Part shown: positions 1-64,000 of the stretch, piece by piece
Layout of the letters: each line of letters starts with the position of its first letter
Numbering within the stretch: the first letter of the stretch is position 1
Assembly: GCA_964574655.1 (NCBI GenBank)
Contig: CAZNOH010000004.1
Span: forward strand, 66,046 to 130,045
Source: an uncultured Candidatus Saccharibacteria bacterium
GTDB taxonomy: Bacteria > Patescibacteriota > JABMPQ01 > JAQVVF01
Length of the DNA: 64,000 nt
Reading direction: 5' to 3'
Notes under the pieces: generated by a model
The model's database searches: none
Seen by the model: only the letters and a program-made list of their open reading frames with translations
What the model was told of the DNA's origin: nothing
Translations under genes and position numbers: made by a program

Positions 1-20
1 GAAATTGTAAATTTAAAATT

Positions 21-878
21 TCAGTATTCCAGCATCTGTCCTTGGCTGTAGATATCTAAAAATGGCTGAGAATTATAAGGATTGACATAAGATTCAACGA
101 CTATCTTCGGATTTTTGACATTTAAATTTTTGCGCCAGAAAACTGTAAAATCTCTTCTTTGATTTGGGGTAAGGTCATTAATAGTTGTGAAATTATAACC
201 GACTAAACTGTTTTGTCCATCGTAAACTAGGACATTGATAATAATTTCATTAAAACCAAAAGATGTTTGATTGACAATCGTGCCAGTGACCTTGCTTTTA
301 TTGTCAATGACTTGATAGGCTAAATTTTCATTTACAAAATTCAAGACTGGCGGCTTGGTCAGTTTTTGGACTTCTTTTATTTCTAAATTTGTTGAAGCTG
401 TCGCTGCTTTTCCTGTAGTATCAATGCCAAGCTCAATAATTGATTTTTCTTGATTAGGCAAGATAAATGTTGTGCCAGCGCGTTCTCCGACAACGCTTTT
501 ATCCGAACCTTTCAAAGAAATCGTATAATCTAATTTTGCAACTCCCCAATTCTGATCAGAATCTACTACTTTAAGAAAGGCATCATATTTATTAGCACTT
601 TCTGGAAGAATATCAACTTGTTTGGTTGTAATTGCAAATCCAGCAGGAGGCGCATCAACAACGACCTGATTAACTGGTTGATTTTCGATAGGATTATAAT
701 AACGGTAAACAAGAAAACTAACAGTTGCTAAAACTGCGAGAACAACAACGACTATTATTGCAATCATTACCAGCTTCTGATATTTTAAGATCCTTCTTTT
801 TCGATCAAACTCCTTTGATACTTGTTGCTGTTCATATTTAATATAATCTTCACGCGATACTTGTTTTTTGTTGTCCAT
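21..878 (-). CDS. hypothetical membrane-anchored protein (single N-terminal TM helix)
   Basis: 285-aa ORF with a hydrophobic helix near the N-terminus; ATG start; TGA stop at 21-23. Confidence 0.5.
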   Translation of the reverse strand: MDNKKQVSREDYIKYEQQQVSKEFDRKRRILKYQKLVMIAIIVVVVLAVLATVSFLVYRYYNPIENQPVNQVVVDAPPAGFAITTKQVDILPESANKYDAFLKVVDSDQNWGVAKLDYTISLKGSDKSVVGERAGTTFILPNQEKSIIELGIDTTGKAATASTNLEIKEVQKLTKPPVLNFVNENLAYQVIDNKSKVTGTIVNQTSFGFNEIIINVLVYDGQNSLVGYNFTTINDLTPNQRRDFTVFWRKNLNVKNPKIVVESYVNPYNSQPFLDIYSQGQMLEY

Positions 879-945
879 ATATTTGTTTTAATTTGTTTTA
901 CTATTTGAATTTATCATAAATAAACTAAATTGTTAAATCACTATA

Positions 946-1014
946 ATTGCTACATTGTTAAATTGATAAATTGTTAACAGTTTTAGACGCTTAACAATTT
1001 AGCAATGTAGCAAT
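946..1014. promoter_or_regulatory. 20-bp near-perfect inverted repeat and TTGTTAA/TTAACAA boxes in a divergent intergenic region
   Basis: attgctacattgttaaattg (946-965) matches the reverse complement of caatttagcaatgtagcaat (995-1014) with one mismatch; a central ttgttaac palindrome. Confidence 0.5.
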
Positions 1015-1111
1015 AGAACAATTGTGGTTATCAACACTTGTTGCCTACATTATTTAATGTTATTATAAAAATGATAATAAATATTTTTAAAAAAAATTAA
1101 CAATTAAAACC

Positions 1112-1417
1112 ATGTTAGAAACAAGCAACGATGTTTTGCTTATTGCATCAAGCATTGCGATTTTGACATTTACTGGATTTTTATGCCATCTGGTATTTAA
1201 TGTGACAAAGATTGTCCAAGAATCAAAAAAGACTGTTGAAGATGTCAACAAAAAATTAAACGAGATTGATCCAATGGTAAGAGATCTAACAACAACTGTG
1301 AATGGCCTGACAACTACGATTCAAGATATCAATAATAATATTCTAAAACCGATTGCTTCTATTTCTCAAGTTTTTAAAAAGGTCAAAAATATTATGGGAG
1401 CTTTCAAGAAAGAATAG
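1112..1417 (+). CDS. small membrane protein, DUF948-like
   Basis: 101 aa with an N-terminal TM helix followed by a charged coiled region; similarity is judged by eye only. Confidence 0.4.
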   Translation: MLETSNDVLLIASSIAILTFTGFLCHLVFNVTKIVQESKKTVEDVNKKLNEIDPMVRDLTTTVNGLTTTIQDINNNILKPIASISQVFKKVKNIMGAFKKE

Positions 1418-1426
1418 GAAAAAATA

Positions 1427-1878
1427 CTAAAATCTAAACTCTAAATCCTAAATAAATTCAAAATTTAAAATGACAAATCTTACAAAGTATGATTTGGAAG
1501 AAAGAACTTTGAATTTTGCTAAATCGACTAGAGATTTTGTCAAAAAGATACCTTTGACTATTACTAATATTGAGGACGGAAAACAATTAATCAGATCATC
1601 TGGCTCAGTAGGAGCTAATTATATTGAGGCAAACGAATCGTTAAGTAAAAAAGATTACTATCATCGGGTCAGAATCTGCCGCAAAGAAGCAAAAGAAAGT
1701 AAATATTGGTTAAAACTTTTATTTTTAGGTCAGGATTTATCATCGCAAAATGAAAGGGAAAGATTAATACAAGAATCTTTTAAATTAACTAGGATTTTTG
1801 GGGCAATTCTGACACAAGGAAAATAATATTTTAATTTTGAGTTTTTAATTTATTTAGGATTTAGAGTTTAGATTTTAG
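1427..1878. repeat. 32-bp perfect inverted repeat pair flanking the four-helix-bundle gene
   Basis: ctaaaatctaaactctaaatcctaaataaatt (1427-1458) is the exact reverse complement of aatttatttaggatttagagtttagattttag (1847-1878). Confidence 0.85.
1470..1826 (+). CDS. four-helix-bundle protein of the 23S rRNA intervening-sequence protein family
   Basis: 118 aa with characteristic family motifs (LIRSSGSVGANYIEA...RICRKEAKESKYWL); flanked by a 32-bp perfect inverted repeat. Confidence 0.8.
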   Translation: MTNLTKYDLEERTLNFAKSTRDFVKKIPLTITNIEDGKQLIRSSGSVGANYIEANESLSKKDYYHRVRICRKEAKESKYWLKLLFLGQDLSSQNERERLIQESFKLTRIFGAILTQGK

Positions 1879-1903
1879 AATTTATATAATTAACACAAAC
1901 ATT

Positions 1904-2203
1904 ATGTCATGCAATAATTGCAGTGGGGGCAGTTTTGTAGGAGGAATTATCTTGGGTGCAGTAATTGGTGCTGCATTAGGAATTTTATATGCGCCAAAAG
2001 CTGGAGAAGAAACAAGAGAAGACTTAAAGAAAAAAGCTAATGAATGGAAGACTGCTGGCTTAAAAAAAGCAGACGAATTAAAACAAGCTGGCATGAAAAA
2101 AGCGCAAGAAATTTCAGAGCAGACAAAAACAGGCGTTACAGAATTCAAAAGAAGAGCAAGACGCGTTGTTAAGGAAATAAAGAGTCCAGTAGAAAATGTC
2201 TAA
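1904..2203 (+). CDS. YtxH-like small membrane protein
   Basis: N-terminal Gly-rich TM segment (GGIILGAVIGAALGILYAPKAGEETREDLKKKA) followed by a K/A/E-rich helix. Confidence 0.65.
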   Translation: MSCNNCSGGSFVGGIILGAVIGAALGILYAPKAGEETREDLKKKANEWKTAGLKKADELKQAGMKKAQEISEQTKTGVTEFKRRARRVVKEIKSPVENV

Positions 2204-2233
2204 TTCTTTATTAATTTAGATAAAATTTTAATC

Positions 2234-2266
2234 TACCTACGTCCCTCGGGACTCCGGTAGACAAGA
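2234..2266 (-). repeat. family-A GC-rich palindromic element (copy a)
   Basis: cttgtctaccggagtcccgagggacgtaggtag read on the minus strand; shares the ttgtcc.ccggag...gacgaagg core with seven other copies. Confidence 0.6.
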
Positions 2267-2377
2267 AGTTTGTGCTAATTCCTACAAGTCGTCTTAAAAA
2301 AGAGGTTCAGAAATTGTCCTAGTTTATGATATTAATCACAAACTTTTATTTGTAAATGTTTATTTTTGACATATTTT

Positions 2378-2388
2378 TGTGTTATAAT
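2378..2388 (+). promoter_or_regulatory. extended -10 promoter element (TGtTATAAT) upstream of the first giant surface-protein gene
   Basis: tgttataat lies 30 nt upstream of the ATG at 2419. Confidence 0.3.
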
Positions 2389-2418
2389 TTAAATTAGTTA
2401 TTAAAATTAATTAATATA

Positions 2419-5304
2419 ATGGAAAACAAAAATAAAACTAATAATAATAAGAAAAAAAATATGAATAATGCAGAAACTAAAACAAAGGTTTCAAGCAGAT
2501 CCCGAGTTGTTGTCGGATTAGTCACTGCTCTAGTTGTTGCAACTGCAATAGGCTCAGCAATTTTCTTTGCCGGTGTTGTACCGCCTGCTGGATGCCAGAA
2601 ACAGGATGATGATACATACAAATGCGACTTTTCTGAAGCCTTTACTAATAATTCAAATATTGACAAAGACAAAACTGACGATTGGATGCAAATAGATGAG
2701 GGACATCTTGTTTTAAATCCCTCTGAACAAATTAAATTAAGAAAAGGACAGGAATTTTCAGATGACGATAAGCCAGCTCAGCAAATATGCGGAACTTTTT
2801 GCACTTTTGGAGAATGCACTGATCAAATTTCTATAGCGCAAATGAGCAGAATAGTATTAGGACCACTCAAAAAAAATAATCAAAATACACCTGATGCTTC
2901 CTTGAATTTTGTTGATGCGCGTTTAGGAAAAAATTCTAGCTTGCCTTATGAATTAAATACAGAGTTTTTTAGACCGAATGGAAATCCAAATGATATTGGC
3001 ATGGCAATATTTGATTCTTCTAATCCAGATTCAGCAATTGTTTATAACGACTTTTTTGGTTCAAGCAAACCTTCAATACTCCCAATTTCACCAGGTGGCA
3101 GAACTGAACTTCGAGCAAATACATGCGGTCAAACAAGAGAAACTTATTTTTTGCCTGTTGATTCAGAAGGTTTTTCTGATTTTAATCCAGTTAACCAAGC
3201 ATTTGATACTCGTTTTATACAAGGAGCTACTGTTTCAAAAGATGTTTCTACTAATTTAAACGATAAATATAATATTACATCTGCTGATTTTAATCCACAG
3301 ATTGCAAACTTAGATGGAGTCATTTTTGGCGCTCAAAAAATTAGAGGAATGGTTTTGATTCTTGCTTCAAACAATAACGGAAATACTTGGTATATACCTT
3401 CTGAATATTCAATTGACCAAGGCCAGACTTGGAAACAGGTTGGCAAAGAAGACTTTTTTATAGATAGGTTAGCTGATAAAAGATATAGATTTAATTTTAC
3501 AAACTCAGAAGGCCATAATTTAAAATGGGCTGCTGTTATACAATCTGATGATAATAATTTGCATGAACAAAGAGAAATAAACGCCGGAGATAGATTCGAA
3601 AATCTTGGTGGAATGCTTGAAGCTGGTGGAGGTGCAGATGATTTTGATATTGGAATGACAAACTCCGAAATATTTGACATAAACACAAATACGCATGTTA
3701 ATCCGATGACTGAAAAACAATTGATTGCTGGCGGTATTATGACTGCTGGACAAGCTGGAAACAAAACCTATTATTTTATGAATCGTGCTTATTGGCCAAA
3801 TTACAGCGATGCTGCGATTCAAGCGTCACAAAATTTTAATGAAAATAATGTAATAATTGAATCTTTGACTCCAGAAATAGTTCAGGTTTTTGATGCTTCA
3901 AAAGGGAATAAAACAATTGTTGGTGGTTCTGAAGATGGCGCGAACAATGATCAGTTTAATGTTGTAGATGTTGTCATTGGTGGAATTAAACCAGGTTATG
4001 GAAAATTAAAAGTAAGTTTTTTAGGGCCTGCTGGTGGTGATGCGCGAAGAATTATTTCAGAAAAGGAATTTGGATTTCTTGTCCTCCCTCAAGCTTATTT
4101 GAATCTTGATAAATTAGATATTTCTTATACAGCAGTGAAGACTGATGAAGTTCCTGACACTGGCGGAGATGTAAATGATCCAGGCGTACAAAATCAAGGA
4201 ATTGGCGCGTCAACTTATATTTACAGAGGTCATAATAGAGTAATTGTAAAATTAGCAGGAGCTAATGATGAAACAAAAAATCAATTAAAAAGCTCTTTTG
4301 ATGCCAAGACTTTGAAATTTAATTATGGAACTGACAAAAATAATTTAGATAAAACTGCTAAAGTATATTTTGATACTAAAGATTCAAAATATTATGCAGT
4401 ATTGAGAGATCTAAAAGGCGGAGAAAAAGATGGCTACAATAAAGACGGATTTAGTGACGGAAGAATGCAATATTATTATCAATTCAAGGCCGGAAATAGC
4501 GATATTTTTCTAGATGCAGAAAAACAGAATACTGTTGGCGATTTCAAAACATTAAATAGAAAAAGAACAGTCCTTTATTATTATAATTGGATCTTTGATC
4601 GGAAATATGATTTAAACAAAGATTATGCTTGGGCAGATGTCCAAGATGGCGGTGTAAATTTCTGGTATGACACAAATATCACTTTGCCTGGCATTAGATT
4701 CATGATGCTGAATGACAGAAGATACAAAGAATTTAATACTTATTTGAATAAGAAAAAAACAACAAAGAAATTAGTAGCCTGGCTATACAAAAAAGGCTTA
4801 GATAGAATCTATGATGACAATCTCTATAAATTTGCTGATGATAATGGCGTAAATTATTGGTATCGACAGATGACAAAGATTAGGAAAAAAGACAGAATTT
4901 CTAAAGAAGGCGCAAAGTTTGCAATTTCAGCAAGTACGGAAGCTCGAAATCAATTGCAAGAATTATTTAATTCTAAAAATGAAGCAAACGCAGAATTTTC
5001 TTATAATGTTGTTTTGAAACGTGGCGGTGATCAAGGCGGTGTTGATTATTTGATTGATACTTTCAAGGATTCTCAAAAAAGAATGCGTGAAGATTTGGCA
5101 AATAGTTTTGAATATAATAATAGATTAGAGACTATTGAAAAAGAAGGTGGCAGAAAATCAGCAATTGCCGAATTGTACGAAACATTATATGCAAGACCTG
5201 CTGATGTTTCTGGAGTTGATTATTGGGCAGAATCAAATCAAACAATTCCTCAAATCAAAGAAGATTTCTTGAAGAGCAATGAATTCATTAACGTCTTAAA
5301 ATAA
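2419..5304 (+). CDS. large membrane-anchored surface protein with C-terminal DUF4214-like repeats
   Basis: 961 aa; K/N-rich N-terminus then a TM helix; C-terminal repeats of the form LY..L.R.AD..G..YW...........F..S.EF; paralogue of the next gene. Confidence 0.6.
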   Translation: MENKNKTNNNKKKNMNNAETKTKVSSRSRVVVGLVTALVVATAIGSAIFFAGVVPPAGCQKQDDDTYKCDFSEAFTNNSNIDKDKTDDWMQIDEGHLVLNPSEQIKLRKGQEFSDDDKPAQQICGTFCTFGECTDQISIAQMSRIVLGPLKKNNQNTPDASLNFVDARLGKNSSLPYELNTEFFRPNGNPNDIGMAIFDSSNPDSAIVYNDFFGSSKPSILPISPGGRTELRANTCGQTRETYFLPVDSEGFSDFNPVNQAFDTRFIQGATVSKDVSTNLNDKYNITSADFNPQIANLDGVIFGAQKIRGMVLILASNNNGNTWYIPSEYSIDQGQTWKQVGKEDFFIDRLADKRYRFNFTNSEGHNLKWAAVIQSDDNNLHEQREINAGDRFENLGGMLEAGGGADDFDIGMTNSEIFDINTNTHVNPMTEKQLIAGGIMTAGQAGNKTYYFMNRAYWPNYSDAAIQASQNFNENNVIIESLTPEIVQVFDASKGNKTIVGGSEDGANNDQFNVVDVVIGGIKPGYGKLKVSFLGPAGGDARRIISEKEFGFLVLPQAYLNLDKLDISYTAVKTDEVPDTGGDVNDPGVQNQGIGASTYIYRGHNRVIVKLAGANDETKNQLKSSFDAKTLKFNYGTDKNNLDKTAKVYFDTKDSKYYAVLRDLKGGEKDGYNKDGFSDGRMQYYYQFKAGNSDIFLDAEKQNTVGDFKTLNRKRTVLYYYNWIFDRKYDLNKDYAWADVQDGGVNFWYDTNITLPGIRFMMLNDRRYKEFNTYLNKKKTTKKLVAWLYKKGLDRIYDDNLYKFADDNGVNYWYRQMTKIRKKDRISKEGAKFAISASTEARNQLQELFNSKNEANAEFSYNVVLKRGGDQGGVDYLIDTFKDSQKRMREDLANSFEYNNRLETIEKEGGRKSAIAELYETLYARPADVSGVDYWAESNQTIPQIKEDFLKSNEFINVLK

Positions 5305-5311
5305 AAACAAA

Positions 5312-8122
5312 ATGACCCTAAAAAAGATTTCTAAAAACGGTCAGAACAATAAAAAGAAAAATATGAATAATCAAGGAAAATTAGCTACGCAAACGAAAAC
5401 AAGAAGCAAGACAAAAATAATAACTGGAATCGTTATTGCTGTATTAGTGATAGTTGGATTGGGAACGGCAATCTTTTTTGCTGTAAATCCTGCTCAGACA
5501 AAAATCATAAATTTTTCAGACGAATTTCAGAATGCTGATAATCTTGTTTTAGAAGACGGAATAGCGATAAATGCGGATCAAGCAAATCTTTATACATCAG
5601 ATGCGAATTTTAGGAGACAACTTATCAGCGAAGACACAAATTTTATTTGTCCTGGCGATTTGAAGGACAAGATTGCAACAATCGAGGTAACTGGCAAACA
5701 CGCATATTCTTCTGAAGAATTAAAGCCAGATTTAGAAAATGATGTGTACCGTGAAAAACTTGGCGTGAAAATTAATGGTCAAGAGATTAATACTGATTCA
5801 AATACTGCCGAAGATATTCAATTAGTTAATTATTTTCATAATTTTCCAAATGTAAAATGGTCTCATCTTTTGCGATGGCAATCAACAAATCCCAGCACAA
5901 TGCTTGTTTTGAATAATGGCACAATAATTCCGGTATCTAAAGGAGAAACAAACATAAAAGTGGCAATCTGTGGTATTGTCAGCGAAGAAGATTTCAGCAT
6001 AAATTTAGGAGCTGATGAGGCTGAAATGCTGGTATTCAACAACATTACAGCTCTTAGTGGAATCGGAACAGCAATAAGTCTTTTTCAGGATAAATTTACT
6101 AATCATATTCTTGTTTCAAAAGAAATAACTAGTTTAGACGATAAATTCCTAGTAGCGGATAATATGGCGATAAATAAAATAGAAGGCAAGCTTTATACTA
6201 ATTTTGATAATGGAAAAAATATAAAACTTTTGTTCAGTTTTGACAATGGAGATACTTGGACATTAATTGATAATTTGATACTGCATCAAGAACAGAATTT
6301 GCTTGCTCCAGAAAAATACTTAAGTTTTTCTCAAGATATCTCTCAGGAAAATGCTCGCCATCTTCGCTGGATGGTTATTTATGAATTTAATGAAAACATG
6401 GGCGAACTTAATGATCAGCTGGATACTTCCCCATTATTGAGTGTTTTACAAGGTCTTGTAACTCCGATTTCTGGAATAGAAGTTGCAGGACAAAATAAAA
6501 AAGCAATTTTTGTCGGACCAAACAACAGCACGCAATTAAATATTGGATTACCAGCGAATGAAATTGGTAATCGCGTAGTTGCCTATTCACATCATTTAAT
6601 TAGAAATACTTCTGGAGATGGGACGCAATTTCCAACATTATTAGCAAATAATCCTGGCATCACCAATTTCCAGCAAGGATATCCTTTGGGTTTGATTAAT
6701 TCTTTTGAAGCGGCGACGATTGTTGCATTGCCAGGCAATTTAGAAATTTTAAAAATAGATTTATCAGCAACAGCTGAAGCAAAAGCAGGATGCTCTGAAG
6801 GGCAAGAATTAGTAGCTGGCAAATGCACAATTCCTTTGCCTCCGAATGGAGGAGACGCTGAACAATGCAATGATGATTTTAGATGTCCAGAAGGACAGCT
6901 CAGGCAAAGTTGCTTGAAAGAATGCTTGGGGCCGGAACCGTTGATTTGCAACAAAAGTGAAATTTTGATCAAAGATAATTGCCAGAGTGTCTTGCATAGT
7001 GAAACTGATTCTGCTCTAATGGTAAATCCAAGAATTATATACAGAGGAGACGACAGAGTTATCATATTTTGGAAAGTTGGCAAAGATGAATATAAAAACA
7101 AAGAATTACAGTTTAAATATGGAACATTTGATCCAAATAATTTGCAAAAAGATGCGGATAACAAAGTTATTTTGGAAGATTTCAATAATGCAACAGTTCA
7201 TTATAATGAAGAAGAAGACTACTATTATGCAGTCTTAAAAAATCTGAAAGGCGGAGAATTAGTTGATAAAAATGATGCTGGCTTTATAGATGGCCGAAAA
7301 CCTTATGCATTTCAAATCAGCTTAGGAGAAAATTATGCCCGACCAACAGCATTTAAAACTTTAAACAGATTTCAGACAATTCTTTACTATTATAATCTGG
7401 TATTGAGCGAGAATTTTAATTTAGAAAATTATGAACAGGTTGATGATTCGTTAAGAGGAGGCGGTTCTGCATTCTATTATAAGCCTGAAGGGCAAGAGCC
7501 TCTGAGCTTGAGAGGCGTGCATTTTACATTGCTAAATGACAGACAATACGAGGAGTTTAATAACCGAATCAGTGCAACAGCAAAGAAATACGGCAATAAA
7601 AAAACAGTGGAAGAATTATACAAACGTGTTCATGACAGAATTTATGATGATAATTTGGGCATGACTTTTGATAAAGCAGGCGTTGATTATTGGACTAAAC
7701 AAGTTGAAAGAAAAGATGATAACAGAATTGATATTTTGGGCGCGAAATTTGCAATTTCGGTCAGTCCTGAGGCAACTGGTGATATTTCAAAAATGGCGTT
7801 GAATGAACAAAAAGTAGCAAAAGCTGACTTATCCTATGAAGTTGTGCTAAGACGCGGTGGTGATCAAAAAGGCATTGAAAATCTAATGACGCTAGCAAAT
7901 ACAAAAGAAATGAGACAAAAGCTGGCGATGAGCAGAGAATACGATGATCGATTAAATTCTATCAGTGACAGAAGAGCGCAAATTGAAGAATTATACGAAA
8001 CTTTATATGCCAGAGCTGCTGATGTCGCTGGAGTGGATTATTGGGATAATACTGGAGAGTCAATACAAGAGATAAAGCGAGAATTCTTAAACAGCGCAGA
8101 CTTTTCTAGGATAACACAATAA
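5312..8122 (+). CDS. large membrane-anchored surface protein with DUF4214-like repeats and a Cys-rich module (paralogue of 2419..5304)
   Basis: 936 aa; shares N-terminal KKKNMNN...TM and C-terminal ELYETLYAR.ADV.GVDYW motifs with the upstream gene; Cys-rich stretch near aa 490-560. Confidence 0.6.
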   Translation: MTLKKISKNGQNNKKKNMNNQGKLATQTKTRSKTKIITGIVIAVLVIVGLGTAIFFAVNPAQTKIINFSDEFQNADNLVLEDGIAINADQANLYTSDANFRRQLISEDTNFICPGDLKDKIATIEVTGKHAYSSEELKPDLENDVYREKLGVKINGQEINTDSNTAEDIQLVNYFHNFPNVKWSHLLRWQSTNPSTMLVLNNGTIIPVSKGETNIKVAICGIVSEEDFSINLGADEAEMLVFNNITALSGIGTAISLFQDKFTNHILVSKEITSLDDKFLVADNMAINKIEGKLYTNFDNGKNIKLLFSFDNGDTWTLIDNLILHQEQNLLAPEKYLSFSQDISQENARHLRWMVIYEFNENMGELNDQLDTSPLLSVLQGLVTPISGIEVAGQNKKAIFVGPNNSTQLNIGLPANEIGNRVVAYSHHLIRNTSGDGTQFPTLLANNPGITNFQQGYPLGLINSFEAATIVALPGNLEILKIDLSATAEAKAGCSEGQELVAGKCTIPLPPNGGDAEQCNDDFRCPEGQLRQSCLKECLGPEPLICNKSEILIKDNCQSVLHSETDSALMVNPRIIYRGDDRVIIFWKVGKDEYKNKELQFKYGTFDPNNLQKDADNKVILEDFNNATVHYNEEEDYYYAVLKNLKGGELVDKNDAGFIDGRKPYAFQISLGENYARPTAFKTLNRFQTILYYYNLVLSENFNLENYEQVDDSLRGGGSAFYYKPEGQEPLSLRGVHFTLLNDRQYEEFNNRISATAKKYGNKKTVEELYKRVHDRIYDDNLGMTFDKAGVDYWTKQVERKDDNRIDILGAKFAISVSPEATGDISKMALNEQKVAKADLSYEVVLRRGGDQKGIENLMTLANTKEMRQKLAMSREYDDRLNSISDRRAQIEELYETLYARAADVAGVDYWDNTGESIQEIKREFLNSADFSRITQ

Positions 8123-8127
8123 GATTT

Positions 8128-8163
8128 TAAAAAAGCGGATCTTCATGATCCGCTTTTTTTTTG
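8128..8163 (+). terminator. rho-independent terminator
   Basis: Perfect 8-bp stem agcggatc/gatccgct with a 5-nt loop followed by a run of about 10 T. Confidence 0.8.
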
Positions 8164-8209
8164 TTTGAATTTGGCTTTGTTTTATTATATAATGATTTGA
8201 AGGATATTA

Positions 8210-8833
8210 TTGTATTTAAAGCTAAAAATGGCAGAAAAAAATAAAGAATTATCATGGGAAAGAGTGGAAAAATATCTGGCTGAAAAAACTGATACTGGAA
8301 ATATGATGGCACTGATTGAAACAGAAAAGCTTTTTAAAGATGCAGTAGCTGATTTTGATTTACCAGGCGATGACTTAGAAAGGCAGATAACTGCTCTAAG
8401 CTTTGTTTTTACAGATATAAGCGATTTGCATAAAACAAGATCTTTATGCAAAAAAATAACTGAAAAAACAAATTTTTCGCTGACAAAGATTGAAACAATT
8501 CGTAATCTAGAAATTTATTATCAAGCAATATCGGATCTAAAAGATTTTAGAAAGAAAAAAATATCTTCGTTCAAAAAAATAAAGATGTACTTACAAACTT
8601 TCTTGCCACAGCCAAAGATTTTTATTAGAAAATTCGTTTTAATTTTTTTGATCTTTTTTCTAGCCATTTTTTTATTAGATGCAACAAGCTTCGGAAGAAT
8701 GGTTGTTGATCTTTTTGTCTCGTTATCTCATTTAATTTTCAGCTGGGTATTATTTATTATTCTATTAATTGCTGGCATTGCAATATTAGTTGTTGGAACT
8801 ATATATTATTTTCAAGGCAGGAGAAATCACTAA
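8210..8833 (+). CDS. hypothetical protein with C-terminal TM helices
   Basis: ORF of 207 aa; a likely alternative start is the ATG at 8228 (MAEKNK...); two or three C-terminal hydrophobic helices. Confidence 0.4.
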   Translation: MYLKLKMAEKNKELSWERVEKYLAEKTDTGNMMALIETEKLFKDAVADFDLPGDDLERQITALSFVFTDISDLHKTRSLCKKITEKTNFSLTKIETIRNLEIYYQAISDLKDFRKKKISSFKKIKMYLQTFLPQPKIFIRKFVLIFLIFFLAIFLLDATSFGRMVVDLFVSLSHLIFSWVLFIILLIAGIAILVVGTIYYFQGRRNH

Positions 8834-8834
8834 T

Positions 8835-9236
8835 ATGCACAAATTTCCCACAAATTCCACAAACATGGATAGAGTTCTCTTCCCTCAATTAAGTTACCAA
8901 ATTATGGGGATTTTATTTGAAATAAATAGTAAATTGGGGACTAAATACAAAGAAATAAATTATGGCAATGCTTTAGAAATCAAATTAAAACATCTTAAAA
9001 TTCCGTACGAAAGGGAGAAGCCAGTTAAGGTTTATTTTGAAAACGAAAAGTTAGGTGATTTCTATTTAGACTTTGTAATAAATAATCAAATAATCGTTGA
9101 GTTAAAAAAAGTTTGGTCAATATCTTTTGATGATATTAAACAAGTCCTGCGTTATTTAGAAGCAACAAATTTAAAGTTAGCAATAATAGCAAATTTTAAA
9201 CACAAAAGTTTACAATACAGAAGAGTTTCGCGATAA
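8835..9236 (+). CDS. GxxExxY family protein (PD-(D/E)xK fold)
   Basis: The ATG at 8835 gives a protein of about 133 aa with the family signature (NYGNALEIKL...VELKKV); lies immediately upstream of dnaE. Confidence 0.7.
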   Translation: MHKFPTNSTNMDRVLFPQLSYQIMGILFEINSKLGTKYKEINYGNALEIKLKHLKIPYEREKPVKVYFENEKLGDFYLDFVINNQIIVELKKVWSISFDDIKQVLRYLEATNLKLAIIANFKHKSLQYRRVSR

Positions 9237-9280
9237 ATTGTTTGTGCAATTTGTGATTAATTTGTGTTAATTCGCGATTT

Positions 9281-12200
9281 ATGAGCTTTGTTCATCTCCA
9301 TACTCACAGCCACTATTCTCTGCTTGATGGCTTGCCAAAAATTGACGAGCTGGTTTTGCATGCAAAAGAATTAGGAATGGAAGCACTGGCGCTGACTGAT
9401 CATGGCGTGATGTATGGAATTGTTGAATTTTACCAAGCTTGTAAAAAAGCTGGCATTAAACCAATACTTGGCGTGGAAACATATGTTGCGCCGAATAGAA
9501 TGAGCGATAAAAGAGCACATATTGATATACGGCCATATCACTTAATTTTATTGGCGAAAAATCATGAGGGCTATCAGAATTTGTTAAAACTGATCTCAAA
9601 AGCACATGTTGAGGGCTTTTACTATAAACCAAGAATTGACTTTGAATTATTAAAAAATAACTGCAAAGGATTAATTTGTTTGTCTGCTTGCATTGAAGGA
9701 CAAATAGCTAGAGAAACTTTGACCAATATTGATAAAGCAAGAGAAACAGTTTTAAAATACCAAGAAATTTTTGGAAAAGAAAATTATTATTTAGAACTTC
9801 AACATCATCCAACCATAAAAAGACAAGGCAAAGCAAATGAAAAATTAATCTTGCTTGCAAAAGAAACCGGCGCTCCTCTGGTTGCAACCAATGATATTCA
9901 TTATTTGAAAAAAGAAGATGACAGGATTCAAGATATTTTGCTGTGCATACAATTGCAAAAGAAAGTTGATGATAAAAAAAGAATGTCAATGATGGGTGAA
10001 GATTTTTCCATGAAGCCGACAGAAGAGATGGAAAGATCTTTTATCAATACTCCAGACGCAATTTCAAATACTTTAAAAATTGCCGAACAATGCAATGTCG
10101 AAATTGAGCTAGGCAAAACTAAGCTCCCCATTTTTATCGTGCCTAAGGAATTGACTCCAATAGATTATTTAAAAAAGTTGTGCGAAGAAGGTTTGCAAAA
10201 TAGATTTGAAAAAAGCAGAGAGAGCTTAGATAAAATTATTATAGAAAGATTAGATTATGAATTATCAGTAATTGAAAAAACCGGTTTTGCCTCATATCTC
10301 TTGATTGTTTCTGATTTTGTTAATTGGGCAAAAGAAAGCGGAATAATTGTCGGCCCAGGCCGTGGCTCTGCTGCTGGCTCGCTAATCGCCTATTTATTGA
10401 AAATAACTGATATTGATCCGATTAAATATGATTTATTGTTTGAAAGATTCTTGAATCCAGAAAGAATAAGCATGCCTGATATTGATATGGATTTTGCAGA
10501 TACAAGGCGCGATGAAGTTTTGCAATACGTTAAAGGTAAATATGGCGCTGATCATGTTGCCCAAATCATAACTTTTGGAAAAATGGCGGCAAGAGCAGCT
10601 GTGCGCGATTGCGGACGCGTTTTAAGCTATCCTTATGAATATTGCGACAAATCAGCAAAAATGATTCCAATGGGGTCCACTATTTCTGAGGCTTTAAAAA
10701 TAAATCCCGAACTAACCTCTTTTTACAATAGCGATCCTCAAGCAAAGGTATTGTTCGATTCTGCCAAAAAATTGGAAGGCGTTGCTAGACATTCATCAAC
10801 GCATGCTTGCGGTGTTGTGATCACAAAAGATCCGCTTGATACTTATACTCCTTATCAATTTTCAACTCGCGGTGACGAAGAAATTACTACTCAATACGAA
10901 ATGCACGCCATTGAAGACCTAGGTCTTTTAAAAATGGACTTTTTAGGTCTGGCTAACCTTACAACTATTGAAAAAGCTTTAGAAATTATTGAAGCAGTCC
11001 ACAAAATAAAGGTTGACATTGGCAAGGTTGAAATGGACGATAAAATAACTTTTGATCTTTTGCAAAAAGCGCAAACTGTTGGAGTATTTCAGCTTGAATC
11101 TGCTGGCATGCGCAGATATTTAAAATTATTAAAACCAACAAATTTTGAAGACTTAATTGCGATGGTTGCATTGTATCGTCCAGGACCAATGGAATGGATT
11201 CCTTCCTATATTGATGGCAAACATGGGCGGAAGAAAGTCAAATATGTTCATCCGAAGTTAGAGCCAATATTGAAAAAAACTTTTGGTATTGCTGTTTATC
11301 AAGAACAAGTTTTGCAAATTGCGAGAGACTTGGCGGGCTTTACTTTAGGCGAGGCTGATGTTTTAAGAAAGGCTGTTGGCAAGAAGATCAAGGAATTGCT
11401 GGAAGAACAAAAAGATAAATTTATTAAAGGATGCGTAGCAAATGGTATAGCAGAAGAAGTTGCAAGAAAAGTTTTTGCTTTTATTGAACCTTTTGCTGGC
11501 TATGGATTTAACAGATCGCATGCTGCATGCTATGCGTTGATTGGCTACAGAACTGCTTATCTAAAATCTCATTATCCAGTGGAATTTATGGCTTCTTTAC
11601 TTACTTCTGATCAGGAAAATATGGATAGAATTGCGATAGAAATAACAGAATGCGAAGAAATGGGTATTGAAGTTTTGCAACCAGATATTAATGAAAGCTT
11701 TCCAAATTTTGGCGTGGTCAAAGAGCGTGGAAAATGCATTAGATTTGCTTTTAATGCTATAAAAAATGTCGGCTCAACAATCGCTGATGCAATTTACAAA
11801 GAAAGAAAAAAATCTGGCAAGTTTAAAGATTTTTTTGATTTTGTTAGACGTGTTAGACATAAGGATTTGAATAAAAAATCAATTGAAAGCTTGGCAAAAT
11901 CTGGAGCTCTGGATTCTCTGATTGAAAGAAATCAAGTGTTGAATAGTATTGATAAGATTCTAAATTTTTCTAAATCCATACAAAAAGAATTAGACTCTGG
12001 TCAGACTGATTTGTTTGGCAATAAAAAAGATAACGTTTCAACAATAAATTTTAAACTTGATCAAGCAGAGCCTGCCACTAAAAGAGAGCGCTTAGCTTGG
12101 GAAAAAGAATTATTGGGCCTCTATGTTTCCGAACATCCTGTTGATGAGTACAAGGATTATTTAAGTGCTGTTGCAATCCCAATTAGCCAACTAAATATAA

Positions 12201-12733
12201 GCATGAATGAACAGAAAATTAAGGTTGGCGGGGTTATTTCAAAAACTAAAAAAATATTTACAAAAAAGAACGAGCCAATGCTTTTTGTTGAAATTGAAGA
12301 TACAACTGCAAGTGTTGAAGTTGTTGTTTTTCCGTCTGTTTTAAAAAATAATCCTCTTATTTGGCAAGAAGATAAGGTCGTCTTGATTGACGGAAAAGTT
12401 AATGACCGCGATGGCGAGGTTAAAATTTTGGCTGATAAAATAAAAGTAATTTCTGATAAAGATTTAGAAGTAGCAAAAGAAGACATTCCAAAAGCAATTG
12501 AAATTAATTTCCCAATTACTGCAAGCTCAAGAATTATCGAGGATTTAAAACCGATTATATTAAATAATCTTGGCTCTACTTCTGTTTTTCTCAATATTCC
12601 GCATCATGACGGCAGTACTAAAAAAATTAAAGCGAAGTCTTCTATTTTGTATGACCCAAAGATTATTAGCCAACTTGAAATGATTGTTGGCGCTGGCAAC
12701 ATTAGCATTGTTAAAACAGAAATTAATGATTAG
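9281..12733 (+). CDS. dnaE: DNA polymerase III alpha subunit
   Basis: 1150 aa; PHP domain begins HLHTHSHYSLLDG; polymerase core and OB fold follow. Confidence 0.95.
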   Translation: MSFVHLHTHSHYSLLDGLPKIDELVLHAKELGMEALALTDHGVMYGIVEFYQACKKAGIKPILGVETYVAPNRMSDKRAHIDIRPYHLILLAKNHEGYQNLLKLISKAHVEGFYYKPRIDFELLKNNCKGLICLSACIEGQIARETLTNIDKARETVLKYQEIFGKENYYLELQHHPTIKRQGKANEKLILLAKETGAPLVATNDIHYLKKEDDRIQDILLCIQLQKKVDDKKRMSMMGEDFSMKPTEEMERSFINTPDAISNTLKIAEQCNVEIELGKTKLPIFIVPKELTPIDYLKKLCEEGLQNRFEKSRESLDKIIIERLDYELSVIEKTGFASYLLIVSDFVNWAKESGIIVGPGRGSAAGSLIAYLLKITDIDPIKYDLLFERFLNPERISMPDIDMDFADTRRDEVLQYVKGKYGADHVAQIITFGKMAARAAVRDCGRVLSYPYEYCDKSAKMIPMGSTISEALKINPELTSFYNSDPQAKVLFDSAKKLEGVARHSSTHACGVVITKDPLDTYTPYQFSTRGDEEITTQYEMHAIEDLGLLKMDFLGLANLTTIEKALEIIEAVHKIKVDIGKVEMDDKITFDLLQKAQTVGVFQLESAGMRRYLKLLKPTNFEDLIAMVALYRPGPMEWIPSYIDGKHGRKKVKYVHPKLEPILKKTFGIAVYQEQVLQIARDLAGFTLGEADVLRKAVGKKIKELLEEQKDKFIKGCVANGIAEEVARKVFAFIEPFAGYGFNRSHAACYALIGYRTAYLKSHYPVEFMASLLTSDQENMDRIAIEITECEEMGIEVLQPDINESFPNFGVVKERGKCIRFAFNAIKNVGSTIADAIYKERKKSGKFKDFFDFVRRVRHKDLNKKSIESLAKSGALDSLIERNQVLNSIDKILNFSKSIQKELDSGQTDLFGNKKDNVSTINFKLDQAEPATKRERLAWEKELLGLYVSEHPVDEYKDYLSAVAIPISQLNISMNEQKIKVGGVISKTKKIFTKKNEPMLFVEIEDTTASVEVVVFPSVLKNNPLIWQEDKVVLIDGKVNDRDGEVKILADKIKVISDKDLEVAKEDIPKAIEINFPITASSRIIEDLKPIILNNLGSTSVFLNIPHHDGSTKKIKAKSSILYDPKIISQLEMIVGAGNISIVKTEIND

Positions 12734-13205
12734 AGATAATGATTGGTTAAAAAATAGGCTTTTATTTTTTTTACAAAATAATTTTTCTGACGTGCCTGTT
12801 AATAATAATATACAGATTTGTTTTGGAAGATTTGCAAAGGCCCGTCTTGGATCAATCAAATTAAACCCCAAAAATAATCAGACTGTTATAACTTTGACTT
12901 CATATTTTAAAGATGAAAAAATTCCTCAGTACGTTGTTGATGGCACGATAATTCATGAACTTGTCCATTATGCTCATGGCTTTTCCTCCCCTTTAGCTCA
13001 GTCTTTTCGACATCCTCATCAAGGAGGAGTCATAAGACAAGAAATGACAAAGCGTGGTTTAGATAATTATTTTATAAAATCGAAAATTTGGCTAAAGCAA
13101 AATTGGCCAAGCATTGTTGGAACAAAAACAAGAGCTAGAAGAAGACGAATCATTAGAAGAAGGCGCGTAAATATATTTAGTTTATTAAGATTTTTTGATT
13201 TTTAA
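12726..13205 (+). CDS. HExxH zinc-metallopeptidase-like protein (SprT/DUF45-like) with an Arg-rich tail
   Basis: HELVHYAHGF motif; start ATG overlaps the dnaE stop; C-terminal RARRRRIIRRRR. Confidence 0.4.
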   Translation: MIRDNDWLKNRLLFFLQNNFSDVPVNNNIQICFGRFAKARLGSIKLNPKNNQTVITLTSYFKDEKIPQYVVDGTIIHELVHYAHGFSSPLAQSFRHPHQGGVIRQEMTKRGLDNYFIKSKIWLKQNWPSIVGTKTRARRRRIIRRRRVNIFSLLRFFDF

Positions 13206-14343
13206 ACACATGAATTTAGGCAAAGTTGGACCATCCCGTTCGCCATATAAAATAATTTTTGTTTTTGGGATTATCAGTTTTCTAGTGCTTGTTTTTGTTT
13301 TTTATACTTCTTTTTCTAAAGCGAAAATAACTTTGAATTTGCGAAAAGAAAAAATTGATACTACTTTTGAGATTGCTGTTGGCAAAGATAAAATTAACGC
13401 TACATCTGTTAGCGGTAGGTTTGTTGAAAAAGAAGTTGCAGGTTCTGATGAAATAACTGATATTAAAGAAAAAAAAGTAGATGATTTTGCTTCTGGCAAA
13501 GTTACAGTTTTTAACAAACAAAATAAAGCATTAACATTAGTTGCGTCTTCACAATTAAAACCTGAGAATTCGGAAATAATCTTTAAAACAACTGGGCCTT
13601 TAATTTTAAAACCAAAAGGCAAAGTTGAAATGAAAATTGTCGCCGGACAAAAAGGCGTTGCTGGTAATTTAACGCCTACAAAATTTACTTTTGTAAAACT
13701 TTGGCCAGGATGGAAAGATTTAGTCTATGCTGAAAATAAGGAGGAATTTACTGGAGGCGAAAAAACTGGCAGAATTGTTTCTGAAGAAGATATAAATAAT
13801 TTAAGAACAAAAATAGTTGATGATTTGTTTGCTAAATTTTTTGTTGATATAAAAAATGAGGAAAAAGACAATGAAGAACTCTGGGATCAATTATTCAAGA
13901 AAGAAATTTCTGGCTTTAAGACGTCAGCTGATGCAAGTGAAGAAGCAGATAAATTAAAGGCTGATTTAAAATTAAAGATTACAGGAGTTTTGTTAAATAG
14001 AGAGATGCTAGAAAATCTAGCAATCGCAAAGTTAAAAGGACAAATTATTGGCGAAAAAGAATTTGCAAAGCTTGATGATGATAATTTTAAAGCTGAAATA
14101 ATTGAAATGAATCCGCAAAAGAACCAAGCAATTTTCAAAATATCTTGCTCGGCTTTTTTAAAACCAATATTAGCTAAAGAAGCATTGGATAAAGAAAAAA
14201 TTACAGGATTAAATTATGATGAAATAAAAACTTATTATAAAAAATATCAAGAAGATATAGAGAGTGTTGATGTTTTTTTCTCGCCTTTCTGGCAGAAAAC
14301 AGTGCCAGGTGGAAATGGAAATGTGGAAATAGTTGAGGAATAA
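13195..14343 (+). CDS. hypothetical membrane-anchored protein
   Basis: 382 aa; N-terminal TM helix; no family recognised. Confidence 0.45.
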   Translation: MIFKHMNLGKVGPSRSPYKIIFVFGIISFLVLVFVFYTSFSKAKITLNLRKEKIDTTFEIAVGKDKINATSVSGRFVEKEVAGSDEITDIKEKKVDDFASGKVTVFNKQNKALTLVASSQLKPENSEIIFKTTGPLILKPKGKVEMKIVAGQKGVAGNLTPTKFTFVKLWPGWKDLVYAENKEEFTGGEKTGRIVSEEDINNLRTKIVDDLFAKFFVDIKNEEKDNEELWDQLFKKEISGFKTSADASEEADKLKADLKLKITGVLLNREMLENLAIAKLKGQIIGEKEFAKLDDDNFKAEIIEMNPQKNQAIFKISCSAFLKPILAKEALDKEKITGLNYDEIKTYYKKYQEDIESVDVFFSPFWQKTVPGGNGNVEIVEE

Positions 14344-14365
14344 TATCGAACCAAGAGATCAACCA

Positions 14366-14400
14366 AGAGGTCCGACCTCCAGCTAGGAGGTCGGACCTCT
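14366..14400. terminator. GC-rich perfect hairpin between convergent genes (bidirectional terminator candidate)
   Basis: agaggtccgacctcc-agcta-ggaggtcggacctct is a perfect 15-bp stem, sitting between the + gene ending 14343 and the - gene ending 14451. Confidence 0.55.
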
Positions 14401-14450
14401 ATGAAAACAAAAAAACCTAAAATTTTATTTTTAGGTTTTTATATTTTTAA

Positions 14451-15986
14451 TTATTGTCTTGGTTTCAGCTTTCTAGCATGTCGTTCAAGAATCTGTTGTA
14501 TAGCTTCTGGAAATTCGTTAAGTGATCTTGGAACAATACTCTGCGGACCAAAGTGGTATTTAACCATTTCTGGAATACCTTGCTCTGAAGTAATGGCTGT
14601 TCCTTCCATTGGACCAAATTGTCTTGCTTGTTCAACTGCATCTTTTGTATCTGCACTTTGGGTCGTACTATCAGTTATGTCAATAATCAAAGATCCAACT
14701 CGATCTGCTTCGGCACGCAAAGTTTGAATTCTTTTGCGCAATCTTGGCACCGCTGCCATAATAGCTTCAGCATCTTTGTTTTCTCCGCCAAAAGCTTCAA
14801 GCATTTGCACAATCCTTGATTTTGTTTTGCCATCGAATGATTCCTTAAATCCTTTGATTTGATATCTTAAATCAGTCGTAACATTGCCCTGATCATTGGC
14901 AAGAATTTCAACTGTAATATTATTCTCTTTTGCAGCTTCACAAATTGCAATACAGGCTTTGACGGCATTTTGAATTCTTTGTCTATCCTGATACATAGAA
15001 CCGCTGACATCAATCAATAGTTGCAAAGCTAAAGCTGTTTCTTCAGGATGTTCTCTTTTGCCCATTGGTTTTTCATGTCCTGATCCGGCTCGCATGATTC
15101 TTCTTCGTTCAGAATATCGTCCGCCTTTCCTACCCCATTCAAGTCCTGGATCTGTAACTTTTGGCACAAATCTTTTGAATGCCCTTTTTAATTGATCGGT
15201 GATTGGTCGAACTTCAGCGCTTAAGGCATTATATTTTTCACGCATTTCTGGAGTATCAAATTGATCGCGAGTTTTTAGAAGCTCATACTTTTCCCCTGCT
15301 AGTATCGCTGCATTTTCTGCATTTTTTTCGGCATCAGTCTTAGCTTGATCAGCTTTTTGTTCTAGTCTTTGTTGATGTACTTTTTTAAATTTATCAATAA
15401 TCCTCTTTAATTCTGGCGGCCACTTGTCAGTATTATTTGGATCTAATGGCTCTCCAGGCTCGCCTGGTTGTCCCCCCTTGCCTTTGCCCTTACCCTTTCC
15501 TGGTTTGCCTTCTTCTTTTTTTGGTGGGAATTGATCAATCAATCTTTTTTGGGCTGGCCAAATCGTATCTACAAATAATTTTTCTACTTGAGGCATTACT
15601 TTTAAAGCTGGATTGGTTGCATCTCCGGTAATTCTTCTTAAAGTTGGTTCAACTGCTTTAAATTCTTTGGCAACTTCTGGGTGCAATTTGTCTATTGACC
15701 AAGGCTTTGGAGTGTCCTTTAAATCATTAGCATAAACATTCCATAATGCTTCTAGTTTTAGAATAAATTTGAATTGCTCAGCAGGTTGCATCTCGCCAAG
15801 GCCTTTGGCAATGCTTGGAATAATTAATAATCTATTTTTTGCAAACATTTGTTCTCTTTCATTTGCATGCATTGGACCGCCGACTAGCCTTTCCATTCTT
15901 GGATCTTCGACGCAATTAACTAGGCTCATGATTGCACCTTCATCATATCCTTGCTTGCGAGCTAGTGTTCTTAATCTCTCAAACAT
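14451..15986 (-). CDS. von Willebrand factor A domain protein, CbbO/NorD-like (portion downstream of an in-frame TGA)
   Basis: MIDAS motif DVSGSM within a C-terminal VWA domain; Gly/Lys/Pro-rich linker (GKPGKGKGKGKGGQPGEPGEP); same frame as 16011..16394. Confidence 0.75.
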   Translation of the reverse strand: MFERLRTLARKQGYDEGAIMSLVNCVEDPRMERLVGGPMHANEREQMFAKNRLLIIPSIAKGLGEMQPAEQFKFILKLEALWNVYANDLKDTPKPWSIDKLHPEVAKEFKAVEPTLRRITGDATNPALKVMPQVEKLFVDTIWPAQKRLIDQFPPKKEEGKPGKGKGKGKGGQPGEPGEPLDPNNTDKWPPELKRIIDKFKKVHQQRLEQKADQAKTDAEKNAENAAILAGEKYELLKTRDQFDTPEMREKYNALSAEVRPITDQLKRAFKRFVPKVTDPGLEWGRKGGRYSERRRIMRAGSGHEKPMGKREHPEETALALQLLIDVSGSMYQDRQRIQNAVKACIAICEAAKENNITVEILANDQGNVTTDLRYQIKGFKESFDGKTKSRIVQMLEAFGGENKDAEAIMAAVPRLRKRIQTLRAEADRVGSLIIDITDSTTQSADTKDAVEQARQFGPMEGTAITSEQGIPEMVKYHFGPQSIVPRSLNEFPEAIQQILERHARKLKPRQ

Positions 15987-16010
15987 TGCAAATTGAGAAA
16001 ATTCAGCGTG

Positions 16011-16394
16011 TCATCGTTCATGCAAAATTTCTCCGCGCAAAAAACTTCTTGGAGCTTGACCTGCAGCATAAACAAAAGGAACACCAATTAAATATGTTTT
16101 TCTGGCTGGATCATCAACTACTTCACCTTTTTGAGTAACTCTTTTTGCTGGCACTTCAGCGCAACAAAAAGTATCTAAGTCAGGATCAGTATAGATTTCG
16201 ACATTTCGATCTGTAGTTGTTGCATAACGTTCCATTTCCAGCAATAAAGCTTCAGTTTGCTCTGGCCTTGCTGTCTCTGCGCGCGTTTCCATTTCTTGTC
16301 TAAAAGCATCTGGATCGCCCAGCTCTTGGAATTGAGGTCTTCTTTCAAATGAATCTAAATATGGCATAAAATTAATAATACGTAGGGGGCACAA
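16011..16394 (-). CDS. N-terminal segment of the VWA protein, separated from 14451..15986 by a single in-frame TGA
   Basis: Same reading frame as the downstream VWA ORF; read-through would give ...GEILHER*HAEFSQFAMFERL... Confidence 0.5.
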   Translation of the reverse strand: MCPLRIINFMPYLDSFERRPQFQELGDPDAFRQEMETRAETARPEQTEALLLEMERYATTTDRNVEIYTDPDLDTFCCAEVPAKRVTQKGEVVDDPARKTYLIGVPFVYAAGQAPRSFLRGEILHER

Positions 16395-16423
16395 AATCTT
16401 GTGCCCCTACAAAATTTAATTAT

Positions 16424-18304
16424 CTACGCTGTCTCGCCAAGCGTCTTGTCAATCAATTCTTCTAAAGCTTTTAAGGTCACGTCTAAACCTTCAATTGGAT
16501 TTTTTCTAAAATCATCCATAACTTCCAAATATGCTTTGCGAACATCGCCAGTATTTTTGTAAGCTTGAGTAACGGCAATTGTATCGCGCATACTGACACC
16601 AATAATATCCATACCGCCAGCTCTTCTTTCATAATATTTTCTCCAAGCATCGGCGATTCTTTCGATATCGCGAAGATCTGTAAGGATTTTTGTAGAATGC
16701 TCTTTTACATTATCGCTAACTAAATTTTTGAGGTTTTTATTTTTTTCTAAATCTGCTATTTTTCCTCCTTGAGTTGTTTCATTAATTATGACATCCCAAA
16801 GCAATTCAAATTCAGTGTCAGAGAGATCAGAAAATTCATTGAATTGTCCGCGCAAAACTGATACTTCGTCGCATACATAATCACGCAAAGAATTATCTTC
16901 TGCTTCTTTTTGAGCTAAGACGGCATCTGACCATTTTTCTTTATGTTTTTCAAATTCTCCCTTTCTCAATGCTGGATATTCCATGACAACTGCTTGACCT
17001 CTTGTTCTGGAAAGCAAGGCTTGGCCGATATCTCCGGCTGAGCCATAAGTTGCAGGATTGCCGGCAATGATAATGACAACTCCTTCAGCAACTGGAATAT
17101 GAACTCCATCATAATTCAAGCTTCTATTTTCATCACCAAGTCCATGAAGCATTGCTTGGACTTCTGGCTTTAAGGCATTGACTTCATCAATAAAAACAAT
17201 AGCGCCTGGAGTTTGAACGCCTTCGGCAAGATCAGTTAAGAATTTTTTTGTGCCTTCTTTTGAATCAAATTCATAATGAACAACAAGCTCAATTGATTCC
17301 ATGCCTCGAGCGCAAGGAAACCAAAAATAAGGACGATTGGTATTTCCAGCAATATGGCCTGCTGCTTCGTTTTTTCCTGTTCCAGCCTCGCCAATAATTA
17401 ATGTCAGACCTTTATTGCTTTTTAGTTGAGTATCTAAAGCTTTTACTATTTTTTCTAGTCCTAATATAAAAGTTGGAAATTCTTTAATGCTTTTTTTTAT
17501 TTTTGGCACTCTTTCTTTAGCATCGCCTCTTGTACTATTCAATACTACTAGCTGGCTTAACATTTCAGCAATCTGTTGAGTTAATTCTTCTTGATTAATT
17601 GAATCGCGCTTGAAACCTCTAGTTCTTTCAGAGACAGTTTCTATAGCATTTTCAACTTTATCAGCCAAAATATGAGGCGTTTCACCTTTGCCGCGTCTAA
17701 ATTTATTTTCCTCGCGTAAAATTGCTAAAATTTGTTTTCTGGCATCTTTGTCTCCTTGGGCAGAAAGTACTGACAATTTTTCGTAGTCATCAAAAATTTG
17801 TTTAGCAACTTTCCATTCATTTAAGGTAAGTGTATTTTCGACTGGCTCTAATGTTCTTCCTTGCTCTTCAACAGTTTTGCCAGGTTTGTATTCTCTATTG
17901 CGTCTTTTGTATGTAACAGCAACTTCGCTGCCATTTTGTGTTGCTTTGACTTGCCATCTTGGATTATCATGCGCGCCTGTCCAAATCAAATCTTCATGGC
18001 CTCTCAACCATTCTGGGATATTGGCTGGTGCTTCTTCTTTTCTTTCTGCTTGTTCGCCTCTGATTATTGGCGGTTCGTACTGTTCAAGCGGTGCCATTAA
18101 TTGATCAAAAACTTGAGCGAGAGATTTTCCTGAGACATCAATCTCGCCAATTTTTGTACCTTGTGGCATCATTAGTTGCATGCCTAATTCTTCGCCTAAA
18201 TCTGTACAATATTTTGTTTTTAAGCGACTTAATTCTTGTCTTAATTCGTCTGGAGTTAATTCTCTTTTAGGATCTTTTTCTAATGGTGCTTTTTCTACTG
18301 CCAT
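16424..18304 (-). CDS. AAA+ ATPase of the MoxR/CbbQ/NorQ (AAA_5) class with a roughly 300-aa N-terminal extension
   Basis: Walker A GEAGTGKN, Walker B VFIDEVN and an ALLSRTR sensor; block resembles CbbQ (IVFIDEVNALKPEVQAMLHGL...IIIAGNP). Confidence 0.8.
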   Translation of the reverse strand: MAVEKAPLEKDPKRELTPDELRQELSRLKTKYCTDLGEELGMQLMMPQGTKIGEIDVSGKSLAQVFDQLMAPLEQYEPPIIRGEQAERKEEAPANIPEWLRGHEDLIWTGAHDNPRWQVKATQNGSEVAVTYKRRNREYKPGKTVEEQGRTLEPVENTLTLNEWKVAKQIFDDYEKLSVLSAQGDKDARKQILAILREENKFRRGKGETPHILADKVENAIETVSERTRGFKRDSINQEELTQQIAEMLSQLVVLNSTRGDAKERVPKIKKSIKEFPTFILGLEKIVKALDTQLKSNKGLTLIIGEAGTGKNEAAGHIAGNTNRPYFWFPCARGMESIELVVHYEFDSKEGTKKFLTDLAEGVQTPGAIVFIDEVNALKPEVQAMLHGLGDENRSLNYDGVHIPVAEGVVIIIAGNPATYGSAGDIGQALLSRTRGQAVVMEYPALRKGEFEKHKEKWSDAVLAQKEAEDNSLRDYVCDEVSVLRGQFNEFSDLSDTEFELLWDVIINETTQGGKIADLEKNKNLKNLVSDNVKEHSTKILTDLRDIERIADAWRKYYERRAGGMDIIGVSMRDTIAVTQAYKNTGDVRKAYLEVMDDFRKNPIEGLDVTLKALEELIDKTLGETA

Positions 18305-18346
18305 AGTTTTAAAAAATTATTTTATATGAATTATTATATCATTTTT

Positions 18347-19501
18347 CTATCTTTCATGCTTGCCAAACCGATCATCAAACACAAGATTCCTTGAATTTTG
18401 GATAATATCAAGCTGTTCTTTTGTTAAATCTTCTTGTTTCAAGCCTGTAAGATAAACTTTTTTTGGACGATTGGTAAAATATTGCAAAGCTTGGACAGAA
18501 ATTCTTTCAAGATTAATAAAACTTAATCCTGCGTTACTTTCACTTAAAGCTTCAGCAACTTTGTCATCAATTTTTTTGAAACTATCAAAAGATAGTTGAC
18601 CAGAATATTCTTTGAAACCTTTTGCTGCTTCAACGCTTATTGACTGCATTACTGTGAAATCCAAACCATTCTTGCAACCAGCAAATTGAGCAGCAGCTTC
18701 TCTAGAAATTTTTGTCAATGCATGAAAATTAAGAAATTTTCCAAGGATTGAATTAACTTTGATGAATCTAGCTAATTCTCGAGTAATATCTTCTGGCAAA
18801 TCCGTCAGACCAATCTTTAACGCCATCCCATTAAAATCACCTAGCTCTTTTGCAGTTTCTTGATCAATTTTTGTTAAATCTGGCAGACTAATTATTCCGC
18901 CAAAATCGACAAAAGCATGGGCCTGCTCTTTTGATAAAGATGTAAGACCAAGACCAATCTCAACTCTATTTTTTCCTTCAATCAAAGCTCTGATGGTATT
19001 TACTGGCATTTTTTTTATTCCTCGAAAATATAAAGGTCCTTGATGTTTTACTAATTCTTTTGCAGAAGCTTCTGAAAGACTGTTTAGGCTATCAAGATTT
19101 AAATTGCCATGATGATTCGGAATCATTCTTTTGATCATTCTTTTTGCGATTTGATTGGGAAGAAATGTTAATCTCCGGATATCTCTATCATCAAAATTCC
19201 TACCAGTAGAAATCTTTTCATAAATTTCAAAATTTGTTTTTCGGGCTGGAATATCTTTTACTTCCTGAACGGTCATTTCTTCACCATAAAAATTTACTCT
19301 AACCTGCGATAAAGCTTGGTCTAATTTATCAACTGCTTCTTGATGAATAGGCGCGTCTGCTTGGATTGCTTCGGATATTTCATCAACTTGATCGATCGCT
19401 TGATTCAGAGCATCCGTTTTGGAAATTTCAAGAGAACCACTAGAATATTTTCCTGGCTCTGTTGCATCAAAAGTTTTTTCGGATAATTGTTCCTTGCTCA
19501 T
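18347..19501 (-). CDS. paralogous repeat protein (conserved N-terminal module plus LRR-like repeats), family member 1
   Basis: Shares N-terminal motifs (E..D..EPGK...LEI..T..L...IDQ...) and 22-24-aa C-terminal repeats with the four genes upstream. Confidence 0.55.
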   Translation of the reverse strand: MSKEQLSEKTFDATEPGKYSSGSLEISKTDALNQAIDQVDEISEAIQADAPIHQEAVDKLDQALSQVRVNFYGEEMTVQEVKDIPARKTNFEIYEKISTGRNFDDRDIRRLTFLPNQIAKRMIKRMIPNHHGNLNLDSLNSLSEASAKELVKHQGPLYFRGIKKMPVNTIRALIEGKNRVEIGLGLTSLSKEQAHAFVDFGGIISLPDLTKIDQETAKELGDFNGMALKIGLTDLPEDITRELARFIKVNSILGKFLNFHALTKISREAAAQFAGCKNGLDFTVMQSISVEAAKGFKEYSGQLSFDSFKKIDDKVAEALSESNAGLSFINLERISVQALQYFTNRPKKVYLTGLKQEDLTKEQLDIIQNSRNLVFDDRFGKHER

Positions 19502-19508
19502 ATTTTTG

Positions 19509-20573
19509 TTAGGATAATTGTTTTTTGGTTGCTTCCGAAAAAATCAGCATATTAAGAAAAAACTGTCTGTCTGGGCTTGTCTTAAGAAATTGAATAATAT
19601 CATCATCTAATTCATTAATGCGTTGCAAAGAGATTGTGACTGGCTGGGTTTTTGAAAACTTTTTCAAAGTTTCAAGATCAATTCTTTCTAAGGAATATAA
19701 ATATAAAGGGTCTTCACGCTCTGCTAATTTTTCTGCTAAACCTGGCGTAATAGCCTTTATTTCTAAATAAAGCTGGCCTTTAAATTTTTCTAATTCCGAA
19801 ACTGCGTCAGGCTGGATCTTATCAAGACCATAAATAGTCAAGTGAGTTCCCGAAAAATTAGCTATTGAGGCTGCAACTTCTTTTGTTAGATCTTTAATGC
19901 CGTATAATTCTAAATCAGGAGTTTTGATTGAAGCAAGGTGTTGCACGACTGTTTCATCTAGTTCTTTGCTAACAACAAGACGCAACTTTTTTCCCTCATA
20001 GGTCGAGAGTATTCTTGCTTGATGTTCTGACAATTCAGAAAGACCAAAATCCAATTCTCCTTCATGTGCTACAAGCTCTTGCAAGGCTTGCTCTGACATT
20101 TTTTTAATACCACATAAATGCAATTTCAAAGGTAAATTGCTAGGTCTTTCTCCATCAGCTTCTCTCCAATATTCTTCGCTAGTTGCAACATGTTTTAGAT
20201 GCTTGATCATTGCTGAATTTATATAAGTTAATTGTCGTGTCACAGCATCAAAAATGCCAGATCTAAAAGTTTTATCCTGAATTCTTTGCCAGATTTCTTT
20301 ATTTTTTTCTAAATCTGGAATTTGTCTATATTCTCCAACAGTCATTTCTTCTCCGAAAGCAGTAATTTTTAATTGCTCTAAACTGCTTTCTAGATCTAAA
20401 ACTTCTTGAGCTGTGACATTCTGATCTCTTTCTATTCTTTCTGCTAAATCACTTGCTTGATCAATAACTTGTCTGAGCTCTCTTGTTTGGACAATTTCAA
20501 AACCATGGCCTTTTTCTTTTCCTGGCTCGTTAATATCGGCTATATTTTCATGAAGCTGTTCTGGATTTGGCAT
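19509..20573 (-). CDS. paralogous repeat protein, family member 2
   Basis: N-terminus MPNPEQLHENIADINEPGK...; C-terminal L..L...A..L....G.L.L.GL repeats. Confidence 0.6.
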   Translation of the reverse strand: MPNPEQLHENIADINEPGKEKGHGFEIVQTRELRQVIDQASDLAERIERDQNVTAQEVLDLESSLEQLKITAFGEEMTVGEYRQIPDLEKNKEIWQRIQDKTFRSGIFDAVTRQLTYINSAMIKHLKHVATSEEYWREADGERPSNLPLKLHLCGIKKMSEQALQELVAHEGELDFGLSELSEHQARILSTYEGKKLRLVVSKELDETVVQHLASIKTPDLELYGIKDLTKEVAASIANFSGTHLTIYGLDKIQPDAVSELEKFKGQLYLEIKAITPGLAEKLAEREDPLYLYSLERIDLETLKKFSKTQPVTISLQRINELDDDIIQFLKTSPDRQFFLNMLIFSEATKKQLS

Positions 20574-20575
20574 TA

Positions 20576-21271
20576 TTAATTTTTAAATTTGGCAATTTGT
20601 TTTTTGAATTTATCAGGACAGTAGATTTTTCCTTCGAATTTGCTTAAAGATTTAGCTGCCTCATCTGACAGCTCAGTCAAACCTTGTATGGAAAGATTAA
20701 AATGATATACTCCTTCAAAAAGTTGGGCAATATCGGCTGGAATTGCAGTTAGGCCGTCTAAGAGAAGCAAGTTTTCTACTCCTGTTTCTAGATTTTGACG
20801 CAAGCGTACAAGCTCTTTAGCAGATTCAAAAGATAATGATTTTAGACTATGCAAATTTAATTTACATTTTCCGTCTATTTCCACGATCCCTCCGTGTTCA
20901 CTTAATATTTTAGCAAGTCCTACTGGAAGATAAGTTAAAAAAAATGACATCCTCTCAACAGTTAGATATTCATGAGACATTATTTTTTGAAAAAGTTTAG
21001 TATTCTGTTGCCTGTCAGGAATTTGTCTTATTTCATCCATTGTTAATTGGTCGCCGTAAAAATCAATTTTCATTCTATTCAAAGCACTATCTAAATCTAA
21101 AACTTCTTGCGCTGAAACATTTTCATCTCTTTCAATTTTTCCTGCAAGATCATTAACTCGTTCAACTATTTTTTCTAATTCCGAAGTTCTGGCAATTTCA
21201 AGACCAGCTTCTGTTTTTGCAGGCTCTTCGATGTCGGCTAAATTTTCATGAATTGGTTGTTCTGGTTTCAT
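20576..21271 (-). CDS. paralogous repeat protein, family member 3
   Basis: N-terminus MKPEQPIHENLADIEEPAK... Confidence 0.6.
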   Translation of the reverse strand: MKPEQPIHENLADIEEPAKTEAGLEIARTSELEKIVERVNDLAGKIERDENVSAQEVLDLDSALNRMKIDFYGDQLTMDEIRQIPDRQQNTKLFQKIMSHEYLTVERMSFFLTYLPVGLAKILSEHGGIVEIDGKCKLNLHSLKSLSFESAKELVRLRQNLETGVENLLLLDGLTAIPADIAQLFEGVYHFNLSIQGLTELSDEAAKSLSKFEGKIYCPDKFKKQIAKFKN

Positions 21272-21284
21272 TTTGTTTTACTAA

Positions 21285-21833
21285 TTACCAAAGCGGTGAA
21301 TAAATATATCCGCCTGGCACTTTTCTATCTTTAAGAGCCTCTTGAACTTCTTTAGTTTGCATTTCAAAAAATAAGCTTCCAAAATTAATGTTGCCATCAT
21401 GATAAGCTAAAGCTTTTGCTGAATCTACTGAAAGCGTGATAACTGAAAGACCGATATCGCCTTTATGCTTTTTGGCAAGATGTCTTGCTAATATAGCTGG
21501 CAAGTCAACAAGCCTCTGGATGCTACTATAATCATTATTATCCATGTCTCGCAAAATTTTAAGATTTCTTTTATAATCTGGCATGCTTCTTAATTCTTCT
21601 AATGTCATTATTTCGCCATCAATATCGATTTTAAGTTGGTCAAGCGCTTTATTTAAAGCTATTACTTGCTCAAATTTAACTGGCTCATCTTGCTGGATAG
21701 CTTCTGCTAATTCATTTGCTTGGTCAACTAATTTTTCTAATTCCGGAGTTTTGGCAATTTCAAGTCCGCCTGCTGGTTTTGCTGGCTCTTTGATGTCGGC
21801 TAAGTTTTCGTGAAGTTGTTCTGGATTTGTCAT
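21285..21833 (-). CDS. paralogous repeat protein, family member 4 (short)
   Basis: N-terminus MTNPEQLHENLADIKEPAK...; start codon overlaps the stop of the upstream gene by 1 nt. Confidence 0.6.
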   Translation of the reverse strand: MTNPEQLHENLADIKEPAKPAGGLEIAKTPELEKLVDQANELAEAIQQDEPVKFEQVIALNKALDQLKIDIDGEIMTLEELRSMPDYKRNLKILRDMDNNDYSSIQRLVDLPAILARHLAKKHKGDIGLSVITLSVDSAKALAYHDGNINFGSLFFEMQTKEVQEALKDRKVPGGYIYSPLW

Positions 21834-22735
21834 TATTTTTTGGTTTTAAAATAATCTATTTGCTGTTGTAAATTATCTGGAACATAAATATTTTCTCTAC
21901 GACTAAATATTTCGGCGGCAGAGTCAGATATTGATCCGAGACGATTAAAAACAATATCACCTTGATGATGACTTAGATGTTCTGCTACAGCATCAGAAAT
22001 TGATGTAACATTAAGAACAAGCATGCCTTGATGATGGCTTAGATGCTCTGCAGAAGCATCCGAAAAAATATCGAGTCTAACAAAATAGATATCACCTTGA
22101 TGATGACTCAAATATTCAGCTTGTTTGTCAGATAAAGTGGTAATACCAAGTGCTAGATTATCTTTGTGATGGCTTAAATGTTCGGCAGAAATATCAGATA
22201 AAGACTCTACCTCTCCCAAGCCGATAAACCCTTGATGTTCGCTCAAATAATTAGCAGACTGATCCGACAAAGAAGTCAAAGCGCGAAAATGCAAACTACC
22301 CTTGTGTTGACCAAGATATTTGGCAGCTGAATCTGGTAAAAATTCAAGCTTCTGGAAATCAATTGTATTGGGATTTTTGCTCAAAGTTTCTGCTGCAAAA
22401 TCGGTTAGAAAAGTTAATGCCTGTTCACTGTAAAGCTTGCCTGCTTGTATCCCCCTTAACCTAGGCAAATTTTTTTCTAAATCGGGAATATTTTTTACTT
22501 CGGCAACTGTCATTCTTTGTCCGCCAACATCAACTCTTAGTTGTCCTAAAGCTTTATCTAAATCCAAAACTTCTTGAGCAGTAATGTTTTCATCTTTTTC
22601 CATTCTCTCGGCTAAACTTTTTACCTCATCAATGATATTTTCTAATTCCGGACCAATGGCAACCTCAAGACCAGCTTCTGGTTTTGCTGGCTCTTTGATA
22701 TCGGCTAAATTTTCGCTGAGTTGTTCTGGTTTCAT
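21833..22735 (-). CDS. paralogous repeat protein, family member 5
   Basis: Start taken at MKPEQLSENLADIKEPAK (22735); the longer ORF in the track reads into the structured leader; five clear HLSHHQG-type repeats. Confidence 0.6.
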   Translation of the reverse strand: MKPEQLSENLADIKEPAKPEAGLEVAIGPELENIIDEVKSLAERMEKDENITAQEVLDLDKALGQLRVDVGGQRMTVAEVKNIPDLEKNLPRLRGIQAGKLYSEQALTFLTDFAAETLSKNPNTIDFQKLEFLPDSAAKYLGQHKGSLHFRALTSLSDQSANYLSEHQGFIGLGEVESLSDISAEHLSHHKDNLALGITTLSDKQAEYLSHHQGDIYFVRLDIFSDASAEHLSHHQGMLVLNVTSISDAVAEHLSHHQGDIVFNRLGSISDSAAEIFSRRENIYVPDNLQQQIDYFKTKK

Positions 22736-22747
22736 TTTTGTTAATAA

Positions 22748-22821
22748 TGTCATCCTGAACCGCGGTGAAGGATCCCGTGACAAAAAGATAACAACGGGAT
22801 TCTTCGCTTCGCTCAGAATGA
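22748..22821 (-). promoter_or_regulatory. GC-rich structured 5' leader upstream of the paralogue array
   Basis: Nested imperfect inverted repeats (gtcatcctga...tcagaatgac; ggatcccgt...acgggattc) 12 nt upstream of the start codon, overlapping the SD-like AGGA. Confidence 0.4.
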
Positions 22822-22947
22822 CAATTTTATTTTGCTGTTTTGTTTATTTTAACAAATTATTAGATTTTGGACAAACAGGAATTGATTTGAAATAATCTTG
22901 TAAATCTGTTAATCTGGCTATATACTTATAGAATTTAAATAAAACTC

Positions 22948-24693
22948 ATGGAAAATAATAAAATACAGAAAAATAGACATTCTTTATCCCACTTAATGAC
23001 AATGGCGATTTTGGAAAAGTATCCTAAAGCAAAACTTGGTGTTGGGCCAACAATTAAAGATGGATTTTACCAAGATTATGACTTGCCGATTAAATTAACG
23101 GAAGAAGATTTTAATTGGATTGAAAAAAGAATGCGAGAATTGATCAAGCAAAGAATAGCTTTTGTTCAGCATCAAATGTCCTTTGATGAGGCTTCAAAAT
23201 TGTATAAAGACGATCCATACAAAACTGAATTAATTAATGATCTTAAAAAATCTGGTGAAAAAGATGTCAGTTTTTACAAATCTGATTGGTTTGAAAATTT
23301 ATGCTTAGGACCTCATGTAGAGAATACTTCTGAAATTAATCCAGATGCTTTTAAATTGACTTTTTTGGCTGGCGCATATTGGCGAGGAAATGAAAAAAAT
23401 AAAATGTTGCAAAGAATTTACGGCATTGCTTTTGAAACAAAAAAAGAGTTAAAAGAATATTTGGAAAGCTTGAGATTAGCTGAAGCAAGAGATCATCGAA
23501 AATTAGGCAAAGAAATGGATTTATTTATTTTTTCTGATTTGATCGGCGCTGGTCTTCCTGTTTATACTTTTAAAGGCACAATTGTTCGGAGAGAAATCAT
23601 TAATCATCTTAATGAATTGCAAAAAGAAATTGGCTATCAAGAAGTGCATTCACCAAATATGAATCGAGCTGAGCTTTTTAAAGTTTCTGGCCATTTTGAC
23701 AAGTTTAAAGATAGCATGTTCAAGGTTGTTTCTAATTATACTAAAGAAGAATTCTTTTTAAAGCCGATGAATTGTCCTCAGCATACTCAGATTTTTGCAT
23801 CTCAACAAAGGAGTTACAAAGATCTGCCAATCAGAATTGCTGATTTTGCTAATCTTTATCGCGATGAAAAACCAGGCGAATTGAATGGCTTAACTCGTTT
23901 AAGATGCTTTTGCCAAGATGATGGACATAGTTTTTGCCGAGAAGATCAGATTACAGAAGAATTTTTGTCTGTACTAGAAATTATTGGAAAAGCAATGAAA
24001 ACTTATAATATGGAATATTCGGTTAGATTATCATTATGGGATCCGGAAAAAAAAGAAAAATATCTCGGCGAGCCTGAAATTTGGGAAAAATCACAAAAAT
24101 TATTGGAAAATATTTTAATTGATAACAAAATTAATTATACAAAAGCTTTAGGCGAGGCTGCTTTGTATGGACCAAAAATGGATTTGCTGACTAAAGATTC
24201 TTTGGGACGCGAATGGCAGATTTCTACAATTCAATTAGATTTCATTATGCCGAAAAGATTTGGCTTGAAATATATTGATAAAGACTCAAAAGAACAAACA
24301 CCTGTCATGGTTCATCGGGCAATTGTCGGCTCTCCAGAAAGATTTTTAGGAATTTTGATTGAACATTACGCTGGAAAATTTCCAGTCTGGCTTTCTCCTG
24401 TTCAAGTATTAATTTTATCTGTTTCTGAAAAATTTGGAGATAAAGCTAATGAGCTAGCCAAGAAGTTTAAGGATCAAGGCATAAGAACCGAAGTTGATAA
24501 TCGCGAAGAAAGCGTTGGCAAGAAAATTGCAGGATCGAGAAAACAAAAAGTGCCTTATACTATTGTTTTTGGAGAACGTGAAGAAAAATCTTCTGAGTTG
24601 CCGATAAGAATGAGGGATGGCAAAGTTGAAAATTTTGCAGTTGATAAATTTATTGAAAAAGTTAAAAAAGAAATTGTGGAACGAAGTTTATAA
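22948..24693 (+). CDS. thrS: threonyl-tRNA synthetase (short form lacking the N-terminal TGS domains)
   Basis: Class II core with RDHRKLGKEMDLF and the motif 3 block HRAIVGSPERFLGILIEHYAGKFPVWLSP; C-terminal anticodon-binding domain. Confidence 0.85.
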   Translation: MENNKIQKNRHSLSHLMTMAILEKYPKAKLGVGPTIKDGFYQDYDLPIKLTEEDFNWIEKRMRELIKQRIAFVQHQMSFDEASKLYKDDPYKTELINDLKKSGEKDVSFYKSDWFENLCLGPHVENTSEINPDAFKLTFLAGAYWRGNEKNKMLQRIYGIAFETKKELKEYLESLRLAEARDHRKLGKEMDLFIFSDLIGAGLPVYTFKGTIVRREIINHLNELQKEIGYQEVHSPNMNRAELFKVSGHFDKFKDSMFKVVSNYTKEEFFLKPMNCPQHTQIFASQQRSYKDLPIRIADFANLYRDEKPGELNGLTRLRCFCQDDGHSFCREDQITEEFLSVLEIIGKAMKTYNMEYSVRLSLWDPEKKEKYLGEPEIWEKSQKLLENILIDNKINYTKALGEAALYGPKMDLLTKDSLGREWQISTIQLDFIMPKRFGLKYIDKDSKEQTPVMVHRAIVGSPERFLGILIEHYAGKFPVWLSPVQVLILSVSEKFGDKANELAKKFKDQGIRTEVDNREESVGKKIAGSRKQKVPYTIVFGEREEKSSELPIRMRDGKVENFAVDKFIEKVKKEIVERSL

Positions 24694-24751
24694 AGACTAA
24701 AAATATAAAAACTAGCTATCATAAAAGGCTGGTTTTTTATTTTAGAGAAAT

Positions 24752-24774
24752 AAAAAAAGGCTTTGAGGGCCTTG
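24752..24774 (-). terminator. rho-independent terminator for the minus-strand gene ending 24795
   Basis: Minus strand reads aaggccctcaaagcctt followed by a T-run. Confidence 0.55.
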
Positions 24775-24794
24775 ATGAAATGAACTAGAATAAT

Positions 24795-26630
24795 CTATTT
24801 TTCCATTGATTTGAGTTTTTTCTTTGCTCGGAAAAGATGAATTTGATTTATGATTGTATTAAAGAAGATAGTTAACGCAAAAAATGTAAGCCAGATACTG
24901 ATATTTAAATTTAAGACATTAACTAACAATTTGGCTATTAGCATCGAGAAACAAATGTCATTAAAAAGAATAATAAATGAAGTGCTTTTCTTTATTTTTA
25001 ATAAATTTGTACAATAATTTATTATTTTAGTGCAATTTGTTATTGCATTTAAATAACCGACGCTTACAATCCAGAACAAGAGAGGTACCACAACAAAATA
25101 GTTGCTCCAATTTTGCCAAATAATAACTTGCGTTCCAACAAGACATGCTAACACAATAATTGCAGTAATCAGATTGGCAAACAGCGCCAAGTGAATATTT
25201 TGCTGAGGAAATCTTACTTCATCCGCTTTCTTTTTCATGGATTCGGGAATTACTGGTTCTTCGTATTTATATTCTAAGGGAGTAAAGGAAAATGGTTCTA
25301 ATTTAAATTCTACTTCAGAAACTTTTTCAGCTGATTTTTCGCTTTTGCGCTTTTGCCATGTTTTTCGCCACAAGGCTTTCGTACTATCCTTAATTGGTCC
25401 AAACAATCTTTGTCGCAAACTAAAAGCTTTTCTGAAAGCACCATTGAACGCGCCGAAGAGGCTTACTGGTCCATGCTTTTGAAGAGATTCTCTATAATTG
25501 CTACAATATTGCTTGAAAGCGTCTTGACACAGAGGATCATCGCAAAATGTAAAAAATTCATAGATATCAAGAAATCCTGTTGGAATCATCACCGAATCCT
25601 TATCGGTTTGATTGCCACAGAATTTGCAATGTCCGTCTTCATCCTGGACTGTCAATTTTCCTTCTTTTATCTCAATGAATGGGAATTGAAATTCCCCTCC
25701 CGCGAGTGAACGATTCAATACAGCCACTCGATCTTTCAGCTCTTGGACTTTTGCCTGACTTTCTTCAATATTGCCTGACGCTAGGTTTCGACTAGCTTCT
25801 GCATATAGTTTGGCTGCCCAAAGCAATGGGTCGTCTGTTTTTTGATCTGGTAACAAAAAAATTGGAGGATCATCGATGTCTTTTCCTTCCTGCCAGCTTT
25901 TGTTTAACAATACCTTGTAAGAAAACTTGTGGGAACCAATTTCATAATTCACGCGTACTCTCGGAAATCGACATGCCAAATTTTCGGCCAAATCCCAAGC
26001 AATACTTCCAATGCTTTTGTCAACAAAAGTAATTTCTAAAGCTTCACGCATTAATTCAATTCTGATTACAACTTCTTGGAATTGCAAATGGAACTCTCCA
26101 ATCATATCAGGCGGAGTACGGAATCTGAGAGATTGCAAATTAGGAAGCTCACAATACAATTGTTTTGGTTCATCGCCTCGTTTATCTGCAATCCGCGCTA
26201 ACATACCACTTCGATACGAAGGTTTGCGCAAAAGCTGGAATATTGCGTTTTCAGGCAAATTAATGACATGGCTAACGACAGCCTTTGCCCACTTTTGCAA
26301 CCAAGACCAATTTTGAAAAGTCGCCAAATTCTTTCTTAATCCTCCACCGATATTACTGATGCAAATCGTTGGTTTTCCGTCAACAAGTTCCAAATCTAGT
26401 TGCGGAGAAATATTGTGCCTTTTGGGATGTTCCATGATTTGCTGATAAAAAACTTCCGGCAGAGTACACCAGGCATGATATTTGACTAATTCAGGCGCAC
26501 CTAACTGATCAATAAGTAGTTGCCAAATGCCGGCATAATCAGCACGGATATAATCTTGATTTCCTAGTCCTCTTGTCAAATCCCAAATCTGCTGTAAATT
26601 AAGTAATTCTCTTGCAATGTCAATTATCAT
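24795..26630 (-). CDS. hypothetical protein: soluble N-terminal domain, Cys-cluster and C-terminal 4-TM module
   Basis: 611 aa; CKFCGNQ...CDDPLCQDAFKQYC; four hydrophobic helices in the last 130 aa or so; G+C visibly elevated. Confidence 0.5.
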   Translation of the reverse strand: MIIDIARELLNLQQIWDLTRGLGNQDYIRADYAGIWQLLIDQLGAPELVKYHAWCTLPEVFYQQIMEHPKRHNISPQLDLELVDGKPTICISNIGGGLRKNLATFQNWSWLQKWAKAVVSHVINLPENAIFQLLRKPSYRSGMLARIADKRGDEPKQLYCELPNLQSLRFRTPPDMIGEFHLQFQEVVIRIELMREALEITFVDKSIGSIAWDLAENLACRFPRVRVNYEIGSHKFSYKVLLNKSWQEGKDIDDPPIFLLPDQKTDDPLLWAAKLYAEASRNLASGNIEESQAKVQELKDRVAVLNRSLAGGEFQFPFIEIKEGKLTVQDEDGHCKFCGNQTDKDSVMIPTGFLDIYEFFTFCDDPLCQDAFKQYCSNYRESLQKHGPVSLFGAFNGAFRKAFSLRQRLFGPIKDSTKALWRKTWQKRKSEKSAEKVSEVEFKLEPFSFTPLEYKYEEPVIPESMKKKADEVRFPQQNIHLALFANLITAIIVLACLVGTQVIIWQNWSNYFVVVPLLFWIVSVGYLNAITNCTKIINYCTNLLKIKKSTSFIILFNDICFSMLIAKLLVNVLNLNISIWLTFFALTIFFNTIINQIHLFRAKKKLKSMEK

Positions 26631-26893
26631 CTTGTCCTCCTCTTTCCTGTTATTGCAGGAACAAATTTTGAAAGTACAATCTGGATACTATAATCTTTTT
26701 ATTTCTTTCTGTCAATCATTTTCTTTACAAATAATGTTTTTTTGATATACTTAAAATGAAAAAGAAACTCAATTTTAGACAAAACTGAGTTTTAAAAATC
26801 ATTAAGCCAATTTTATAATATCTATATTATCTAAATACGAAAAGCTTTTTGACACGCCTACGAAAAAGAAGGCTTGGTTAGATTTGAGAAGAG

Positions 26894-27181
26894 TTGAAAT
26901 ACAAAAAGGCAATTGTTTTGTTCTCAGCCAAGATTACTAAAGATGCAAAACAGAATTTAAATATTTTAAAACCAATAATTTTTGAAATTATATTTCCAAA
27001 ATTAAAAATAGATTTAATGCATCAGCCAGAACAGCTTAAAAAATATTATAAAAATGGACAAATTATGGAATTAAATTTGGCAATCAAAAAAGCCATTGAT
27101 TTGGCTTTGAAAAATAAACAACCTATTTTAATTTGTGGATCAATCTATTCTATACCTTGTTATAAGAAACTATATCGCTAG
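26894..27181 (+). pseudogene. isolated C-terminal-domain fragment of a Mur ligase/FolC-family protein
   Basis: 95 aa matching only the Mur ligase C-terminal domain (AIVLFSAKITKDAKQ...ILICGSIYSI); TTG start; no upstream N-terminal domains. Confidence 0.4.
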
Positions 27182-27187
27182 TTTAGA

Positions 27188-27280
27188 TTCTACATGGCTT
27201 TAGCCAAGGGGTATTAGAGCTTTAGCTCCAGCAATAAAATGGCTAAAGCCATTCTACCCCTCAGCTAAAGCTGGATAGAA
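27188..27280. repeat. family-C palindromic element (about 92 bp) with TTCTAC/GTAGAA termini
   Basis: ttctacatggctttagccaagggg...cccctcagctaaagctggatagaa; lies between convergent genes. Confidence 0.65.
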
Positions 27281-27286
27281 ACTTCA

Positions 27287-28693
27287 TTACTTCCACATTC
27301 CAAGATGTAATTTTTGAGCCCTGCGTTGGGCTTTTTTAAATACGGATCGATATTTAACATTTGGCTCGTAGGTATCAACTTTGGCTAAGCCTTTTTTAAC
27401 TAATATTTTGTTAACAAATTTTTTACCGACAAAAACATAAGCTAAATCTCTGCCAATATGATCTTCTCGATCAACATCGTATTCTAAAGTAATATTTTTA
27501 TTTTCGACTAATCTTTTATTCAAATTGATTGCTTGTTCATAATATCTTTTACCAACCTCTGGAGTGTTAACGCCGATATAGCGCATTTCTCTGCTGTCTG
27601 TCAGATAAACACTGTCGCCATCTTCTACATAAATAACTTTTTCTTGAGATTTATTATTGGCAAAAAAAGGAGCAACATCAATTCCCGAATCATAATTTTT
27701 AGGAAATGGATAAAAATTGATATTTATTGGAGCGCCTGATGCTTCAAAAAAACGAACTTGAGGAACGCCATGAGCTGTGCCAGTGATTACTTCATCGCGA
27801 CCATCTGAATCCAAATCAGCAAAATCTATTCTAGCGCCTACTTCGAAATTGCTATAAGCAAGCCATGATCCGATCAATGGAGTAGCATTTTTATATTTAT
27901 AAATCTTGCACCATGCTTGTTGTTGTGATTGGCAAGTCCCAATTTCATCAATGCCGTCTTTGTCTACGTCGCCAACTGCAACGTCAATTCCACCTAAAAA
28001 ATTTGGATTAAAAGCATAGAATTCTAATGGCAACATTCTGCCATCTGCTTCGTAAACACAAATTTTTGGAGAACATTTCGGTCCATTGCCGACTATTATT
28101 TCATCTTTATCGTCATGATCAATATTGCCAGATGCAACTGTTGCTCCACACTTATCATTGTCAAAGGCTTTAAATTCTTTTATAATTTCTTGTTTTTTAT
28201 TGAAACGATAAATTTTTACTTGCGCAATTCCGCCTTCAGCTGGCACTGTAATAATTTCGTCTTTCCCATCTCTATCGACATCACCTGTTGCAACATTGAC
28301 ACCAGTTTGTGAATTTGGATATGGATTTAAAATTGGCTTTTTTAATTTACCATTTTTTTCAAAAACTAAGACTTCTGAATTACCGCCAGCTCGCTGAGAA
28401 ATGATAATTTCATCGATTGCATCGCCATCAACATCACCTGTTGCGATGTTGATGCCTTTATTGTTCTTTGGCAATTGTTTTAAATTTGATAAATAACTAG
28501 CAATTTTTCCAGTATTGGAAAATTCTTTTATTTGCGGATTGACTCCAAATCCAGTACTGACCAAAATATTGAATGGAATTTTGGCAAAAGAAATTTTTGG
28601 TAAAAACAAAACTAAACCTAAAATTAAAATTATTTTGGTATAGATTAATTTGTTATTTAAAATTTTATTACTTAATAATTTTGCCTTCACCAT
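27287..28693 (-). CDS. secreted FG-GAP-repeat protein fused to a staphylococcal-nuclease (thermonuclease) domain
   Basis: Signal peptide; five or more TGDVDGDGxDEII FG-GAP repeats; C-terminal SNase-like block (IGVNTPE...GRDLAYV...LVKKGLA). Confidence 0.7.
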
Positions 28694-29192
28694 TAGGATT
28701 GTAATTGTTTTTTACTTCATCGCCATCGCTAAAACCATCACTATCTGTATCTTTTGTGTTTGGATTTGAATTATATTGCAACTCTTGAAGATTAGTTAAG
28801 CCATCTTCATCGTTATCTCTAATTGCATCAAGATAATCTTTGGGGTCTAAATTATTTTTTACTTCCCAACCATCCGGTATCTTATCAAAATCAGTATCAT
28901 ATTGATTTGGATCAGTACCATTTTTTAACTCTTCAATAGTTGTTAAGCCGTCGCCATCCATATCCTGATTAGAAATATCTGCTGTCAAATTAGCTTGTCT
29001 GTTTTTTTGGAAAAAATTATAGGCAATAATAACCGCAATAGACAAGATAATTATGAAAAATATAATTAGTAAAACAACAAGAATCGGATGTTTCTTGTTG
29101 TTTGTTTCCAGATATTGGAATTCTAGATTTGGTTTTTGATTTTTTGGAATATTGATAGGCGGTGCTGATTTGTGAAATCCAGAATTTTGCAT
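28668..29192 (-). CDS. membrane-anchored protein with TSP3-like Ca-binding repeats
   Basis: TM helix followed by DMDGDGLT...[12 protein letters not shown] repeats. Confidence 0.5.
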
Positions 29193-29201
29193 ACTATTTT
29201 A

Positions 29202-29239
29202 ATCCTCCTTCGTCCTACGGGACTCCGGAGGACAAAAAG
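29202..29239 (-). repeat. family-A element (copy b), supplying the SD for the gene starting at 29192
   Basis: Minus strand reads ttgtcctccggagtcccgtaggacgaaggaggat followed by taaaatagtATG. Confidence 0.65.
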
Positions 29240-29298
29240 TTTTCTAATTTTGATGCTATTCGAAATTAATTATGTACTTCGGATATTAATTTTTTTCT

Positions 29299-30132
29299 TT
29301 ACTTAAGTTTACCTGTTCCATTGGGGTTAAATCCTTTTTGTATTTCAACATAATCACTAAATGTGTCTCCATCTGTATCTTGGCTGTTTGGGTTTGTTTT
29401 ATATTTGAATTCTTCGATATTGATTAACTTGTCTTTATCGTTATCTTTTTGAGCATCTAACGGATCATTAGGATCAAGACCATATTTTATTTCCCACTCA
29501 TCAGTCATTGTATCGCCATCGGAATCTGTTACTTTTATTTTCTCTTTAATGATGATATTTTCAGGAATAACTTGTTGGTTTGTGTTCAAATTAGTATTAA
29601 CATTAGTATTTGTCTTTGAAGATGGATTAAGCCATTTATTATAAGCAAAAACTCCACCTAAAACTAGACCGGCCAATGCAGCAACAACAACGATTAATAT
29701 AATGATTTTGACAACTAAATTCTTTTTTTCAACTTGTTCAATAGAAGGACCGTCTGCTTGCTGAGGCATTTCCGGGCTTTTTGACTGTGGAGGAATTGGA
29801 GCTTGAGGTTTTGGCATTGGTGCAGGTGCTGGTTTCGGAGGCATTGGAGCTGGTGCTGGCGCTTTTGGTTGAAATTGAGGAGGCTCTTGGACTTTAGGCT
29901 TTGGTGGCATTGCTGGCTGTGGCGGTTGTTGTGCCGGAGGTGTTTGAGGCTTTGGAGGAGCTGGCGGTGTTGGACGACTTGGCATTCCTGGGTCAGGATT
30001 TATTTTTCCCATTTGCTGGCGAAAATTTTGGACGCGATCAGGAGAAGGCTTGAATCTTGTTTTAGGTGGTTCATTGGCAGGCTTGTTTTGATCGTTTGTT
30101 GGTAAATTTGTTGGTGGAACTCCATTTGGCAT
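29299..30132 (-). CDS. Pro-rich membrane protein with TSP3-like Ca-binding repeats (paralogue of 28668..29192)
   Basis: PPAPPKPQTPP... low-complexity region, a TM helix, then DSDGDTMTD...DTDGDTFSD. Confidence 0.5.
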   Translation of the reverse strand: MPNGVPPTNLPTNDQNKPANEPPKTRFKPSPDRVQNFRQQMGKINPDPGMPSRPTPPAPPKPQTPPAQQPPQPAMPPKPKVQEPPQFQPKAPAPAPMPPKPAPAPMPKPQAPIPPQSKSPEMPQQADGPSIEQVEKKNLVVKIIILIVVVAALAGLVLGGVFAYNKWLNPSSKTNTNVNTNLNTNQQVIPENIIIKEKIKVTDSDGDTMTDEWEIKYGLDPNDPLDAQKDNDKDKLINIEEFKYKTNPNSQDTDGDTFSDYVEIQKGFNPNGTGKLK

Positions 30133-30380
30133 TTTGTTTAAAAACTTAAAAAATATTGATCTAAAAATATAAATTTCTAGAGATACTTTTTTAAGCTTGT
30201 ATTTTTATTTTTAATATTTTTAAAACTTTATTTTATTATACAATAAATTGCACTTTAAAACAAACAAACTGTTGATAATTTCGTGAATCGCAAATATGCA
30301 CAAATGCCTTAAGGCCACAAATCGCACAAATTATTCGCTTTATTTGTTGCCCTCAGGCATTCGCGGTATTTGTGAGCAAT

Positions 30381-30403
30381 AAAAAAAGACCAAAATATGG
30401 TCT
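30381..30403 (-). terminator. rho-independent terminator for the gene ending 30421
   Basis: agaccaaaatatggtct hairpin followed by a T-run on the minus strand. Confidence 0.6.
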
Positions 30404-30420
30404 AATAGGGTGCAAAAAAA

Positions 30421-31002
30421 TTATTCAGCTGTAACTGCCCTGGCCTGCTGTTCAGCTTTGACTCTCTCTTCAACATCAGTGAGCAGAGTTTTGAGACTCT
30501 CAATGTTAAATGATGATGCTCTTGCCCGATAAAGATTGCTAAGAAGACCTTCTAGATAGCTTTTTTTTGTTTCCAGAACAAGAGCAAGTTCAATAATCTT
30601 CTGGTCTGCGTCTCTTTCGACGAGCAAACTATTGTATTCTACGATTTGCTCGTTGACAAATTTTGCAAGAAGACAAATCTGAATACAATATTTTTCGTAA
30701 GCAGTTTGCGGTTCAGAATAGCCATTTTCAGGACGAAAGATATAATAACGCGCCACAATCTGATCAAATTTTCGCATTCCCAAAATCGCAGTCGGAATCA
30801 ATGAAAGCAACAAGACAACGACGCTGGTGATGCACACAATTGCGTTCTGATTGCTGATTGAAAAAGTGAAATATGAGATTATAGAAATTGAACACGAAAT
30901 ATAAAGGAGCCAATCCTTGATTTTTCTATCCATTTTCTTGATCTCTTCTTGGATTTTGAGAAGATCGGGATGATCATCTAATTTCACAAGCTGAATTTTT
31001 TT
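30421..31002 (-). CDS. hypothetical membrane protein (2 TM)
   Basis: Start at MKKIQLV (31002) preceded by aggagg; the longer ORF in the track reads into the miaB promoter region; G+C elevated. Confidence 0.5.
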   Translation of the reverse strand, partial: KKIQLVKLDDHPDLLKIQEEIKKMDRKIKDWLLYISCSISIISYFTFSISNQNAIVCITSVVVLLLSLIPTAILGMRKFDQIVARYYIFRPENGYSEPQTAYEKYCIQICLLAKFVNEQIVEYNSLLVERDADQKIIELALVLETKKSYLEGLLSNLYRARASSFNIESLKTLLTDVEERVKAEQQARAVTAE

Positions 31003-31098
31003 CATCTCTTTTCCTCCTCTTTGGAAAGAACAACTTGTAAGATTATAATATTTAACTTGCCTTGTCAAGACTAAAAAATTATGGTACTTTAACGAGAT

Positions 31099-32445
31099 AT
31101 GAAAAATAAATTTTTTATTAAAACATTCGGCTGTCAGATGAATATTTCTGATTCTGAAAGAATTGAGGCTGTTTTGTTGAATGCTAAATTTAAGAAAGTA
31201 GATTCTGAAAATTTGGCTGATTTTGTAATTGTAAATTCTTGTTCTGTAAGGCAAGCTGCTGAAAATAGAGCGATTTCGACATTAAAAAATGCAAGAAAAA
31301 ATAAGCAAATTGCAATTGTCACTGGATGTTCTGCAGTAAAAGAAAAAAATAGATTCAAAAAATTTGCTGATTTTGTTTTGGATATTAAAGATTTGAAAAA
31401 ATGGCCAAGCATTCTACCTTGCCCCCACCTTCGTAAAAACTTCGGTGGGCAGGCATGGCAGGAGTCGCGACAAAAACGAACCTTTGCCATGGGCAAAGTA
31501 GAAACTAACTATTTCAAAATTCATCCAAATTATTCAAGTAAATTCCATGCTTATGTGCCGGTAATGACTGGTTGTAATAATTTTTGTTCTTATTGTGTAG
31601 TGCCTTATGCTCGCGGACGTGAAGTTAGCAGATCTGTAAATGAAATTATTAAAGAAGTAAAATCTCTTGTTAAACAAGGTTATAAAGGCGTAACTCTGCT
31701 TGGTCAGAATGTAAACAGTTACTGCGGTAAGGTAAAAGTCAAAAGTAAAAAGGAAAAAGCTGCAAGTAAAAAATCAAAAAACGATGTCGACTTTCCTACT
31801 CTTCTTAAAATGATTAATGACATTCCTGGCGATTTTTGGATTTGGTTTTTGACTAGCCATCCAAAAGACATGAGCTTGAAACTGATTAAAACGATAACAA
31901 AATGCAAGAAAGTCTGCCGTTATATTCATTTGCCTGCTCAAGCTGGAAATGATGAAATTTTGAAAAAAATGAATCGCAAATATACTCATGCAAAATATTT
32001 AAAGCTTGTTCAATCAATCAAAAAATATTTGCCTGATACTTGCCTTTCAACGGATATTATTGTTGGTTTTCCTTCTGAAACTAAAAAACAATTTCTTGAT
32101 ACCTGCAAACTTTTTAAAGAAGTGAAATATGATATGGCTTTTTTAGCTAAATACTCGCCTAGACCTGGAACAGTATCATTTAAAATGAAAGATGATGTTT
32201 TGCAAGACGAAAAGAAAAGACGTGAAAATTTCTTGAATAATATTTTGAGAAAAACAGCCTTAAAAAATAATAATAAATATTTAGGAAAAAATGTTGAAAT
32301 ATTAGTTGAGAAAAAAAATATTGGCAGAACTAGAACTTTTAAATTAGTTAAATTTAATTTTGATAAAGATTTGATTGGACAGATTGTTAAAGTGAAAATT
32401 ACGAAAGCTTTAGCTTGGATTTTGGAAGGAGAAATAAAAAACTAG
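31099..32445 (+). CDS. miaB: radical-SAM methylthiotransferase, MiaB-like, with an in-frame repeat-element insertion
   Basis: MTTase N-terminal domain (FIKTFGCQMN), CxxxCxxC (GCNNFCSYC) and a C-terminal TRAM domain; adjacent to miaA. Confidence 0.8.
   Translation: MKNKFFIKTFGCQMNISDSERIEAVLLNAKFKKVDSENLADFVIVNSCSVRQAAENRAISTLKNARKNKQIAIVTGCSAVKEKNRFKKFADFVLDIKDLKKWPSILPCPHLRKNFGGQAWQESRQKRTFAMGKVETNYFKIHPNYSSKFHAYVPVMTGCNNFCSYCVVPYARGREVSRSVNEIIKEVKSLVKQGYKGVTLLGQNVNSYCGKVKVKSKKEKAASKKSKNDVDFPTLLKMINDIPGDFWIWFLTSHPKDMSLKLIKTITKCKKVCRYIHLPAQAGNDEILKKMNRKYTHAKYLKLVQSIKKYLPDTCLSTDIIVGFPSETKKQFLDTCKLFKEVKYDMAFLAKYSPRPGTVSFKMKDDVLQDEKKRRENFLNNILRKTALKNNNKYLGKNVEILVEKKNIGRTRTFKLVKFNFDKDLIGQIVKVKITKALAWILEGEIKN
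31414..31508 (+). repeat. family-B two-hairpin element, in-frame inside miaB
   Basis: ctaccttgccc...cccacc/ggtggg hairpin...ctttgccatgggcaaagtagaaactaa; encodes LPCPHLRKNFGGQAWQESRQKRTFAMGKVETN. Confidence 0.7.
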
Positions 32446-32474
32446 GTCAAAAACCTAGTCAAGGAGCAAAATTA

Positions 32475-32726
32475 TTATTTCTCATATTCCATCAGCGTTC
32501 CGCATTTTGGACAAATATAGAGCTCAGCTATCTTTTTGGGCAAGAATCTAGCTTTACATTGTGGGCAATCGATTGCAGCAAGATTGAGATCAATTCTTAA
32601 TTTTTCAAAAATAGAAGGATCAGATTGTTCCCGTAGACTTGCAATGATTGCATCTATCTCAGCTTGATCTAATTCTACCCTATTTCGTTGCTTCTCTAAA
32701 ATTCTGTCCCTTGTTGCTTCGTCCAT
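32475..32726 (-). CDS. small zinc-ribbon protein (CxxC...CxxC), paralogue A
   Basis: C-terminal CPQCKARF...CPKCG. Confidence 0.5.
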   Translation of the reverse strand: MDEATRDRILEKQRNRVELDQAEIDAIIASLREQSDPSIFEKLRIDLNLAAIDCPQCKARFLPKKIAELYICPKCGTLMEYEK

Positions 32727-32767
32727 TTCTCCCCTCCTCTCTTTAGAGAACCTTCAAGAATATCATT

Positions 32768-33013
32768 TTAAACGATTTTGATTTCTGCACCACACTTTGG
32801 ACAATGATAGAGTTGCCATATTTCATAGGGCAAAAAAGTGGCATTGCACTGATTACACGCTGTCTTAAGCATCTTATCAATTCCTAATTTCATGAACATA
32901 TTATGATCTGAAGATCCTGCAGGAGTGCCAAGAACAGCCTCTTTCTCAGTCCGATCTAGCTTTTCGCCTTTTTGACGCTTCGTCAAAATTCTGTCTAATA
33001 CTTCTTGTTCCAC
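32768..33013 (-). CDS. small zinc-ribbon protein, paralogue B
   Basis: C-terminal CNQCNATF...CPKCG; the N-terminus resembles 32475..32726. Confidence 0.5.
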   Translation of the reverse strand: MEQEVLDRILTKRQKGEKLDRTEKEAVLGTPAGSSDHNMFMKLGIDKMLKTACNQCNATFLPYEIWQLYHCPKCGAEIKIV

Positions 33014-33062
33014 TCTTCCCTCCTTGCCTGAGAATATTTAAGAATATAATTTTTAATATACT

Positions 33063-33968
33063 ATGTCAAATAATTTACCTAAAGTTATAGTCATTCTTGG
33101 TCCGACTGCCTCTGGCAAGTCTGGTTTTAGTATTAAATTGGCTAAAAAATATAATGGTGAAATTATATCTTGTGATTCAAGACAGTTTTATAAAGAAATG
33201 AATGTTGGCACTGCCAAAGTGACCAAAAAGGAAATGCAAGGTGTGAAGCATTACATGATTGATATAATTAAGCCTAATCAAAATTTTTCAGTTGCTAAAT
33301 TTAAAAAACAGGCTGAAAAAATAATTAATGATATTTTAAAGCGAAAAAAAATTCCGATTTTGGTTGGCGGAACAGGATTATATATTCAATCTTTAGTTGA
33401 TAATTTAACTATTCCTCAAGTTCCTCCAGATTTTGAATTAAGGAAAAAACTTGAGAAACAAGATATTGAAAAGTTATGGGCAAGATTAATTAAATTTGAT
33501 CCTAAATCCGCTAATTTTGTGCAAAGACAGAATAAAAGAAGAATCATTAGGGCTTTAGAGGTTTGCCAGAAAACAGATAAAACTTTTTCAGGATTTCAAC
33601 AAAAAGGCAAACCGAAATATACTTTTTTGCAGATTGGTATTAAAGTAGATCGCGAAAAACTTTATGCAAGAATTGATAAAAGAGTTGATCAAATGATTGA
33701 TGATGGATTGATTCCAGAAATTAGAAAATTAAATAAAAAGTATTCATGGAAATTACCAGCAATGTCCGGAATTGGCTATGGTGAATTTAAGGGAAAACTA
33801 AATAAAATCAAAGATAAAAAAATTCTGGCAGAAATTGTCCAGAATATTAAATTTCATACTCATCAATACGCCAGACGGCAGGAAAGTTGGTTTAAAAGAG
33901 ATGAAAAAATAAAGTGGATTAAAAAATATAGCCAGGCAGACGAATTGGCGAGAAAATTTGTAAAGTAG
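33063..33968 (+). CDS. miaA: tRNA dimethylallyltransferase
   Basis: P-loop GPTASGKS, SCDSRQFYKEMNVGTAK. Confidence 0.9.
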   Translation: MSNNLPKVIVILGPTASGKSGFSIKLAKKYNGEIISCDSRQFYKEMNVGTAKVTKKEMQGVKHYMIDIIKPNQNFSVAKFKKQAEKIINDILKRKKIPILVGGTGLYIQSLVDNLTIPQVPPDFELRKKLEKQDIEKLWARLIKFDPKSANFVQRQNKRRIIRALEVCQKTDKTFSGFQQKGKPKYTFLQIGIKVDREKLYARIDKRVDQMIDDGLIPEIRKLNKKYSWKLPAMSGIGYGEFKGKLNKIKDKKILAEIVQNIKFHTHQYARRQESWFKRDEKIKWIKKYSQADELARKFVK

Positions 33969-33970
33969 TT

Positions 33971-34054
33971 CTACCTTGCCCACCTGCCTACCAGCAGGTA
34001 GGTGGCAAAGGTCAGCAAATTAGTAACCTCTGCCATGGGCAGAGTAGAAGCTAA
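33971..34054 (+). repeat. family-B element, intergenic, 3 nt after the miaA stop
   Basis: ctaccttgcccacctgcctaccagcaggtaggtggc...ctctgccatgggcagagtagaagctaa; the second hairpin carries compensatory changes relative to the copy in miaB. Confidence 0.7.
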
Positions 34055-34101
34055 TTAAGAAAAAAACCGACGAAAGTCGGTTTTGTGTTAAAAATAAAAG
34101 A

Positions 34102-35115
34102 TCAGCGAGGTTGAATTTTGGGAAGAAGCTGTTCGAAATGTGCGCTCGTTTCAGGAAAAACTGAGGCAAGAATTACACGGAAATATTGAGAGAAAACATT
34201 GGGATTCCAACGACTCCAATCTTCCCTGCTAAAATCCATACCAATCAAACGCATATCATCAAGGGTTTCCATTGCATAACGTTTTGTGCGATGAACAGAA
34301 TCTCCAATGTCGCCAACGAAACAAAGACCTGTATCTTGATAACGTCTCCGCAAGGCAGTACAGAACTCACGGGTAACAATTGTCAGCGGCCGTAAACCTA
34401 AATCAGTATATGGCAATTTCAAACCTTGTGGCGCGACATCAACTAGGGCAGAATTAAAAACTGGAATAAGTTCGACATCATTTTCTCGGCAGGCTCTGAA
34501 AGTTTCCTGAAGCCCATAAAAACTGCCACAGACTGGAAAGATGAACATTTTTTTTGGTTTATGGTGCGGAAATCCTTCACCGACAAAATGCGCAATTGTA
34601 CTACCAGAAGCTACACATTCTTCCAAGCACAACCAAACATTGTCTTCCCACCATTTACCGGCAAAAGCAAGCCTTTCAATGCGAAAACCATTCGGCTGTG
34701 TTTTGTCTTCCTTGCGTTCATATTTGATGTAAGTAGAATCAATCATAATACCGCTAACCAAAGGTGGCTGACAGAAATGCATGTTGTAAGCCTCGCCACC
34801 ATAAAGAATAATGAATTGAGCCAGCTTTTCACCATCAAACATACCCATTTTTTTGCAGATCTGGGCAAGAGCATGACCAATCTGTTGAAGCATAAAGAAC
34901 TTGTCTGGACCACAGAGCTCCCGACTAAGCAAGAATCTCTGACCTACTCCAAGTGCTGGAAAATCAACAACGAAGATTTTCCGTGGCAAATCAAATTCCC
35001 TAAAATCTGAATAATGACCAAGATTATCAATTCTCCAAACATTTTTTCCATCATGAGAATGAACCAATCGACCGATGTCTTCCAAAAACATCTGAGGCAT
35101 GTTGTCCGTTGTCAT
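34102..35115 (-). CDS. hypothetical protein (G+C-rich)
   Basis: Start MTTDN preceded by ggagga; no family recognised. Confidence 0.4.
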   Translation of the reverse strand: MTTDNMPQMFLEDIGRLVHSHDGKNVWRIDNLGHYSDFREFDLPRKIFVVDFPALGVGQRFLLSRELCGPDKFFMLQQIGHALAQICKKMGMFDGEKLAQFIILYGGEAYNMHFCQPPLVSGIMIDSTYIKYERKEDKTQPNGFRIERLAFAGKWWEDNVWLCLEECVASGSTIAHFVGEGFPHHKPKKMFIFPVCGSFYGLQETFRACRENDVELIPVFNSALVDVAPQGLKLPYTDLGLRPLTIVTREFCTALRRRYQDTGLCFVGDIGDSVHRTKRYAMETLDDMRLIGMDFSREDWSRWNPNVFSQYFRVILASVFPETSAHFEQLLPKIQPR

Positions 35116-35131
35116 CCTCTTTTCCTCCATT

Positions 35132-35162
35132 GATCGCCGAAGCTCTTTGAGCGAAGGCGATC
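35132..35162 (-). repeat. family-A-like divergent element (copy h) in the 5' leader of 34102..35115
   Basis: gatcgccgaagctctttgagcgaaggcgatc is a perfect hairpin; resembles copy f (ccgccgaagctttgagc). Confidence 0.45.
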
Positions 35163-35344
35163 TTGTTGCAAGGTGCAAGTATCAAAAAATCCGCTAGATA
35201 GCGGATTTAAAAGGGATTAAAATAATCCTCCGAAATAGAAATAGTTGAAGCGAATTTTTCTGTTCATTGTTTGCATACACATTATTCAAAGCATAACAGG
35301 TTTTTATTATCAAGTCAACCTTCATCAAAATTTCGGCTGATAAA

Positions 35345-36841
35345 TCATACAAGCTTTTTTTGCAGAATTTCAATGACTACTTTTGGATTTGCCTTGCCTT
35401 TTGTTTCTTTCATGATTAGGCCGATAAAAAACTGCAAGGCGTTTTTATTGCCAGCTTTAAAATCAGCAACTGGCTTTGGATTTTCAGAAATAAGCTTATC
35501 TAAAATTTTATCTAATTCATTTTCATCGGATACTTGGCCTAGACTTTGCTCTTCAACAACTTGGGATGGATCTGAACTTTTATCAAACATTATTTTCAAA
35601 ACTTGCTGGCCAGTGGCTGAAGAAATTTTGTTTGTATAAATCATAGCACAAAGTTCAGCAAAATTTTCTGGCGTTATTTTACAATTTGAAATTGAAATTT
35701 TTTCTGAATTTAATAAGGCAAACAATTTTGACGTCAGCCAATTAGAAACTAATTTTACGATTTCTTTATAATTTTTTTCTGTGATATCAGGAGCTTGCTT
35801 TAGCTCGTCAACCCATGATCTAGTTTCAGTTAAAACATTTTCAAAATATTCTGAAATCAGCCTATTTGAAATAATCAATTGCGCCTCTTTTTTATTTAAA
35901 TTAAATTGCTTGATAAATCTTTCTTTTTTGGCTTGAGGAAGTTCAGGCAATCGCTGTCTTAAGTCGCTAACCCAGGCTTGATCTAGCTTTAATGGCGGTA
36001 AATCTGGCTCTGGGAAATAGCGATAATCATGAGATGCTTCTTTTGTTCTCATCTCTGCTGTTGTAGCATCATCATCATTCCATAATCTTGTAGTCGAATA
36101 TTTTGGCGGATTATTTTCCTGCCATAATTTTGTTTGGCGCTCAACTTCATATGTCAAAGCTTTTTCAACAGCTTTGAATGAATTCATATTCTTTAATTCT
36201 GTTTTTGCAGATAATTCTTTTGTCCCTTCAGGTCGCATAGAAATATTTGCATCGCAACGAAGATGGCCTTTTTCCATGTCAGCATCTGAGACGTTAATAT
36301 AACGGATTAAATTGCGAAGTTCTTGCAAAAATATTTTGGCTTCAAGAGGACTTCTAAAATCAGGCTTTGTTACAATTTCCATCAAAGGCGTGCTGGCTCG
36401 ATTATAATCAACAAGACTTGCACCTAAACTTTTTGAATGTGTTAATTTTCCAGCATCTTCTTCAAGATGAATCCTTTCTAAATTAATTCTCTTATTTTGT
36501 CCATTAACTAAAATATCAAAATATCCACCCATGCATATAGGCTCGTCATATTGTGAGATCTGATAATTTTTTGGCGAGTCAGGGTAAAAATAATTCTTGC
36601 GGTCAAATTTAGAATTTTCTGGAATTTTGCAATTCAAAGCAAGACCAGTCATAACTGTCCATTCAACTGCTTGGCGATTAATTACTGGCAAAGCTCCAGG
36701 ATGAGCCATACAAACAGGACAGACTAAAGAATTAGGTTGTTTGCCTTCTGCATTGTTGTCACATGAACAAAACATTTTGGACTTGGTTTTGAGCTGGACG
36801 TGGATTTCTAGACCAATTATTGTTTCTAATTTTTGTTGCAT
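35345..36841 (-). CDS. gatB: Asp/Glu-tRNA amidotransferase subunit B
   Basis: N-terminal GLEIHVQL...CPVCMAHPGALPV and a C-terminal GatB/YqeY domain. Confidence 0.9.
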   Translation of the reverse strand: MQQKLETIIGLEIHVQLKTKSKMFCSCDNNAEGKQPNSLVCPVCMAHPGALPVINRQAVEWTVMTGLALNCKIPENSKFDRKNYFYPDSPKNYQISQYDEPICMGGYFDILVNGQNKRINLERIHLEEDAGKLTHSKSLGASLVDYNRASTPLMEIVTKPDFRSPLEAKIFLQELRNLIRYINVSDADMEKGHLRCDANISMRPEGTKELSAKTELKNMNSFKAVEKALTYEVERQTKLWQENNPPKYSTTRLWNDDDATTAEMRTKEASHDYRYFPEPDLPPLKLDQAWVSDLRQRLPELPQAKKERFIKQFNLNKKEAQLIISNRLISEYFENVLTETRSWVDELKQAPDITEKNYKEIVKLVSNWLTSKLFALLNSEKISISNCKITPENFAELCAMIYTNKISSATGQQVLKIMFDKSSDPSQVVEEQSLGQVSDENELDKILDKLISENPKPVADFKAGNKNALQFFIGLIMKETKGKANPKVVIEILQKKLV

Positions 36842-36902
36842 AAACTTAACGAAATTTTATATTCCTTAAGAATTATAGCATAACAGAAAAATGTTAACGA
36901 CT

Positions 36903-37535
36903 CTATTTTTTCTTTAATTTTTTGATAACAATTTCAAAAATATCATTGAAGACTTCCTTTTTGTCGCGGTTGCCATCAACGACGTGAATGCTTGGAAAAA
37001 TTTTAGCTAATTTATTATATGTCCGCCAAATTTTCTTTAACTTCTGCTCTTCTTCAAATAATTCCTTATGGAAACGAGATGATTTTATTCTTTTAACACA
37101 TTCTTTTGGCGGAACTTTAATCAAGAAAATTAAGTCTGGTAAAATAAAATGCTGATTGAGTGAGACAAGCCAATCCAGATCTCTAATATTAAGCGAACCA
37201 AAAGCAACCGTAGAAAAGAAATAGCGGTCAGTAATCATTATTTTTTTCTTTTTTAAGGCAGGAATAATTTCCTTTTCTAGATGAAGAGCACGATCTGCTG
37301 TAAATAATAATTGCGAACATTCATTGCTGGCTTTCCAAATATGAGTTAGCAAACCTCTGATTAATCCGCCAATTATATTATTTGTTGGCTCTTTGGTTGC
37401 AAAACTTTCGTAGCCTTGCTGGTTCAAATATTTGTTCAATAAATCAACTTGAGTTGATAGTCCAGATCCATCTAATCCTTCAAAAGCAATGAATAAGCCC
37501 TTGAATGGATTTGTAATGAAGCTATTTTTGTTCAT
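36903..37535 (-). CDS. tmk: thymidylate kinase-like protein (P-loop lacks the invariant Lys)
   Basis: FEGLDGSGLSTQ in place of GxDGxGKST; overall Tmk-like fold by motif order. Confidence 0.6.
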   Translation of the reverse strand: MNKNSFITNPFKGLFIAFEGLDGSGLSTQVDLLNKYLNQQGYESFATKEPTNNIIGGLIRGLLTHIWKASNECSQLLFTADRALHLEKEIIPALKKKKIMITDRYFFSTVAFGSLNIRDLDWLVSLNQHFILPDLIFLIKVPPKECVKRIKSSRFHKELFEEEQKLKKIWRTYNKLAKIFPSIHVVDGNRDKKEVFNDIFEIVIKKLKKK

Positions 37536-37562
37536 AACTTTTTAAATTTATTCATGTTGAAG

Positions 37563-37655
37563 TTTCTGCATCTTCTGCGTTGGATTCTGCATCTTTCTGC
37601 GATTAAATTTTTTACGCAGACTAACGCAGAAATGAACGCAGAAAACGCAGAATAT
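37563..37655. repeat. inverted array of TTCTGCR heptamers (4 + 4)
   Basis: Four direct TTCTGC[AG] copies at about 10-bp spacing, then four ACGCAGA copies; lies between thyX and tmk. Confidence 0.7.
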
Positions 37656-37665
37656 CTAATAAACT

Positions 37666-39105
37666 TTAATAAATGTATTCAAAATATTTATTTAGCTGTT
37701 TACTGTTTTGGTCAAAAATATATGGCAGATACTTCATTAAAGTTGGAAATTTTTTAGAAGCCTGCTCATACATTTTCGTGCCAACGAAACGGTAGGAAAC
37801 ATGACCGCCTGGATTTGCGCCGCGATAAAAACAGAAATAATATAATTCTCTTAAGTTCATTTTCATTAAAAATCTGCGGGCAAATGATTTCGTTGCAATA
37901 TAACCAGCTTCATTAGGAAATTTTTTGGAGATCATTTTATATGCCTTGTCTGTTTCTTCCATAACTTCTTTGTATTCTTTTTCTAAACCGGCTAAAACAA
38001 AAGCTCTTGGAATAAAATAACCATGCTTTGTTGTTACTGTTTGCGCTAATTGAGTCATGATTCTGTTTCTTTTTAAATCAGCATAAGCTCCTTGATCAAT
38101 TAATACATCAAAAGTAAAATAAGGAAGCTCTAAGGCGCGCAACGGCTTGTCATGTTTACCGATCCTCTTCAAAATATTATCAAGCAATTTTTCTCTGTCT
38201 ATTTTTTTTAAATTTTTTGCTTTTTGATAAGCTCTTTTATATGGGATATTCGAGAATTGATAAATAACTGCTGCCAATACTTTGTTTTCGGAATCTAAGT
38301 CAAAATCAACTAATTCAACTAAATTTTCTTTGCCTAAGTATTTTTTTTCAGCGCCTAAAATTGTTTTTACTTTTTTAGGTAAAATTTTATAAGAATCAAT
38401 TAGATAACTATTTGGATCAGCATATTTAACTAAAGTTGGCGTAATTTTTAATGCTTCTTTTTTTACTTGTTTAGCAATATTTTGAACTTCTGACAATGGA
38501 TGAGAAAACCATTTTATTAAAGCATTTTCATAAGTCCTTGCATTTGAAGTCATGCCAAGATTTGCGAAACACGCATTTGGCAAAAGATAACGGCACATAT
38601 CAATCCATTTAGATCTTACTCTTCCCTCATATCCTTTTTGATCTTCTTCTTTTTCTTTTGGATTTTCTTGAAAGATAATTTCTTGGACTGGCTTGATGCT
38701 TTTTTTATACAACGCGAACTGCAATTTTATTGTCTCGTGAAATAATTTGTTTATTAGTTTATCATTCTTAAATTCAGAAGGATAATAAACTCGATCTTCA
38801 TCATAAATTTGATAGCGTGAAGATTTCTCTGTGTAAGAAGCTAACCTGTTTGATTCAATTGCTTCAACTGCTAAAAGAGAAATATTTTCCATGGCAATAG
38901 AAATCGGCGCGTGTTCCGCAACTGAAGAGTGGCCATAGCCGACAACCCATTTTTCATGGAATTTTGATGAATTTTCGGCAGTTAGGCCGGCAGCAATTTC
39001 CTTAAAGGATTTGTCTGAACGCGAGCACTTTGCAAAAGTAACGGCGCGAACTTCTGGCGATAATCCCTCCAACGCATAAATTTGACAACAGTTTTTGCTT
39101 GGCAT
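37666..39105 (-). CDS. thyX: FAD-dependent thymidylate synthase ThyX (long form)
   Basis: YGHSSVAEHA motif and a C-terminal ThyX-like block. Confidence 0.55.
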   Translation of the reverse strand: MPSKNCCQIYALEGLSPEVRAVTFAKCSRSDKSFKEIAAGLTAENSSKFHEKWVVGYGHSSVAEHAPISIAMENISLLAVEAIESNRLASYTEKSSRYQIYDEDRVYYPSEFKNDKLINKLFHETIKLQFALYKKSIKPVQEIIFQENPKEKEEDQKGYEGRVRSKWIDMCRYLLPNACFANLGMTSNARTYENALIKWFSHPLSEVQNIAKQVKKEALKITPTLVKYADPNSYLIDSYKILPKKVKTILGAEKKYLGKENLVELVDFDLDSENKVLAAVIYQFSNIPYKRAYQKAKNLKKIDREKLLDNILKRIGKHDKPLRALELPYFTFDVLIDQGAYADLKRNRIMTQLAQTVTTKHGYFIPRAFVLAGLEKEYKEVMEETDKAYKMISKKFPNEAGYIATKSFARRFLMKMNLRELYYFCFYRGANPGGHVSYRFVGTKMYEQASKKFPTLMKYLPYIFDQNSKQLNKYFEYIY

Positions 39106-39186
39106 AAGATGATTTAATATATTAAGATGTTCTTTTTATTTTATGAAAAAATTAAGAAAAAGACAAGAGGGAAAAGGAGGACAAGC

Positions 39187-39789
39187 ATGCAACTGCACGA
39201 AATTGAAGCAGGACTAGCTAGCATAACTTCGGGTTTGCAGGGAGAAATTAGGTATGGCAGTCTGACATGTGCTAATCCGGAAAATGTTTTAGCTCATACT
39301 GTAAAACTTGGCATTGTAATCCAGTGGCTGAAACTGATGATTGAGCTTCATGATCCAGAGAAATACTTTGACGGAGAATTACTTTCTGATTTGGCCTTGA
39401 TTCATGATTTCGGCGAAGCTCATGAAAATTTCGGCGACATTGCAGAGCCTCTAAAGACAGAAATGGATGAGGAAACTGAACAACTGTCATTTTTGGAGAT
39501 GATCGAATTCTTGCCTGAAATTGTCAGAACAAGGCTTTGGAAACTGTATGATGTCCAAAAAGCGGACTCAATTGAAAGCAAACTTTTTAGAGTTTCAGAG
39601 CTATTGGTAAGAATTTTTTATTGTTTGAGAGAAATCCAGGTTGGAAATACATGCTTTTGGAAAGTGTTTTGGAATGAGTATGAAAAGATTCAGCCTTTTT
39701 TGAAAGAATTCAATGGCTTAAGAGTTATGTTCGTTCCAATCCAAGAATTTGCTGATTTAGTACGATCGCAAACACCAAGCGAACCTTAA
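39187..39789 (+). CDS. HD-domain phosphohydrolase (YfbR-like 5'-deoxynucleotidase candidate)
   Basis: H...HTVKL...LIHDFGEAH motif order; SD ggagga upstream of the ATG at 39187. Confidence 0.45.
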   Translation: MQLHEIEAGLASITSGLQGEIRYGSLTCANPENVLAHTVKLGIVIQWLKLMIELHDPEKYFDGELLSDLALIHDFGEAHENFGDIAEPLKTEMDEETEQLSFLEMIEFLPEIVRTRLWKLYDVQKADSIESKLFRVSELLVRIFYCLREIQVGNTCFWKVFWNEYEKIQPFLKEFNGLRVMFVPIQEFADLVRSQTPSEP

Positions 39790-39830
39790 AATAAAAAGGC
39801 TATTTCTAGCCTTTTTTTATTTATCTTTTT

Positions 39831-40661
39831 TTAAACTTTAATTTTTATTCCAGGCCCCATAGTAGAGCAAATTGTAATGGTCTTAATAAAGTTGCCTTTT
39901 ACTTTTTCTGGTTTTAATTTTTTTAATTCTTCAATGAAAGTTGTTAAATTTTCAGCTAATTTTTTGGAATCAAATGTGGCTTTTCCAATCATCAGATGAA
40001 TAATGCCGTTAGCATCATTTTTGAAAGCTGTTTTTCCGCCCATCAATTCCTTGATTGTCTTTTCAGGAGTCGGACTAACTGTCTGATTTTTCGGAGTTGG
40101 CATCAAGCCTTTTGGACCAATAATTTTGGCAATCTGGCCTAATTTTGGCATCATTTTTGGCTCAGCGACAGCTATGTCAAAATCGCATTTTTTAGTTTCT
40201 TTGATTTGCTTAATCAATTCTTCACCGCCGACAATTTCAGCGCCTGCTTCTTTACAAGCTGCTTGATTTTGTTCTTCAACGAATGCGGCTATTCTAATTT
40301 TTCGGCCAGTTTCATTTGGAAATTTTACAGAGCCGCGAACCATTTGATCAGATTTGCCTAAATCAATTCCAAGTCGTGTATGGATTTCGATTGAACCATC
40401 AAATTTTGTTGTTGAAGTTTTCTTAGCTAATTCGATTGCTTCTGCGATAGAATATCTTTGACTTTTAATTTCTTTTTTTAATGCAGAATATCTCTTGCTT
40501 CTTTTGCGAGGTTGTCTTATTTTAGGTTTTTTAACTTTTTCTTTCTTTTCAGTTTTTTCAGCCTTCTGTTCCTTGTCTGTCTTTACTTTCTCTACAGTTT
40601 CTTTTTTTTCGTTCTTAACTTCGCTTGCTTTTTTCTCTTTAATTTCTTTTTCTTTTGCCAT
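39831..40661 (-). CDS. rplA: ribosomal protein L1 with a Lys-rich N-terminal extension
   Basis: Canonical L1 core (KRYSALK...GSIEIHTRLGIDLGKSDQMVRG...). Confidence 0.9.
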   Translation of the reverse strand: MAKEKEIKEKKASEVKNEKKETVEKVKTDKEQKAEKTEKKEKVKKPKIRQPRKRSKRYSALKKEIKSQRYSIAEAIELAKKTSTTKFDGSIEIHTRLGIDLGKSDQMVRGSVKFPNETGRKIRIAAFVEEQNQAACKEAGAEIVGGEELIKQIKETKKCDFDIAVAEPKMMPKLGQIAKIIGPKGLMPTPKNQTVSPTPEKTIKELMGGKTAFKNDANGIIHLMIGKATFDSKKLAENLTTFIEELKKLKPEKVKGNFIKTITICSTMGPGIKIKV

Positions 40662-40694
40662 TGTAATTTGCTTTAAGCATTTTTAATTAACTTT

Positions 40695-40730
40695 ACTTGT
40701 CCGCCGAAGTCATCTGGACGAAGGCGGAGA
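40695..40730 (+). repeat. family-A element (copy d)
   Basis: cttgtccgccgaagtcatctggacgaaggcggagat. Confidence 0.65.
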
Positions 40731-40866
40731 TATAAAGATTAATTAATAAAACTTAAAGTGTGTGGTTTTAACGCTCGTTTAAGCTCCCACGATTATTATT
40801 TTAATGATATTAATAAGAATAAATCACGAAGCCAATTCCTGTAATAGCTTTTTGAAATAAGCTAAA

Positions 40867-41460
40867 CTATTTATCCGCCGGAGTTCTAGAGGACGAAGGC
40901 GGATTGATATTTAAAACAATTATCGTAATCGTATTAGTAAAAAGAAGAATAAATGCAACTATTGCTTCCAATGTTGCGAACAACTCAACCTGATTCAGCA
41001 ATGCGCCATAAGGTATCAGGTAAAAAACATTGAGCATAAATGGGAAATGACGCAATTTATATGATTCTACCACGCTTGATGAGAAAATCAAGAGCAAATT
41101 GAAGGCAATTAAAAGGGCTGCAATTTTGAAAGTGATTATATTGCCAAACGCTAAGGAAAGTGGCCAGCCTGCAGTTCTAAAAAACCTATCTAGAACTGTG
41201 TCATAATAGGTCCCAAATGGCGTGACTTTGCTTAATCGCCTTGCCATGGTGCCATCTAAATAATCAAAAAAATAATCACAAGCAATAAAAATTCCACCTA
41301 GAACTATTTGCCCATTATAAAAAAAATATAGCACTAAAATCTTAAAAAAAAGAGCGAAAAGGGTAAGCTTGTTTGGAGACAACCCCATTCGCTCTAAGAT
41401 TTTGTAGAACTTAAGCGGTAAAATATTGTCTGAATATTTTTTTATTTCCCTGATGAACAT
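40867..41460 (-). CDS. CDP-alcohol phosphatidyltransferase family protein
   Basis: DYFFDYLDGTMARRL...GTYYDTVLD matches the D(x)2DG(x)2AR...G(x)3D motif; the C-terminal 13 aa and the stop are encoded by a family-A element. Confidence 0.7.
   Translation of the reverse strand: MFIREIKKYSDNILPLKFYKILERMGLSPNKLTLFALFFKILVLYFFYNGQIVLGGIFIACDYFFDYLDGTMARRLSKVTPFGTYYDTVLDRFFRTAGWPLSLAFGNIITFKIAALLIAFNLLLIFSSSVVESYKLRHFPFMLNVFYLIPYGALLNQVELFATLEAIVAFILLFTNTITIIVLNINPPSSSRTPADK
40870..40908 (+). repeat. family-A element (copy e), overlapping the 3' end of the CDP-alcohol phosphatidyltransferase gene
   Basis: tttatccgccggagttctagaggacgaaggcggattgat; the minus strand encodes ...INPPSSSRTPADK*. Confidence 0.65.
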
Positions 41461-41470
41461 TAAAGTTTTA

Positions 41471-41893
41471 TTAACCTTTGACGGTTATGCCCATATTTCT
41501 TGCTGTGCCTTCAATAATTTTCATTGCTTGTTCAATATCATCGGTATTAAGATCAGGCATCTTTTTCTTAGCGATCTCTTGAATTTGAGCTTTTGTAACA
41601 ACACCAACTTTTTGTTTATTAGGTGTTCCTGAACCTTTTTTTATTTTAGCTGCTTTTTTTAGAAGTTCAGCTGCAGGAGAAGTTTTTAAAACAAAATCAT
41701 AAGTTCGATCTTCAAAAACTGTGATTTCTACAGGAATAATATCGCCTGCTTTATCTTTTGTTGCGGAATTAAATTTTGTACAAAATTCCTGAATATTCAA
41801 ACCATGCTGACCCAATGCTGGGCCAATTGGAGGGGCAGGATTTGCTTTTGCAGCGGGGATTTGAAGCTTGATAACTGTTTTGATCTTAGCCAT
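41471..41893 (-). CDS. rplK: ribosomal protein L11
   Basis: [34 protein letters not shown]. Confidence 0.95.
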
Positions 41894-41934
41894 AATGATA
41901 TTTAATACTTAGTTAATAATTGACGTGAGTATAA

Positions 41935-42030
41935 TACGAATGACCATACGAATAATGCGAATGATACAAATTGCGAATACGTCGATTCGTAATTCGCAAC
42001 ATTCGCATTATTCGCATACGCATTCGTATC
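41935..42030. repeat. inverted array of ATTCGCA/TGCGAAT heptamers in the rplK leader
   Basis: Four or five [TA][AG]CGAAT copies, then five ATTCG[CT]A copies, forming an imperfect palindrome of about 95 bp. Confidence 0.7.
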
Positions 42031-42037
42031 ATCATAT

Positions 42038-42583
42038 TTACCACTTTGTCTTGTGAATGCCTAGCCAGAATCCAATTCTGTTGATTAATATGTGGAAAAA
42101 CGGAACTAGAATTAACAAGATAACGTAAACTGGCCAACTCGGACGAAAATAGAATGATACGAAGATTAATGCGCCTAGAATAAAATCAATCTGATCCCAA
42201 GGAATAAATTTCTGACCTGGCTTTACATCGACTTGACGTTTGAAAAAACTTTTGATTGTATCCCCGACCATCGCACCTAGTCCAGACAATAAACCGAATA
42301 GTATAAAATTATACTCTCTAAACGGGAAGATTGTCAAGGATTGAAAGAATTCAAAACTGAAATAAAGATAGGCTTGAATGCCAGCAATTATGACACCAAC
42401 AATTATAGCTGCAAAATATCCACGCCATGTCTTGTGATCACCGAAGATTCTCTGACCGCGAAAACTTTTTCCGAAATCAACAGGAATATTTAGGAAATTA
42501 ATTTTTTTAGCAAAAACAGGAGCCATGTTGGCAATACCCGCTGGTAAAATAAAATATAACGCTTGAATTATTAAATAGAACAT
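42038..42583 (-). CDS. CarS-like CTP-transferase membrane protein (CDP-archaeol synthase/DUF46 family)
   Basis: RIFGDHKTWRG motif; four or five TM helices. Confidence 0.5.
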   Translation of the reverse strand: MFYLIIQALYFILPAGIANMAPVFAKKINFLNIPVDFGKSFRGQRIFGDHKTWRGYFAAIIVGVIIAGIQAYLYFSFEFFQSLTIFPFREYNFILFGLLSGLGAMVGDTIKSFFKRQVDVKPGQKFIPWDQIDFILGALIFVSFYFRPSWPVYVILLILVPFFHILINRIGFWLGIHKTKW

Positions 42584-42608
42584 TTATTTAATATAAACTA
42601 AATAATTA

Positions 42609-43154
42609 TTATATTTTCTTGATTTGCAAGAAATCTAATTCAACTGGAGTTTCACGTCCGAACATATTAACTAATACCTTAACTGTTCCTTTTTCTTCAT
42701 CAATTTTGTTGACCTTGCCATCGAAATCTTTGAATGGGCCATCTGTGATTTTGATAGTTTCGCCTATGCATACGTCAATTTTGAATTTTGGCTCGTCTAC
42801 TCCCATTCTCTTTTTCAATGATTCATATTCTTTTTCTGAAATAGGCAGAGGAATTGTTCCAGAGCCGATGAAACCTGTTACATTAGGAGTGTTTCTGACA
42901 ACGTACCATGATTCATCAGTTACAATCATTTCAACTAAAACATAGCCAGGATATACCTTTTCTTCAATTGTTTTTCTTTTGCCATTTTTAATTTTGATCT
43001 TTTTTTCTTTTGGAACTAAAACATCAAAAATCTTGTCCTGCATATTCATGGACTCAATTCTTTGTTTTAGGTTTTCAGAAACATTCTCTTCGTAACCAGA
43101 ATAAGTATGCAAAACATACCATTGTCTTTCTTTCGGGCCTATTTGCTTTGGCAT
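42609..43154 (-). CDS. nusG: transcription antiterminator NusG
   Basis: NGN and KOW domains (WYVLHTYSGYE...GETIKITDGPFKDFDGKV). Confidence 0.9.
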   Translation of the reverse strand: MPKQIGPKERQWYVLHTYSGYEENVSENLKQRIESMNMQDKIFDVLVPKEKKIKIKNGKRKTIEEKVYPGYVLVEMIVTDESWYVVRNTPNVTGFIGSGTIPLPISEKEYESLKKRMGVDEPKFKIDVCIGETIKITDGPFKDFDGKVNKIDEEKGTVKVLVNMFGRETPVELDFLQIKKI

Positions 43155-43199
43155 AAGTTAAAAAAGTTAAAAGTAAAAATTCAAAAGTTAAAAATAATA

Positions 43200-43397
43200 T
43201 TAAATAAATATTTGCAGAACTTTGGCAAACGCATAATCAAAAATTCCCAAAAAAGCAGCTGTTGCTAATGAGATGCCAATGACTATTAAAGTATGGCGAA
43301 ACAATTCTTGTTTGGTTGGCCAAACAACTTTTTTCATTTCTTCTTTAGATTCTTTGAAATAATTAATGATCTTTGGAAAAATCTCTTTGATCTTCAT
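43200..43397 (-). CDS. secE: preprotein translocase SecE
   Basis: 65 aa with a single C-terminal TM helix; located upstream of nusG. Confidence 0.85.
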   Translation of the reverse strand: MKIKEIFPKIINYFKESKEEMKKVVWPTKQELFRHTLIVIGISLATAAFLGIFDYAFAKVLQIFI

Positions 43398-43409
43398 AAA
43401 TTTTTTTTA

Positions 43410-43450
43410 CTTGTCCTCCGGAGTTTCGCGGAGCGAAATGCAGGAGGATT
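43410..43450 (+). repeat. family-A element (copy c)
   Basis: cttgtcctccggagtttcgcggagcgaaatgcaggaggatt. Confidence 0.6.
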
Positions 43451-43596
43451 AAAAAACAGCGGCTGGAACCACTATTTATTAGTTCCATTATAATTTATTA
43501 AAAATGTATTGTCAAGAGCTTTTGTTTTGTATATACTTGAGTATGCTCTTTCAAGGTCAGAAAAAATAGCTAACCCCTAACCGAGGAGGAAGGAAA

Positions 43597-43950
43597 ATGA
43601 GAAAGACAGGTTTGTTGTTGGTTGTTATGCTCATTATTTTGGCAATTTGTTCTTTTTCAAAAAACATTTTTGCGATGGCTTGCGAAGGTGAAGCAGAAAA
43701 AGCTTGTGATTATAACTATCATGAATGGTTTTATCCGGCTGAAGATTTCGATTTGATGAAATGCGTTGCAGGTTGCTACAGCTTGGAAACAAATGCCAGA
43801 ACTGATGCGAAGAGGATTTGCTGTTGGGATGATGATGACGGAAATCTCGAAGAACAGTGTTACTTTTTCTTGGATGATTATTTTGCTTTTTATGATGAAT
43901 TGTACGAAATTTCTGATGTGGGAAATTTCGCTGTTTTCATGATTCAGTAG
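43597..43950 (+). CDS. secreted cysteine-rich small protein P1
   Basis: MRK...signal peptide; 8 Cys; motif ICCWDDDDG; SD aggagga. Confidence 0.55.
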   Translation: MRKTGLLLVVMLIILAICSFSKNIFAMACEGEAEKACDYNYHEWFYPAEDFDLMKCVAGCYSLETNARTDAKRICCWDDDDGNLEEQCYFFLDDYFAFYDELYEISDVGNFAVFMIQ

Positions 43951-43974
43951 CTCCCCAACCAAGGAGGAAAGACG

Positions 43975-44265
43975 ATGAGAAAAGCAAGTTTGTTGTTGGC
44001 AATTTTCATTCTGATGCTGTGTTCATGTATCATGGAAAAGAAAGCAAACGCACTGTTTTTAGTTGGAGAGGGAGTACCCATTTTCGCATTTAATGACATA
44101 TCTTACTGTATGTCGCAAGAAGGCTTTACTGGCAAAGAAAAAAGCTGGAAGGATTCTAAGAGTTTGATCAGGGAATGCATCTCTTGGCTAGAAGTTTGTC
44201 AGCCAGAATATCTTGATGGCACATTATCAGATTGGATCGATTATGCAAATTCTTGCCATCCCTAG
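43975..44265 (+). CDS. secreted cysteine-rich small protein P2
   Basis: MRKASLLLAIF signal peptide; SD aaggagga. Confidence 0.5.
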   Translation: MRKASLLLAIFILMLCSCIMEKKANALFLVGEGVPIFAFNDISYCMSQEGFTGKEKSWKDSKSLIRECISWLEVCQPEYLDGTLSDWIDYANSCHP

Positions 44266-44284
44266 AAAAGAAGGAGGAAGGAAG

Positions 44285-44557
44285 ATGAGAAAAGCTGGAC
44301 TAGCTGTGATTCTCTTTGTTTGTCTGTTGTGTTTGGCAACTGACAAGGCCGAAGCTTATCTGAGCCATTTTGGCGGACACATTGAGATAGTGGTGGCTTC
44401 ACCAACCAAAGAAGATTGTTTGGAAGATGAATCTTTTCCTTGGAAGGATTGCTGTTGGAAAGACGAGGACAGTCTCTATGAAGCCTGTGATGCATGGTTT
44501 CGTGGCTGGCCTTGGTCGCCAGAAGAATTTGAAAAGGAAAATTCTTGTCGCCACTAG
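44285..44557 (+). CDS. secreted cysteine-rich small protein P3
   Basis: MRKAGLAVIL signal peptide; motif DCCWKDEDS; SD gaaggaggaagg. Confidence 0.55.
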   Translation: MRKAGLAVILFVCLLCLATDKAEAYLSHFGGHIEIVVASPTKEDCLEDESFPWKDCCWKDEDSLYEACDAWFRGWPWSPEEFEKENSCRH

Positions 44558-44571
44558 AAGGAGGAAGGAAG

Positions 44572-44862
44572 ATGAGAAAAGCCAAGTGGTTGTTGATGTT
44601 GATGTTTTTGTGTGTATGTGGAATTTGTCTGACTGAAACGAAAAGTGAAGCATTGACTTGCTGGGATGGTTATTGCTGTTGTGATAATGGCGATATGGTC
44701 TGCAATGCAATTTGTAGTTCTACAAGGGAATTAGCATGCTATTTGGAAAATAATAATAAAGATCGAGCTTGCTGTTGGCTAAAAGATGGCGGATCAAGAG
44801 AAAGTGATTGCAAGGCAGAACTGGCAAAAAGCAAATCAGGACATGTGTTCATTTTGTACTAA
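44572..44862 (+). CDS. secreted cysteine-rich small protein P4
   Basis: MRKAKWLLML signal peptide; CWDGYCCCDNGD and ACCWLKDGG; SD identical to that of P3. Confidence 0.55.
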   Translation: MRKAKWLLMLMFLCVCGICLTETKSEALTCWDGYCCCDNGDMVCNAICSSTRELACYLENNNKDRACCWLKDGGSRESDCKAELAKSKSGHVFILY

Positions 44863-44884
44863 GAGACTAGGTCTCTTTTTTTAT
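44862..44884. terminator. bidirectional terminator hairpin between P4 and gyrB
   Basis: agagac-tag-gtctct followed by a T-run. Confidence 0.65.
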
Positions 44885-47800
44885 TATATATCAAGATTCT
44901 TTACACTCGTAGCATGTGTCTGAATGAATCTTTTTCTAGGCTCAACTTCATTGCCCATCAAGATATCAAAAGTCTCATCAGCCTTAGCCACGTCTTCAAC
45001 ATTAACTTTTAGCATGACTCTATTCTGAGGATCCATTGTTGTTTCCCAAAGCTGACTAGGGTTCATTTCTCCCAAACCTTTGTAGCGCTGAATATTAACA
45101 CCAGTCATTTTTTCCTCTTCAGCTACTTCATCCCCTTCTTTCAATTCCTTTATCGTAAATCCGGCTTTTTCAATTTTGCTTTTTTTTGTTTTCTTAGCAG
45201 GTAACTTTTCAATTTCTTTTAAGATTTTTACTTTTTCTTGGTCTGAATAAGCATAATTCACTTTTTTGCCTTTTTCTATTCTATACAATGGCGGTTGAGC
45301 AATATATAGATATCCTTTTTTAATTATTTCTTGATAATATCGGTAGAAGAAAGTTAATAGCAATGTTCTAATATGCGCGCCATCAACGTCAGCATCAGTC
45401 ATAATAATTATTCGATGATAACGCATTTTTTCAATTTCTTTTTCTTCACCGACTCCCATGCCCATAGCAATGATCAAAGCTTTGATTTCTTTTGAAGTCA
45501 ACATTTTGTCAATTCTGGCTCTTTCAACATTTAATATTTTACCGCGGAGAGGAAGAATGGCTTGGAAAGTTCTGTCTCGGCCTTGTTTGGCGCTATTATG
45601 TACAAAAATTCCAGAACTTAGGGCGAAATTGTGTGAATTTGGTACTTCAAAATCATAGACATCTATTTTTTTTGATATTTTTTTAATGCATTTGATCTTG
45701 TGGTTATAATTTTTTACAGCTTCGTAAAAATTTTCTTTTTTTCCTTCAAAAAAGCGTTTTACTAAAGTTGTTGCTTTCAATAAATTAGTATTTTTTTTCT
45801 CTAAAGAATTTCTTTCTTGATCATATGAATCAATACTACCGTTTTGTTCTAAGATTTTTTTAGCAAATTGCAAACTAGAATTTAGATAAGTCTGGCTATA
45901 AGCCTCTTTTCTTTTCTGGCGAAATTCTTTTGTCCATTGTTTTTTGGTTTCGTTTTTTCTCCAGCTTAAAAGCGCCTTATCAGACCATTCTGCTTCAGCT
46001 TTTTTAACTAAATGCAATTTCATTTCTGGATTATTTTCAAAATATTTTTTAGTTTTTTCTGATTGCTTCTGTCGATTTTCTTTTTTTGCCCAATATTCTT
46101 TCTGTTCTTTATCTAATCTTTGTAGAGTTTTTTTCTGATAGGCTTTGTTGCTATTATAAAATTCTAAATATTTTTCAGCCATGTATTCTTTATAATCAGA
46201 ATTTTTCCATTGTTTTTTAGCTCTTTGACTCAATAAATTTCCCATTTTTTTCATTGTTTGAGAAATTTTTTGGCGATAAGCTTGTGTTTTTTTTATTTTG
46301 TTGCATTTTTCAATCGTATCTTTTCGATGAAGAGTTGTGCTAGCAAAATCTTGATGAAGTTTTAAATGCTGATCTTTTGTCATGCGTACAATATTGTTGG
46401 GGTCGTTATTTAACTTGTTAAAATCGAAATGATGGCGATAATAATTTTCATTTTCTTCGTTATAAACATTATGTTCTAAATTATACTTATCAGCTAAACT
46501 GTGCGCAAAAATCCAGTGGTGATTTTTTGGATCAAAAATCATTTTGTAACCTTCAATAGTAATTCTACCTTTTCTTTGTGATAATTTATTTATAAAAGGC
46601 ATTAAACTCATATCAGATTTTAAATCTTGCGCTTTGATATATTTTCCATCACGCAACATAAATTTATGATCAGGAGTTGCAATTATTCCTTCATTGTTAT
46701 CTAAAATGATTTTTATAACTTGAGCATTTCTTTTAGTAATCCTCGGATTTAGAATTTTTTCAATGCCGATGCTATTGTTATTTTTGATAGTGTAGCAATA
46801 ATTTTGTTTATTTTGTTTCCATTCTTTAACTAATTCTTTTAAGCTCAAATCTCTCCCATCAGCTAAGGAAATTTTTGTATTTCCGTCAAAACATCCTCCA
46901 GCGGAGTCACCCTCGACAATATATAATTCTGATTCTTCTGGATTTTTTGATGAGCAATCAGCTAATTTTCCAGGCAGAGATAAACCATCCATAATACCTT
47001 TTCTGATGACAGTGTCTTTCGCTGCCTTAGCTGCCAATCTTGCTTTGCAAGCTAATAATGTTTTCGCCATGATTTGACGAGCATCTTGAGGGTGTTCTTC
47101 TAAAAATTGCGCAAAATATTCGGCAACAACTGAACTAACGATTGGTCTGATTTCTGAATTGCCCAATTTTGCTTTTGTTTGGCCTTCAAATTGAGGATTA
47201 GGAAGCTTTAAGGAGATAACAGCAGTTTGACCTTCACGAACATCATCGCCTGTTAAATTGTCTTCTTTTTCTTTAAGATAGCCATTTTTCCTAGCATAAT
47301 CGTTGATAACACGAGTTACGGAAGTTCTGAATCCCATTAAATGAGCCCCACCTTCTGGCGTGTAAATATTATTAGCAAAAGCCATTTCAATGCCATTGAT
47401 CTCTTGAGTATATTGCAAGGCGACTTCAACTAAAACATCGCCCTGTGCTTTTTCAACATAAAAAGGATTTTCATGAACAACTTTTTCACTGCGATTCAAA
47501 AATCTGACATAAGATAAAATTCCACCTTCAAAATAAAAAGTCAAAGCACGTGGAATTTTTGGCGCAAGTTCATGACCTGTTCTTTCATCAGATATGGAAA
47601 TTTTGACGCCTTTTGTTAAATAGGCTTGCTGACGCAAATGAGTAATGATTGTCTTCCAATCAAATTCTATTTTTGGAAAAATCTCTGGATCTGGCTCAAA
47701 AATAACCGAAGTGCCAGTGCCCTTAGCTTTTTTTTCTTTTATTACTTTTGTCGAAGTCTTGCCTCTTTTATATTCTTGGCTCCATAAGTAGCCATCTCTT

Positions 47801-48243
47801 TTCACTTCAACGCGAACGAGTATTGATAGAGCATTTACAACTGACACACCAACGCCATGCAAACCACCAGAAACTTTATATCCGCCATCGCCGAATTTTC
47901 CGCCTGCATGCAAAATTGTCATGACAGTCTCTAATGTCGATTTTTTAGTAGCTTTGTGAGTTTCTACCGGAATACCACGACCATCATCTGTAATTGTGAC
48001 TTTAGTGCCTTTATGCAAGGTAACATGAATATTTTTGCAATAGCCAGCCATTGCTTCATCAATAGAGTTGTCAACAACTTCCCAAATTAGATGATGAAGT
48101 CCTTCAATACTAGTACCGCCAATATACATGCCAGGACGTTTCCGAACTGGCTCAAGGCCTTTTAAAACTGTAATAGAAGAGGCTCCATATGACTCTGATG
48201 GGTTTTTTGAAATGTTCTTTTTATCTTTTTTCTTGATAGCCAT
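44884..48243 (-). CDS. gyrB: DNA gyrase subunit B containing an intein
   Basis: ATPase domain (GLHHLIWEVVDNSIDEA) and TOPRIM with ...LYIVEGDSAGG|C...VHN|SAKQGRDR... Confidence 0.9.
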   Translation of the reverse strand: MAIKKKDKKNISKNPSESYGASSITVLKGLEPVRKRPGMYIGGTSIEGLHHLIWEVVDNSIDEAMAGYCKNIHVTLHKGTKVTITDDGRGIPVETHKATKKSTLETVMTILHAGGKFGDGGYKVSGGLHGVGVSVVNALSILVRVEVKRDGYLWSQEYKRGKTSTKVIKEKKAKGTGTSVIFEPDPEIFPKIEFDWKTIITHLRQQAYLTKGVKISISDERTGHELAPKIPRALTFYFEGGILSYVRFLNRSEKVVHENPFYVEKAQGDVLVEVALQYTQEINGIEMAFANNIYTPEGGAHLMGFRTSVTRVINDYARKNGYLKEKEDNLTGDDVREGQTAVISLKLPNPQFEGQTKAKLGNSEIRPIVSSVVAEYFAQFLEEHPQDARQIMAKTLLACKARLAAKAAKDTVIRKGIMDGLSLPGKLADCSSKNPEESELYIVEGDSAGGCFDGNTKISLADGRDLSLKELVKEWKQNKQNYCYTIKNNNSIGIEKILNPRITKRNAQVIKIILDNNEGIIATPDHKFMLRDGKYIKAQDLKSDMSLMPFINKLSQRKGRITIEGYKMIFDPKNHHWIFAHSLADKYNLEHNVYNEENENYYRHHFDFNKLNNDPNNIVRMTKDQHLKLHQDFASTTLHRKDTIEKCNKIKKTQAYRQKISQTMKKMGNLLSQRAKKQWKNSDYKEYMAEKYLEFYNSNKAYQKKTLQRLDKEQKEYWAKKENRQKQSEKTKKYFENNPEMKLHLVKKAEAEWSDKALLSWRKNETKKQWTKEFRQKRKEAYSQTYLNSSLQFAKKILEQNGSIDSYDQERNSLEKKNTNLLKATTLVKRFFEGKKENFYEAVKNYNHKIKCIKKISKKIDVYDFEVPNSHNFALSSGIFVHNSAKQGRDRTFQAILPLRGKILNVERARIDKMLTSKEIKALIIAMGMGVGEEKEIEKMRYHRIIIMTDADVDGAHIRTLLLTFFYRYYQEIIKKGYLYIAQPPLYRIEKGKKVNYAYSDQEKVKILKEIEKLPAKKTKKSKIEKAGFTIKELKEGDEVAEEEKMTGVNIQRYKGLGEMNPSQLWETTMDPQNRVMLKVNVEDVAKADETFDILMGNEVEPRKRFIQTHATSVKNLDI
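45595..46893 (-). mobile_element. intein (about 433 aa) in GyrB with an HNH-like endonuclease region and a K/E-rich insert
   Basis: Inserted after EGDSAGG; Cys1 (CFDGNTKISLADG), block B, a terminal HN followed by +1 Ser; central H..H..N...H-rich segment. Confidence 0.8.
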
Positions 48244-48249
48244 AAATTT

Positions 48250-48293
48250 AATCCGCCATCGCTCTTCGCATGCTCAAAGCTTCGGCGGACAAG
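48250..48293 (-). repeat. family-A element (copy f), 6 nt upstream of the gyrB start
   Basis: Minus strand reads cttgtccgccgaagctttgagcatgcgaagagcgatggcggatt followed by aaatttATG. Confidence 0.65.
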
Positions 48294-48488
48294 AAGTTAA
48301 TTTATAATTAAAAGTCTATATTTTTCAAAAACAAAATAAAATTATACTCTGATTTGTATATATCAGTGCAAAAATAAGTGTTTTCTAAACAATATAATTA
48401 TAGCAAATATATTGCTTTTAGCAAGGTTGATTTTGGGGATATTTATTATTATCTTTTGGCTTGTTAAAGCAAAATTATCAAATATTGA

Positions 48489-48517
48489 TTGACAAAATAA
48501 AAAAGATATGCTAATAT
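48489..48517 (+). promoter_or_regulatory. sigma70-type promoter (TTGACA, 17-bp spacer, TAATAT)
   Basis: Perfect -35 at 48489-48494, 17-bp spacer, -10 at 48512-48517; about 55 nt upstream of the gene start. Confidence 0.6.
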
Positions 48518-48572
48518 ACCTTGAACCTGTGCAAGGAAGCACCTTGAATTTTTGACTCCAAAGGAGGACACA

Positions 48573-49901
48573 ATGCATAAGCTACTGAAGGACTTGTTTT
48601 ATTTTCTGCATTTGGATTATATTCTTTTTGTCGGGCATCAGTTGCCTGACCGCGATGTGGCAAGTGCTGAGTATGTGTTTTGTGAGGCTTTCGGCTTGAG
48701 ATGGAAGGATGCAAGAATTCGTCTGCTTTTCGTCAAGAATGGCGAGGAATATGAACAGAATGGATTTTTCCATACCGACTTGGATAGATGGATTCCATTT
48801 TTGGATGATGCTGACAAAGACGCTGATGGAAATGAAAGCAAGGAAAATACAGTGCAAGATGGCGTCAAGCGTTCTCGCTTGATGATTATCCATTTTGATA
48901 CTGGTCGGAAGTTTGATCCTTGGACTGCTGAAAAGTTCAAGGCTGGGCAGCGAGTTTTCTTTTACGATCATCATGGGGATGTTGACCAGGGATATTCAGC
49001 AACGGGAGTTGTCTTTCTTACTCATGAAGATCGGCTTTTGGAAAGTCCAAAGTATGAGCATCTCAGGGTCATGACCACATTCATCAATGCCAAGGATTAT
49101 GGCAAAGAGTTTGATGGCAAAAATGAATATGAGATGCGAAATCTCTATGGTTTGGCGGATCTGCTCCGAGGCTTGAACTACTGCCAGACTGGTGAGCGGA
49201 CCAAGAAAGACGATGCGTATTTTGCAGATTCGGTAATCGCAGCGTTCTATAGCTTGGATGCATATATGTCGGTTCGACTGATGTTTGGTCGGAACTTCAA
49301 TGAAGCCAAGAAGGGTACGTACAAGACGCTCTTCGGAGTTCGTCTGTACTACCACGACTTCAGCGATTCCTGCGTCAATGGCCAGACAGCAAGAATTTTC
49401 TTTGGCAAACCGCCTTACCTCGATGGTAAGCAGCCTGTGGATTGTATCATCACAAAGCATCGCGAGCGAATCCAGTTTGTGATCTACGATGATGACTACA
49501 AGACGCCTGAACATCTGGACACTACTGAGATTCAGCGAAGATTGCAGGAATACTATCCAGAGCTGGAAGATTCCGCAATCTATAATGATAACAGAGATTT
49601 CTGTCTTTATATCACTTCGAATGAAGTTGACTTGGATGTTCTGATCATGATTGTTGAATATCTGATTGAAGAACGCAAAGACAAGTTTGTCGGCCAAATG
49701 CTTGATGATCAGCAGGAAATGCGAGAAACAGTCGAAAGAATTGCTTCTATGCATAATCCTGTTGAACAAGGCTACCATTGGGTAAACTATTATCACACAA
49801 TCCAAAATCAGCAGAAGCAGAGGCTGGCGATGAGTATGTTCTGCCAGGCAATGTCAGATCGAGGCGAGGAGGAAACTTCTTCGCAAATTTTGGAACGATG
49901 A
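48573..49901 (+). CDS. DHH-family phosphoesterase (divergent)
   Basis: Motifs FVGHQLPDRDVAS, IIHFDTGR and FYDHHGD; G+C clearly above the local background; TGA stop. Confidence 0.55.
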   Translation: MHKLLKDLFYFLHLDYILFVGHQLPDRDVASAEYVFCEAFGLRWKDARIRLLFVKNGEEYEQNGFFHTDLDRWIPFLDDADKDADGNESKENTVQDGVKRSRLMIIHFDTGRKFDPWTAEKFKAGQRVFFYDHHGDVDQGYSATGVVFLTHEDRLLESPKYEHLRVMTTFINAKDYGKEFDGKNEYEMRNLYGLADLLRGLNYCQTGERTKKDDAYFADSVIAAFYSLDAYMSVRLMFGRNFNEAKKGTYKTLFGVRLYYHDFSDSCVNGQTARIFFGKPPYLDGKQPVDCIITKHRERIQFVIYDDDYKTPEHLDTTEIQRRLQEYYPELEDSAIYNDNRDFCLYITSNEVDLDVLIMIVEYLIEERKDKFVGQMLDDQQEMRETVERIASMHNPVEQGYHWVNYYHTIQNQQKQRLAMSMFCQAMSDRGEEETSSQILER

Positions 49902-49907
49902 TCTTTT

Positions 49908-49935
49908 GACCGATTAACCCTCGGTCTTTTTTTTT
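49908..49935 (+). terminator. rho-independent terminator
   Basis: gaccg...cggtc stem followed by a 9-T run. Confidence 0.7.
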
Positions 49936-49938
49936 GCC

Positions 49939-50043
49939 TCACACTAATATGACACCAATAACACTAATTTAAACTAATAAAAGAGAGCTTAACTCTCTTT
50001 TATAATTAGTGCTAATTAGTGCAATTAGTGATTAATTAGTGTG
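49939..50043. repeat. inverted array of ACTAAT/ATTAGT repeats around a central perfect hairpin
   Basis: Three (C/A)ACTAAT copies, the hairpin aaagagag-ctta-actctcttt, then four AATTAGTG copies. Confidence 0.65.
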
Positions 50044-52369
50044 ATCTTATCTTAGCATTAAATATCCTACTGATATGGCTAACTATTTTTTGCTGAATTG
50101 CTTGGACTTCTTGATCTTGCAAAGTTTTGTTGGGATCTTGATAAGTCAAATGATATGCTAAATTTCTTTCATTTGGCAGTAATGGCTTGCCAGTATAAAC
50201 ATCAAATAATTTTGCTTTTATTAATAATGGCTGGCCGATCTTTAAAATTTCTCGCTCCAATGTTGCTGCTGGAATTGTTTTATCTAAAACAAAAGCTAAA
50301 TCTAAAGTTACGGCTGGAAATTTTGGTATCTGCTGGAATTTCTTTTCTTTCTTTGAGGCGTTAACTAATTCATCAACATCTAGTTCAAAGAAAACAACTT
50401 TAATTTTCTTAATTCCCATTTGATCAAGATTGCTTTGATTAATTAATCCCATTTGGCCAATTATTTTTGAGCCTTGTCTTATTTCGATTGATTTGCCAGT
50501 TGCTAAATATTTTGGAGTTTCTTCTAATTGAACAAATTGACAGGCAACATTTAATTTAATTAACAAGCCTTCTAAAATGCCTTTAAGATTATAGAATATC
50601 TTTTCTTTTTTACCGCAAATTATTCCTGATAAATATTTTTTTTCAAAATCTTGATAGACATGGCCAATTTCAAATATCTTGATACTCTCAAATCTTTTGG
50701 AATTTAGGCGAACATTGTCTAAAAGACCTGGCAAAAGTGAAGTCCTCAAATATTGCAAATCTTCTGATTGCGGATTTAAGACTTTGATATTTTCTGTGAA
50801 ATTAAATCCAGATTTCTGTAATAAATTTTGCGAAACAAAAGAATAATTATAACTTTCGGAAAAACCAAAACCAGCTAAAATATCACGAGCTGAATTCCCT
50901 AATTTTAAGTCCGCTAAATTTGAGACTGGCTCTAATTTTTGAATTAATGCTTGGGGCTTGATATTGTCATAGCCGTAAATTCTGGCGATTTCTTCAAAAA
51001 GGTCTTCTTGATAATGAATATCCATTCTGAAATATGAAACTTCGACAACTAAATTTTTTGATCCTGTAATCTTGAATTCTAAAGATTTTAGAATTGATTT
51101 AATTTTTGTTAAGGCAATTTTTTCTCCTAAAAATTCTTCTGCTTTTTTAGGATCAAATTTAATTTTGATTGCTTTGTGCTTTGAAGAATACACATCGCTA
51201 ACTGAACTTGCAACTTTTGCTTTGCAAATTTCTTGGAATAATTGGACAGTGCGTTGCAAAGCATAATTTGTCAATTCAGGCGCGATGTTTTTTTCATAGC
51301 GAGTGGCAGCTTCAGATTTTAAGCCTAATTTTCTAGCAGTTTGCCTGATAGAATATGCGTAAAAATTGGCTGATTCTAAAATTATTGATTTGGTATTTTT
51401 GGAAACTTCAGAATTAAATCCACCCATAACGCCGGCAACGGCAACAGGCTTTTTACTATCAGTGATAACTAGCATTTTTGGATCTAGCTGTCTAATTTTG
51501 CCGTCAATTGTTTTTAAGTTCTCACCTTTCTTAGCTTTGCGAACTATAATTTTATCGCCAACTTTCTCTGCATCAAAAGCATGTAAAGGCTGGCCGAATT
51601 CCAACATTACATAATTTGTTATATCAACAACATTGTTAATTGGTCTCATGCCAGCAGAATTCAATCTTGCCTGCAACCATAATGGAGATTCTTCAATTTT
51701 TATATTATCCAATTTTACTGCCATATATCTTGGACAAAGTTTTTTGTCTTTGACTTCAACTGAAATTTTCTTGGCAGTCTTTTTTATTTTTGGAAGTTTT
51801 GGCAAAGATAATTTTTTATTTTCTTTCGCTGCGATTTCTCTAGCAATGCCAATATGACAAAATAGATCAGACCGATGAGTCAAAGATTTATTATCAATAT
51901 TAAAAATGACATCGTCTAAATTCAGGTACTTACTAAATTCTTCACCAACTTTTGCACCTTTGTCTAAAACCATGATACCTTCTGATTTTTTGGCCAAATC
52001 TAATTCTTCTTCAGAACAAATCATGCCAAAAGATTTTTCGCCTCTAATTGCAACTGGCTTAATTACTAAGCCATTTGGTAACTTTGTGCCAATGATTGCA
52101 ACTGGAACTTTCTGATTAACCGCTAAATTTGAAGCACCGCAAACAATGTCTAAAATTTCTTTGCCGACATTTACTTTAGCTAAATTCAAACGATCAGCAT
52201 TTGGATGCTTCTTTTTTTCGATAACTTGACCAATAATTATACCGTCAAACTTTTGAGCTAAATCTTCTACGCCTTCGACTTCAGCAATAGACATAGTTAA
52301 ATTTTCAGCAGTTGCCTGCGGATTGGAAATTTTAACATAATCTTTTAGCCAATTGACAGATATTTTCAT
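50036..52369 (-). CDS. pheT: phenylalanyl-tRNA synthetase beta subunit
   Basis: 777 aa; N-terminal tRNA-binding domain, B3/4 and B5 domains in the expected order. Confidence 0.9.
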   Translation of the reverse strand: MKISVNWLKDYVKISNPQATAENLTMSIAEVEGVEDLAQKFDGIIIGQVIEKKKHPNADRLNLAKVNVGKEILDIVCGASNLAVNQKVPVAIIGTKLPNGLVIKPVAIRGEKSFGMICSEEELDLAKKSEGIMVLDKGAKVGEEFSKYLNLDDVIFNIDNKSLTHRSDLFCHIGIAREIAAKENKKLSLPKLPKIKKTAKKISVEVKDKKLCPRYMAVKLDNIKIEESPLWLQARLNSAGMRPINNVVDITNYVMLEFGQPLHAFDAEKVGDKIIVRKAKKGENLKTIDGKIRQLDPKMLVITDSKKPVAVAGVMGGFNSEVSKNTKSIILESANFYAYSIRQTARKLGLKSEAATRYEKNIAPELTNYALQRTVQLFQEICKAKVASSVSDVYSSKHKAIKIKFDPKKAEEFLGEKIALTKIKSILKSLEFKITGSKNLVVEVSYFRMDIHYQEDLFEEIARIYGYDNIKPQALIQKLEPVSNLADLKLGNSARDILAGFGFSESYNYSFVSQNLLQKSGFNFTENIKVLNPQSEDLQYLRTSLLPGLLDNVRLNSKRFESIKIFEIGHVYQDFEKKYLSGIICGKKEKIFYNLKGILEGLLIKLNVACQFVQLEETPKYLATGKSIEIRQGSKIIGQMGLINQSNLDQMGIKKIKVVFFELDVDELVNASKKEKKFQQIPKFPAVTLDLAFVLDKTIPAATLEREILKIGQPLLIKAKLFDVYTGKPLLPNERNLAYHLTYQDPNKTLQDQEVQAIQQKIVSHISRIFNAKIRSH

Positions 52370-52371
52370 AA

Positions 52372-53409
52372 TTAGAATTGATTAATAAATCTTAAATCGC
52401 CAGACATGAATAATCTGATGTCAGTAATTCCATATTTCATCATGGCGAGTCTTGTTAAACCCATGCCAAAAGCAAAGCCTGTATATTTATTTTTTTCGTA
52501 ACCTGCAGATTTAAAAACATTTTGCTGAATCATGCCACAAGGAATTAATTCTACCCAACCAGTTTGCTTGCAAACAGGGCAGCCAGAACCACCACAAATC
52601 ATACATTCAAAATCTAATTCAAAGCCTGGCTCAACAAATGGGAAATAGCCTGGTCTAAGTCTAACTTTAACTTCATTTTTTTTGAAATAGGCTTTCAAAA
52701 ATTCTTTTAAAGTATAAATTAAATTGGCAACAGAAATTTTTTCATCAACAATGAATCCTTCACATTGGTAAAAAGTATGTTCGTGAGAAGCATCAGTTGA
52801 TTCATTTCGAAAACAGCGTCCTGGAACAATGACACGCAATGGCGGTTTTTTATTTTCCATTATCTTTACTTGCATGTTTGAAGTATGCGCGCGCATAACT
52901 CTTTTGTTTTCTAATTTAGTATCTTTTTCTTTATTTTCAATAAAAAAAGTATCATAGCTATCCATGGCTGGATGGTCTTTTGGAAAATTCAAGGCAAGAA
53001 AATTATAATGCAAATCAGTAAGTTCATTTCCTTCATGAACTTGAAAGCCCATTGATTTAAAAATTTCTTCAACTTCGCGAGAGACTAAAGTAATTGGATG
53101 AAGATGACCAATCTCTGGTCTAATGCCAGGTAATGTTATATCAAAAAATTCATTGGTTTGAGAGCTCTTAGATTTTAAGACGCTAATTTTGTTATTCAAA
53201 GCCAGATTGATTTCATGCTTAACTTGATTGGCTTGAGAACCTAATGTCTTTCTTTGTTCAACGTTAAGAGTTGGCAAAGTCTGAATTATTTTTGTTAATA
53301 AGCCAGATTTTCGGCCTAAAAATTTAATTCTAATTTGTTCAACAATGCTTGTTGAATTAGCATTATTGATTTCTGATAGAGCTTGCTGTTTTAATTCAGT
53401 TAAGTTCAT
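52372..53409 (-). CDS. pheS: phenylalanyl-tRNA synthetase alpha subunit
   Basis: Class II motifs (FPFVEPGFELD...GFAFGMGLTRLAM). Confidence 0.9.
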   Translation of the reverse strand: MNLTELKQQALSEINNANSTSIVEQIRIKFLGRKSGLLTKIIQTLPTLNVEQRKTLGSQANQVKHEINLALNNKISVLKSKSSQTNEFFDITLPGIRPEIGHLHPITLVSREVEEIFKSMGFQVHEGNELTDLHYNFLALNFPKDHPAMDSYDTFFIENKEKDTKLENKRVMRAHTSNMQVKIMENKKPPLRVIVPGRCFRNESTDASHEHTFYQCEGFIVDEKISVANLIYTLKEFLKAYFKKNEVKVRLRPGYFPFVEPGFELDFECMICGGSGCPVCKQTGWVELIPCGMIQQNVFKSAGYEKNKYTGFAFGMGLTRLAMMKYGITDIRLFMSGDLRFINQF

Positions 53410-53436
53410 AAATTTGAAGATATTACGGATATTACT

Positions 53437-54063
53437 TTATTTTACAAAATCAAAAAAATCTTTTGAATTAATTGTCCTTCCGAACATAGTGGGCCAAGTG
53501 TATTCTTTCAATAATTTTTGTAATTTTTGTCGAATTACAACATCAGTTGTTTCTATTAAATCTTTTAGAATTATAAAATTATATCCTAAAGAAAAACCTC
53601 CTTGGATTGTTGACCACACACATCCATCACCAAAAATACCTGCAATAGCAACATTTTTTATCTTTTTCTCTTTCAAAAATTTATCCAATTTCGGATTTGT
53701 AAATGCATCATAGTTATTTTTTGTAACGATAAAGTCGTTTTTTTGTGGTTCTAATTCAAATAATTTCTCGCTAAAATCAGATTTATCAGAAGAATAATAT
53801 CTGCATTTTGGATCTTTATATAATTCCACAATATTCTTAGGCAGGAATTCTTTTTTCCATGGAGTACAATTAACAAAAATTACCTGGCCTCCGGCATTCC
53901 TATATTGCGAGATGAACTTTTTTAAAGTAGGAATCATTTTCCTAATCTTGTTGAAAGAAACGTCCCATTTTTTTATCTCACATTTTGGATGACAACAGAA
54001 ATTAGTAATATCAACTACTATTAATGCGACTTCTTTAATTTTAGATTCCATTATTTTAGACAT
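53437..54063 (-). CDS. isochorismatase-family cysteine hydrolase
   Basis: ALIVVDITN...; the VAIAGIFGDGCVWST block is typical of the family. Confidence 0.5.
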   Translation of the reverse strand: MSKIMESKIKEVALIVVDITNFCCHPKCEIKKWDVSFNKIRKMIPTLKKFISQYRNAGGQVIFVNCTPWKKEFLPKNIVELYKDPKCRYYSSDKSDFSEKLFELEPQKNDFIVTKNNYDAFTNPKLDKFLKEKKIKNVAIAGIFGDGCVWSTIQGGFSLGYNFIILKDLIETTDVVIRQKLQKLLKEYTWPTMFGRTINSKDFFDFVK

Positions 54064-54112
54064 GTTTCTAAATAATATCCTTAAAATTTGGCTAATATTC
54101 TCAAGTAAATTT

Positions 54113-54481
54113 TTAGCGCGAAATAAAGTAGAATTCTATTAACACAATACTTATGACGAATAACGATCCATCCCACCAAGTTAATAGTCTGAAAGCTTGC
54201 AAAACTAGTGAGCCAACTAAAATTATTGATAATAATATAGCTTGACGGAAAGATGGATTGACATGAGCAAATAAAATTTCGTTTTTGGAAAACCAAACAC
54301 GCAAATAAAAGCCAGCAATAGTCAAAGTTCCGATACTTGCGAAAAATAAGCTGATATAAAAAGCAATTAAGCCTAAAGCACCAGAATTGTAAGGATTAAC
54401 ATAATATAGAATTAGACCAAAAGCAAGCCAACAGACAATTGTGGATAAAAACATGCCCAGTAAATATGAACGAAGAGTCAT
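54113..54481 (-). CDS. hypothetical 4-TM membrane protein
   Basis: Start taken at MTLRSY; four hydrophobic helices. Confidence 0.4.
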   Translation of the reverse strand: MTLRSYLLGMFLSTIVCWLAFGLILYYVNPYNSGALGLIAFYISLFFASIGTLTIAGFYLRVWFSKNEILFAHVNPSFRQAILLSIILVGSLVLQAFRLLTWWDGSLFVISIVLIEFYFISR

Positions 54482-54547
54482 AATTAATAATATTGAATAT
54501 TTCTTGTCTTTAATTATGATTATACACAAAACAGAAGACTTTGTCTA

Positions 54548-57448
54548 TCATCGTTTAGCGTGTTCACAAATGTCACGATAATCACAAAATTTGCAGGCAA
54601 ATCCTGGAGTGGCAGTAAATTGTGACTCTTTTATTTTCAGAATTAGTTCTTGGACTTTTTGGATTATTTTTTCTTCTTTAATATCATTTTGCTTAGCTGT
54701 AAACTTTTTGTTCTGATCAATGAAATAAAGGCTAAGTTTTGAAGGCTTTAATTTTAAAACTTTTTGGCAAGCATAAGAATATAATAATAATTGCTCATTT
54801 TTTTCAACATCTTTTTCTCTTTTTGGCGGCTTGCCTGTTTTATAGTCAATAATTTCAATAGTGCCGTCTTCTAGCTTATCAATGCGATCAATTTTGCCCT
54901 TTAAGGAAACATCTTTTATCTTCAAGTTGAAACCCTTTTCTAAAAACAATGGAGCTTTGAAATTATTCTTATTAATTTTGTAAAATTCTTTTAAAGCTTT
55001 TTCACCTTCTTTTTTTCTTTCTAATTCATGTTTTTTTGAAAGATAATGATCGCCAATCCAAAAGCTTTGATAATAATTTAATAAATCCTGCCTTGATGGC
55101 ATTTTTCCTTTTTGCAAATCCTGATAAAAATTTTGCAAGGTTGCATGCATTGTTTTGCCATAACTAAAAGTATGCGAGCCTTGAGATGGAATTCGTAAGA
55201 TGTGAGCAAAGCGGTATTGATGAGGACAAGTTTCGAAAACTTTGAGTTGAGTATAGGAAAATTTTGTTGGAAGTTGGTATTTTATTTTTTTATTTTGGCT
55301 AACTAAAATTTCTGGTTCATTGATTTCTGCTTGAAGATTAGGTAACTCTGTCTGAATTTCTTTATCAGAAAAATGATCAGAATTCTTTTTTATTTCAATT
55401 AAAAATCTAGACATTTTCTTTTTTCTTTTGCCTCCATAATCATTTGCAGAAGTGAAAAATAATCTTTTCTTAGCTCTTGTCATAGCAACATAGAATAGCC
55501 TCCTTTCTTCTTGGATATTTGAATTAACGCTTGGCAGTTGTTCTTTAATTAATTTTTCTGGAAGTTCAATCAAGTCTCTCCTGTTTCTTGGCGGAAATTT
55601 TCCTTCAACTAAATTCACTATAAAAACATTATCAAATTCCAAGCCCTTGGAAGAATGAATCGTCATTATTTTGATTGAGTCTGGGCCTTCATCTAATTGC
55701 ACTGGCGATGGATTGTCGCCTGCTTCAATCATCAAATCTAGCTGATCAACAAACTCTTGAACTGATAATTTTTTGTTTTCCTGAGATTCTTGAATTTTCT
55801 TGAAGAATAAAGAAATATTTAAAATCTTTTTTTCTGATTCTAAATCCTTGCTCTCTTGAATATATTTAAGATAATTTGATGATTTCAAAAAATCTAACAA
55901 AACTTCAGCGGCATTTTTTTCTTGGCTTTGCTTGGAATGTTTTTTCACTAGCTCGCTAACGATTTTAAATTTGCTGATGCTTTCTTCACTCAAGCCAACA
56001 ATTCTATTTGGAGTCTGGCTTAATTCAAAGAGAGATAAATTTTTTTTCCTAGCATAATTTAAAAGCTTGATTATATCTTCTTGCAATAATTTGAAAATCG
56101 GTAAATTTAAGACGCGATAAAAATTGATGTCATCGTAAAAATTAGAAATAACTAGAAGATAAGAAATCAAATCCATTATTTCAGTCTGAGAATATAATCC
56201 CCTGGAAGCAATAAATTGATAAGGAATCTTTTTGCGAGATAATAAATTTATAAAAATTTCAGCTGAAGAATTAGCACGCACTAAAATTGCAAAATCTGAC
56301 CAATTTGATTTATCTTTTTGCTTTAACTTGATTATATTATTTATAACTTCAACTGCCTCTTGCTCGTAAGTTGCCTTGTGAATATGGGTAATTGCTAAAT
56401 CGCCTTTTGACTTAATTTGAGATTTTAGCTTTTTATTAATTTTATATTTTGCTTCTAGACGATCTGGATTATTTAGTTGAATTGAATTATATGCGAGATC
56501 TAAAATCGGCTGAACTGATCGATAATTCTCAGTCAAAACTATTTTTTTGCTTTTTGGAAAATCTTTTTGAAATTGCAAAATATTGCTGACAGAAGCGCCG
56601 CGGAATTTATAGATCGCCTGATCATCATCGCCGACAACTGTTAAATTTAATTGTGGCGATGCTAAAAGTTGGAGTAATTTATACTGGGCAAAATTAGTAT
56701 CTTGAAATTCATCAACTAAAATATATTGAAATTGTTTTTGATATTTTTTAAGTAGATGTTTTCTTTTCTTTAACAAACTTAAAGTCTGGATAATTAAATC
56801 ACCAAAATCCATTTGGCTCTCGCTAACCATAAGTTCTTGATATTTTTTGTAAGCTTTGGCGATTTCTGATATCTTATTAATTTCTTCCTTGTCCGCCGTA
56901 GCTCCAGCAGGAGCGGAGGCGGATTGATCTAAATCGTCATTTGGTTTTAATTTTTTAACAAACTTTAAATATTCATCTGGCAAAATATTTTCATCTTTGG
57001 CGCGGGAAAAATGTTTAATTAATTCGGAAATAAAAGAATTAGGATTTCCTAATGGCCTGTAATATTTCAAATCAAAATCAAAAATTTTGGATTTGATAAA
57101 CATCCATTGCTCGGCTTGCGTTAATAATTTGTAATTCGGATCCAAGCCCATATCTAATGCATTGTCTTTTAAAATTCGATCACAAAAACTATGAAAAGTT
57201 TCAATCCATAAATCGGTGTAGCCATAAGGCATTAATTTATCCACTCGCTCCTCCATTTCAGAGGCTGCTTTTTCTGTAAAAGTTAAGGCTAAAATATTTT
57301 CTGGTTTGACCTTTTTTTTCAAAATTAAATAAGCCAATTTTTTAGTTATGGCTGTTGTTTTTCCTGTGCCAGCGCCAGCAACAATTAATAATGGGCCTTT
57401 CTGATGAGTGACGGCTTGGCGTTGTTGTAAATTAAGATCTTGTAGCAT
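54548..57448 (-). CDS. UvrD/PcrA-like helicase fused to a C-terminal Cys-containing PD-(D/E)xK (RecB/Cas4-like) nuclease
   Basis: Walker A AGAGTGKTT, helicase motifs, and a C-terminal IDRIDKL...DYKTGK...CKFCDYRDIC. Confidence 0.8.
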   Translation of the reverse strand: MLQDLNLQQRQAVTHQKGPLLIVAGAGTGKTTAITKKLAYLILKKKVKPENILALTFTEKAASEMEERVDKLMPYGYTDLWIETFHSFCDRILKDNALDMGLDPNYKLLTQAEQWMFIKSKIFDFDLKYYRPLGNPNSFISELIKHFSRAKDENILPDEYLKFVKKLKPNDDLDQSASAPAGATADKEEINKISEIAKAYKKYQELMVSESQMDFGDLIIQTLSLLKKRKHLLKKYQKQFQYILVDEFQDTNFAQYKLLQLLASPQLNLTVVGDDDQAIYKFRGASVSNILQFQKDFPKSKKIVLTENYRSVQPILDLAYNSIQLNNPDRLEAKYKINKKLKSQIKSKGDLAITHIHKATYEQEAVEVINNIIKLKQKDKSNWSDFAILVRANSSAEIFINLLSRKKIPYQFIASRGLYSQTEIMDLISYLLVISNFYDDINFYRVLNLPIFKLLQEDIIKLLNYARKKNLSLFELSQTPNRIVGLSEESISKFKIVSELVKKHSKQSQEKNAAEVLLDFLKSSNYLKYIQESKDLESEKKILNISLFFKKIQESQENKKLSVQEFVDQLDLMIEAGDNPSPVQLDEGPDSIKIMTIHSSKGLEFDNVFIVNLVEGKFPPRNRRDLIELPEKLIKEQLPSVNSNIQEERRLFYVAMTRAKKRLFFTSANDYGGKRKKKMSRFLIEIKKNSDHFSDKEIQTELPNLQAEINEPEILVSQNKKIKYQLPTKFSYTQLKVFETCPHQYRFAHILRIPSQGSHTFSYGKTMHATLQNFYQDLQKGKMPSRQDLLNYYQSFWIGDHYLSKKHELERKKEGEKALKEFYKINKNNFKAPLFLEKGFNLKIKDVSLKGKIDRIDKLEDGTIEIIDYKTGKPPKREKDVEKNEQLLLYSYACQKVLKLKPSKLSLYFIDQNKKFTAKQNDIKEEKIIQKVQELILKIKESQFTATPGFACKFCDYRDICEHAKR
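56888..56928 (+). repeat. family-A element (copy g), in-frame inside the helicase-nuclease gene
   Basis: cttgtccgccgtagctccagcaggagcggaggcggattgat; the minus strand encodes DQSASAPAGATADKE within the helicase. Confidence 0.7.
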
Positions 57449-58271
57449 TTTGTTGAACTTTCAATTTCTCTAATCTTTCTTTAAGTTTAAAAGGTAGCTG
57501 AATTTTTTCGTCATCTAGAAATTTAAGTCCTTTGTCAGAAACATGCGCTAGATTATTTAGCAATGTTGGTCTTGAAGTTTGTCTTTTTCCAATAAGCATT
57601 GCCGCGGCGTCTGAAAGTGAATCAACGCCTCTCAGCCAGAGTGGGCCTTTAAAATGAGATAAGTGTTGTGCTTGTGAATCTGAAATCGATGCAAGACCAT
57701 CTAAACAAATTGAAGAACTTGCTGATTGACCTAATTCTTGCGTAGCCTCGTCTGATATTTTCATTAAACCATTCAAAAGGATGCTTCCTTTAAATTTTCT
57801 TAATTCTTTTGCTGTTCCTGTAGAAATTTTTTTTACATTGTTTAAATCTATATGAACAAAGTTTTCTGGCTGAGGACCGGAAGGCTGCCTGTTTTCAAAA
57901 AGTGTGTTTAAAAGATCAACATATTTCTGAGCTACTGTTGGAATAATATATGTTAAATCAGATGTTTCGATACCGCCTTCCATTATTTTTTTCCAGAGTA
58001 CTAAATTATGTTTAAAATCCGGAATTTCCTTAATTTCTGCCAAAGTCATTTGCTCGCCACAAACATCAAATTTTAATTCGCCCAAATCTTTTTCTAAATC
58101 TAAAACTTGTTCGCCTGTTACATTTCTGTCTTGTTGTATTGCTTCTGCAAGTTGATTTGCTTTAGCAACAACACTTTCTAATTCTGGAGTTTGAGCAATT
58201 TCTAAACCATCAGAAGATTTTTCTGATGGTTCTTGGGTATCTTTTAATTCTATTTGTGGTTTTTCGGGCAT
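57432..58271 (-). CDS. paralogous repeat protein, family member 6 (distant copy)
   Basis: N-terminus ...DTQEPSEKSSDGLEIAQTPELE... and LS.SD..A..LS.F.G.L.L repeats; overlaps the helicase start by 17 nt. Confidence 0.55.
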   Translation of the reverse strand: MPEKPQIELKDTQEPSEKSSDGLEIAQTPELESVVAKANQLAEAIQQDRNVTGEQVLDLEKDLGELKFDVCGEQMTLAEIKEIPDFKHNLVLWKKIMEGGIETSDLTYIIPTVAQKYVDLLNTLFENRQPSGPQPENFVHIDLNNVKKISTGTAKELRKFKGSILLNGLMKISDEATQELGQSASSSICLDGLASISDSQAQHLSHFKGPLWLRGVDSLSDAAAMLIGKRQTSRPTLLNNLAHVSDKGLKFLDDEKIQLPFKLKERLEKLKVQQNATRS

Positions 58272-58287
58272 AATTTTTAATTTATTT

Positions 58288-58379
58288 TCTACCTGGCTTT
58301 AGCCAAGGGGTCGGTGAACTTTAGTTCACAAACGACGGGAGCTAAAGCTCTACAACCCCTCAGCTAAAGCTGGGTAGAA
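58288..58379. repeat. family-C element, second copy
   Basis: ttctacctggctttagccaagggg...gggagctaaagctc...cccctcagctaaagctgggtagaa. Confidence 0.65.
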
Positions 58380-58390
58380 TTTATATATTT

Positions 58391-59602
58391 TTATTGATAT
58401 AGATTAATATTTTCTTGTCCGCTAACTGGAACAGCAACTTCTGGTTTTATTGGTAAAGCTTTTGCACTTACAACTAATTTTTCAGGCTGTGGGATTCTAC
58501 TATCAATTTCAATTAACTTGTCATGAAACTTGCCTAATCTTTTTTCACTATCATCAAATTTTTTATGGGCATTATTTAAATGATTTCCGAGAACATCAAA
58601 GTCGTCCTCAAACTTGCCAAAATCACCTTGTAGCCTTTGGATATAGTTCATCATATCTTTGGCTCCTTCTTCAATTTGCATGCCTTTCAGACCAAGTAAA
58701 ATTGCTTGAACGTAAATGTATAAAGAATTTGGCGAGACTGGAAAAACTTTTTTGGAAAAAGCAAAATTAACTAAATTATTTTCATCTTCGTCCTTAATGA
58801 TTGTCTCGTAATAAACATTTTCAGCTGGAATATACATTAATGCATAATCTATTGTGCCTTCGTCTGGCAAAATATATTTTTTGGCAATTGCTGTTATGTG
58901 TTTTTTGACATCGTCTTTAAACATTTTTTTGTACTGCTTTTTTTCTTGTTCGTTCTTGGCTAAATTAATCATTTTGTGAAAATTTTCCAATGGAAATTTG
59001 GCATCAATTGGAACAAGCATATTGTCTTTTAGCTTAATAACAGCATCGACCTTTTCACCTGATTTGAACATGTACTGTTCTTCAAAATGATTTTTGGAAA
59101 AAGTCTGCGATAATAAATCACCTAAAAATAATTCTCCCAAAGATCCGCGAAGTTTTGGAGCTTTCAAAATTTCCTGCAAACCTCTGATATCTTTGCCAAC
59201 TTCAAATATCTTTTTGTTTGATTCTTCCATCTGCGCTAATTTTGTTTGGACTGAGCTTACAACTTTGGCGGCGTTGTCTAAACGAGAACCAACTGTACCT
59301 TGTGATTTTTGGATCAATTCACTGTTTTCTTTTAAACGCTCGTTAAGCTGAGTAGTTTGAGAACTAATTTGAGCCAACATTGTTTTAGTAACTTGATTCA
59401 AATTTTCAGAAATAGATTTGTTGGTTTGATTTAAATTTTGAGATACATATTGATTTAAATTATCAATGCGCTCATGTAAAATTTTATCATTTTCTTTATT
59501 CTCTGGCTCTGATAACTTCTTATTAATTTTGATTAAACTAAAAGCTAAAAAGCCACAAGTTAAGACTAGAATTGATGTTAAGATTAGTAAAAACGTAAGC
59601 AT
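58391..59602 (-). CDS. rmuC: DNA recombination protein RmuC
   Basis: N-terminal TM and coiled-coil, then the conserved core (VDAVIKLKDNMLVPIDAKFPLENF). Confidence 0.7.
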   Translation of the reverse strand: MLTFLLILTSILVLTCGFLAFSLIKINKKLSEPENKENDKILHERIDNLNQYVSQNLNQTNKSISENLNQVTKTMLAQISSQTTQLNERLKENSELIQKSQGTVGSRLDNAAKVVSSVQTKLAQMEESNKKIFEVGKDIRGLQEILKAPKLRGSLGELFLGDLLSQTFSKNHFEEQYMFKSGEKVDAVIKLKDNMLVPIDAKFPLENFHKMINLAKNEQEKKQYKKMFKDDVKKHITAIAKKYILPDEGTIDYALMYIPAENVYYETIIKDEDENNLVNFAFSKKVFPVSPNSLYIYVQAILLGLKGMQIEEGAKDMMNYIQRLQGDFGKFEDDFDVLGNHLNNAHKKFDDSEKRLGKFHDKLIEIDSRIPQPEKLVVSAKALPIKPEVAVPVSGQENINLYQ

Positions 59603-59962
59603 GAATGTAAGTTAATTTATTAGCATAGTTTATTTTAACAAATATTAACAACATTTAAAAGGTTGCTAGTTTATTAAATTTTACTTATAATATAAATATA
59701 GAAATAATTACTAATCGCTAAATATATGGAATTAACTGAAAAATTATTATTATTTTTAGCTTGCTTGTCAGTAGTTTTATTGATAGTTTTGATTTATGTA
59801 ATTAGACTTTGGATCAAATGTTAGCAGAAGCAAAAATCTTGAGAGTTTATTTAATTTTAGTGGCAATTTTGGCATTTATTTTTTATGCTGGTTTACCGTT
59901 GTTAAAATACTTTTTTGGACCGAAATAAAATTGGCATTTATTGATTTGTAGCAAACTCACTT

Positions 59963-59988
59963 AGCAAGTCTTGAACTTGCTTTTTTTA
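59963..59988 (+). terminator. rho-independent terminator
   Basis: agcaagt...acttgct stem followed by a 7-T run. Confidence 0.5.
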
Positions 59989-60005
59989 TTGTTTAATATA
60001 TAATA
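59977..60005 (+). promoter_or_regulatory. candidate promoter for the tRNA cluster (TTGCTT, 17-bp spacer, TATAAT)
   Basis: -10 TATAAT lies about 10 nt upstream of the tRNA 5' end. Confidence 0.4.
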
Positions 60006-60015
60006 TACGTATTGT

Positions 60016-60089
60016 CGCGGGGTAGAGCAGCTTGGAAGCTCGTCAGGCTCATAACCTGAAGGTCGGCGGTTCAAATCCGCCCCCCGCAA
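60016..60089 (+). tRNA. tRNA-Met (CAT), initiator-like
   Basis: Near-identical to the E. coli tRNA-fMet scaffold (CGCGGGG...CCCCGCAA) with a C1:A72 mismatch; anticodon CAT; no encoded CCA. Confidence 0.85.
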
Positions 60090-60145
60090 TATTAAATTTT
60101 AAATAATTAGTAATTAGATTTTGACAGAATCTTGCTAAGGGCTAG

Positions 60146-60242
60146 CCCCGAACCAAGTTTCTGCATTTTATATTTCTAGCTTTGATTAGTGATTATTTAA
60201 AATCAATGTTAATGGTTTGATCACCAGAAACTTGGTTCGGGG
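60146..60242. repeat. 97-bp element bounded by a perfect 18-bp inverted repeat, abutting the tRNA
   Basis: ccccgaaccaagtttctg ... cagaaacttggttcgggg; the right arm overlaps the first 2 nt of the next tRNA. Confidence 0.7.
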
Positions 60243-60314
60243 CAGGGTAGCTCAGTTGGTTAGAGCACCACACTCATAAAGTGGCGGTCGACGGTTCGAA
60301 TCCGTCCCCTGCTA
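60241..60314 (+). tRNA. tRNA with anticodon CAT (elongator Met or Ile2)
   Basis: Cloverleaf with T-arm gacgg/ccgtc; anticodon loop ctCATaa. Confidence 0.75.
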
Positions 60315-60370
60315 TTGATAAAATTTGTGTGCAAACCGTTGCTTTCTTCTAGAAATTAGATTTTAATTAT

Positions 60371-60446
60371 TAGTGAAATTTAATTATATCTCCCTGTCAC
60401 GGAGTTAATAATTTTCTAGGAAAATTATTAGCGGGTTCGAGTCTTA
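60371..60446 (+). pseudogene. degenerate partial duplicate of tRNA-Asp
   Basis: Contains the anticodon arm tctccctgtcacggag and the T-arm 5' half gcgggttcgagtc of the downstream tRNA-Asp, separated by an AT-rich insert; lacks acceptor-stem pairing. Confidence 0.5.
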
Positions 60447-60457
60447 AAAAATATTTT

Positions 60458-60530
60458 GGGCCGGTAGTGAAGTGGAGTTCACGTCTCCCTGTCACGGAGA
60501 AGGTCGCGGGTTCGAGTCCCGTCCGGCCCG
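60458..60530 (+). tRNA. tRNA-Asp (GTC)
   Basis: Acceptor gggccgg/ccggccc; anticodon loop ctGTCac. Confidence 0.85.
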
Positions 60531-60641
60531 ATTAAAAAATTATTTTGAATAAAAAAACAGGTCATTGATCTGTTTTTTGTTGCTTTTATTTATGTTTGGG
60601 TTAATATATATAAAAGTTCTTTATATACAAGGAGGAGAGAA

Positions 60642-61055
60642 ATGAGCCAGGAAATTGAAAAACCGAAATTGATTTTGATTGCTGATAAAGAAGGATTGAC
60701 TCTGCCTGTTCAAAGAATCAAAGATCTTTTGGAAAAAGAGGAATACTTGGTGCATATCGAGACTGATGGATTCGAAGCCTTAATGTGGCTGGAAAGTAAT
60801 TTGCCAGATCTTGTTTTGATTGATCTTTCCTTGCCAAGATTAAATGGTTTTGATTTAATGAAGACGCTTCGTTATTTGTCTAGAAGCTACCATGAATATC
60901 GGAAAATTATTTTCGCCACAACCTATACAGCAAAAGACAGCAAAAGTTTAGCGCAGGCGATAAATGCTGGAGCAAGATTCTTGATTCCAAAGCCATGGCA
61001 AATTACTGATTTGCTGAACAAAATCAAGAAAGCATTGGCTGGCAGTAAAATGTAG
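60642..61055 (+). CDS. single-domain response-regulator receiver protein (atypical acidic pocket)
   Basis: LVLIDLSLP phospho-acceptor context and a conserved Lys region; the N-terminal DD pair is replaced by ADK. Confidence 0.55.
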   Translation: MSQEIEKPKLILIADKEGLTLPVQRIKDLLEKEEYLVHIETDGFEALMWLESNLPDLVLIDLSLPRLNGFDLMKTLRYLSRSYHEYRKIIFATTYTAKDSKSLAQAINAGARFLIPKPWQITDLLNKIKKALAGSKM

Positions 61056-61104
61056 ATCTTTGGAAAACAAAATCTGCTATGATAGCAGATTTTTTATTTC
61101 TTAT

Positions 61105-61728
61105 TTATTGTTTTAAAGTAAGAATGGCCTTGTCTAGCCTGATCTCTACTTCTTGCCAATTGATATTATTCCAAAATGCTTCGACATATTTTGGACGTTC
61201 ATTTTTATAATCAAGATAATAAGCATGTTCCCAAACGTCCAGAACGAGAAGAATATGCATTGCTGGAATAATATTAACATTATGTTTTTCTATTTGCATA
61301 ATTAGTAATCTGCTAGTATAGCGATCAAATGCCAGTGCTGCCCAACCTGATCCTTCGCAATTGACTGCGCAATCGCTAAATTCTTTAACAAATCTTTCAT
61401 AACTTCCAAATTCTTTTTTAATTTCGTCGCCAATAATTTTTGTCGGCTCAGTTTGTGTTTGATCTTTTGGAGCTAAATTTTTCCAAAATAATGCGTGTAA
61501 TAATGCTCCAGCTGCTTGAAATGATAAATTTTTCGATACTGCTTTAATATCAATTTCGCTTCCCTCTTTGCGAGCTAATTCCAATTTATCTAAAACTTCA
61601 TTAGCTTTGTCAACATAAGCTTTGTGGTGTTTGTCATGATGAAGCTGTAATTGTTCTTCAGAAAGAAAAGGAGACAATGCTTTGTAATCATAAGGCAGGG
61701 CTTCCAGTTCGTACATTTTTTTGTCCAT
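61105..61728 (-). CDS. Fe/Mn superoxide dismutase
   Basis: LPYDYKALSPFLSEEQLQLHHDKHH and DVWEHAYYLDYKN. Confidence 0.9.
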   Translation of the reverse strand: MDKKMYELEALPYDYKALSPFLSEEQLQLHHDKHHKAYVDKANEVLDKLELARKEGSEIDIKAVSKNLSFQAAGALLHALFWKNLAPKDQTQTEPTKIIGDEIKKEFGSYERFVKEFSDCAVNCEGSGWAALAFDRYTSRLLIMQIEKHNVNIIPAMHILLVLDVWEHAYYLDYKNERPKYVEAFWNNINWQEVEIRLDKAILTLKQ

Positions 61729-61752
61729 AATTTTTGCTTTATTTACTAATAA

Positions 61753-63069
61753 TTATCTAACCATTTTTTTGTATAAATCATTAAACAAATTATTGGGATC
61801 AGTTTTTTGTTTAACTTTTTTAAAATTTTCTAAGTTATATATTTCCCAAAATCTTTCTTTAGAATAATGATTTTGCGAAATTAAAGTTTTGATGCCATCA
61901 AGTTCAAAAACCTTGTTCTCTAATATTTTAGCATAATCAATATTTTTTTTATTATTTTGTTTGCCATAAATTGCAGCGTCAATAAAGAAAGCCTCGTTAT
62001 TTTTTGATGCTAGTTCATCTGAAATCCAAGGATATATTTTTGGAGCTTTGTACGGAACAATCCAGAGCGGAAAGAAATCAAAATCTTTTTCGTACCAAGC
62101 ATAAAATTTTGGAAAGTTATTATTTGGAATAAAAACATCAACGACGACATCTGGATTTTTGCCTTTGTTAATTATTGGACCGAACTTTTTAGAAAGCTTT
62201 ATTAAATTGCTAGAGCCTAAAATAAATTTACCGAACAATAATCTGCCAAAAAATGTTTCCATGAATGGAATTTTTTTTGATAGCCAATGGCAGTCAGCAT
62301 CATAGCGATAAAAATAATCGTAAATTTTAAAATAATCTTCTTCTTTTTTTTCAACAGATTTATAGAAAATTTTTAGCCAATCATATTTTGATTTATAAGG
62401 AGCATAATCTACCATATTACCTAAACAGAGGATAAAAAGATTTTTATTATATATTATTCCATCAATGAAATCATATTGTTTTTCTTGGCAATATTTTTGC
62501 AAATCGTTCCAATACTGCTCGAAATTATTATATTTTTTATAACATAAATGAACGTATGGTTTAGCAGGTAAAAGTTTAAATTTTATTTTCGAAATTATTC
62601 CTAAAGTTCCATATGATCCATGAATCATGTTAAAAATATCTTGGTTCTTCTCTGGAGAACAAGCAACAATTTCTCCATTGCTAGTGATTATTTCATATTC
62701 TAGACAAGTGTCATGAAAACCGCCATATTTATAAGACATTGATTCAATTGAACAGCCGGAAATCGCTCCGCCCAAAGTAATTGTTTTTAATTCTGGAACA
62801 ACGGCTGGAATTAAATTATATTTTAATGATTCTTGAAGTAATTGCGAAAAAGTTAAACCTGGTTCAGCAACTGCTATATTTTTTTTTGAATCAATGTTAA
62901 GCAAAGAATCTAGAGATTTTAAATCTAGTTTTGGCAGTTTTTCTTTTTTTGTATGAGCCAACGGAACAAAATGAGAAACTGTTTTTTTGGAAAAAGAGAC
63001 TGGTTGATTTTTTGATTTTAAATTTTTTAGTTGTTTTATAATATCTAAAACTTTTTCTTTGTGAGACAT
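61753..63069 (-). CDS. FAD-binding (PCMH-type) oxidoreductase, DHCR24/diminuto-like
   Basis: GGAISGCSIESMSYKYGGFHDTCLEYEIITSNGEIVACSP resembles the DHCR24 FAD-binding core. Confidence 0.6.
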   Translation of the reverse strand: MSHKEKVLDIIKQLKNLKSKNQPVSFSKKTVSHFVPLAHTKKEKLPKLDLKSLDSLLNIDSKKNIAVAEPGLTFSQLLQESLKYNLIPAVVPELKTITLGGAISGCSIESMSYKYGGFHDTCLEYEIITSNGEIVACSPEKNQDIFNMIHGSYGTLGIISKIKFKLLPAKPYVHLCYKKYNNFEQYWNDLQKYCQEKQYDFIDGIIYNKNLFILCLGNMVDYAPYKSKYDWLKIFYKSVEKKEEDYFKIYDYFYRYDADCHWLSKKIPFMETFFGRLLFGKFILGSSNLIKLSKKFGPIINKGKNPDVVVDVFIPNNNFPKFYAWYEKDFDFFPLWIVPYKAPKIYPWISDELASKNNEAFFIDAAIYGKQNNKKNIDYAKILENKVFELDGIKTLISQNHYSKERFWEIYNLENFKKVKQKTDPNNLFNDLYKKMVR

Positions 63070-63079
63070 GTCAAAATTA

Positions 63080-63856
63080 TTATCTTAATGTCCAACCGCC
63101 ATCAACAATGATTACTTGGCCTGTAATATAATCTGATTTTTCTGAAGATAAAAAAACAACGCAATTTGCAATATCTCCAGGAGTGCCCATTCTTTTTTGA
63201 GGGATCGCAGCAACTGTTTGTTTCAGAGTTTTTTCGTCCATTGCTTGTGTTACTCCTGGCGTTTCAATCATGCCTGGCGCAACTGCGTTAACATTAATTT
63301 TTTTTGAAGCTAATTCTAAAGCCAAAGCTCTGATCATGCCATTCACTCCACCTTTAGAAGCGCAGTAGTGAACTAACCCTTCAAAACCGACAACCGATGC
63401 GATTGAAGAAATATCAACTATTTTTCCATTTTCAGGCATTTTTGAAGAAACAGCTTGAGAAGTTAAGAACATGCTTTTTAGATTAACGTCCATAACCTTG
63501 TCCCAATCATCTTCAGTCATTTTGGCAAAAGGAACAAACGGAAAGATGCCGGCATTATTGACTAGAATATCAATTTTGCTGAATTTTTCTGAAGAAACTT
63601 TTACAAGATTATCAACTTCTGATTTTTTAGAAACATCGCATTTTACGGCAATTGACTGGACTCCTAGCTTGGTAATCTCAGCAACAACTTGATCGCAAGT
63701 TTCTTTATTAATATCGGAGACAACAATATTGCAACCTTCTTTTGCTAATGCTAAAGCAATTCCCTTGCCAATACCTTGACCAGCGCCAGTTACAATAGCA
63801 GTTTTGTTTTTTAACATGCTTTTTTTGTTATTTATTTTTTTAATTTGGTTATCCAA
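63080..63856 (-). CDS. short-chain dehydrogenase/reductase (FabG-like)
   Basis: TGAGQGIGKGIA Rossmann motif and the YCASKGG catalytic YxxxK. Confidence 0.85.
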   Translation of the reverse strand: MDNQIKKINNKKSMLKNKTAIVTGAGQGIGKGIALALAKEGCNIVVSDINKETCDQVVAEITKLGVQSIAVKCDVSKKSEVDNLVKVSSEKFSKIDILVNNAGIFPFVPFAKMTEDDWDKVMDVNLKSMFLTSQAVSSKMPENGKIVDISSIASVVGFEGLVHYCASKGGVNGMIRALALELASKKINVNAVAPGMIETPGVTQAMDEKTLKQTVAAIPQKRMGTPGDIANCVVFLSSEKSDYITGQVIIVDGGWTLR

Positions 63857-63875
63857 AATTTAGCTATTTTTAATT

Positions 63876-63962
63876 CGGAAGGGGTGGGATTCGAACCCAC
63901 GGCAACCGTGAGGCTGCGCTAGTTTTCAAGACTAGTCCTTTCGGCCGCTCAGGCACCCTTCC
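63876..63962 (-). tRNA. tRNA-Ser (TGA)
   Basis: 87 nt with a long variable arm; homologous to E. coli tRNA-Ser(UGA); anticodon loop cTTGAaa... on the minus strand. Confidence 0.85.
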
Positions 63963-64000
63963 ATGTCAATGACTAAATAACTAAATTATAAATGACAAAA

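Follow-up and report, generated by a model that had tools for sequence, protein, structure and literature searches.

A putative three-component variant of MoxR-vWA ternary systems in Patescibacteria-type genomes

The mechanism of the MoxR-VWA pair NorQ/NorD, including the NorQ6-NorD1 assembly and its parallel with Rea1, has been described (PMC13036017); in Rea1, Rsa4 and Ytm1, both of them WD40 proteins, are gripped by the MIDAS at an N-terminal handle (PMC13036017). In the MoxR-vWA-centred ternary conflict systems of Kaur, Burroughs, Iyer and Aravind (2020; PMC7159879), peptidase domains are frequent and some systems are coupled to diversity-generating retroelements. Patescibacteria go unmentioned in that paper, which names the candidate phyla radiation only as excluded from one statistical test. 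In addition, Dore et al. (2024; PMC10907252) described MoxR-linked retroelement targets as putative antigen sensors, in systems where a MoxR ATPase adjoins a diversified target whose N-terminal extension is without a known domain.

Here we describe a gene block within a 64,000-nucleotide stretch of DNA (the window), for which an original prediction had proposed a functional link between a diversifying family of repeat proteins and an ATPase/VWA pair of the MoxR class. This core idea is supported, since the N-terminal module shared by the repeat proteins (the N-module) recurs beside AAA_5/VWA pairs elsewhere. Our corrections concern anatomy only (the VWA gene boundary, its HExxH motif and stop codon, the cause of a G+C excess, and CbbQ_C) and leave the central idea untouched. 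We favour, with a probability of roughly 0.55, the reading that the block is a previously undescribed variant of MoxR-vWA ternary systems, whose mechanism we infer below.

Components of the block

In the ORF list, the seven genes of the block are co-directional on the minus strand and tightly packed (Table 1). Tight packing had been predicted, with gaps of 1-45 nt; this range did not extend to the ATPase and the VWA start first assumed (15986), which lie 437 nt apart because the stretch between them holds the 5' portion of that VWA gene. As foreseen, no classical client is adjacent: no NOR or RuBisCO gene was found near the block.

Table 1 Features of the block and of the unlinked paralogue, with positions in the window
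Feature	Position	Strand	Description
P1, 300 aa	21833-22735	-	N-module and ~7 LRR-like repeats of 22-23 residues; AF2 pLDDT 89; top Foldseek matches are LRR proteins
P2, 182 aa	21285-21833	-	N-module and ~2 repeats
P3, 231 aa	20576-21271	-	N-module and degenerate repeats
P4, 354 aa	19509-20573	-	N-module and degenerate repeats
P5, 384 aa	18347-19501	-	N-module and degenerate repeats; positional orthologue of a 388-aa gene in L005
P6, 279 aa	57432-58271	-	Unlinked sixth paralogue; N-module (E = 1.9e-31) and LRR-like repeats
MoxR-class AAA+ ATPase, 626 aa	16424-18304	-	AAA_5 core at residues 302-433
HExxH-VWA gene, 638 codons	14451-16367	-	Zincin-like N-domain (putative), linker, helices, MIDAS VWA
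In-frame TGA	16011-16013	-	At the codon of invariant G119 in HExGH; motif reads HER[TGA]H, codons 116-120
Leader hairpin	22748-22823	-	~74-nt imperfect inverted repeat GTCATTCTGAGCGAAGCGAAGAATCCCG...CGGGATCCTTCACCGCGGTTCAGGATGAC; MFE -36.5 kcal/mol, z = -4.6
Spacer hairpin	16382-16410	-	GC-rich; z = -5.1; in the 56-nt ATPase/HExxH-VWA spacer
AT-rich hairpin with U-run	14404-14447	-	Likely intrinsic terminator
Perfect GC hairpin	14366-14400	.	15 bp, 5-nt loop; between convergent genes

The ATPase is of the AAA_5 type, as originally read (E 6.6e-17, Walker A GEAGTGKN), and its invariant residues across homologues include G305, G308, G310 and K311 of Walker A, E374 and N416. The extension of ~300 aa that had gone unrecognised is family-specific and matches no family over residues 1 to ~295, and the C-terminal region (~440-626) is likewise without family assignment. 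While the proposed CbbQ-like C-terminal block is not borne out by Pfam CbbQ_C, for which a search of the ATPase family gave no match even at E <= 1, the underlying affinity holds at the level of profiles, with CbbQ (5c3c, 1e-11) and NorQ (9qh4, 4e-11) as the nearest solved relatives.

The partner protein begins with a zincin-like N-domain, continues through a disordered linker rich in G, K and P and a set of long helices, and ends in a MIDAS VWA domain (DVSGSM) that most resembles those of Midasin/Rea1 and NorD. The MIDAS identified earlier is invariant in 46 homologues (D457/S459/S461/D571), as are HExGH and E154/D155, but the length of the gene is ~638 codons, not 511. The N-domain is predicted to form a five-stranded sheet followed by the HExxH helix and a helix bearing an invariant E/D; motif and predicted topology together suggest a putative zincin-like peptidase. 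None of the peptidase families in Pfam is matched by this N-domain. Fold-search lists were filled by VWA matches.

Five paralogues with a common N-terminal module had been recognised in the block, and all five stand; P6 brings the window total to six and is flanked by an RmuC-like gene and a UvrD/AddB-like helicase-nuclease gene. P1 probably starts at the ATG of MKPEQ rather than at the TTG at 22783. P1-P5 match the module HMM with E-values of 1e-45 to 1e-49, and their pairwise identity over the module is 33-52%. The ~100-aa N-module is predicted to have an acidic, disordered tail, one short strand and a pair of helices around a conserved Asp, followed in most members by a predicted beta-hairpin; across 134 sequences, E25, D49, G73 and E80 (P3 numbering) are its most conserved positions. 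Read directly, the sequences of all six window paralogues begin with a strongly acidic stretch that has no hydrophobic segment. We lean towards these third-component proteins being cytoplasmic, with a putative ligand-binding domain after the N-module. The N-module had no match among solved structures (by fold search and in PDB sequences), and hhalign detected no similarity between it and either the ATPase (probability 0.4%) or the VWA protein (1.5%), so that its docking role is proposed from the architecture only.

The repeats, first described as LRR-like units of 22-24 aa, are real: in the AF2 model of P1, helix-strand units recur every 22-23 residues. Pfam LRR families, however, give no match to the paralogues, and we use "LRR-like" for the predicted fold only. 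Searches of Pfam, NCBIfam, PADLOC, PHROGs and PDB sequences gave no described family that matches the paralogues.

The structured leader proposed to open the block was found as a hairpin whose end lies 12 nt ahead of the P1 ATG. The window has one copy and the 58 related loci have none, and the hairpin is therefore not a conserved part of the system. The ATPase/HExxH-VWA spacer of a close relative (L005) has a hairpin at the same position but of other sequence (z = -5.0). Downstream of the block, a region with two hairpins reaches z = -10. Of these, the AT-rich hairpin with its U-run is likely the intrinsic terminator of the block; the perfect GC hairpin noted earlier is present, and was not called by the terminator scan because no T-run follows it. 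The "visibly higher" G+C ascribed to the block exists but is small (0.365 vs 0.336) and lies in codon position 1 (0.526 vs 0.434), with GC3 lower (0.226 vs 0.265), and is an effect of amino-acid composition, not of foreign DNA.

Recurrence and divergence in related loci

In 25 of 30 independent related loci, one to eight N-module genes lie directly beside the orthologous ATPase gene, and an HExxH-VWA orthologue belongs to the same cluster at each of the 18 loci whose flanks are long enough; the proposed linkage is conserved. Gene order and paralogue copy number differ between loci. L005 is syntenic (ThrRS to DnaE) and has two paralogues vs five here; in both genomes this is a stable housekeeping neighbourhood, with no anomaly in GC3 and no signs of mobile elements. 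Between the two, much faster evolution of the paralogues is seen both in identity (42-45% for paralogues vs ~80% for core genes) and in dN/dS (0.39 for paralogues vs 0.11-0.18 for the core).

Of 1.84 billion proteins, only 138 cluster representatives match the N-module profile, and the module is N-terminal in all but one of them (P0167, 1269 aa, with internal partial matches). Each core protein is represented by ~50-60 clusters at 90% identity among 5.8 billion. At the most divergent loci, a short form of the module matches weakly (E 1e-6 to 8e-3). The C-termini that follow the N-module fall into one LRR-like cluster in 118 of 125 cases; others in relatives include WD40 (Pfam 5e-72) and helical repeats. 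The LRR-like repeat type is also present in a few proteins without the N-module. At one locus (L001), variable repeats of a diversity-generating retroelement are found in two N-module genes next to the ATPase; their mismatches fall on template adenines (19/19 and 23/24), and a reverse transcriptase gene adjoins the two genes. The window itself has no reverse transcriptase gene. We consider it rather probable that the block represents a conserved system of three components, which has so far been seen only in genomes of the Patescibacteria type, most of them labelled Peribacteria.

Proposed mechanism and alternative readings

The block looks like an apparently undescribed variant of bacterial sensor/effector systems, with a putative function. 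Its core would be the MoxR-class ATPase and one protein in which a flexible linker joins a zincin-like HExxH domain to a MIDAS VWA. The third component would be one to eight proteins with a common start of ~100 aa, usually ending in an LRR-like solenoid of 22-23-residue repeats or, in relatives, in a WD40 propeller, a helical-repeat array or a retroelement-hypermutated domain. An ATPase hexamer would hold a single HExxH-VWA subunit, as in NorQ6-NorD1, and the MIDAS would grip a conserved acidic residue of the N-module, with E25, D49 and E80 (P3 numbering) as candidates. The N-module would thereby plug interchangeable binding proteins into the motor, docking exchangeable ligand-binding proteins onto the ATPase/MIDAS/peptidase core. 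Binding of a ligand by the repeat domain may then lead to an ATP-driven pull or twist on this handle that remodels the complex and exposes or activates the zincin domain, which could cleave the sensor, a cargo or a downstream target. That the third component turns over quickly and is hypermutated suggests that the targets it recognises change, e.g. phage or host/competitor proteins, and the system may serve in conflict or surveillance as one of the MoxR-vWA "ternary" type. We infer that this full explanation (core, docking, mechanism and conflict role) is somewhat better than an even bet. PADLOC defence models gave no significant match. A stable housekeeping setting without mobile elements is less typical of defence islands and counts against a conflict role, just as the stop codon in the core VWA gene here counts against the explanation as a whole.

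Known MoxR-VWA pairs each mature one dedicated client (PMC13036017), and it is possible, though unlikely, that the LRR-like proteins are likewise clients, in which the N-module acts as a pro-domain or as a handle for chaperones. In that case, the ATPase/VWA pair would fold, assemble or release them and the zincin domain would clip the handle, yielding mature binding proteins, e.g. for attachment of an episymbiont to its hosts. The acidic, disordered N-terminus and conserved module do look like a removable handle, a putative peptidase is fused to the VWA partner, and fold matches include LRR solenoids such as internalins, LegL1 and a Leptospira LRR protein. A surface location is, however, unsupported, since the acidic N-termini of all six window paralogues are without a hydrophobic segment. 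Furthermore, a single core would have to serve as many as eight clients whose folds (LRR, WD40, helical repeats, hypermutated) are unrelated, and no cleavage site is defined.

Less probable still is a housekeeping role in adaptor-mediated proteolysis or remodelling, in which N-module proteins would act as exchangeable receptors that deliver endogenous substrates for regulated turnover. F-box proteins are divided into FBXL, FBXW and FBXO, and the N-module family can be likened to this division, with one docking module joined to LRR, WD40 or other domains. The repeat pattern L.L..L.SLSD..A..L, which by eye we take to be close to the cysteine-containing LRR class (no model matched), would favour such a role, as do the stability of the locus between ThrRS and DnaE in two genomes and purifying selection on the core genes. 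Against this stand the very narrow distribution of the core proteins, a copy number that moves from two to five between close relatives, and retroelement hypermutation, which suits changing foreign targets more than fixed endogenous substrates.

The in-frame TGA raises the similarly doubtful prospect that the system is a decaying relic in this genome, inactivated by a nonsense codon and with its paralogue array drifting. The stop hits the catalytic-motif codon for Gly119, a residue that does not vary in 46 sequences; other TGA codons in the window act as genuine stops, and the public record holds as protein only the 511-aa downstream piece (P0061). It is nevertheless the single lesion in an otherwise unbroken frame, one G-to-T change from the GGA of the orthologue, and all seven other genes are intact. 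Compared with the orthologue, dN/dS is low in the pieces on either side of it (0.18 and 0.11, each an average over the whole divergence), an ATG at 15986 could still start the 511-aa VWA protein, and the change may be a metagenome consensus error or minority variant. On the reading that we favour, the TGA is either an assembly error or minority variant, or a sign that this strain makes a peptidase-less VWA protein. Finally, chance adjacency of unrelated genes is effectively refuted, as the three families occur together in 18/18 informative loci, at 41-80% identity and with gene order shuffled.

Comparison with known systems

If the block is a variant of MoxR-vWA ternary systems, its parts can be set against several described families. 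The predicted helix-strand solenoid of P1 is like that of LRR proteins, and its best Foldseek matches are the Nogo receptor, a repebody, TLR9, Leptospira LIC10831, SHOC2 and internalins (E 2e-3 to 0.3, TM ~0.4); unlike them, the paralogues have a 22-23-residue repeat that Pfam LRR models do not match.

NorQ/NorD and CbbQ/CbbO are the closest pairs by ATPase profile (9qh4 and 5c3c), and the VWA partner is laid out like NorD, with an N-domain joined by a long flexible linker to a VWA at the C-terminus (PMC13036017). In contrast to these pairs, the ATPase here has an N-terminal extension of ~295 aa and no CbbQ_C Pfam match, the N-domain of the partner bears an invariant HExGH, and the constant third partner is a multi-copy N-module family, with no NOR or RuBisCO client nearby.

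As in Midasin/Rea1 with Rsa4 and Ytm1, an N-terminal region of ~100 aa, the putative handle, precedes a C-terminal repeat domain, which in one relative is a WD40 propeller. Here motor and MIDAS are separate proteins, and the fold predicted for the N-module, mostly helical with one hairpin, is not ubiquitin-like; the likeness of the handles would be one of working principle only.

The two N-module targets beside the ATPase at L001 resemble the systems of Dore et al. (PMC10907252). The present systems differ in their Patescibacteria lineage and in a vWA partner with an HExxH domain, and the window, without a reverse transcriptase, relies on expansion of LRR-like paralogues.

With respect to the ternary systems (PMC7159879), the third component of the block is not a VMAP, iSTAND, FtsH or beta-propeller/TPR protein, and the putative peptidase lies N-terminal to the vWA, whereas effectors there come after it; Pfam models of these systems matched no block family, save for a weak bpMoxR match at 0.024. 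What the block and the ternary systems have in common is a MoxR and vWA core with a third, fast-diversifying component, to which L001 adds the coupling to a retroelement.

Linkage of three gene families across related loci

The original prediction tied a family of repeat proteins to a MoxR-class AAA+ ATPase and its VWA partner. To follow this association we scanned 185,579 species-representative genomes with a profile of the ATPase family, which yielded seven full-length loci (five titled Peribacteria or Peribacteraceae), and applied the same profile to metagenomes, which yielded 21 more; further loci came from contig look-ups. The fetched loci were translated and searched with HMMs for all three families, namely the ATPase, the HExxH-VWA protein (which carries an HExxH motif and a C-terminal VWA domain) and the paralogues (P1-P6 in the table), which are defined by a shared N-terminal module of about 100 residues, the N-module. 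Across the 30 independent loci counted, this analysis revealed N-module genes directly beside the ATPase gene in 25, in one to eight copies each, together with the HExxH-VWA gene in 18/18 loci with enough flank to be informative. The three families are genetically linked, and this conserved linkage supports the central interpretation of the prediction; its anatomical details are amended below. At three of the other five loci the contig ends at or inside the ATPase gene (L049, L058) or inside the VWA gene (L057), and the remaining two, near-identical contigs (L045, L046), have an N-terminally truncated LRR gene in the N-module slot. Since gene order varies among loci, with N-module genes preceding the ATPase gene, separating it from the VWA gene or following the latter, inherited synteny alone does not account for the association.

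A close relative with an orthologous locus (L005) shares about 80% identity with the window in both core proteins and has two paralogues to the window's five, with positional orthologues among the paralogues being 42-45% identical (dN/dS 0.39). When the N-module profile was run against 1.84 billion representatives, it found 138 proteins (36-465 aa) with the module at residues 1 to ~105, the sole exception to N-terminal placement being P0167 (1269 aa, internal partial matches). The most conserved positions in 134 sequences were E25, D49, G73 and E80 (P3 numbering). We also considered the module as a copy of a core-protein domain, acting as a homotypic adaptor, and found no support for this (hhalign probabilities of 0.4% and 1.5%). 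In the literature searches no work came up that connects LRR proteins with AAA+ ATPases in Peribacteria, or DUF2201 or metallopeptidase domains with MoxR.

Architecture of the block and its paralogues

Features of the block, of the wider window and of the retroelement-bearing relative L001
Feature	Coordinates	Strand	Comment
Block	14451-22735	minus	tight co-directional gene set
P1	21833-22735	minus	N-module paralogue
P2	21285-21833	minus	N-module paralogue
P3	20576-21271	minus	N-module paralogue
P4	19509-20573	minus	N-module paralogue
P5	18347-19501	minus	N-module paralogue
ATPase gene, 626 aa	16424-18304	minus	downstream of P1-P5
HExxH-VWA gene, 638 codons	14451-16367	minus	HExxH at codons 116-120; one in-frame TGA
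In-frame TGA	16011-16013	minus	at the invariant Gly codon of HExGH
P6	57432-58271	minus	N-module/LRR-like; ~35 kb from the cluster
Leader hairpin	22748-22823	minus	z = -4.6
Internal GC-rich hairpin	16382-16410	minus	z = -5.1; between ATPase and HExxH-VWA genes
AT-rich hairpin with U-run	14404-14447		precedes the GC hairpin on the transcript
Perfect GC hairpin	14366-14400		follows the AT-rich hairpin on the transcript
122-nt repeats in L001	13717-13838, 17361-17482, 17824-17945		reverse transcriptase at 18422-19402

The genes of the block are closely packed, with one 1-nt overlap followed by gaps of 13, 2, 7 and 42 nt. All five predicted paralogues proved to share the N-module: identity over their first ~100 residues is 33-52%, and in an HMM search the module profile scored each at 1e-45 to 1e-49. 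To these we add P6, which lies between an RmuC-like gene and a 966-aa UvrD/AddB-like gene, overlapping the start of the latter by 17 nt. An unlinked N-module copy is also present in a relative's genome (P0251). By analogy with its paralogues, P1 likely starts at the ATG giving MKPEQ and not at the upstream TTG. Because the first 25 residues of all six paralogues carry a net negative charge and are without a hydrophobic stretch, we take them to be cytoplasmic proteins.

A structural model of P1 was generated using AF2 (pLDDT 89, pTM 0.80, with repeat-region pLDDT >94), in which a disordered acidic tail (1-20) is followed by a short strand, two helices, a beta-hairpin, three short helices and seven helix-strand units. 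Its strands recur every 22-23 residues, giving the tandem strand/helix solenoid expected of an LRR protein. The best fold matches were LRR proteins (the Nogo receptor, a repebody, TLR9, Leptospira LIC10831, SHOC2 and internalins), at modest scores (E 2e-3 to 0.3, TM ~0.4). The LRR-like repeats are supported by predicted fold; no curated LRR model in Pfam or NCBIfam matched the paralogues at E <= 0.1. Read directly from the sequence, the helix segment of the P1 repeats (SD..AE.LSHHQG) is near-constant and the strand segment differs between repeats. Repeats of the type LTxLSDxAAExLSKHxG are not confined to N-module proteins: a few proteins without the module have them too. Membership of the paralogues in known defence, phage or curated families was rejected, as none matched them in PADLOC, PHROGs, NCBIfam, Pfam or PDB sequences; for the system, PADLOC gave no more than marginal matches (all E >= 0.011).

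The higher G+C content ascribed to the block is real but small (0.365 versus 0.336); the excess falls in first codon positions only (0.526 versus 0.434), and at third positions the block lies below the remainder of the window (GC3 0.226 versus 0.265). Glu, Asp, Ala and Gly are abundant in the block proteins, and the locus occupies a syntenic position in L005, between ThrRS and DnaE. On these grounds of codon position and synteny a foreign origin was rejected, and there is no sign of recent import. Elsewhere in the window, 48552-49901 is the most G+C-rich stretch (0.44, GC3 0.48); long ORFs overlap there on both strands, and it had no Rfam match at the gathering threshold.

The perfect GC hairpin said to close the block exists, but the AT-rich hairpin that precedes it looks like the real terminator. 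A structured leader was likewise found as predicted. Its reading as a conserved regulatory element found no support, given its absence from 58/58 fetched related loci; its inverted repeat (GTCATTCTGAGCGAAGCGAAGAATC...) is single-copy in the window, and we take it to resemble a palindrome known from numerous bacterial genomes. In addition, the hairpin between the ATPase and HExxH-VWA genes has a counterpart of unrelated sequence at the same intergenic position in L005 (~11905-11970). This internal hairpin may cause less VWA subunit than ATPase to be made, possibly as an attenuator or processing site that sets subunit ratios; the complex of a NorQ hexamer with NorD provides a precedent in line with such unequal expression (PMC13036017).

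The ATPase and the HExxH-VWA protein

Residues 302-433 of the ATPase match Pfam AAA_5 above its cut-off (6.6e-17), as do all 23 family members, and G305/G308/G310/K311 of the Walker A sequence GEAGTGKN are invariant, as is E374, in support of a P-loop core with Walker A and Walker B. Residues 1 to ~295 and ~440-626 match nothing curated, in agreement with the unrecognised N-terminal extension of the prediction; since all full-length homologues (59 clusters) are 600-680 aa long, this extension belongs to the ATPase family. Homologues, where named, come from Patescibacteria, Peribacteria or Paceibacterota. The proposed likeness to CbbQ holds at the level of the family profile, which matched PDB sequences of CbbQ (5c3c, 1e-11; 6l1q, 2e-8) and NorQ (9qh4, 4e-11), but does not extend to Pfam CbbQ_C, found in 0/23 members at E <= 1. 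As anticipated, no classical MoxR client (RuBisCO, NOR, CO dehydrogenase or gas vesicle genes) lies beside the locus in the window, L001, L003 or L005.

The VWA gene had been placed at 14451-15986 (511 aa, with DVSGSM), which leaves 437 nt unaccounted for. A 127-aa ORF (16011-16394) is in frame with this 511-aa ORF, with one TGA between them (...GEILHER-TGA-HAEFSQFAMFERLR...), and in three other loci the homologous genes each encode one protein, of 643-675 aa, with HERGH, HEQGH or HELGH in this place. Because the pieces share one frame and the homologues are single proteins, the real gene is the 638-codon HExxH-VWA gene. At the motif the orthologue has CGT GGA CAC and the window CGA TGA CAC. 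In the public collection only the 511-aa downstream piece is recorded as a protein (P0061); the present work corrects this gene model, in which the VWA gene is split.

Recoding of TGA in the window was considered and rejected: TGA terminates 5/42 of the large ORFs, it does not interrupt long genes such as DnaE (1150 aa), and nowhere else in the window are two large in-frame pieces joined through one TGA. No stop was found at this position among the surveyed standard-code relatives. One further locus (L057; Ga0247841_10015333, 5794-9426) has seven in-frame TGA codons in its ATPase and HExxH-VWA genes, all at conserved Trp positions, and others in genes such as SAM synthetase-like and LexA-like ones (read by eye), which suggests that this organism reads TGA as Trp.

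Measured against the orthologue, dN/dS is 0.18 for the upstream and 0.11 for the downstream piece (ATPase 0.16, ThrRS 0.21). Since both pieces are under purifying selection, the TGA lesion either arose recently or represents a minority variant or an assembly error. A genuine lesion would leave the strain without an intact peptidase motif, and the VWA part could still be produced from the ATG at 15986. Between the stop on one side and this selection on the other, decay of the locus in this genome, a reading independent of those weighed below, seems to us rather improbable.

The HExxH-VWA family comprises 52 clusters, none with a precomputed Pfam domain. In 46 sequences the residues H116, E117, G119, H120, E154, D155 and E159 are invariant, as are D457/S459/S461 of the MIDAS motif DVSGS, N535/D537 and D571, with S572/T573/T574 conserved in at least 90%, in accord with the VWA/MIDAS assignment. 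AF2 modelling of the intact orthologue (pLDDT 86.6) gave an N-terminal domain with a five-stranded sheet (54-97), the HExxH helix (107-123) and further helices including one that bears the invariant acidic residues (143-162), followed by a disordered G/K/P-rich linker (286-308), a 50-residue helix and the VWA domain (448-640). The C-terminal domain has a VWA fold, and VWA domains make up all the fold-search matches listed; curated Pfam cut-offs were not reached (VWA_2 21.6 bits versus 27; VWA 16.5 versus 23.8), VWA_2 being weakly matched in 39/46 homologues. In the predicted model HExxH sits on a helix after a beta-sheet, as in zincins, the window itself reading HER-TGA-H, and E154/D155/E159 on the next-but-one helix are candidates for the third metal ligand. 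The N-terminal domain is therefore a candidate zincin-like domain, by its invariant motif and predicted topology. Neither the N-module nor the HExxH-VWA protein has a curated family in Pfam or NCBIfam, and this work adds them as two unannotated families.

Diversification, proposed mechanism and known systems

Modularity, multiple copies and fast evolution mark the third family, which in one relative is also hypermutated. Among C-terminal regions that follow the N-module, 118/125 fall into one LRR-like repeat similarity cluster. At divergent loci, a weak short-form N-module is fused to a seven-bladed WD40 region (L055, 4899-6146; Pfam 5e-72) or heads eight tandem genes, several with ~30-residue helical repeats (L056, 2134-12141; GLAGLDSERAWAMREKLLAEG), and other N-module genes carry unassigned globular domains. 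Recognition of the module in the most divergent loci is limited to its first half (acidic tail, strand bearing a conserved acid, helix-Asp-helix; E 1e-6 to 8e-3). Two N-module genes flanking the VWA gene of L001 terminate in a 122-nt repeat, which occurs a third time beside a reverse transcriptase gene. As the mismatches of the variable repeats fall on template adenines (19/19 and 23/24 cases), L001 harbours a diversity-generating retroelement; such an element was found only there, tblastn having detected no reverse transcriptase in the window. In a Peribacteraceae genome another reverse transcriptase gene (L003, 580-1647), which shares 44-46% identity with the one in L001, is located ~8 kb upstream of the system.

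We propose, with a probability of roughly 0.55, that an ATPase hexamer would hold one HExxH-VWA subunit through its VWA domain, as NorQ does NorD (PMC13036017), that the C-terminal repeat domains would bind variable ligands, and that ATP-driven force on the N-module, acting as a handle, would couple ligand binding to the zincin-like domain. That the three components act together is highly probable. Docking of the putative handle on the MIDAS is put forward tentatively, at somewhat less than even odds, and a putative role in conflict or recognition is advanced with the same reserve. We are more doubtful of the far-reaching version, in which the N-module is an unrecognised MIDAS docking handle that plugs interchangeable receptors into one AAA+/zincin engine, making a recognition-and-cleavage system in immunity or host sensing. 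Were that so, the N-module would play in bacteria, as regards working principle, the part of the Rsa4/Ytm1 handles on which Rea1 pulls, and the receptors, duplicated or retroelement-hypermutated, would include LRR, WD40, helical-repeat and lectin-like types: a compact, modular system in ultra-small episymbiotic bacteria, built unlike all described MoxR-vWA ternary systems.

The paralogues could instead be clients that are matured when the zincin removes their handle. The main difficulty is that one core would have to serve a range of unrelated C-terminal folds, and a host-attachment version is weakened by the absence of an export signal, so that we consider client maturation unlikely. Housekeeping delivery of substrates, in the manner of F-box proteins, fits the stable chromosomal context but fits poorly with the narrow distribution, copy-number flux and hypermutation, and is less likely still. 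Chance adjacency of the genes is effectively excluded by their linkage across related loci in the HMM survey.

MoxR-VWA pairs are widespread, and to our knowledge their mechanism has been worked out only for a handful of dedicated clients, RuBisCO and NOR among them. The partner that stays constant here is no enzyme but a fast-evolving family of binding proteins with one common putative handle, and the VWA subunit itself bears a protease-like domain. Should the handle dock on the MIDAS, the coupling of MoxR motors to variable sensors would have a simple three-protein model, the mechanisms of NorQD and Rea1 would be linked to predicted 'ternary' conflict systems, and Patescibacteria would possess a candidate conflict or recognition system. 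In the literature searched, Patescibacteria appear only as a threat to other bacteria or through a retroelement link (PMC10907252).

Like the MoxR-vWA ternary systems (PMC7159879), the loci described here combine a MoxR and vWA core with a conserved third component, a diversifying component (here 1-8 copies with fast paralogue divergence) and occasional coupling to a retroelement (here in L001). A conserved core joined to a diversifying, partly hypermutated binding component is the pattern behind the predicted conflict or surveillance roles of those systems (PMC7159879), and a similar pattern has been described for MoxR-linked retroelement targets (PMC10907252). Two defining features nevertheless set these loci apart from the four ternary types on record: what the third component is, and where the effector lies with respect to the vWA domain (PMC7159879). 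Described third components are VMAP-C, iSTAND, FtsH or a beta-propeller/TPR protein with a membrane segment, whereas here it is the N-module, which has no Pfam match and is of none of these types; and, unlike in the effector order of the ternary systems (PMC7159879), an N-terminal HExxH domain here precedes a C-terminal VWA domain. The window system would work like NorQD/CbbQO and Rea1, and resemble the ternary systems in its logic.

Follow-up and report, generated by a model that had tools for sequence, protein, structure and literature searches.

A run of five genes that share an N-terminal domain (NTD) and differ in their C-terminal repeats raises the question of what these proteins bind and with which partners they work. 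In the window, that is, the whole 64,000-nt stretch of DNA analysed here, ORF calling places five consecutive minus-strand ORFs at 18347-22735, which bears out the five genes of 182-384 aa reported by the first-pass annotation; together with an ATPase and a VWA gene they form a block of 8.6 kb. The features of the block and its surroundings are:

14366..14400, no strand assigned: 15-bp inverted repeat without mismatches, between the VWA gene and a 382-aa gene where the two converge
14451..16394, minus strand: HExxH-plus-VWA protein, read as one gene
16424..18304, minus strand: MoxR-type AAA+ ATPase, 626 aa (Pfam AAA_5, E = 6.6e-17)
19501..18347, minus strand: g5, 384 aa; NTD and a long divergent LRR region
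20573..19509, minus strand: g4, 354 aa; NTD and a divergent LRR region
21271..20576, minus strand: g3, 231 aa; NTD and a few divergent LRR units
21833..21285, minus strand: g2, 182 aa; NTD and about 2 LRR units
22735..21833, minus strand: g1, 300 aa from ATG (ORF open up to a TTG at 22783); NTD, 8 LRR units and a basic C-terminal helix
22846..22874, minus strand: promoter-like site upstream of g1 (TTGTCC, 17 nt, TAAAAT, with TG), a weak consensus match only
58271..57432, minus strand: g6, a solo sixth family member, 279 aa (NTD HMM, E = 1e-38)

The ATPase gene follows the array closely and in the same orientation, with the HExxH-VWA gene immediately downstream; both are single-copy genes and form the array's defining context, which the first-pass annotation had omitted. 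It had also described gene boundaries overlapping by 1-8 nt, but g1/g2 is the sole overlapping junction (1 nt), the remaining array junctions being gaps of 2-13 nt. The sixth copy to which it alluded does exist, and we place it 35 kb from the array, just upstream of a UvrD/PD-(D/E)XK helicase-nuclease gene and far from any ATPase/VWA pair. The inverted repeat is a probable bidirectional terminator at the distal edge of the block. Promoter-like sites are no commoner in the region than in shuffled sequence. Exact matches to g3 are recorded in just two places, a Logan contig of SRR13723393 and a 130-kb NCBI contig.

The NTD is acidic, spans about 105 aa and aligns across g1-g5 at 38-50% identity with 18 invariant columns, so that the conserved N-terminal stretch of about 95 residues noted earlier is upheld. 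A family HMM matches each of the five NTDs at E = 1e-30 to 1e-37 (g1, E = 2e-32), and four array genes share a 233-nt stretch of DNA with 61-71% identity. A disordered acidic tip is followed by a helix-loop-helix bearing an almost invariant Asp, and the NTD is always N-terminal among 137 cluster representatives. No match was found in Pfam, NCBIfam or among PDB folds (best Foldseek E = 2.7), and the NTD is, as judged by its sequence, a previously undescribed domain. Because its fold has no recognisable relative, the putative docking role discussed below is drawn only from context. The first 25 residues of the array proteins carry a net charge of -2 to -5, and neither a signal peptide nor a membrane segment is present in these proteins (top 19-residue Kyte-Doolittle average ≤1.23), in agreement with the earlier prediction that they are cytoplasmic.

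The first-pass annotation would have been refuted by C-terminal repeats that follow no periodic model, but they do fit one, with a 23-residue period: a repeat HMM that we built from these units has the consensus LTSLSDEAAEYLSKHKGDLYL, and the commonest start-to-start spacing is 23 residues. The array proteins carry 2-8 LRR copies, and of the range given earlier, from near zero to at least seven, the variable number stands, with the repeat HMM counting 2 units in g2 and 8 in g1. The g1 DNA contains 56-nt repeats spaced 66-69 nt apart, and the LRR units are missed by Tandem Repeats Finder because they are too divergent. Across 188 profiled full-length units, Leu/Ile predominate at positions 1, 4, 12, 19, and 21, and the 23-residue tandem units fall within the definition of LRRs, which asks for 20-29 residues and an LxxLxL-type hydrophobic core. 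The x positions of GxLxLxG have an entropy of 3.4-3.9 bits versus at most 1 bit at the structural Leu positions; the exposed β-strand positions are thus the most variable of the repeat, forming a predicted hypervariable binding face.

The family profile matches FBXL2 (6o60_C) with E = 4.8e-10, and the AlphaFold2 model of g1 (pLDDT 89, pTM 0.82) is a β/α solenoid with one strand and one helix every ∼23 residues. The top Foldseek matches of this model are the LRR proteins LIC12234, SHOC2, ribonuclease inhibitor, and Skp2, with a best E of only 8.7e-4. The repeats belong to the LRR proteins, as a β/α solenoid of the cysteine-containing or ribonuclease-inhibitor-like class. FBXL2 and Skp2, F-box/LRR proteins of the cysteine-containing type, resemble them in the profile match and in the β-strand/α-helix solenoid, whereas the array proteins have no F-box, keep a 23-residue period, and give no match to Pfam LRR models (g1-g5, E up to 1).

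The adjoining ATPase has a single AAA_5 domain (residues 302-433) with long N- and C-terminal regions on either side, and its nearest solved relatives are NorQ and CbbQ. Its Walker A motif, GEAGTGKN, ends in Asn rather than Ser/Thr, as it does in 51 of 53 homologs, and the Walker B DE, the sensor Asn, and an Arg are likewise conserved. The homologs form 59 clusters, which come from Patescibacteria wherever the source names an organism. In the HExxH-VWA protein, a low-complexity/coiled linker joins an N-terminal metallopeptidase-like region to a C-terminal VWA domain, whose metal-ion-dependent adhesion site (MIDAS, DVSGS) is intact. Its uninterrupted homologs are 46-80% identical; 7 sequences agree without exception at H116, E117, G119, H120, and the DxSxS motif, and Pfam VWA_2 matches 7/7 homologs, yet below its curated cutoff. 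On these sequence features, the ATPase/HExxH-VWA engine looks functional.

This neighbourhood is conserved among the 13 distinct related Patescibacteria loci that we inspected, which hold 1-8 NTD genes each. A VWA-anchored search yielded 7 metagenome loci, with NTD genes flanking the VWA gene in 5; of the other two, L027 and L029, the former was inspected for remnants and has a truncated NTD-family remnant between its ATPase and VWA genes. An independent, ATPase-anchored search yielded 6 further loci, all with the trio. Gene order varies (NTDx5-AAA-VWA, NTDx2-AAA-VWA-NTD, NTDx3-VWA-NTDx4, and AAA-NTDx3-VWA). In L001, whose ThrRS is 87% identical, the block is missing, and a 377-aa gene lies 62 bp from the ThrRS gene, compared with 8.6 kb in the window. 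The block occupies the same site in L031 as in the window, with 2 NTD genes instead of 5; the g1-like protein there (L031_190) has 190 aa and about 4 repeats by eye, or 3 by the repeat HMM, versus 8 in g1, and scores nearly equally against g1 and g2. The ATPase/VWA/NTD block is therefore an accessory unit, and copy number does differ between related genomes (5, 2, or 0 genes), a point that had been singled out for checking.

The array evolves quickly. The positional ortholog of g5, a 388-aa gene adjoining the ATPase in L031, is 44% identical to it, and its dN (0.49) is 2-7 times that of neighbouring genes (ATPase 0.13, VWA 0.10, ThrRS 0.22, and DnaE 0.07); dN/dS is ∼0.4, with synonymous sites saturated (dS 0.7-1.7). 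The earlier picture of a constant adaptor joined to variable repeats holds for the architecture, but not for the rates, since between these orthologs the N-terminal module is no more conserved than the LRR part (43% versus 45% identity). Furthermore, each C-terminal region in the array is nearer to proteins of other genomes than to its tandem neighbours, which indicates that the paralogs are old and that the head-to-tail expansion noted earlier is not recent.

Elsewhere in the family, the NTD precedes LRRs as here, repeats of a second type, or a lectin-like domain. Two NTD proteins of the lectin-like kind in L032 bear the variable repeats of a diversity-generating retroelement, with 42 of 43 template/variable mismatches at template adenines and an RVT_1 reverse transcriptase gene adjacent. 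No template/variable repeat pair was found within 14200-23100, and no reverse transcriptase among the window ORFs scanned. More distant systems have tandem genes with WD40 repeats, encoding proteins separate from the vWA protein; their N-termini align with the NTD helix-loop-helix (hhalign probability 95%, E = 4.6e-8), the invariant Asp included. Diversifying selection, as suggested earlier, is not borne out by dN/dS, which stays below 1 at saturated dS. The hypervariable strand positions, the raised dN, and these hypermutated relatives favour a receptor repertoire.

Which known system does the block most resemble? MoxR-vWA ternary conflict systems have been proposed to combine a MoxR ATPase, a vWA protein, and a third, sensing or binding partner, the vWA protein capturing a partner peptide and the ATPase freeing it in an altered conformation (Kaur et al. 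2020, eLife, PMC7159879). The block likewise pairs a MoxR-class ATPase and a vWA/MIDAS protein with a third conserved protein, is accessory and diversifying, and carries a peptidase-like motif, as some ternary systems carry a peptidase domain. It differs in its third component, which occurs as 1-8 tandem copies and joins a new NTD to modules of LRR, WD40, or lectin-like type. The VMAP, inactive STAND NTPase, and FtsH of the ternary systems gave no Pfam, NCBIfam, or PADLOC match in the array proteins (Pfam-A may lack a VMAP model), and no β-propeller is fused to the vWA protein. Here the vWA domain is C-terminal and the HExxH N-terminal, whereas ternary systems place variable effectors C-terminal to the vWA; the host is a Patescibacterium, whereas those systems are enriched in multicellular bacteria (PMC7159879). 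PADLOC-DB 2.0 contains no known defence family that matches (chance-level matches only, E ≥ 0.011), and in the window the block has no further defence genes beside it. On our best reading, array, ATPase, and VWA protein would add a new variant to the MoxR-vWA ternary systems.

A second parallel is offered by retroelement-diversified, lectin-like “antigen sensors” that adjoin MoxR-like ATPases (Dore et al. 2024, PNAS, PMC10907252). These sensors combine an uncharacterised N-terminal extension with a variable C-terminal binding domain, exactly as in L032 with its two hypermutated targets; the window, by contrast, has an array of germline-encoded LRRs as its variable module. The NorQ/NorD MIDAS binds to acidic residues on the surface of the target, and specificity has been proposed to come from the N-terminal portion of the VWA partner (PMC9976466; PMC13036017). 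NorQ/NorD and CbbQ/CbbO share with the block, besides the closest solved AAA_5 ATPases, a partner in which a C-terminal VWA/MIDAS follows an unrelated N-terminal domain. The ATPase here is twice as long, however, its partner has an HExxH, no nor/cbb operon is nearby, and a variable multigene family supplies the candidate clients.

Taken together, we lean towards a model in which a single ATPase/VWA/peptidase engine serves as the dock for the array proteins, which would act as interchangeable binding subunits in the cytoplasm. The concave LRR faces would bind differing ligands, and the common NTD would dock all paralogs onto the same engine. As in other MoxR/VWA pairs, the likeliest contact would be through an acidic NTD residue that completes the coordination sphere of the metal in the VWA MIDAS; the ATPase might then remodel or free the complex, and the HExxH region could supply a proteolytic step, acting on the NTD or on the bound target. 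Such an assembly would most probably serve biological conflict or the recognition of partners, as a repertoire of cytoplasmic sensors or receptors. The solo position of g6, the Walker A Asn, the sub-cutoff VWA match, the lack of a PADLOC family and of neighbouring defence genes, an NTD fold without recognisable relatives, the TGA within the HExxH-VWA gene (described below), and the dN/dS of ∼0.4 at saturated dS all count against this model.

Alternatively, the array proteins could be exported effectors that this episymbiotic bacterium delivers to its host cell, with the NTD as a non-classical secretion or chaperone-binding signal and MoxR/VWA as an export chaperone. In many LRR effectors of pathogens, variable LRRs lie behind an N-terminal region that is conserved and serves delivery, and the fast evolution and variable copy number of the array would suit such a role. 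The organism is a Patescibacterium, of a lineage described as living on host bacteria (PMC13622651), and in Mycobacterium tuberculosis a MoxR ATPase is reported to be necessary for RipA to be exported by Tat (PMC4810496). Secretion-system genes are nevertheless absent from all loci inspected, the acidic, hydrophilic N-termini are unlike Sec/Tat signals, and the conserved partner bears a peptidase-like motif and a MIDAS rather than an export function, all of which make export unlikely.

We regard as somewhat less probable still a housekeeping machine in which the ATPase and VWA protein mature or remodel a cellular complex, as NorQ/NorD, CbbQ/CbbO, or Rea1 with Rsa4/Ytm1 do, and the NTD-repeat proteins serve as assembly factors or scaffolds. 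The layout of the NTD-repeat proteins, with LRR or WD40 repeats behind a small N-terminal domain, is reminiscent of the MIDAS ligands Rsa4 and Ytm1, and the solved ATPase relatives, weak CobS/CobT-like matches, and a VWA domain that is C-terminal as in NorD point the same way. A housekeeping function is difficult to reconcile with a block that is missing altogether in a close relative and ranges from 1 to 8 copies, with array proteins that evolve several-fold faster than their neighbours, and with retroelement hypermutation of some members. Moreover, no candidate client operon is conserved nearby, nor or cbb genes being absent from the window and the 13 related loci.

A single in-frame TGA (16011-16013) splits the HExxH-VWA gene into ORFs of 127 and 511 aa. 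It stands for the conserved Gly of the HExGH motif, HERGH in the intact L031 ortholog, and elsewhere in the window TGA is a stop codon; with the TGA inside the catalytic motif, the system may be partly inactive in this genome. An ATG lies 8 codons past the TGA, and the VWA part could therefore still be made; the TGA itself may be polymorphic, or may have arisen as an error of sequencing or assembly. That the nonsense codon has left a non-functional, drifting remnant is the most doubtful explanation, as long open frames persist in each of the five array genes, in the ATPase gene, and in the VWA part of 511 aa.

Patescibacteria genomes are tiny, yet 8.6 kb is given to this block. If the array proteins are indeed sensors for one engine, the locus would be a compact prokaryotic model of many receptors sharing one transducer, with many specificities feeding a single ATP-driven proteolytic output. 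The new adaptor domain could then define a MIDAS-ligand interface, and some retroelement-diversified proteins in Patescibacteria would gain a functional context. The grouping already unites about 130 clusters of “hypothetical proteins” in one family with a testable partner set. Speculatively, ultra-small Patescibacteria may possess an immune-receptor-like repertoire, in which LRR, WD40, and hypermutated lectin-like binders share an adaptor that plugs into one MoxR/VWA/metallopeptidase engine for defence or for host or partner recognition.

Five consecutive ORFs of 300 (or 316), 182, 231, 354 and 384 aa (the array genes g1–g5) occupy the minus strand at 18347–22783, and alignment of their first ∼105 residues gives 38–50% identity with 18 invariant columns. 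The wider-family HMM scores each array copy at E = 1e-30 to 1e-37, and a 233-nt DNA stretch is present in four array genes at 61–71% identity. The alignment and HMMs thus confirm, with small corrections, the tandem family with a constant N-terminal module and a variable repeat count that the first-pass annotation had proposed; its gene overlaps of 1–8 nt reduce to a single one of 1 nt between g1 and g2, the remaining junctions being gaps of 2–13 nt. The shared N-terminal domain (NTD) is acidic, with a net charge of −8 to −13 in g1–g5 and in g6, a solo sixth family member. The earlier claim that none carries a signal peptide is borne out, as a hydrophobic segment or signal-peptide-like N-terminus is absent from all six proteins. 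Searches of the array proteins against Pfam, NCBIfam, PADLOC and PHROGs gave no match. Modeled alone, the NTD reaches a pLDDT of 74, and this model has no recognizable relative by fold (best Foldseek match, E = 2.7).

A self-built repeat HMM has the consensus LTSLSDEAAEYLSKHKGDLYL with a modal spacing of 23 residues, and counts 8 units in g1, 2 in g2, and 0 to 11 across 137 family representatives. At the DNA level, g1 contains 56-nt repeats spaced 66–69 nt apart, and Tandem Repeats Finder did not detect the coding repeats. A profile of 65 family sequences hits FBXL2, an F-box/LRR protein (E = 4.8e-10). The AlphaFold2 model of g1 (pLDDT 89, pTM 0.82) consists of a disordered stretch (residues 1–22), a small alpha/beta domain (∼23–105), and then a regular strand/helix solenoid with a terminal helix; a Foldseek search of this model against the PDB ranks leucine-rich repeat (LRR) proteins first. 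Judged by profile and predicted fold, the repeat region of the array is an LRR. Similarity of low-complexity composition only is ruled out by the very low HMM E-values and the confident structure model, and the repeats fit a 23-residue period. Variability within the repeat peaks at the three x positions of the GxLxLxG strand (3.4–3.9 bits), while the structural leucines stay at ≤1 bit. The strand face with those variable positions is the usual ligand-binding surface of LRR proteins.

The first-pass account of the array had missed its immediate downstream context, where two genes follow directly on the same strand: a 626-aa AAA_5 ATPase (E = 6.6e-17), whose closest structurally solved relatives are NorQ and CbbQ, and then a von Willebrand factor A (VWA) protein. 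The Walker A motif of the ATPase (16424–18304, residues 305–312) reads GEAGTGKN, with the final Asn found in 51 of 53 homologs in place of the usual Ser/Thr; the family keeps the Walker B DE pair, the sensor Asn and an Arg. The ORFs 16394..16011 (127 aa) and 15986..14451 (511 aa) share a reading frame and form a single VWA gene that one TGA interrupts; its uninterrupted homologs measure 640–810 aa at 46–80% identity. Invariant in seven sequences are HExGH and, ∼35 residues on, an EDPRMERLVGG block; a linker of low complexity and a C-terminal VWA domain follow, the latter with a metal-ion-dependent adhesion site (MIDAS) motif, DxSxS, that is likewise invariant. Profile searches with this HExxH-VWA protein against PDB sequences gave no match. 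The interruption lies within the peptidase motif itself:

16011–16013, minus strand: in-frame TGA in the HExxH-VWA gene, occupying the conserved Gly of HExGH (HERGH in the 80%-identical ortholog at the related locus L031)

An alternative code in which TGA specifies Gly is unlikely, because 6 of the 45 long ORFs listed in the window terminate in TGA and the TGA of a helicase-nuclease gene is backed by a second stop codon directly after it. Candidate explanations for the codon are a nonsense mutation, a polymorphism and an assembly error.

When 1.84 billion representatives were searched exhaustively by HMMER with the NTD profile, 137 clusters scored E ≤1e-3, of which 69 reached E ≤1e-10. The domain is N-terminal in all 137 except P0053, an obvious false positive, and two probable mis-called starts; P0142 (loci L018/L019, beside a type I restriction-modification system) was rejected as a member, having matched through repeats only, without an NTD. 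The gene at 10001–10585 of L018/L019, directly after a type I restriction-modification operon, encodes a 194-aa protein whose LRR units are of the array kind and which has no NTD. All source-named family proteins are labeled hypothetical proteins of Patescibacteria. The threonyl-tRNA synthetase (ThrRS) adjoining the array shares 87% identity with its counterpart in a Patescibacteria MAG, with further matches in Parcubacteria, Falkowbacteria and related groups. The family HMM also recovered the sixth copy in the window, with neither an ATPase nor a VWA gene nearby:

57432–58271, minus strand: g6, 279 aa, just upstream of the UvrD/PD-(D/E)XK helicase-nuclease gene

A VWA-anchored search returned seven metagenome loci, with NTD genes flanking the VWA gene in five; of the remaining L027 and L029, the one inspected for a remnant, L027, holds a truncated family member between its ATPase and VWA genes. 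An independent ATPase-anchored search gave 59 clusters at 36–100% identity, and all six loci fetched from it hold the ATPase, the VWA protein and tandem partner genes. The related loci differ in gene order and in copy number, with one to eight NTD genes; in the 8.9-kb contig L023, seven NTD genes and the VWA gene take up the whole length.

The NTD is followed in family representatives by the 23-aa LRR, by a second repeat type or by a lectin-like domain. The second repeat, of ∼21–22 residues (LTSAEGLVLPxxIGGxLxL), follows the same NTD in P0066, P0068, P0087, P0105 and P0129. At locus L032, two NTD proteins with lectin-like C-termini end in 122-nt variable repeats that match one template repeat, which adjoins a reverse transcriptase gene:

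13717–13838 and 17361–17482: variable repeats
17824–17945: template repeat
18422–19402: reverse transcriptase gene

Of the template/variable mismatches, 42/43 fall at template adenines, mostly in AAC codons, a pattern that is the signature of a diversity-generating retroelement. A reverse transcriptase gene also lies 8 kb from the system at locus L033 (580–1647); no template/variable repeat pair tying it to the NTD gene was found there. In more distant systems, with ATPases at 37–45% identity, LRRs give way to WD40 or other beta-rich domains in the tandem genes:

L034, 4840–9365: WD40/beta-rich tandem partner genes, including three copies of near-identical length (388 aa)
L035, 5865–10235: WD40/beta-rich tandem partner genes
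L036, 9920–10618: WD40/beta-rich tandem partner genes

By hhalign, the NTD helix-loop-helix aligns with their N-termini (probability 95%, E = 4.6e-8), and the aligned span takes in the single residue that is near-universal, an Asp in the D-x-x-V-T loop; this helix-loop-helix core is all that these partner proteins have in common with the NTD.

Copy number does vary between related genomes, with five NTD genes in the block of the window, two in that of L031, and none of the block in L001. L001, syntenic with the window, has DnaE, a 172-aa gene, a 377-aa gene and ThrRS in an unbroken row, with 62 bp between the last two, versus 8.6 kb (14344–22947) in the window; flanking direct repeats, an integrase and a transposase are all absent from the block edges. 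L031 has the block at the same place, with the ATPase and VWA protein ∼80% identical to those of the window. Its 190-aa NTD protein has about four repeats and scores nearly equally against g1 and g2, while its 388-aa NTD protein is the positional ortholog of g5 (44% identity, dN 0.49). For other genes in this window–L031 comparison, the dN values are 0.13 (ATPase), 0.10 (VWA protein), 0.22 (ThrRS), 0.12 (a 382-aa gene) and 0.07 (DnaE). The dN/dS of ∼0.4 is unfit as a test of positive selection because dS is saturated. This saturation also rules out recent tandem duplication, as does the finding that the C-terminal region of each window paralog is closer to proteins of other genomes than to its tandem neighbors; the array duplications are therefore old. 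After ThrRS, where L001 and L031 have a ∼231-aa membrane-protein gene, the window has a 611-aa ORF (24795–26630, minus strand) that is hydrophobic in its C-terminal part and lacks a Pfam match, so this site is a second variable spot. Two adjacent genes of 961 and 936 aa with C-terminal DUF4214 domains (2419–8122) are kept upstream of DnaE in L001 and L031. Elsewhere in the window, the GyrB gene (44884–48243, minus strand) contains an intein, with an Intein_splicing match between its GyrB and Toprim parts.

In NorQ/NorD, the MIDAS of the VWA protein engages acidic residues on the client surface, and a VWA finger inserts into the pore of the ATPase; client binding and specificity have been proposed as the task of the N-terminal part of the VWA protein (PMC9976466, PMC13036017). 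[quoted passage not shown] By analogy with other MoxR/VWA pairs and related conflict systems, the acidic NTD would serve the array proteins as a shared dock to the VWA MIDAS or the HExxH region, with ligand binding falling to the variable C-terminal module and the output to the ATPase and peptidase-like region. The trio would work like a MoxR-vWA ternary system but misses three defining features; it differs in the identity of the third component, the position of the effector and the taxonomic setting. Our literature search found no description of the NTD family, nor of the trio in Patescibacteria. Two caveats apply: the window copy carries a nonsense codon in the peptidase motif, and g6 is a solo member of the family. 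The biological role of the system could be defence, host recognition or assembly.

Follow-up and report, generated by a model that had tools for sequence, protein, structure and literature searches.

The two hairpin-bearing sequences that lie within miaB and after miaA in the analysed window, a stretch of 64,000 nt, are very probably head-to-head REP dimers (REPIN/BIME) of a Patescibacteria RAYT/REP system, with the miaB copy apparently translated as a linker. The element is of a known kind, and what is new is its CPR host, its divergent RAYT clade and the mirrored polarity of its tag. REP/BIME/REPIN sequences and the RAYT (TnpAREP) enzyme are known from E. coli, Pseudomonas and Stenotrophomonas (Nunvar 2010; Bertels & Rainey 2011, PMC3116915; Ton-Hoang/Messing 2012, PMC3479197; Di Nocera 2013, PMC3733652). 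Our literature search for RAYT or REP in Patescibacteria/CPR found nothing relevant.

Both sequences were found where an earlier note on this DNA had placed them. Their boundaries, given there as 31414-31508 and 33971-34054, are here refined to 31412-31503 and 33969-34049, measured from tag to tag. The two are GC-rich, related to each other and built on the plan 5'-TTCTAC-hairpin-spacer-hairpin-GTAGAA-3'. Dimer A (31412-31503, plus strand, 92 nt) lies in frame within miaB with its tags facing outward and encodes (I)LPCPHLRKNFGGQAWQESRQKRTFAMGKVE. Its left REP unit (31412-31464, minus strand) reads on that strand as AC-TCCTGCC-ATG, a 30-nt self-complementary loop expansion (CCACC..GGTGG) and GGCAAGG-TAGAA. 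A 16-nt spacer follows (31465-31480, plus strand; TCGCGACAAAAACGAA), and then the right REP unit (31481-31503, plus strand; C-CTTTGCC-ATG-GGCAAAG-TAGAA), the ATG loop of which is in frame and gives the Met in ...FAMGKVE.... Dimer B (33969-34049, plus strand, 81 nt) lies between the miaA stop codon and a bidirectional terminator, and consists of a left REP with an expanded loop (33969-34011), a spacer (34012-34026) and a right REP (34027-34049; C-CTCTGCC-ATG-GGCAGAG-TAGAA). What had been described as a first hairpin does exist but is not a separate module; it is the left REP with its expanded self-complementary loop, and the expansion is absent from the copy in the close relative L001, a 30-nt in-frame difference.

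The complementary termini proposed earlier are present and extend one base further at each end (TTCTACCTTGCCC and GGGCAAAGTAGAA). Both hairpins fold in both copies, with z-scores of -3.7 to -5.5 on either strand, and the compensatory pair that had been pointed out is seen, the stem being CTTTGCC/GGCAAAG within miaB and CTCTGCC/GGCAGAG after miaA. With at most one mismatch, the terminus CTACCTTGCCC gave four matches, as compared to 0.19 expected, a number reached in none of 100 shuffles; one of these matches, in the tRNA gene at 60240, is due to chance. The sequence TGCCATGGGCARAGTAG occurs exactly twice, as compared to 0.11 expected. Dimers A and B are the only family-B copies found in the 64-kb window, where four 23-nt REP units (two family-B dimers per 64 kb) amount to a low density. 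Rfam, applied to the window at gathering threshold and to 31300-34200 by E-value, returned only tRNAs and noise, with nothing matching at the element.

The host gene of dimer A, miaB (31099-32445, plus strand), encodes 448 aa with the Pfam domains UPF0004 (aa 4-90), Radical_SAM (154-338) and TRAM (393-446), and its product matches MiaB in PDB 7MJV with E = 2e-78. As the earlier note stated, the element separates the MTTase domain from the radical-SAM domain, occupying about aa 105-136 between UPF0004 and Radical_SAM, and keeps the frame: of the three sense frames, only the one in use is open. The statement that it adds about 32 residues holds for what the element encodes (about 31) but not for the net gain, which is about 18 relative to the nearest element-free orthologues, because the native 13-residue linker is missing. 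That linker, at the position of the element in these orthologues, is unrelated in sequence. In the other MiaB orthologues, the linker is short, variable in length and unrelated, and none carries a homologous insert, so that the check which the earlier note had proposed does not refute its reading. The position is indeed a length-variable region among MiaB orthologues, and the B. uniformis MiaB linker is of similar length there. The element-free orthologues hold 13 unrelated codons at this place; a clean empty site is thus lacking in miaB, and something other than a simple insertion took place.

The insert is most likely translated, as the miaB domains downstream of it are under purifying selection and the 30-nt indel between the window and L001 elements keeps the frame. 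For window and L001 miaB, omega is 0.08 upstream of the insert and 0.15 downstream, with dS of about 1. In the AF2 model of MiaB, residues 110-135 have a pLDDT below 50 and lie between confidently folded domains. Judged from the selection analysis, the element would most likely be translated as a disordered linker, about 31 residues long, while MiaB otherwise keeps its function. One could instead suppose that the intragenic copy is not translated in a functional MiaB, either because the gene is split or pseudogenised or because the element is bypassed or removed, and the strong hairpins inside the ORF (about -35 to -43 kcal/mol), the in-frame ATG in the right REP loop and a terminator-like match on the minus strand inside the miaB element would all be in keeping with this. 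We consider this very improbable, however. The frame is uninterrupted in two lineages whose elements differ by a multiple of three, the domains before and after the element evolve under strong purifying selection at dS of about 1, and the element has neither intron or intein features nor an Rfam match. Moreover, the N-terminal domain of MiaB/RimO methylthiotransferases is not known to function by itself when the radical-SAM domain is missing (compare the 7MJV alignment).

Comparison with relatives shows how the two copies are distributed. L001, with about 81% MiaB identity, has both elements at the same sites (the miaB copy at 10332-10393 and the post-miaA copy at 13263-13324). In its miaB copy, the left unit is a plain TTCTAC-CCTGCC-CGTG-GCAGGG-G, without the 30-nt expansion, and the spacer is conserved (TCGCGACAAAAACGAA in the window and TCGCGTAAGAAACGAA in L001); the two miaB copies are therefore orthologous. 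Two other loci, L004 and L007, are as close as L001 and have the same gene order, and carry neither element, with miaB and miaA both intact. In these two, the site after miaA is empty, the stop being followed by 8 nt and then by the same terminator as in the window. This terminator-like hairpin (34063-34084, no strand assigned; AAAACCGACGAAAGTCGGTTTT) is common to miaA and a convergent 358-aa ORF, is kept in all four genomes and forms the right edge of the insertion site. At the left, miaA (33063-33968, plus strand), encoding an IPP transferase of 301 aa (Pfam IPPT, E = 4.5e-81), ends in a TAG stop (33966-33968) that abuts dimer B. The post-miaA copy thus lies near the miaA stop as reported, but not across a 3-nt gap, as dimer B begins at the first base past TAG. 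By inference, it is probably either neutral in this miaA 3' UTR or a stabiliser of the mRNA 3' end or modulator of translation termination. The earlier description of a mobile-like dispersed repeat agrees with these data, in that the family is dispersed and two close orthologous loci lack the element, their site after miaA being cleanly empty. As far as the sequences go, a single gain or a single loss would suffice for the distribution of the element, and the two are not distinguishable.

When window and L001 were compared in sliding windows, nucleotide identity peaked at the element, at 0.89-0.93 versus 0.58-0.85 elsewhere. Within the element, dS is 0.31 as compared to 0.64-1.07 in the flanks, a figure taken from 23 codons only. 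A recombination patch or horizontal transfer was considered as the source of the shared elements and rejected; identity is indeed highest there, yet the tree as a whole comes close to a trichotomy. This peak and the reduced dS might also be read as signs of an exapted cis-element of the miaB-miaA pair, for example a structured RNA or a site for protein binding, by which the two ms2i6A37 genes are coordinated and which is kept by selection rather than by transposition. In line with such a role, the only two family-B copies in 64 kb lie at consecutive enzymes of one pathway, and both are retained at the same sites in the window and L001 across dS of about 1. Nonetheless, we hold this to be improbable, as L004 and L007, equally close and with the same gene order, lack both copies with miaB and miaA intact, and as the same units are found at many unrelated loci. 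In addition, a local duplication or hop explains the pairing of the copies because the genes are adjacent, REPINs typically stay at fixed sites for a long time and the sample of 23 codons is small.

Assignment to the REP type draws on the recurrence of the unit. AC-CCCTGCC-ATG-GGCAGGG-TAGAA is found, with covarying stems, in many Patescibacteria contigs, on the plan 5'-AC-stem-ATG-stem'-TAGAA-3' with a 7-bp GC-rich stem, the other strand reading 5'-TTCTAC-stem.... The 76 units that we catalogued from the fetched low-GC loci include more than 10 stem variants, with a nearly constant ATG loop and an invariant TAGAA tag, and are mostly intergenic and placed at many unrelated loci. All four free stem pairs are complementary in 37 of 46 low-GC metagenome matches, as compared to 1/16 expected by chance, and seven stem variants occur among the matches with paired stems; this speaks for selection on the structure. 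Inverted dimers of the form TTCTAC-hairpin-(10-30 nt)-hairpin-GTAGAA are seen in the window copies, L001, L025, L029, L037, L049 and others, and units are also found singly and in tail-to-tail arrangements. A second in-frame case, a single REP inside a PMT_2 glycosyltransferase, was found in the relative. An extension, GCTAA, follows GTAGAA in a subset of units only and is therefore not family-wide. In canonical REPs, the strand to which the enzyme binds has GT[AG]G at 0-2 nt on the 5' side of the hairpin foot (PMC3479197, PMC6006769). In our units, GTAG is invariant but stands at the 3' foot (stem-ATG-stem'-GTAGAA), with TTCTAC at the 5' foot, so that we do not file the unit in the canonical GTAG class. 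By analogy, it most likely works as canonical GTAG-type REPs do, despite the mirrored tag.

The units are also tied to a candidate enzyme. In other Patescibacteria MAGs, a gene of about 200 aa is bracketed by units; this RAYT is flanked by them in L016, L013, L022, L023/L024 and L065, and pairs of units stand about 640 nt apart in L042, L046, L050 and L055. All 26 sampled homologues match NCBIfam NF047646 (REP-associated tyrosine transposase; best E = 1.7e-12), and only 6 of the 26 also match IS200. The scores of the family fall under the curated cut-offs (40-45 bits vs 80 for NF047646, and 20 vs 23 for Pfam Y1_Tnp), and an HMM profile of the CPR RAYT family found nothing at E <= 1 among PDB sequences, the relationship being recovered through NCBIfam and fold search only. 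The top fold match of the AF2 model (pLDDT 88) is 4ER8, TnpAREP-REP (E = 7.6e-9, TM 0.72), with IS608 and ISDra2 TnpA ranking behind it. The family alignment has invariant N-H-x-H (N-H-F/Y-H), W(Q) and G-Y-x2-G-N-L-L-K-H motifs. Its Y-x3-N-x3-H spacing equals that of Y115/N119/H123 in E. coli TnpAREP (PMC3479197), and its Tyr motif is Y-x3-N-L, as compared to the class-2 signature Y-x3-N-P (PMC6006769).

A search of the 64-kb window by tblastn with RAYT revealed no RAYT gene, nor was one found in the first loci. In L001, RAYT P0147 lies on the same 645,164-bp contig as both elements and has family-B units on its flanks. RAYT P0151, from runs SRR13723393/4, is syntenic with P0147 and flanked likewise, and contigs from SRR13723393/7 match the window at 100% identity. 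The same samples contain a second RAYT, P0228, that is flanked by the window's other repeat family, with the same tags. The link of P0151 and P0228 to the window genome is indirect, through shared samples and synteny rather than through one contig.

These enzymes bear on whether the elements could be conventional MITEs, i.e., deletion derivatives of an IS with a DDE transposase, moved by cut-and-paste through terminal inverted repeats. The complementary 13-nt termini, the small size (81-92 nt) and the empty-site polymorphism after miaA are what one would expect of a MITE. Yet no target-site duplication is visible at dimer A, at dimer B or at copies at the other loci examined, the termini are the tags and stems of single hairpin units that also occur singly and tail-to-tail, and the sole gene consistently flanked by units is a Y1 HUH RAYT homologue and not a DDE transposase. 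A parent IS with the same TIRs was not found in the window or in related loci. Such an origin is thus extremely improbable. Two further identities were rejected. A CRISPR repeat, solitary or in a mini-array, was considered in view of the likeness of the 28-nt core to a type I-F-like stem plus handle; however, each locus has only two half-sites, the spacers of 15-16 nt do not fit, there is no array, and the neighbouring ORFs have no cas domains. An Xer/dif-like 11-6-11 site or an integron attC was rejected in view of the many copies, the covarying stems, the RAYT association and the lack of a recombinase nearby.

With the classical REP/RAYT systems, the elements share short GC-rich imperfect palindromes with a conserved GTAG-containing tag, stems that covary between subfamilies and dimers that are predominantly head-to-head, spaced by about 15 nt, and include heterodimers of unequal loop lengths. 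They likewise share placement just 3' of stop codons with the tag supplying TAG stops, single-copy RAYT genes flanked by cognate units, two RAYT/REP pairs in one genome, a lack of target-site duplication and occasional in-frame intragenic dimers of 20-30 aa. Intragenic REP dimers encoding 20-30 aa and TAG stops derived from REP tags are both documented (PMC3733652). The differences are the Patescibacteria (CPR) host, with a genome of about 0.65 Mb, the low copy number as compared to hundreds per genome for classical REPs, the tag on the opposite side of the hairpin (hairpin-GTAGAA-3' and 5'-TTCTAC-hairpin) and the divergent RAYT clade, with its sub-cut-off HMM scores and Y-x3-N-L in place of Y-x3-N-P.

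The IS200/IS605 elements (IS608, ISDra2) share the Y1 HUH fold, being the second-best fold matches, as well as recognition by TnpA of subterminal hairpins on single-stranded DNA and insertion without target-site duplication. The CPR elements, however, have no transposase between the hairpins, and the CPR enzyme gene is single-copy and finds its best matches in RAYT rather than in IS200 TnpA. A functional likeness only links our case to the Rickettsia palindromic elements (RPEs, families RPE-1 to RPE-8), which Ogata et al. in 2000 reportedly described as in-frame palindromic repeats in essential genes of a reduced genome. There, as would be the case here, the palindromes are translated as extra surface segments with function kept. 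RPE-1, at about 100-150 bp, is longer and is not known to be accompanied by a RAYT. RPE-4 and RPE-6 are CGTC-type and not GTAG-type REPs (Di Nocera 2013, PMC3733652).

Taken as REP dimers, the copies would have arisen as follows. The single-copy RAYT gene, itself flanked by units, would encode an HUH/Y1 single-strand DNA nuclease-ligase related to IS200/IS605 TnpA. By analogy with the biochemistry of E. coli TnpAREP and IS200/IS605, this enzyme would bind the folded hairpin and tag on single-stranded DNA and then cut and rejoin, and dimers could thereby spread in trans without target-site duplications. One dimer may have entered, or replaced, the length-variable MTTase/radical-SAM linker of miaB in the sole stop-free sense frame and, as the selection analysis suggests, would since have been read through, adding a disordered segment of about 31 residues to a MiaB that otherwise works. 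The other would have come to lie in the miaA 3' UTR between stop codon and terminator, the usual place of a REP. More tentatively, and with more doubt than confidence, we suggest that the Patescibacteria RAYT/REP clade may form a distinct, undescribed subclass, the enzyme of which reads a mirrored substrate (5'-TTCTAC guide, 3'-GTAGAA, Y-x3-N-L). Within a dimer, CTAC at the 5' side of one unit might then base-pair with GTAG at the 3' side of its partner, the two serving as guide and cleavage site. The elements would persist at fixed sites for dS of about 1 in streamlined genomes of about 0.65 Mb, where essential genes would tolerate them, or have exapted them, as translated linkers, and the miaB and miaA copies might possibly jointly affect expression of the ms2i6A37 pathway.

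RAYT-bearing genomes are larger on average than RAYT-free ones (PMC6006769). Contrary to this trend, REP/RAYT systems, in two cognate pairs, would be maintained in ultra-small CPR genomes, and what was an orphan two-hairpin element would be assigned to a defined mechanism. The miaB copy would provide a clean natural example of a REP dimer in frame in the linker between two domains of a conserved enzyme of tRNA modification, one that can be compared with element-free orthologues. When CPR genomes are annotated, such units would account for GC-rich islands in AT-rich genes and for ORF starts and stops inside palindromes, and the mirrored tag would make the family a useful test case for how Y1 HUH enzymes read a hairpin plus guide.

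The two GC-rich elements that an earlier note had described from the sequence are present in the window, both at 52% GC where the window as a whole is AT-rich (about 33% GC). One lies within miaB (31099-32445, plus strand; UPF0004 at residues 4-90, Radical_SAM at 154-338 and TRAM at 393-446), with tag-to-tag boundaries of 31412-31503, and the other follows miaA (33063-33968, plus strand), at 33969-34049. The best homologues of MiaB are all proteins from Patescibacteria/Parcubacteria MAGs, which places the window in a Patescibacteria (CPR) genome. Both elements, here termed family B, end in TTCTACCTTGCCC and GGGCARAGTAGAA. The terminus was matched four times in the window (0.19 expected) and the 3' hairpin twice (0.11 expected), with no shuffle as high in either case; the fourth terminus match, at 60240, falls within a tRNA gene and is a chance match. 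Only two family-B copies occur in the 64 kb. Both copies fold far better than shuffles on either strand (z of -3.7 to -5.5), and the reported compensatory stem pair, CTTTGCC/GGCAAAG versus CTCTGCC/GGCAGAG, is real.

The plain form of the element is seen in the miaB copy of L001, a relative's syntenic miaB-miaA locus, which reads TTCTAC-CCTGCC-CGTG-GCAGGG-G, a 16-nt spacer and C-CTTTGCC-ATG-GGCAAAG-TAGAA, i.e., two inverted hairpin units with their tags outward. The loop of the left unit is enlarged in both window copies by a self-complementary expansion (CCACC...GGTGG), which is the first of the two hairpins in the earlier note. In miaB, the expansion is the 30-nt length difference between the window and L001, so that the frame is kept, as had been claimed.

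A scan of GTDB genomes located the unit in other Patescibacteria MAGs, while a degenerate pattern run against metagenomes yielded 50 matches on 40 contigs. Of these matches, 46 lie in low-GC contigs, and 37 of the 46 are complementary at each of the four free stem pairs (chance expectation, 1/16), with 7 different stems among the 37. Over all fetched loci, 76 units were catalogued. Their stems come in more than 10 variants and are usually preceded by AC; the ATG loop hardly varies, and the TAGAA tail is invariant. Most units are arranged as head-to-head dimers; many of these are heterodimers, for example with TTCTACGCCGCCCATGGCGGCGG as the partner, and tail-to-tail junctions (GTAGAA-N-TTCTAC) adjoin genes for REP-associated tyrosine transposases (RAYTs). 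No target-site duplications were seen at family-B units.

At two further fetched loci, L013 and L016, units bracket a gene of about 200 aa, for which the best family match was NCBIfam NF047646 (RAYT; E = 1.9e-10). Pfam Y1_Tnp also matched weakly, and the two scores lie below the curated cut-offs. We found 124 homologues, most without an organism name; those named are all from Patescibacteria-group MAGs except one labelled just 'bacterium', and the JGI annotation of two of the 124 reads 'REP element-mobilizing transposase RayT'. NF047646 was matched by all 26 aligned members, and IS200 also by only 6 of them. The alignment is invariant at N-H-x-H (HUH), W-Q and G-Y-x2-G-N-L-L-K-H, and its Y-x3-N-x3-H spacing is that of the E. 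coli RAYT, TnpAREP, where Y115/N119/H123 provide the catalytic Tyr and metal ligands (PMC3479197). An AF2 model (pLDDT 88) gave 4ER8, TnpAREP with a REP hairpin, as the top fold match (E = 7.6e-9, TM 0.72), followed by IS608 and ISDra2 TnpA.

No RAYT gene was found within the 64-kb window. One, P0147, is on L001's own 645,164-bp contig, flanked by TTCTACCCTCCCCATGGGAGGGG on one side and by CCCTTGGCATGGCCAAGGTAGAA then TTCTACCCTGCCCACGGCAGGGG on the other, and its TAG stop falls in the GTAG tag. A syntenic RAYT, P0151, shares its neighbour genes (74-86% identical) and is flanked in the same manner. It derives from runs SRR13723393 and SRR13723394, and contigs of SRR13723393 and SRR13723397 match the window at 100% identity along 3.1 and 2.3 kb. 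Called RAYT ORFs start at a REP-loop ATG (CCC-ATG-GCAGGGG...) and end at a REP-tag TAG (CCAAGG-TAG-AA), as seen at L023:2948-2990 and 3596-3607 and at L022:10606-10617. The enzyme's own substrate thus supplies the start and stop of its gene, although translation may in reality begin further downstream.

A second RAYT from those runs, P0228 (L065:1849-2448), is flanked by GCTTTAGC/GCTAAAGC hairpins of a distinct unit type with the same tags, TTCTAC/GTAGAA. This is the window's other repeat family (27186-27280 and 58287-58379), of about 95 nt, which runs from TTCTAC to (G/A)TAGAA with several GCTTTAGC/GCTAAAGC hairpins in between; it is probably the 'family A' of the earlier note and the cognate REP of P0228. 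The same pattern, a pair of RAYTs that each have a REP type of their own at their flanks, has been described for Pseudomonas (PMC3116915).

Other repeats were also observed in the window. A third GC-rich hairpin repeat (2232-2261 and 29203-29232) shows compensatory changes in its outer stem between copies (TCTACC-TAC-GTCCC-TC-GGGAC-TCC-GGTAGA versus TCCTCC-TTC-GTCC-TAC-GGGAC-TCC-GGAGGA). Two AT-rich inverted repeats, at 41931-42032 (48-nt arms 6 nt apart, ATTCGCA-like motifs) and 1422-1883 (55-nt arms 352 nt apart), bear no relation to the REP families. Four copies of a ribosome-binding-site-plus-start block (GGAGGAAGGAAnATGAGAAAAGC), spaced 290-380 nt apart at 43575-44596, suggest small paralogous genes arranged in tandem.

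Four syntenic miaB-miaA loci were fetched, and three relatives were tabulated. L001 (MiaB about 81% identical to that of the window) has both elements at the same two sites, and L004 and L007 (about 80%) have neither. After miaA, L004 and L007 present a clean empty site, where the stop codon is followed after 8 nt by the same terminator hairpin as in the window (AAAAACCGACGARAGTCGGTTTT). In miaB, they carry 13 unrelated AT-rich codons versus 31 in the window, so the element took the place of a short native linker and did not simply insert, for a net gain of about 18 residues. The linkers of other CPR MiaB proteins at this position are short, variable and unrelated, so that the homologous repeat-free linker that would have spoken against the earlier reading was not encountered in these proteins. 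Pairwise distances approximate a trichotomy, window / L001 / (L004, L007). The distribution is explained by a single gain or a single loss.

The surroundings differ as well. Between miaB and miaA, the window has two tandem paralogous minus-strand ORFs of about 82 aa (32475-32726 and 32768-33013) with C-terminal CxxC...CxxC zinc-ribbon motifs, L001 has a pair of small, unrelated membrane-like ORFs (137 and 113 aa), and in L004 and L007 the genes overlap with nothing between them, making this junction a variable islet. Convergent with miaA, a 358-aa ORF (34102-35178, minus strand; slightly raised GC, no Pfam match) keeps its position in all four genomes with extremely divergent sequence (nucleotide identity about 45% for window/L001 versus 73% for window/L004).

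In the miaB element, a single sense frame out of three is open, namely the one in use. The window/L001 comparison gives an omega of 0.08 in the N-terminal domain and 0.15 across the 310 downstream codons (dS about 1). As both lineages bear the insert, purifying selection has continued to act on the radical-SAM and TRAM domains after the element's arrival. Inside the element, dS is lower (0.31, from 23 codons only) and nucleotide identity peaks at 0.89-0.93, consistent with constraint on DNA or RNA structure. The site aligns with an interdomain segment of B. uniformis MiaB (7MJV) that is about as long as the window linker with its insert. In an AF2 model of the window MiaB (pLDDT 82), residues 110-135 score below 50, lack secondary structure and sit between well-modelled domains, which is weak evidence given the shallow alignment. 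A second, Lys-rich and lineage-specific MiaB insertion (KVKVKSKKEKAASKKSKND; about 31753-31812, residues 219-238) lies inside the radical-SAM region. The closest orthologues lack it or differ there; it coincides in part with an A-rich low-complexity repeat (31734-31769), and residues 219-226 have pLDDT below 50. The clade holds a second intragenic frame-preserving case, a single unit (TTCTACCCTCCCCATGGGAGGGG, L022:7695-7717) within a PMT_2 glycosyltransferase gene (6720-8594) of the relative, encoding STLPMGGVG where the L023 orthologue has NDL---NNK. REP dimers that lie inside genes, tRNA-modification genes among them, and encode 20-30 aa have been catalogued earlier (PMC3733652).

Family-B anatomy matches that of published REP dimers, which are predominantly head-to-head, include heterodimers with different loop lengths and sometimes long, self-complementary loops, lie within 20 bp of upstream stops and have tags that supply TAG stops (PMC3733652). 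However, GT[AG]G stands on the 5' side of the hairpin in canonical REPs (PMC3479197, PMC6006769), whereas family B has GTAG 3' of it and TTCTAC on the 5' side. The CPR RAYTs have Y-x3-N-L instead of the class-2 signature Y-x3-N-P (PMC6006769) and, unlike the canonical family, sub-threshold HMM scores; the host genome is tiny, while genomes with RAYTs are reported to be larger than average (PMC6006769), and copy density is low. Owing to these differences, we do not file family B in the canonical 5'-GTAG class. We assign it instead to the broadly defined REP/RAYT systems, where it forms a new, divergent family. The earlier interpretation is supported and made sharper.

By analogy with E. coli TnpAREP and IS200/IS605, the RAYT would bind the folded unit and its tag on single-stranded DNA, then cut and rejoin it, such that dimers could spread in trans (PMC3479197). 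The post-miaA copy would be a hairpin in the 3' UTR, where it could influence mRNA stability or termination in the usual ways. Liang, Rudd and Deutscher (2015) reportedly found that REPs lying no more than about 15 nt from a stop codon can make ribosomes stall. The miaB copy, in turn, would be carried as a neutral disordered linker.
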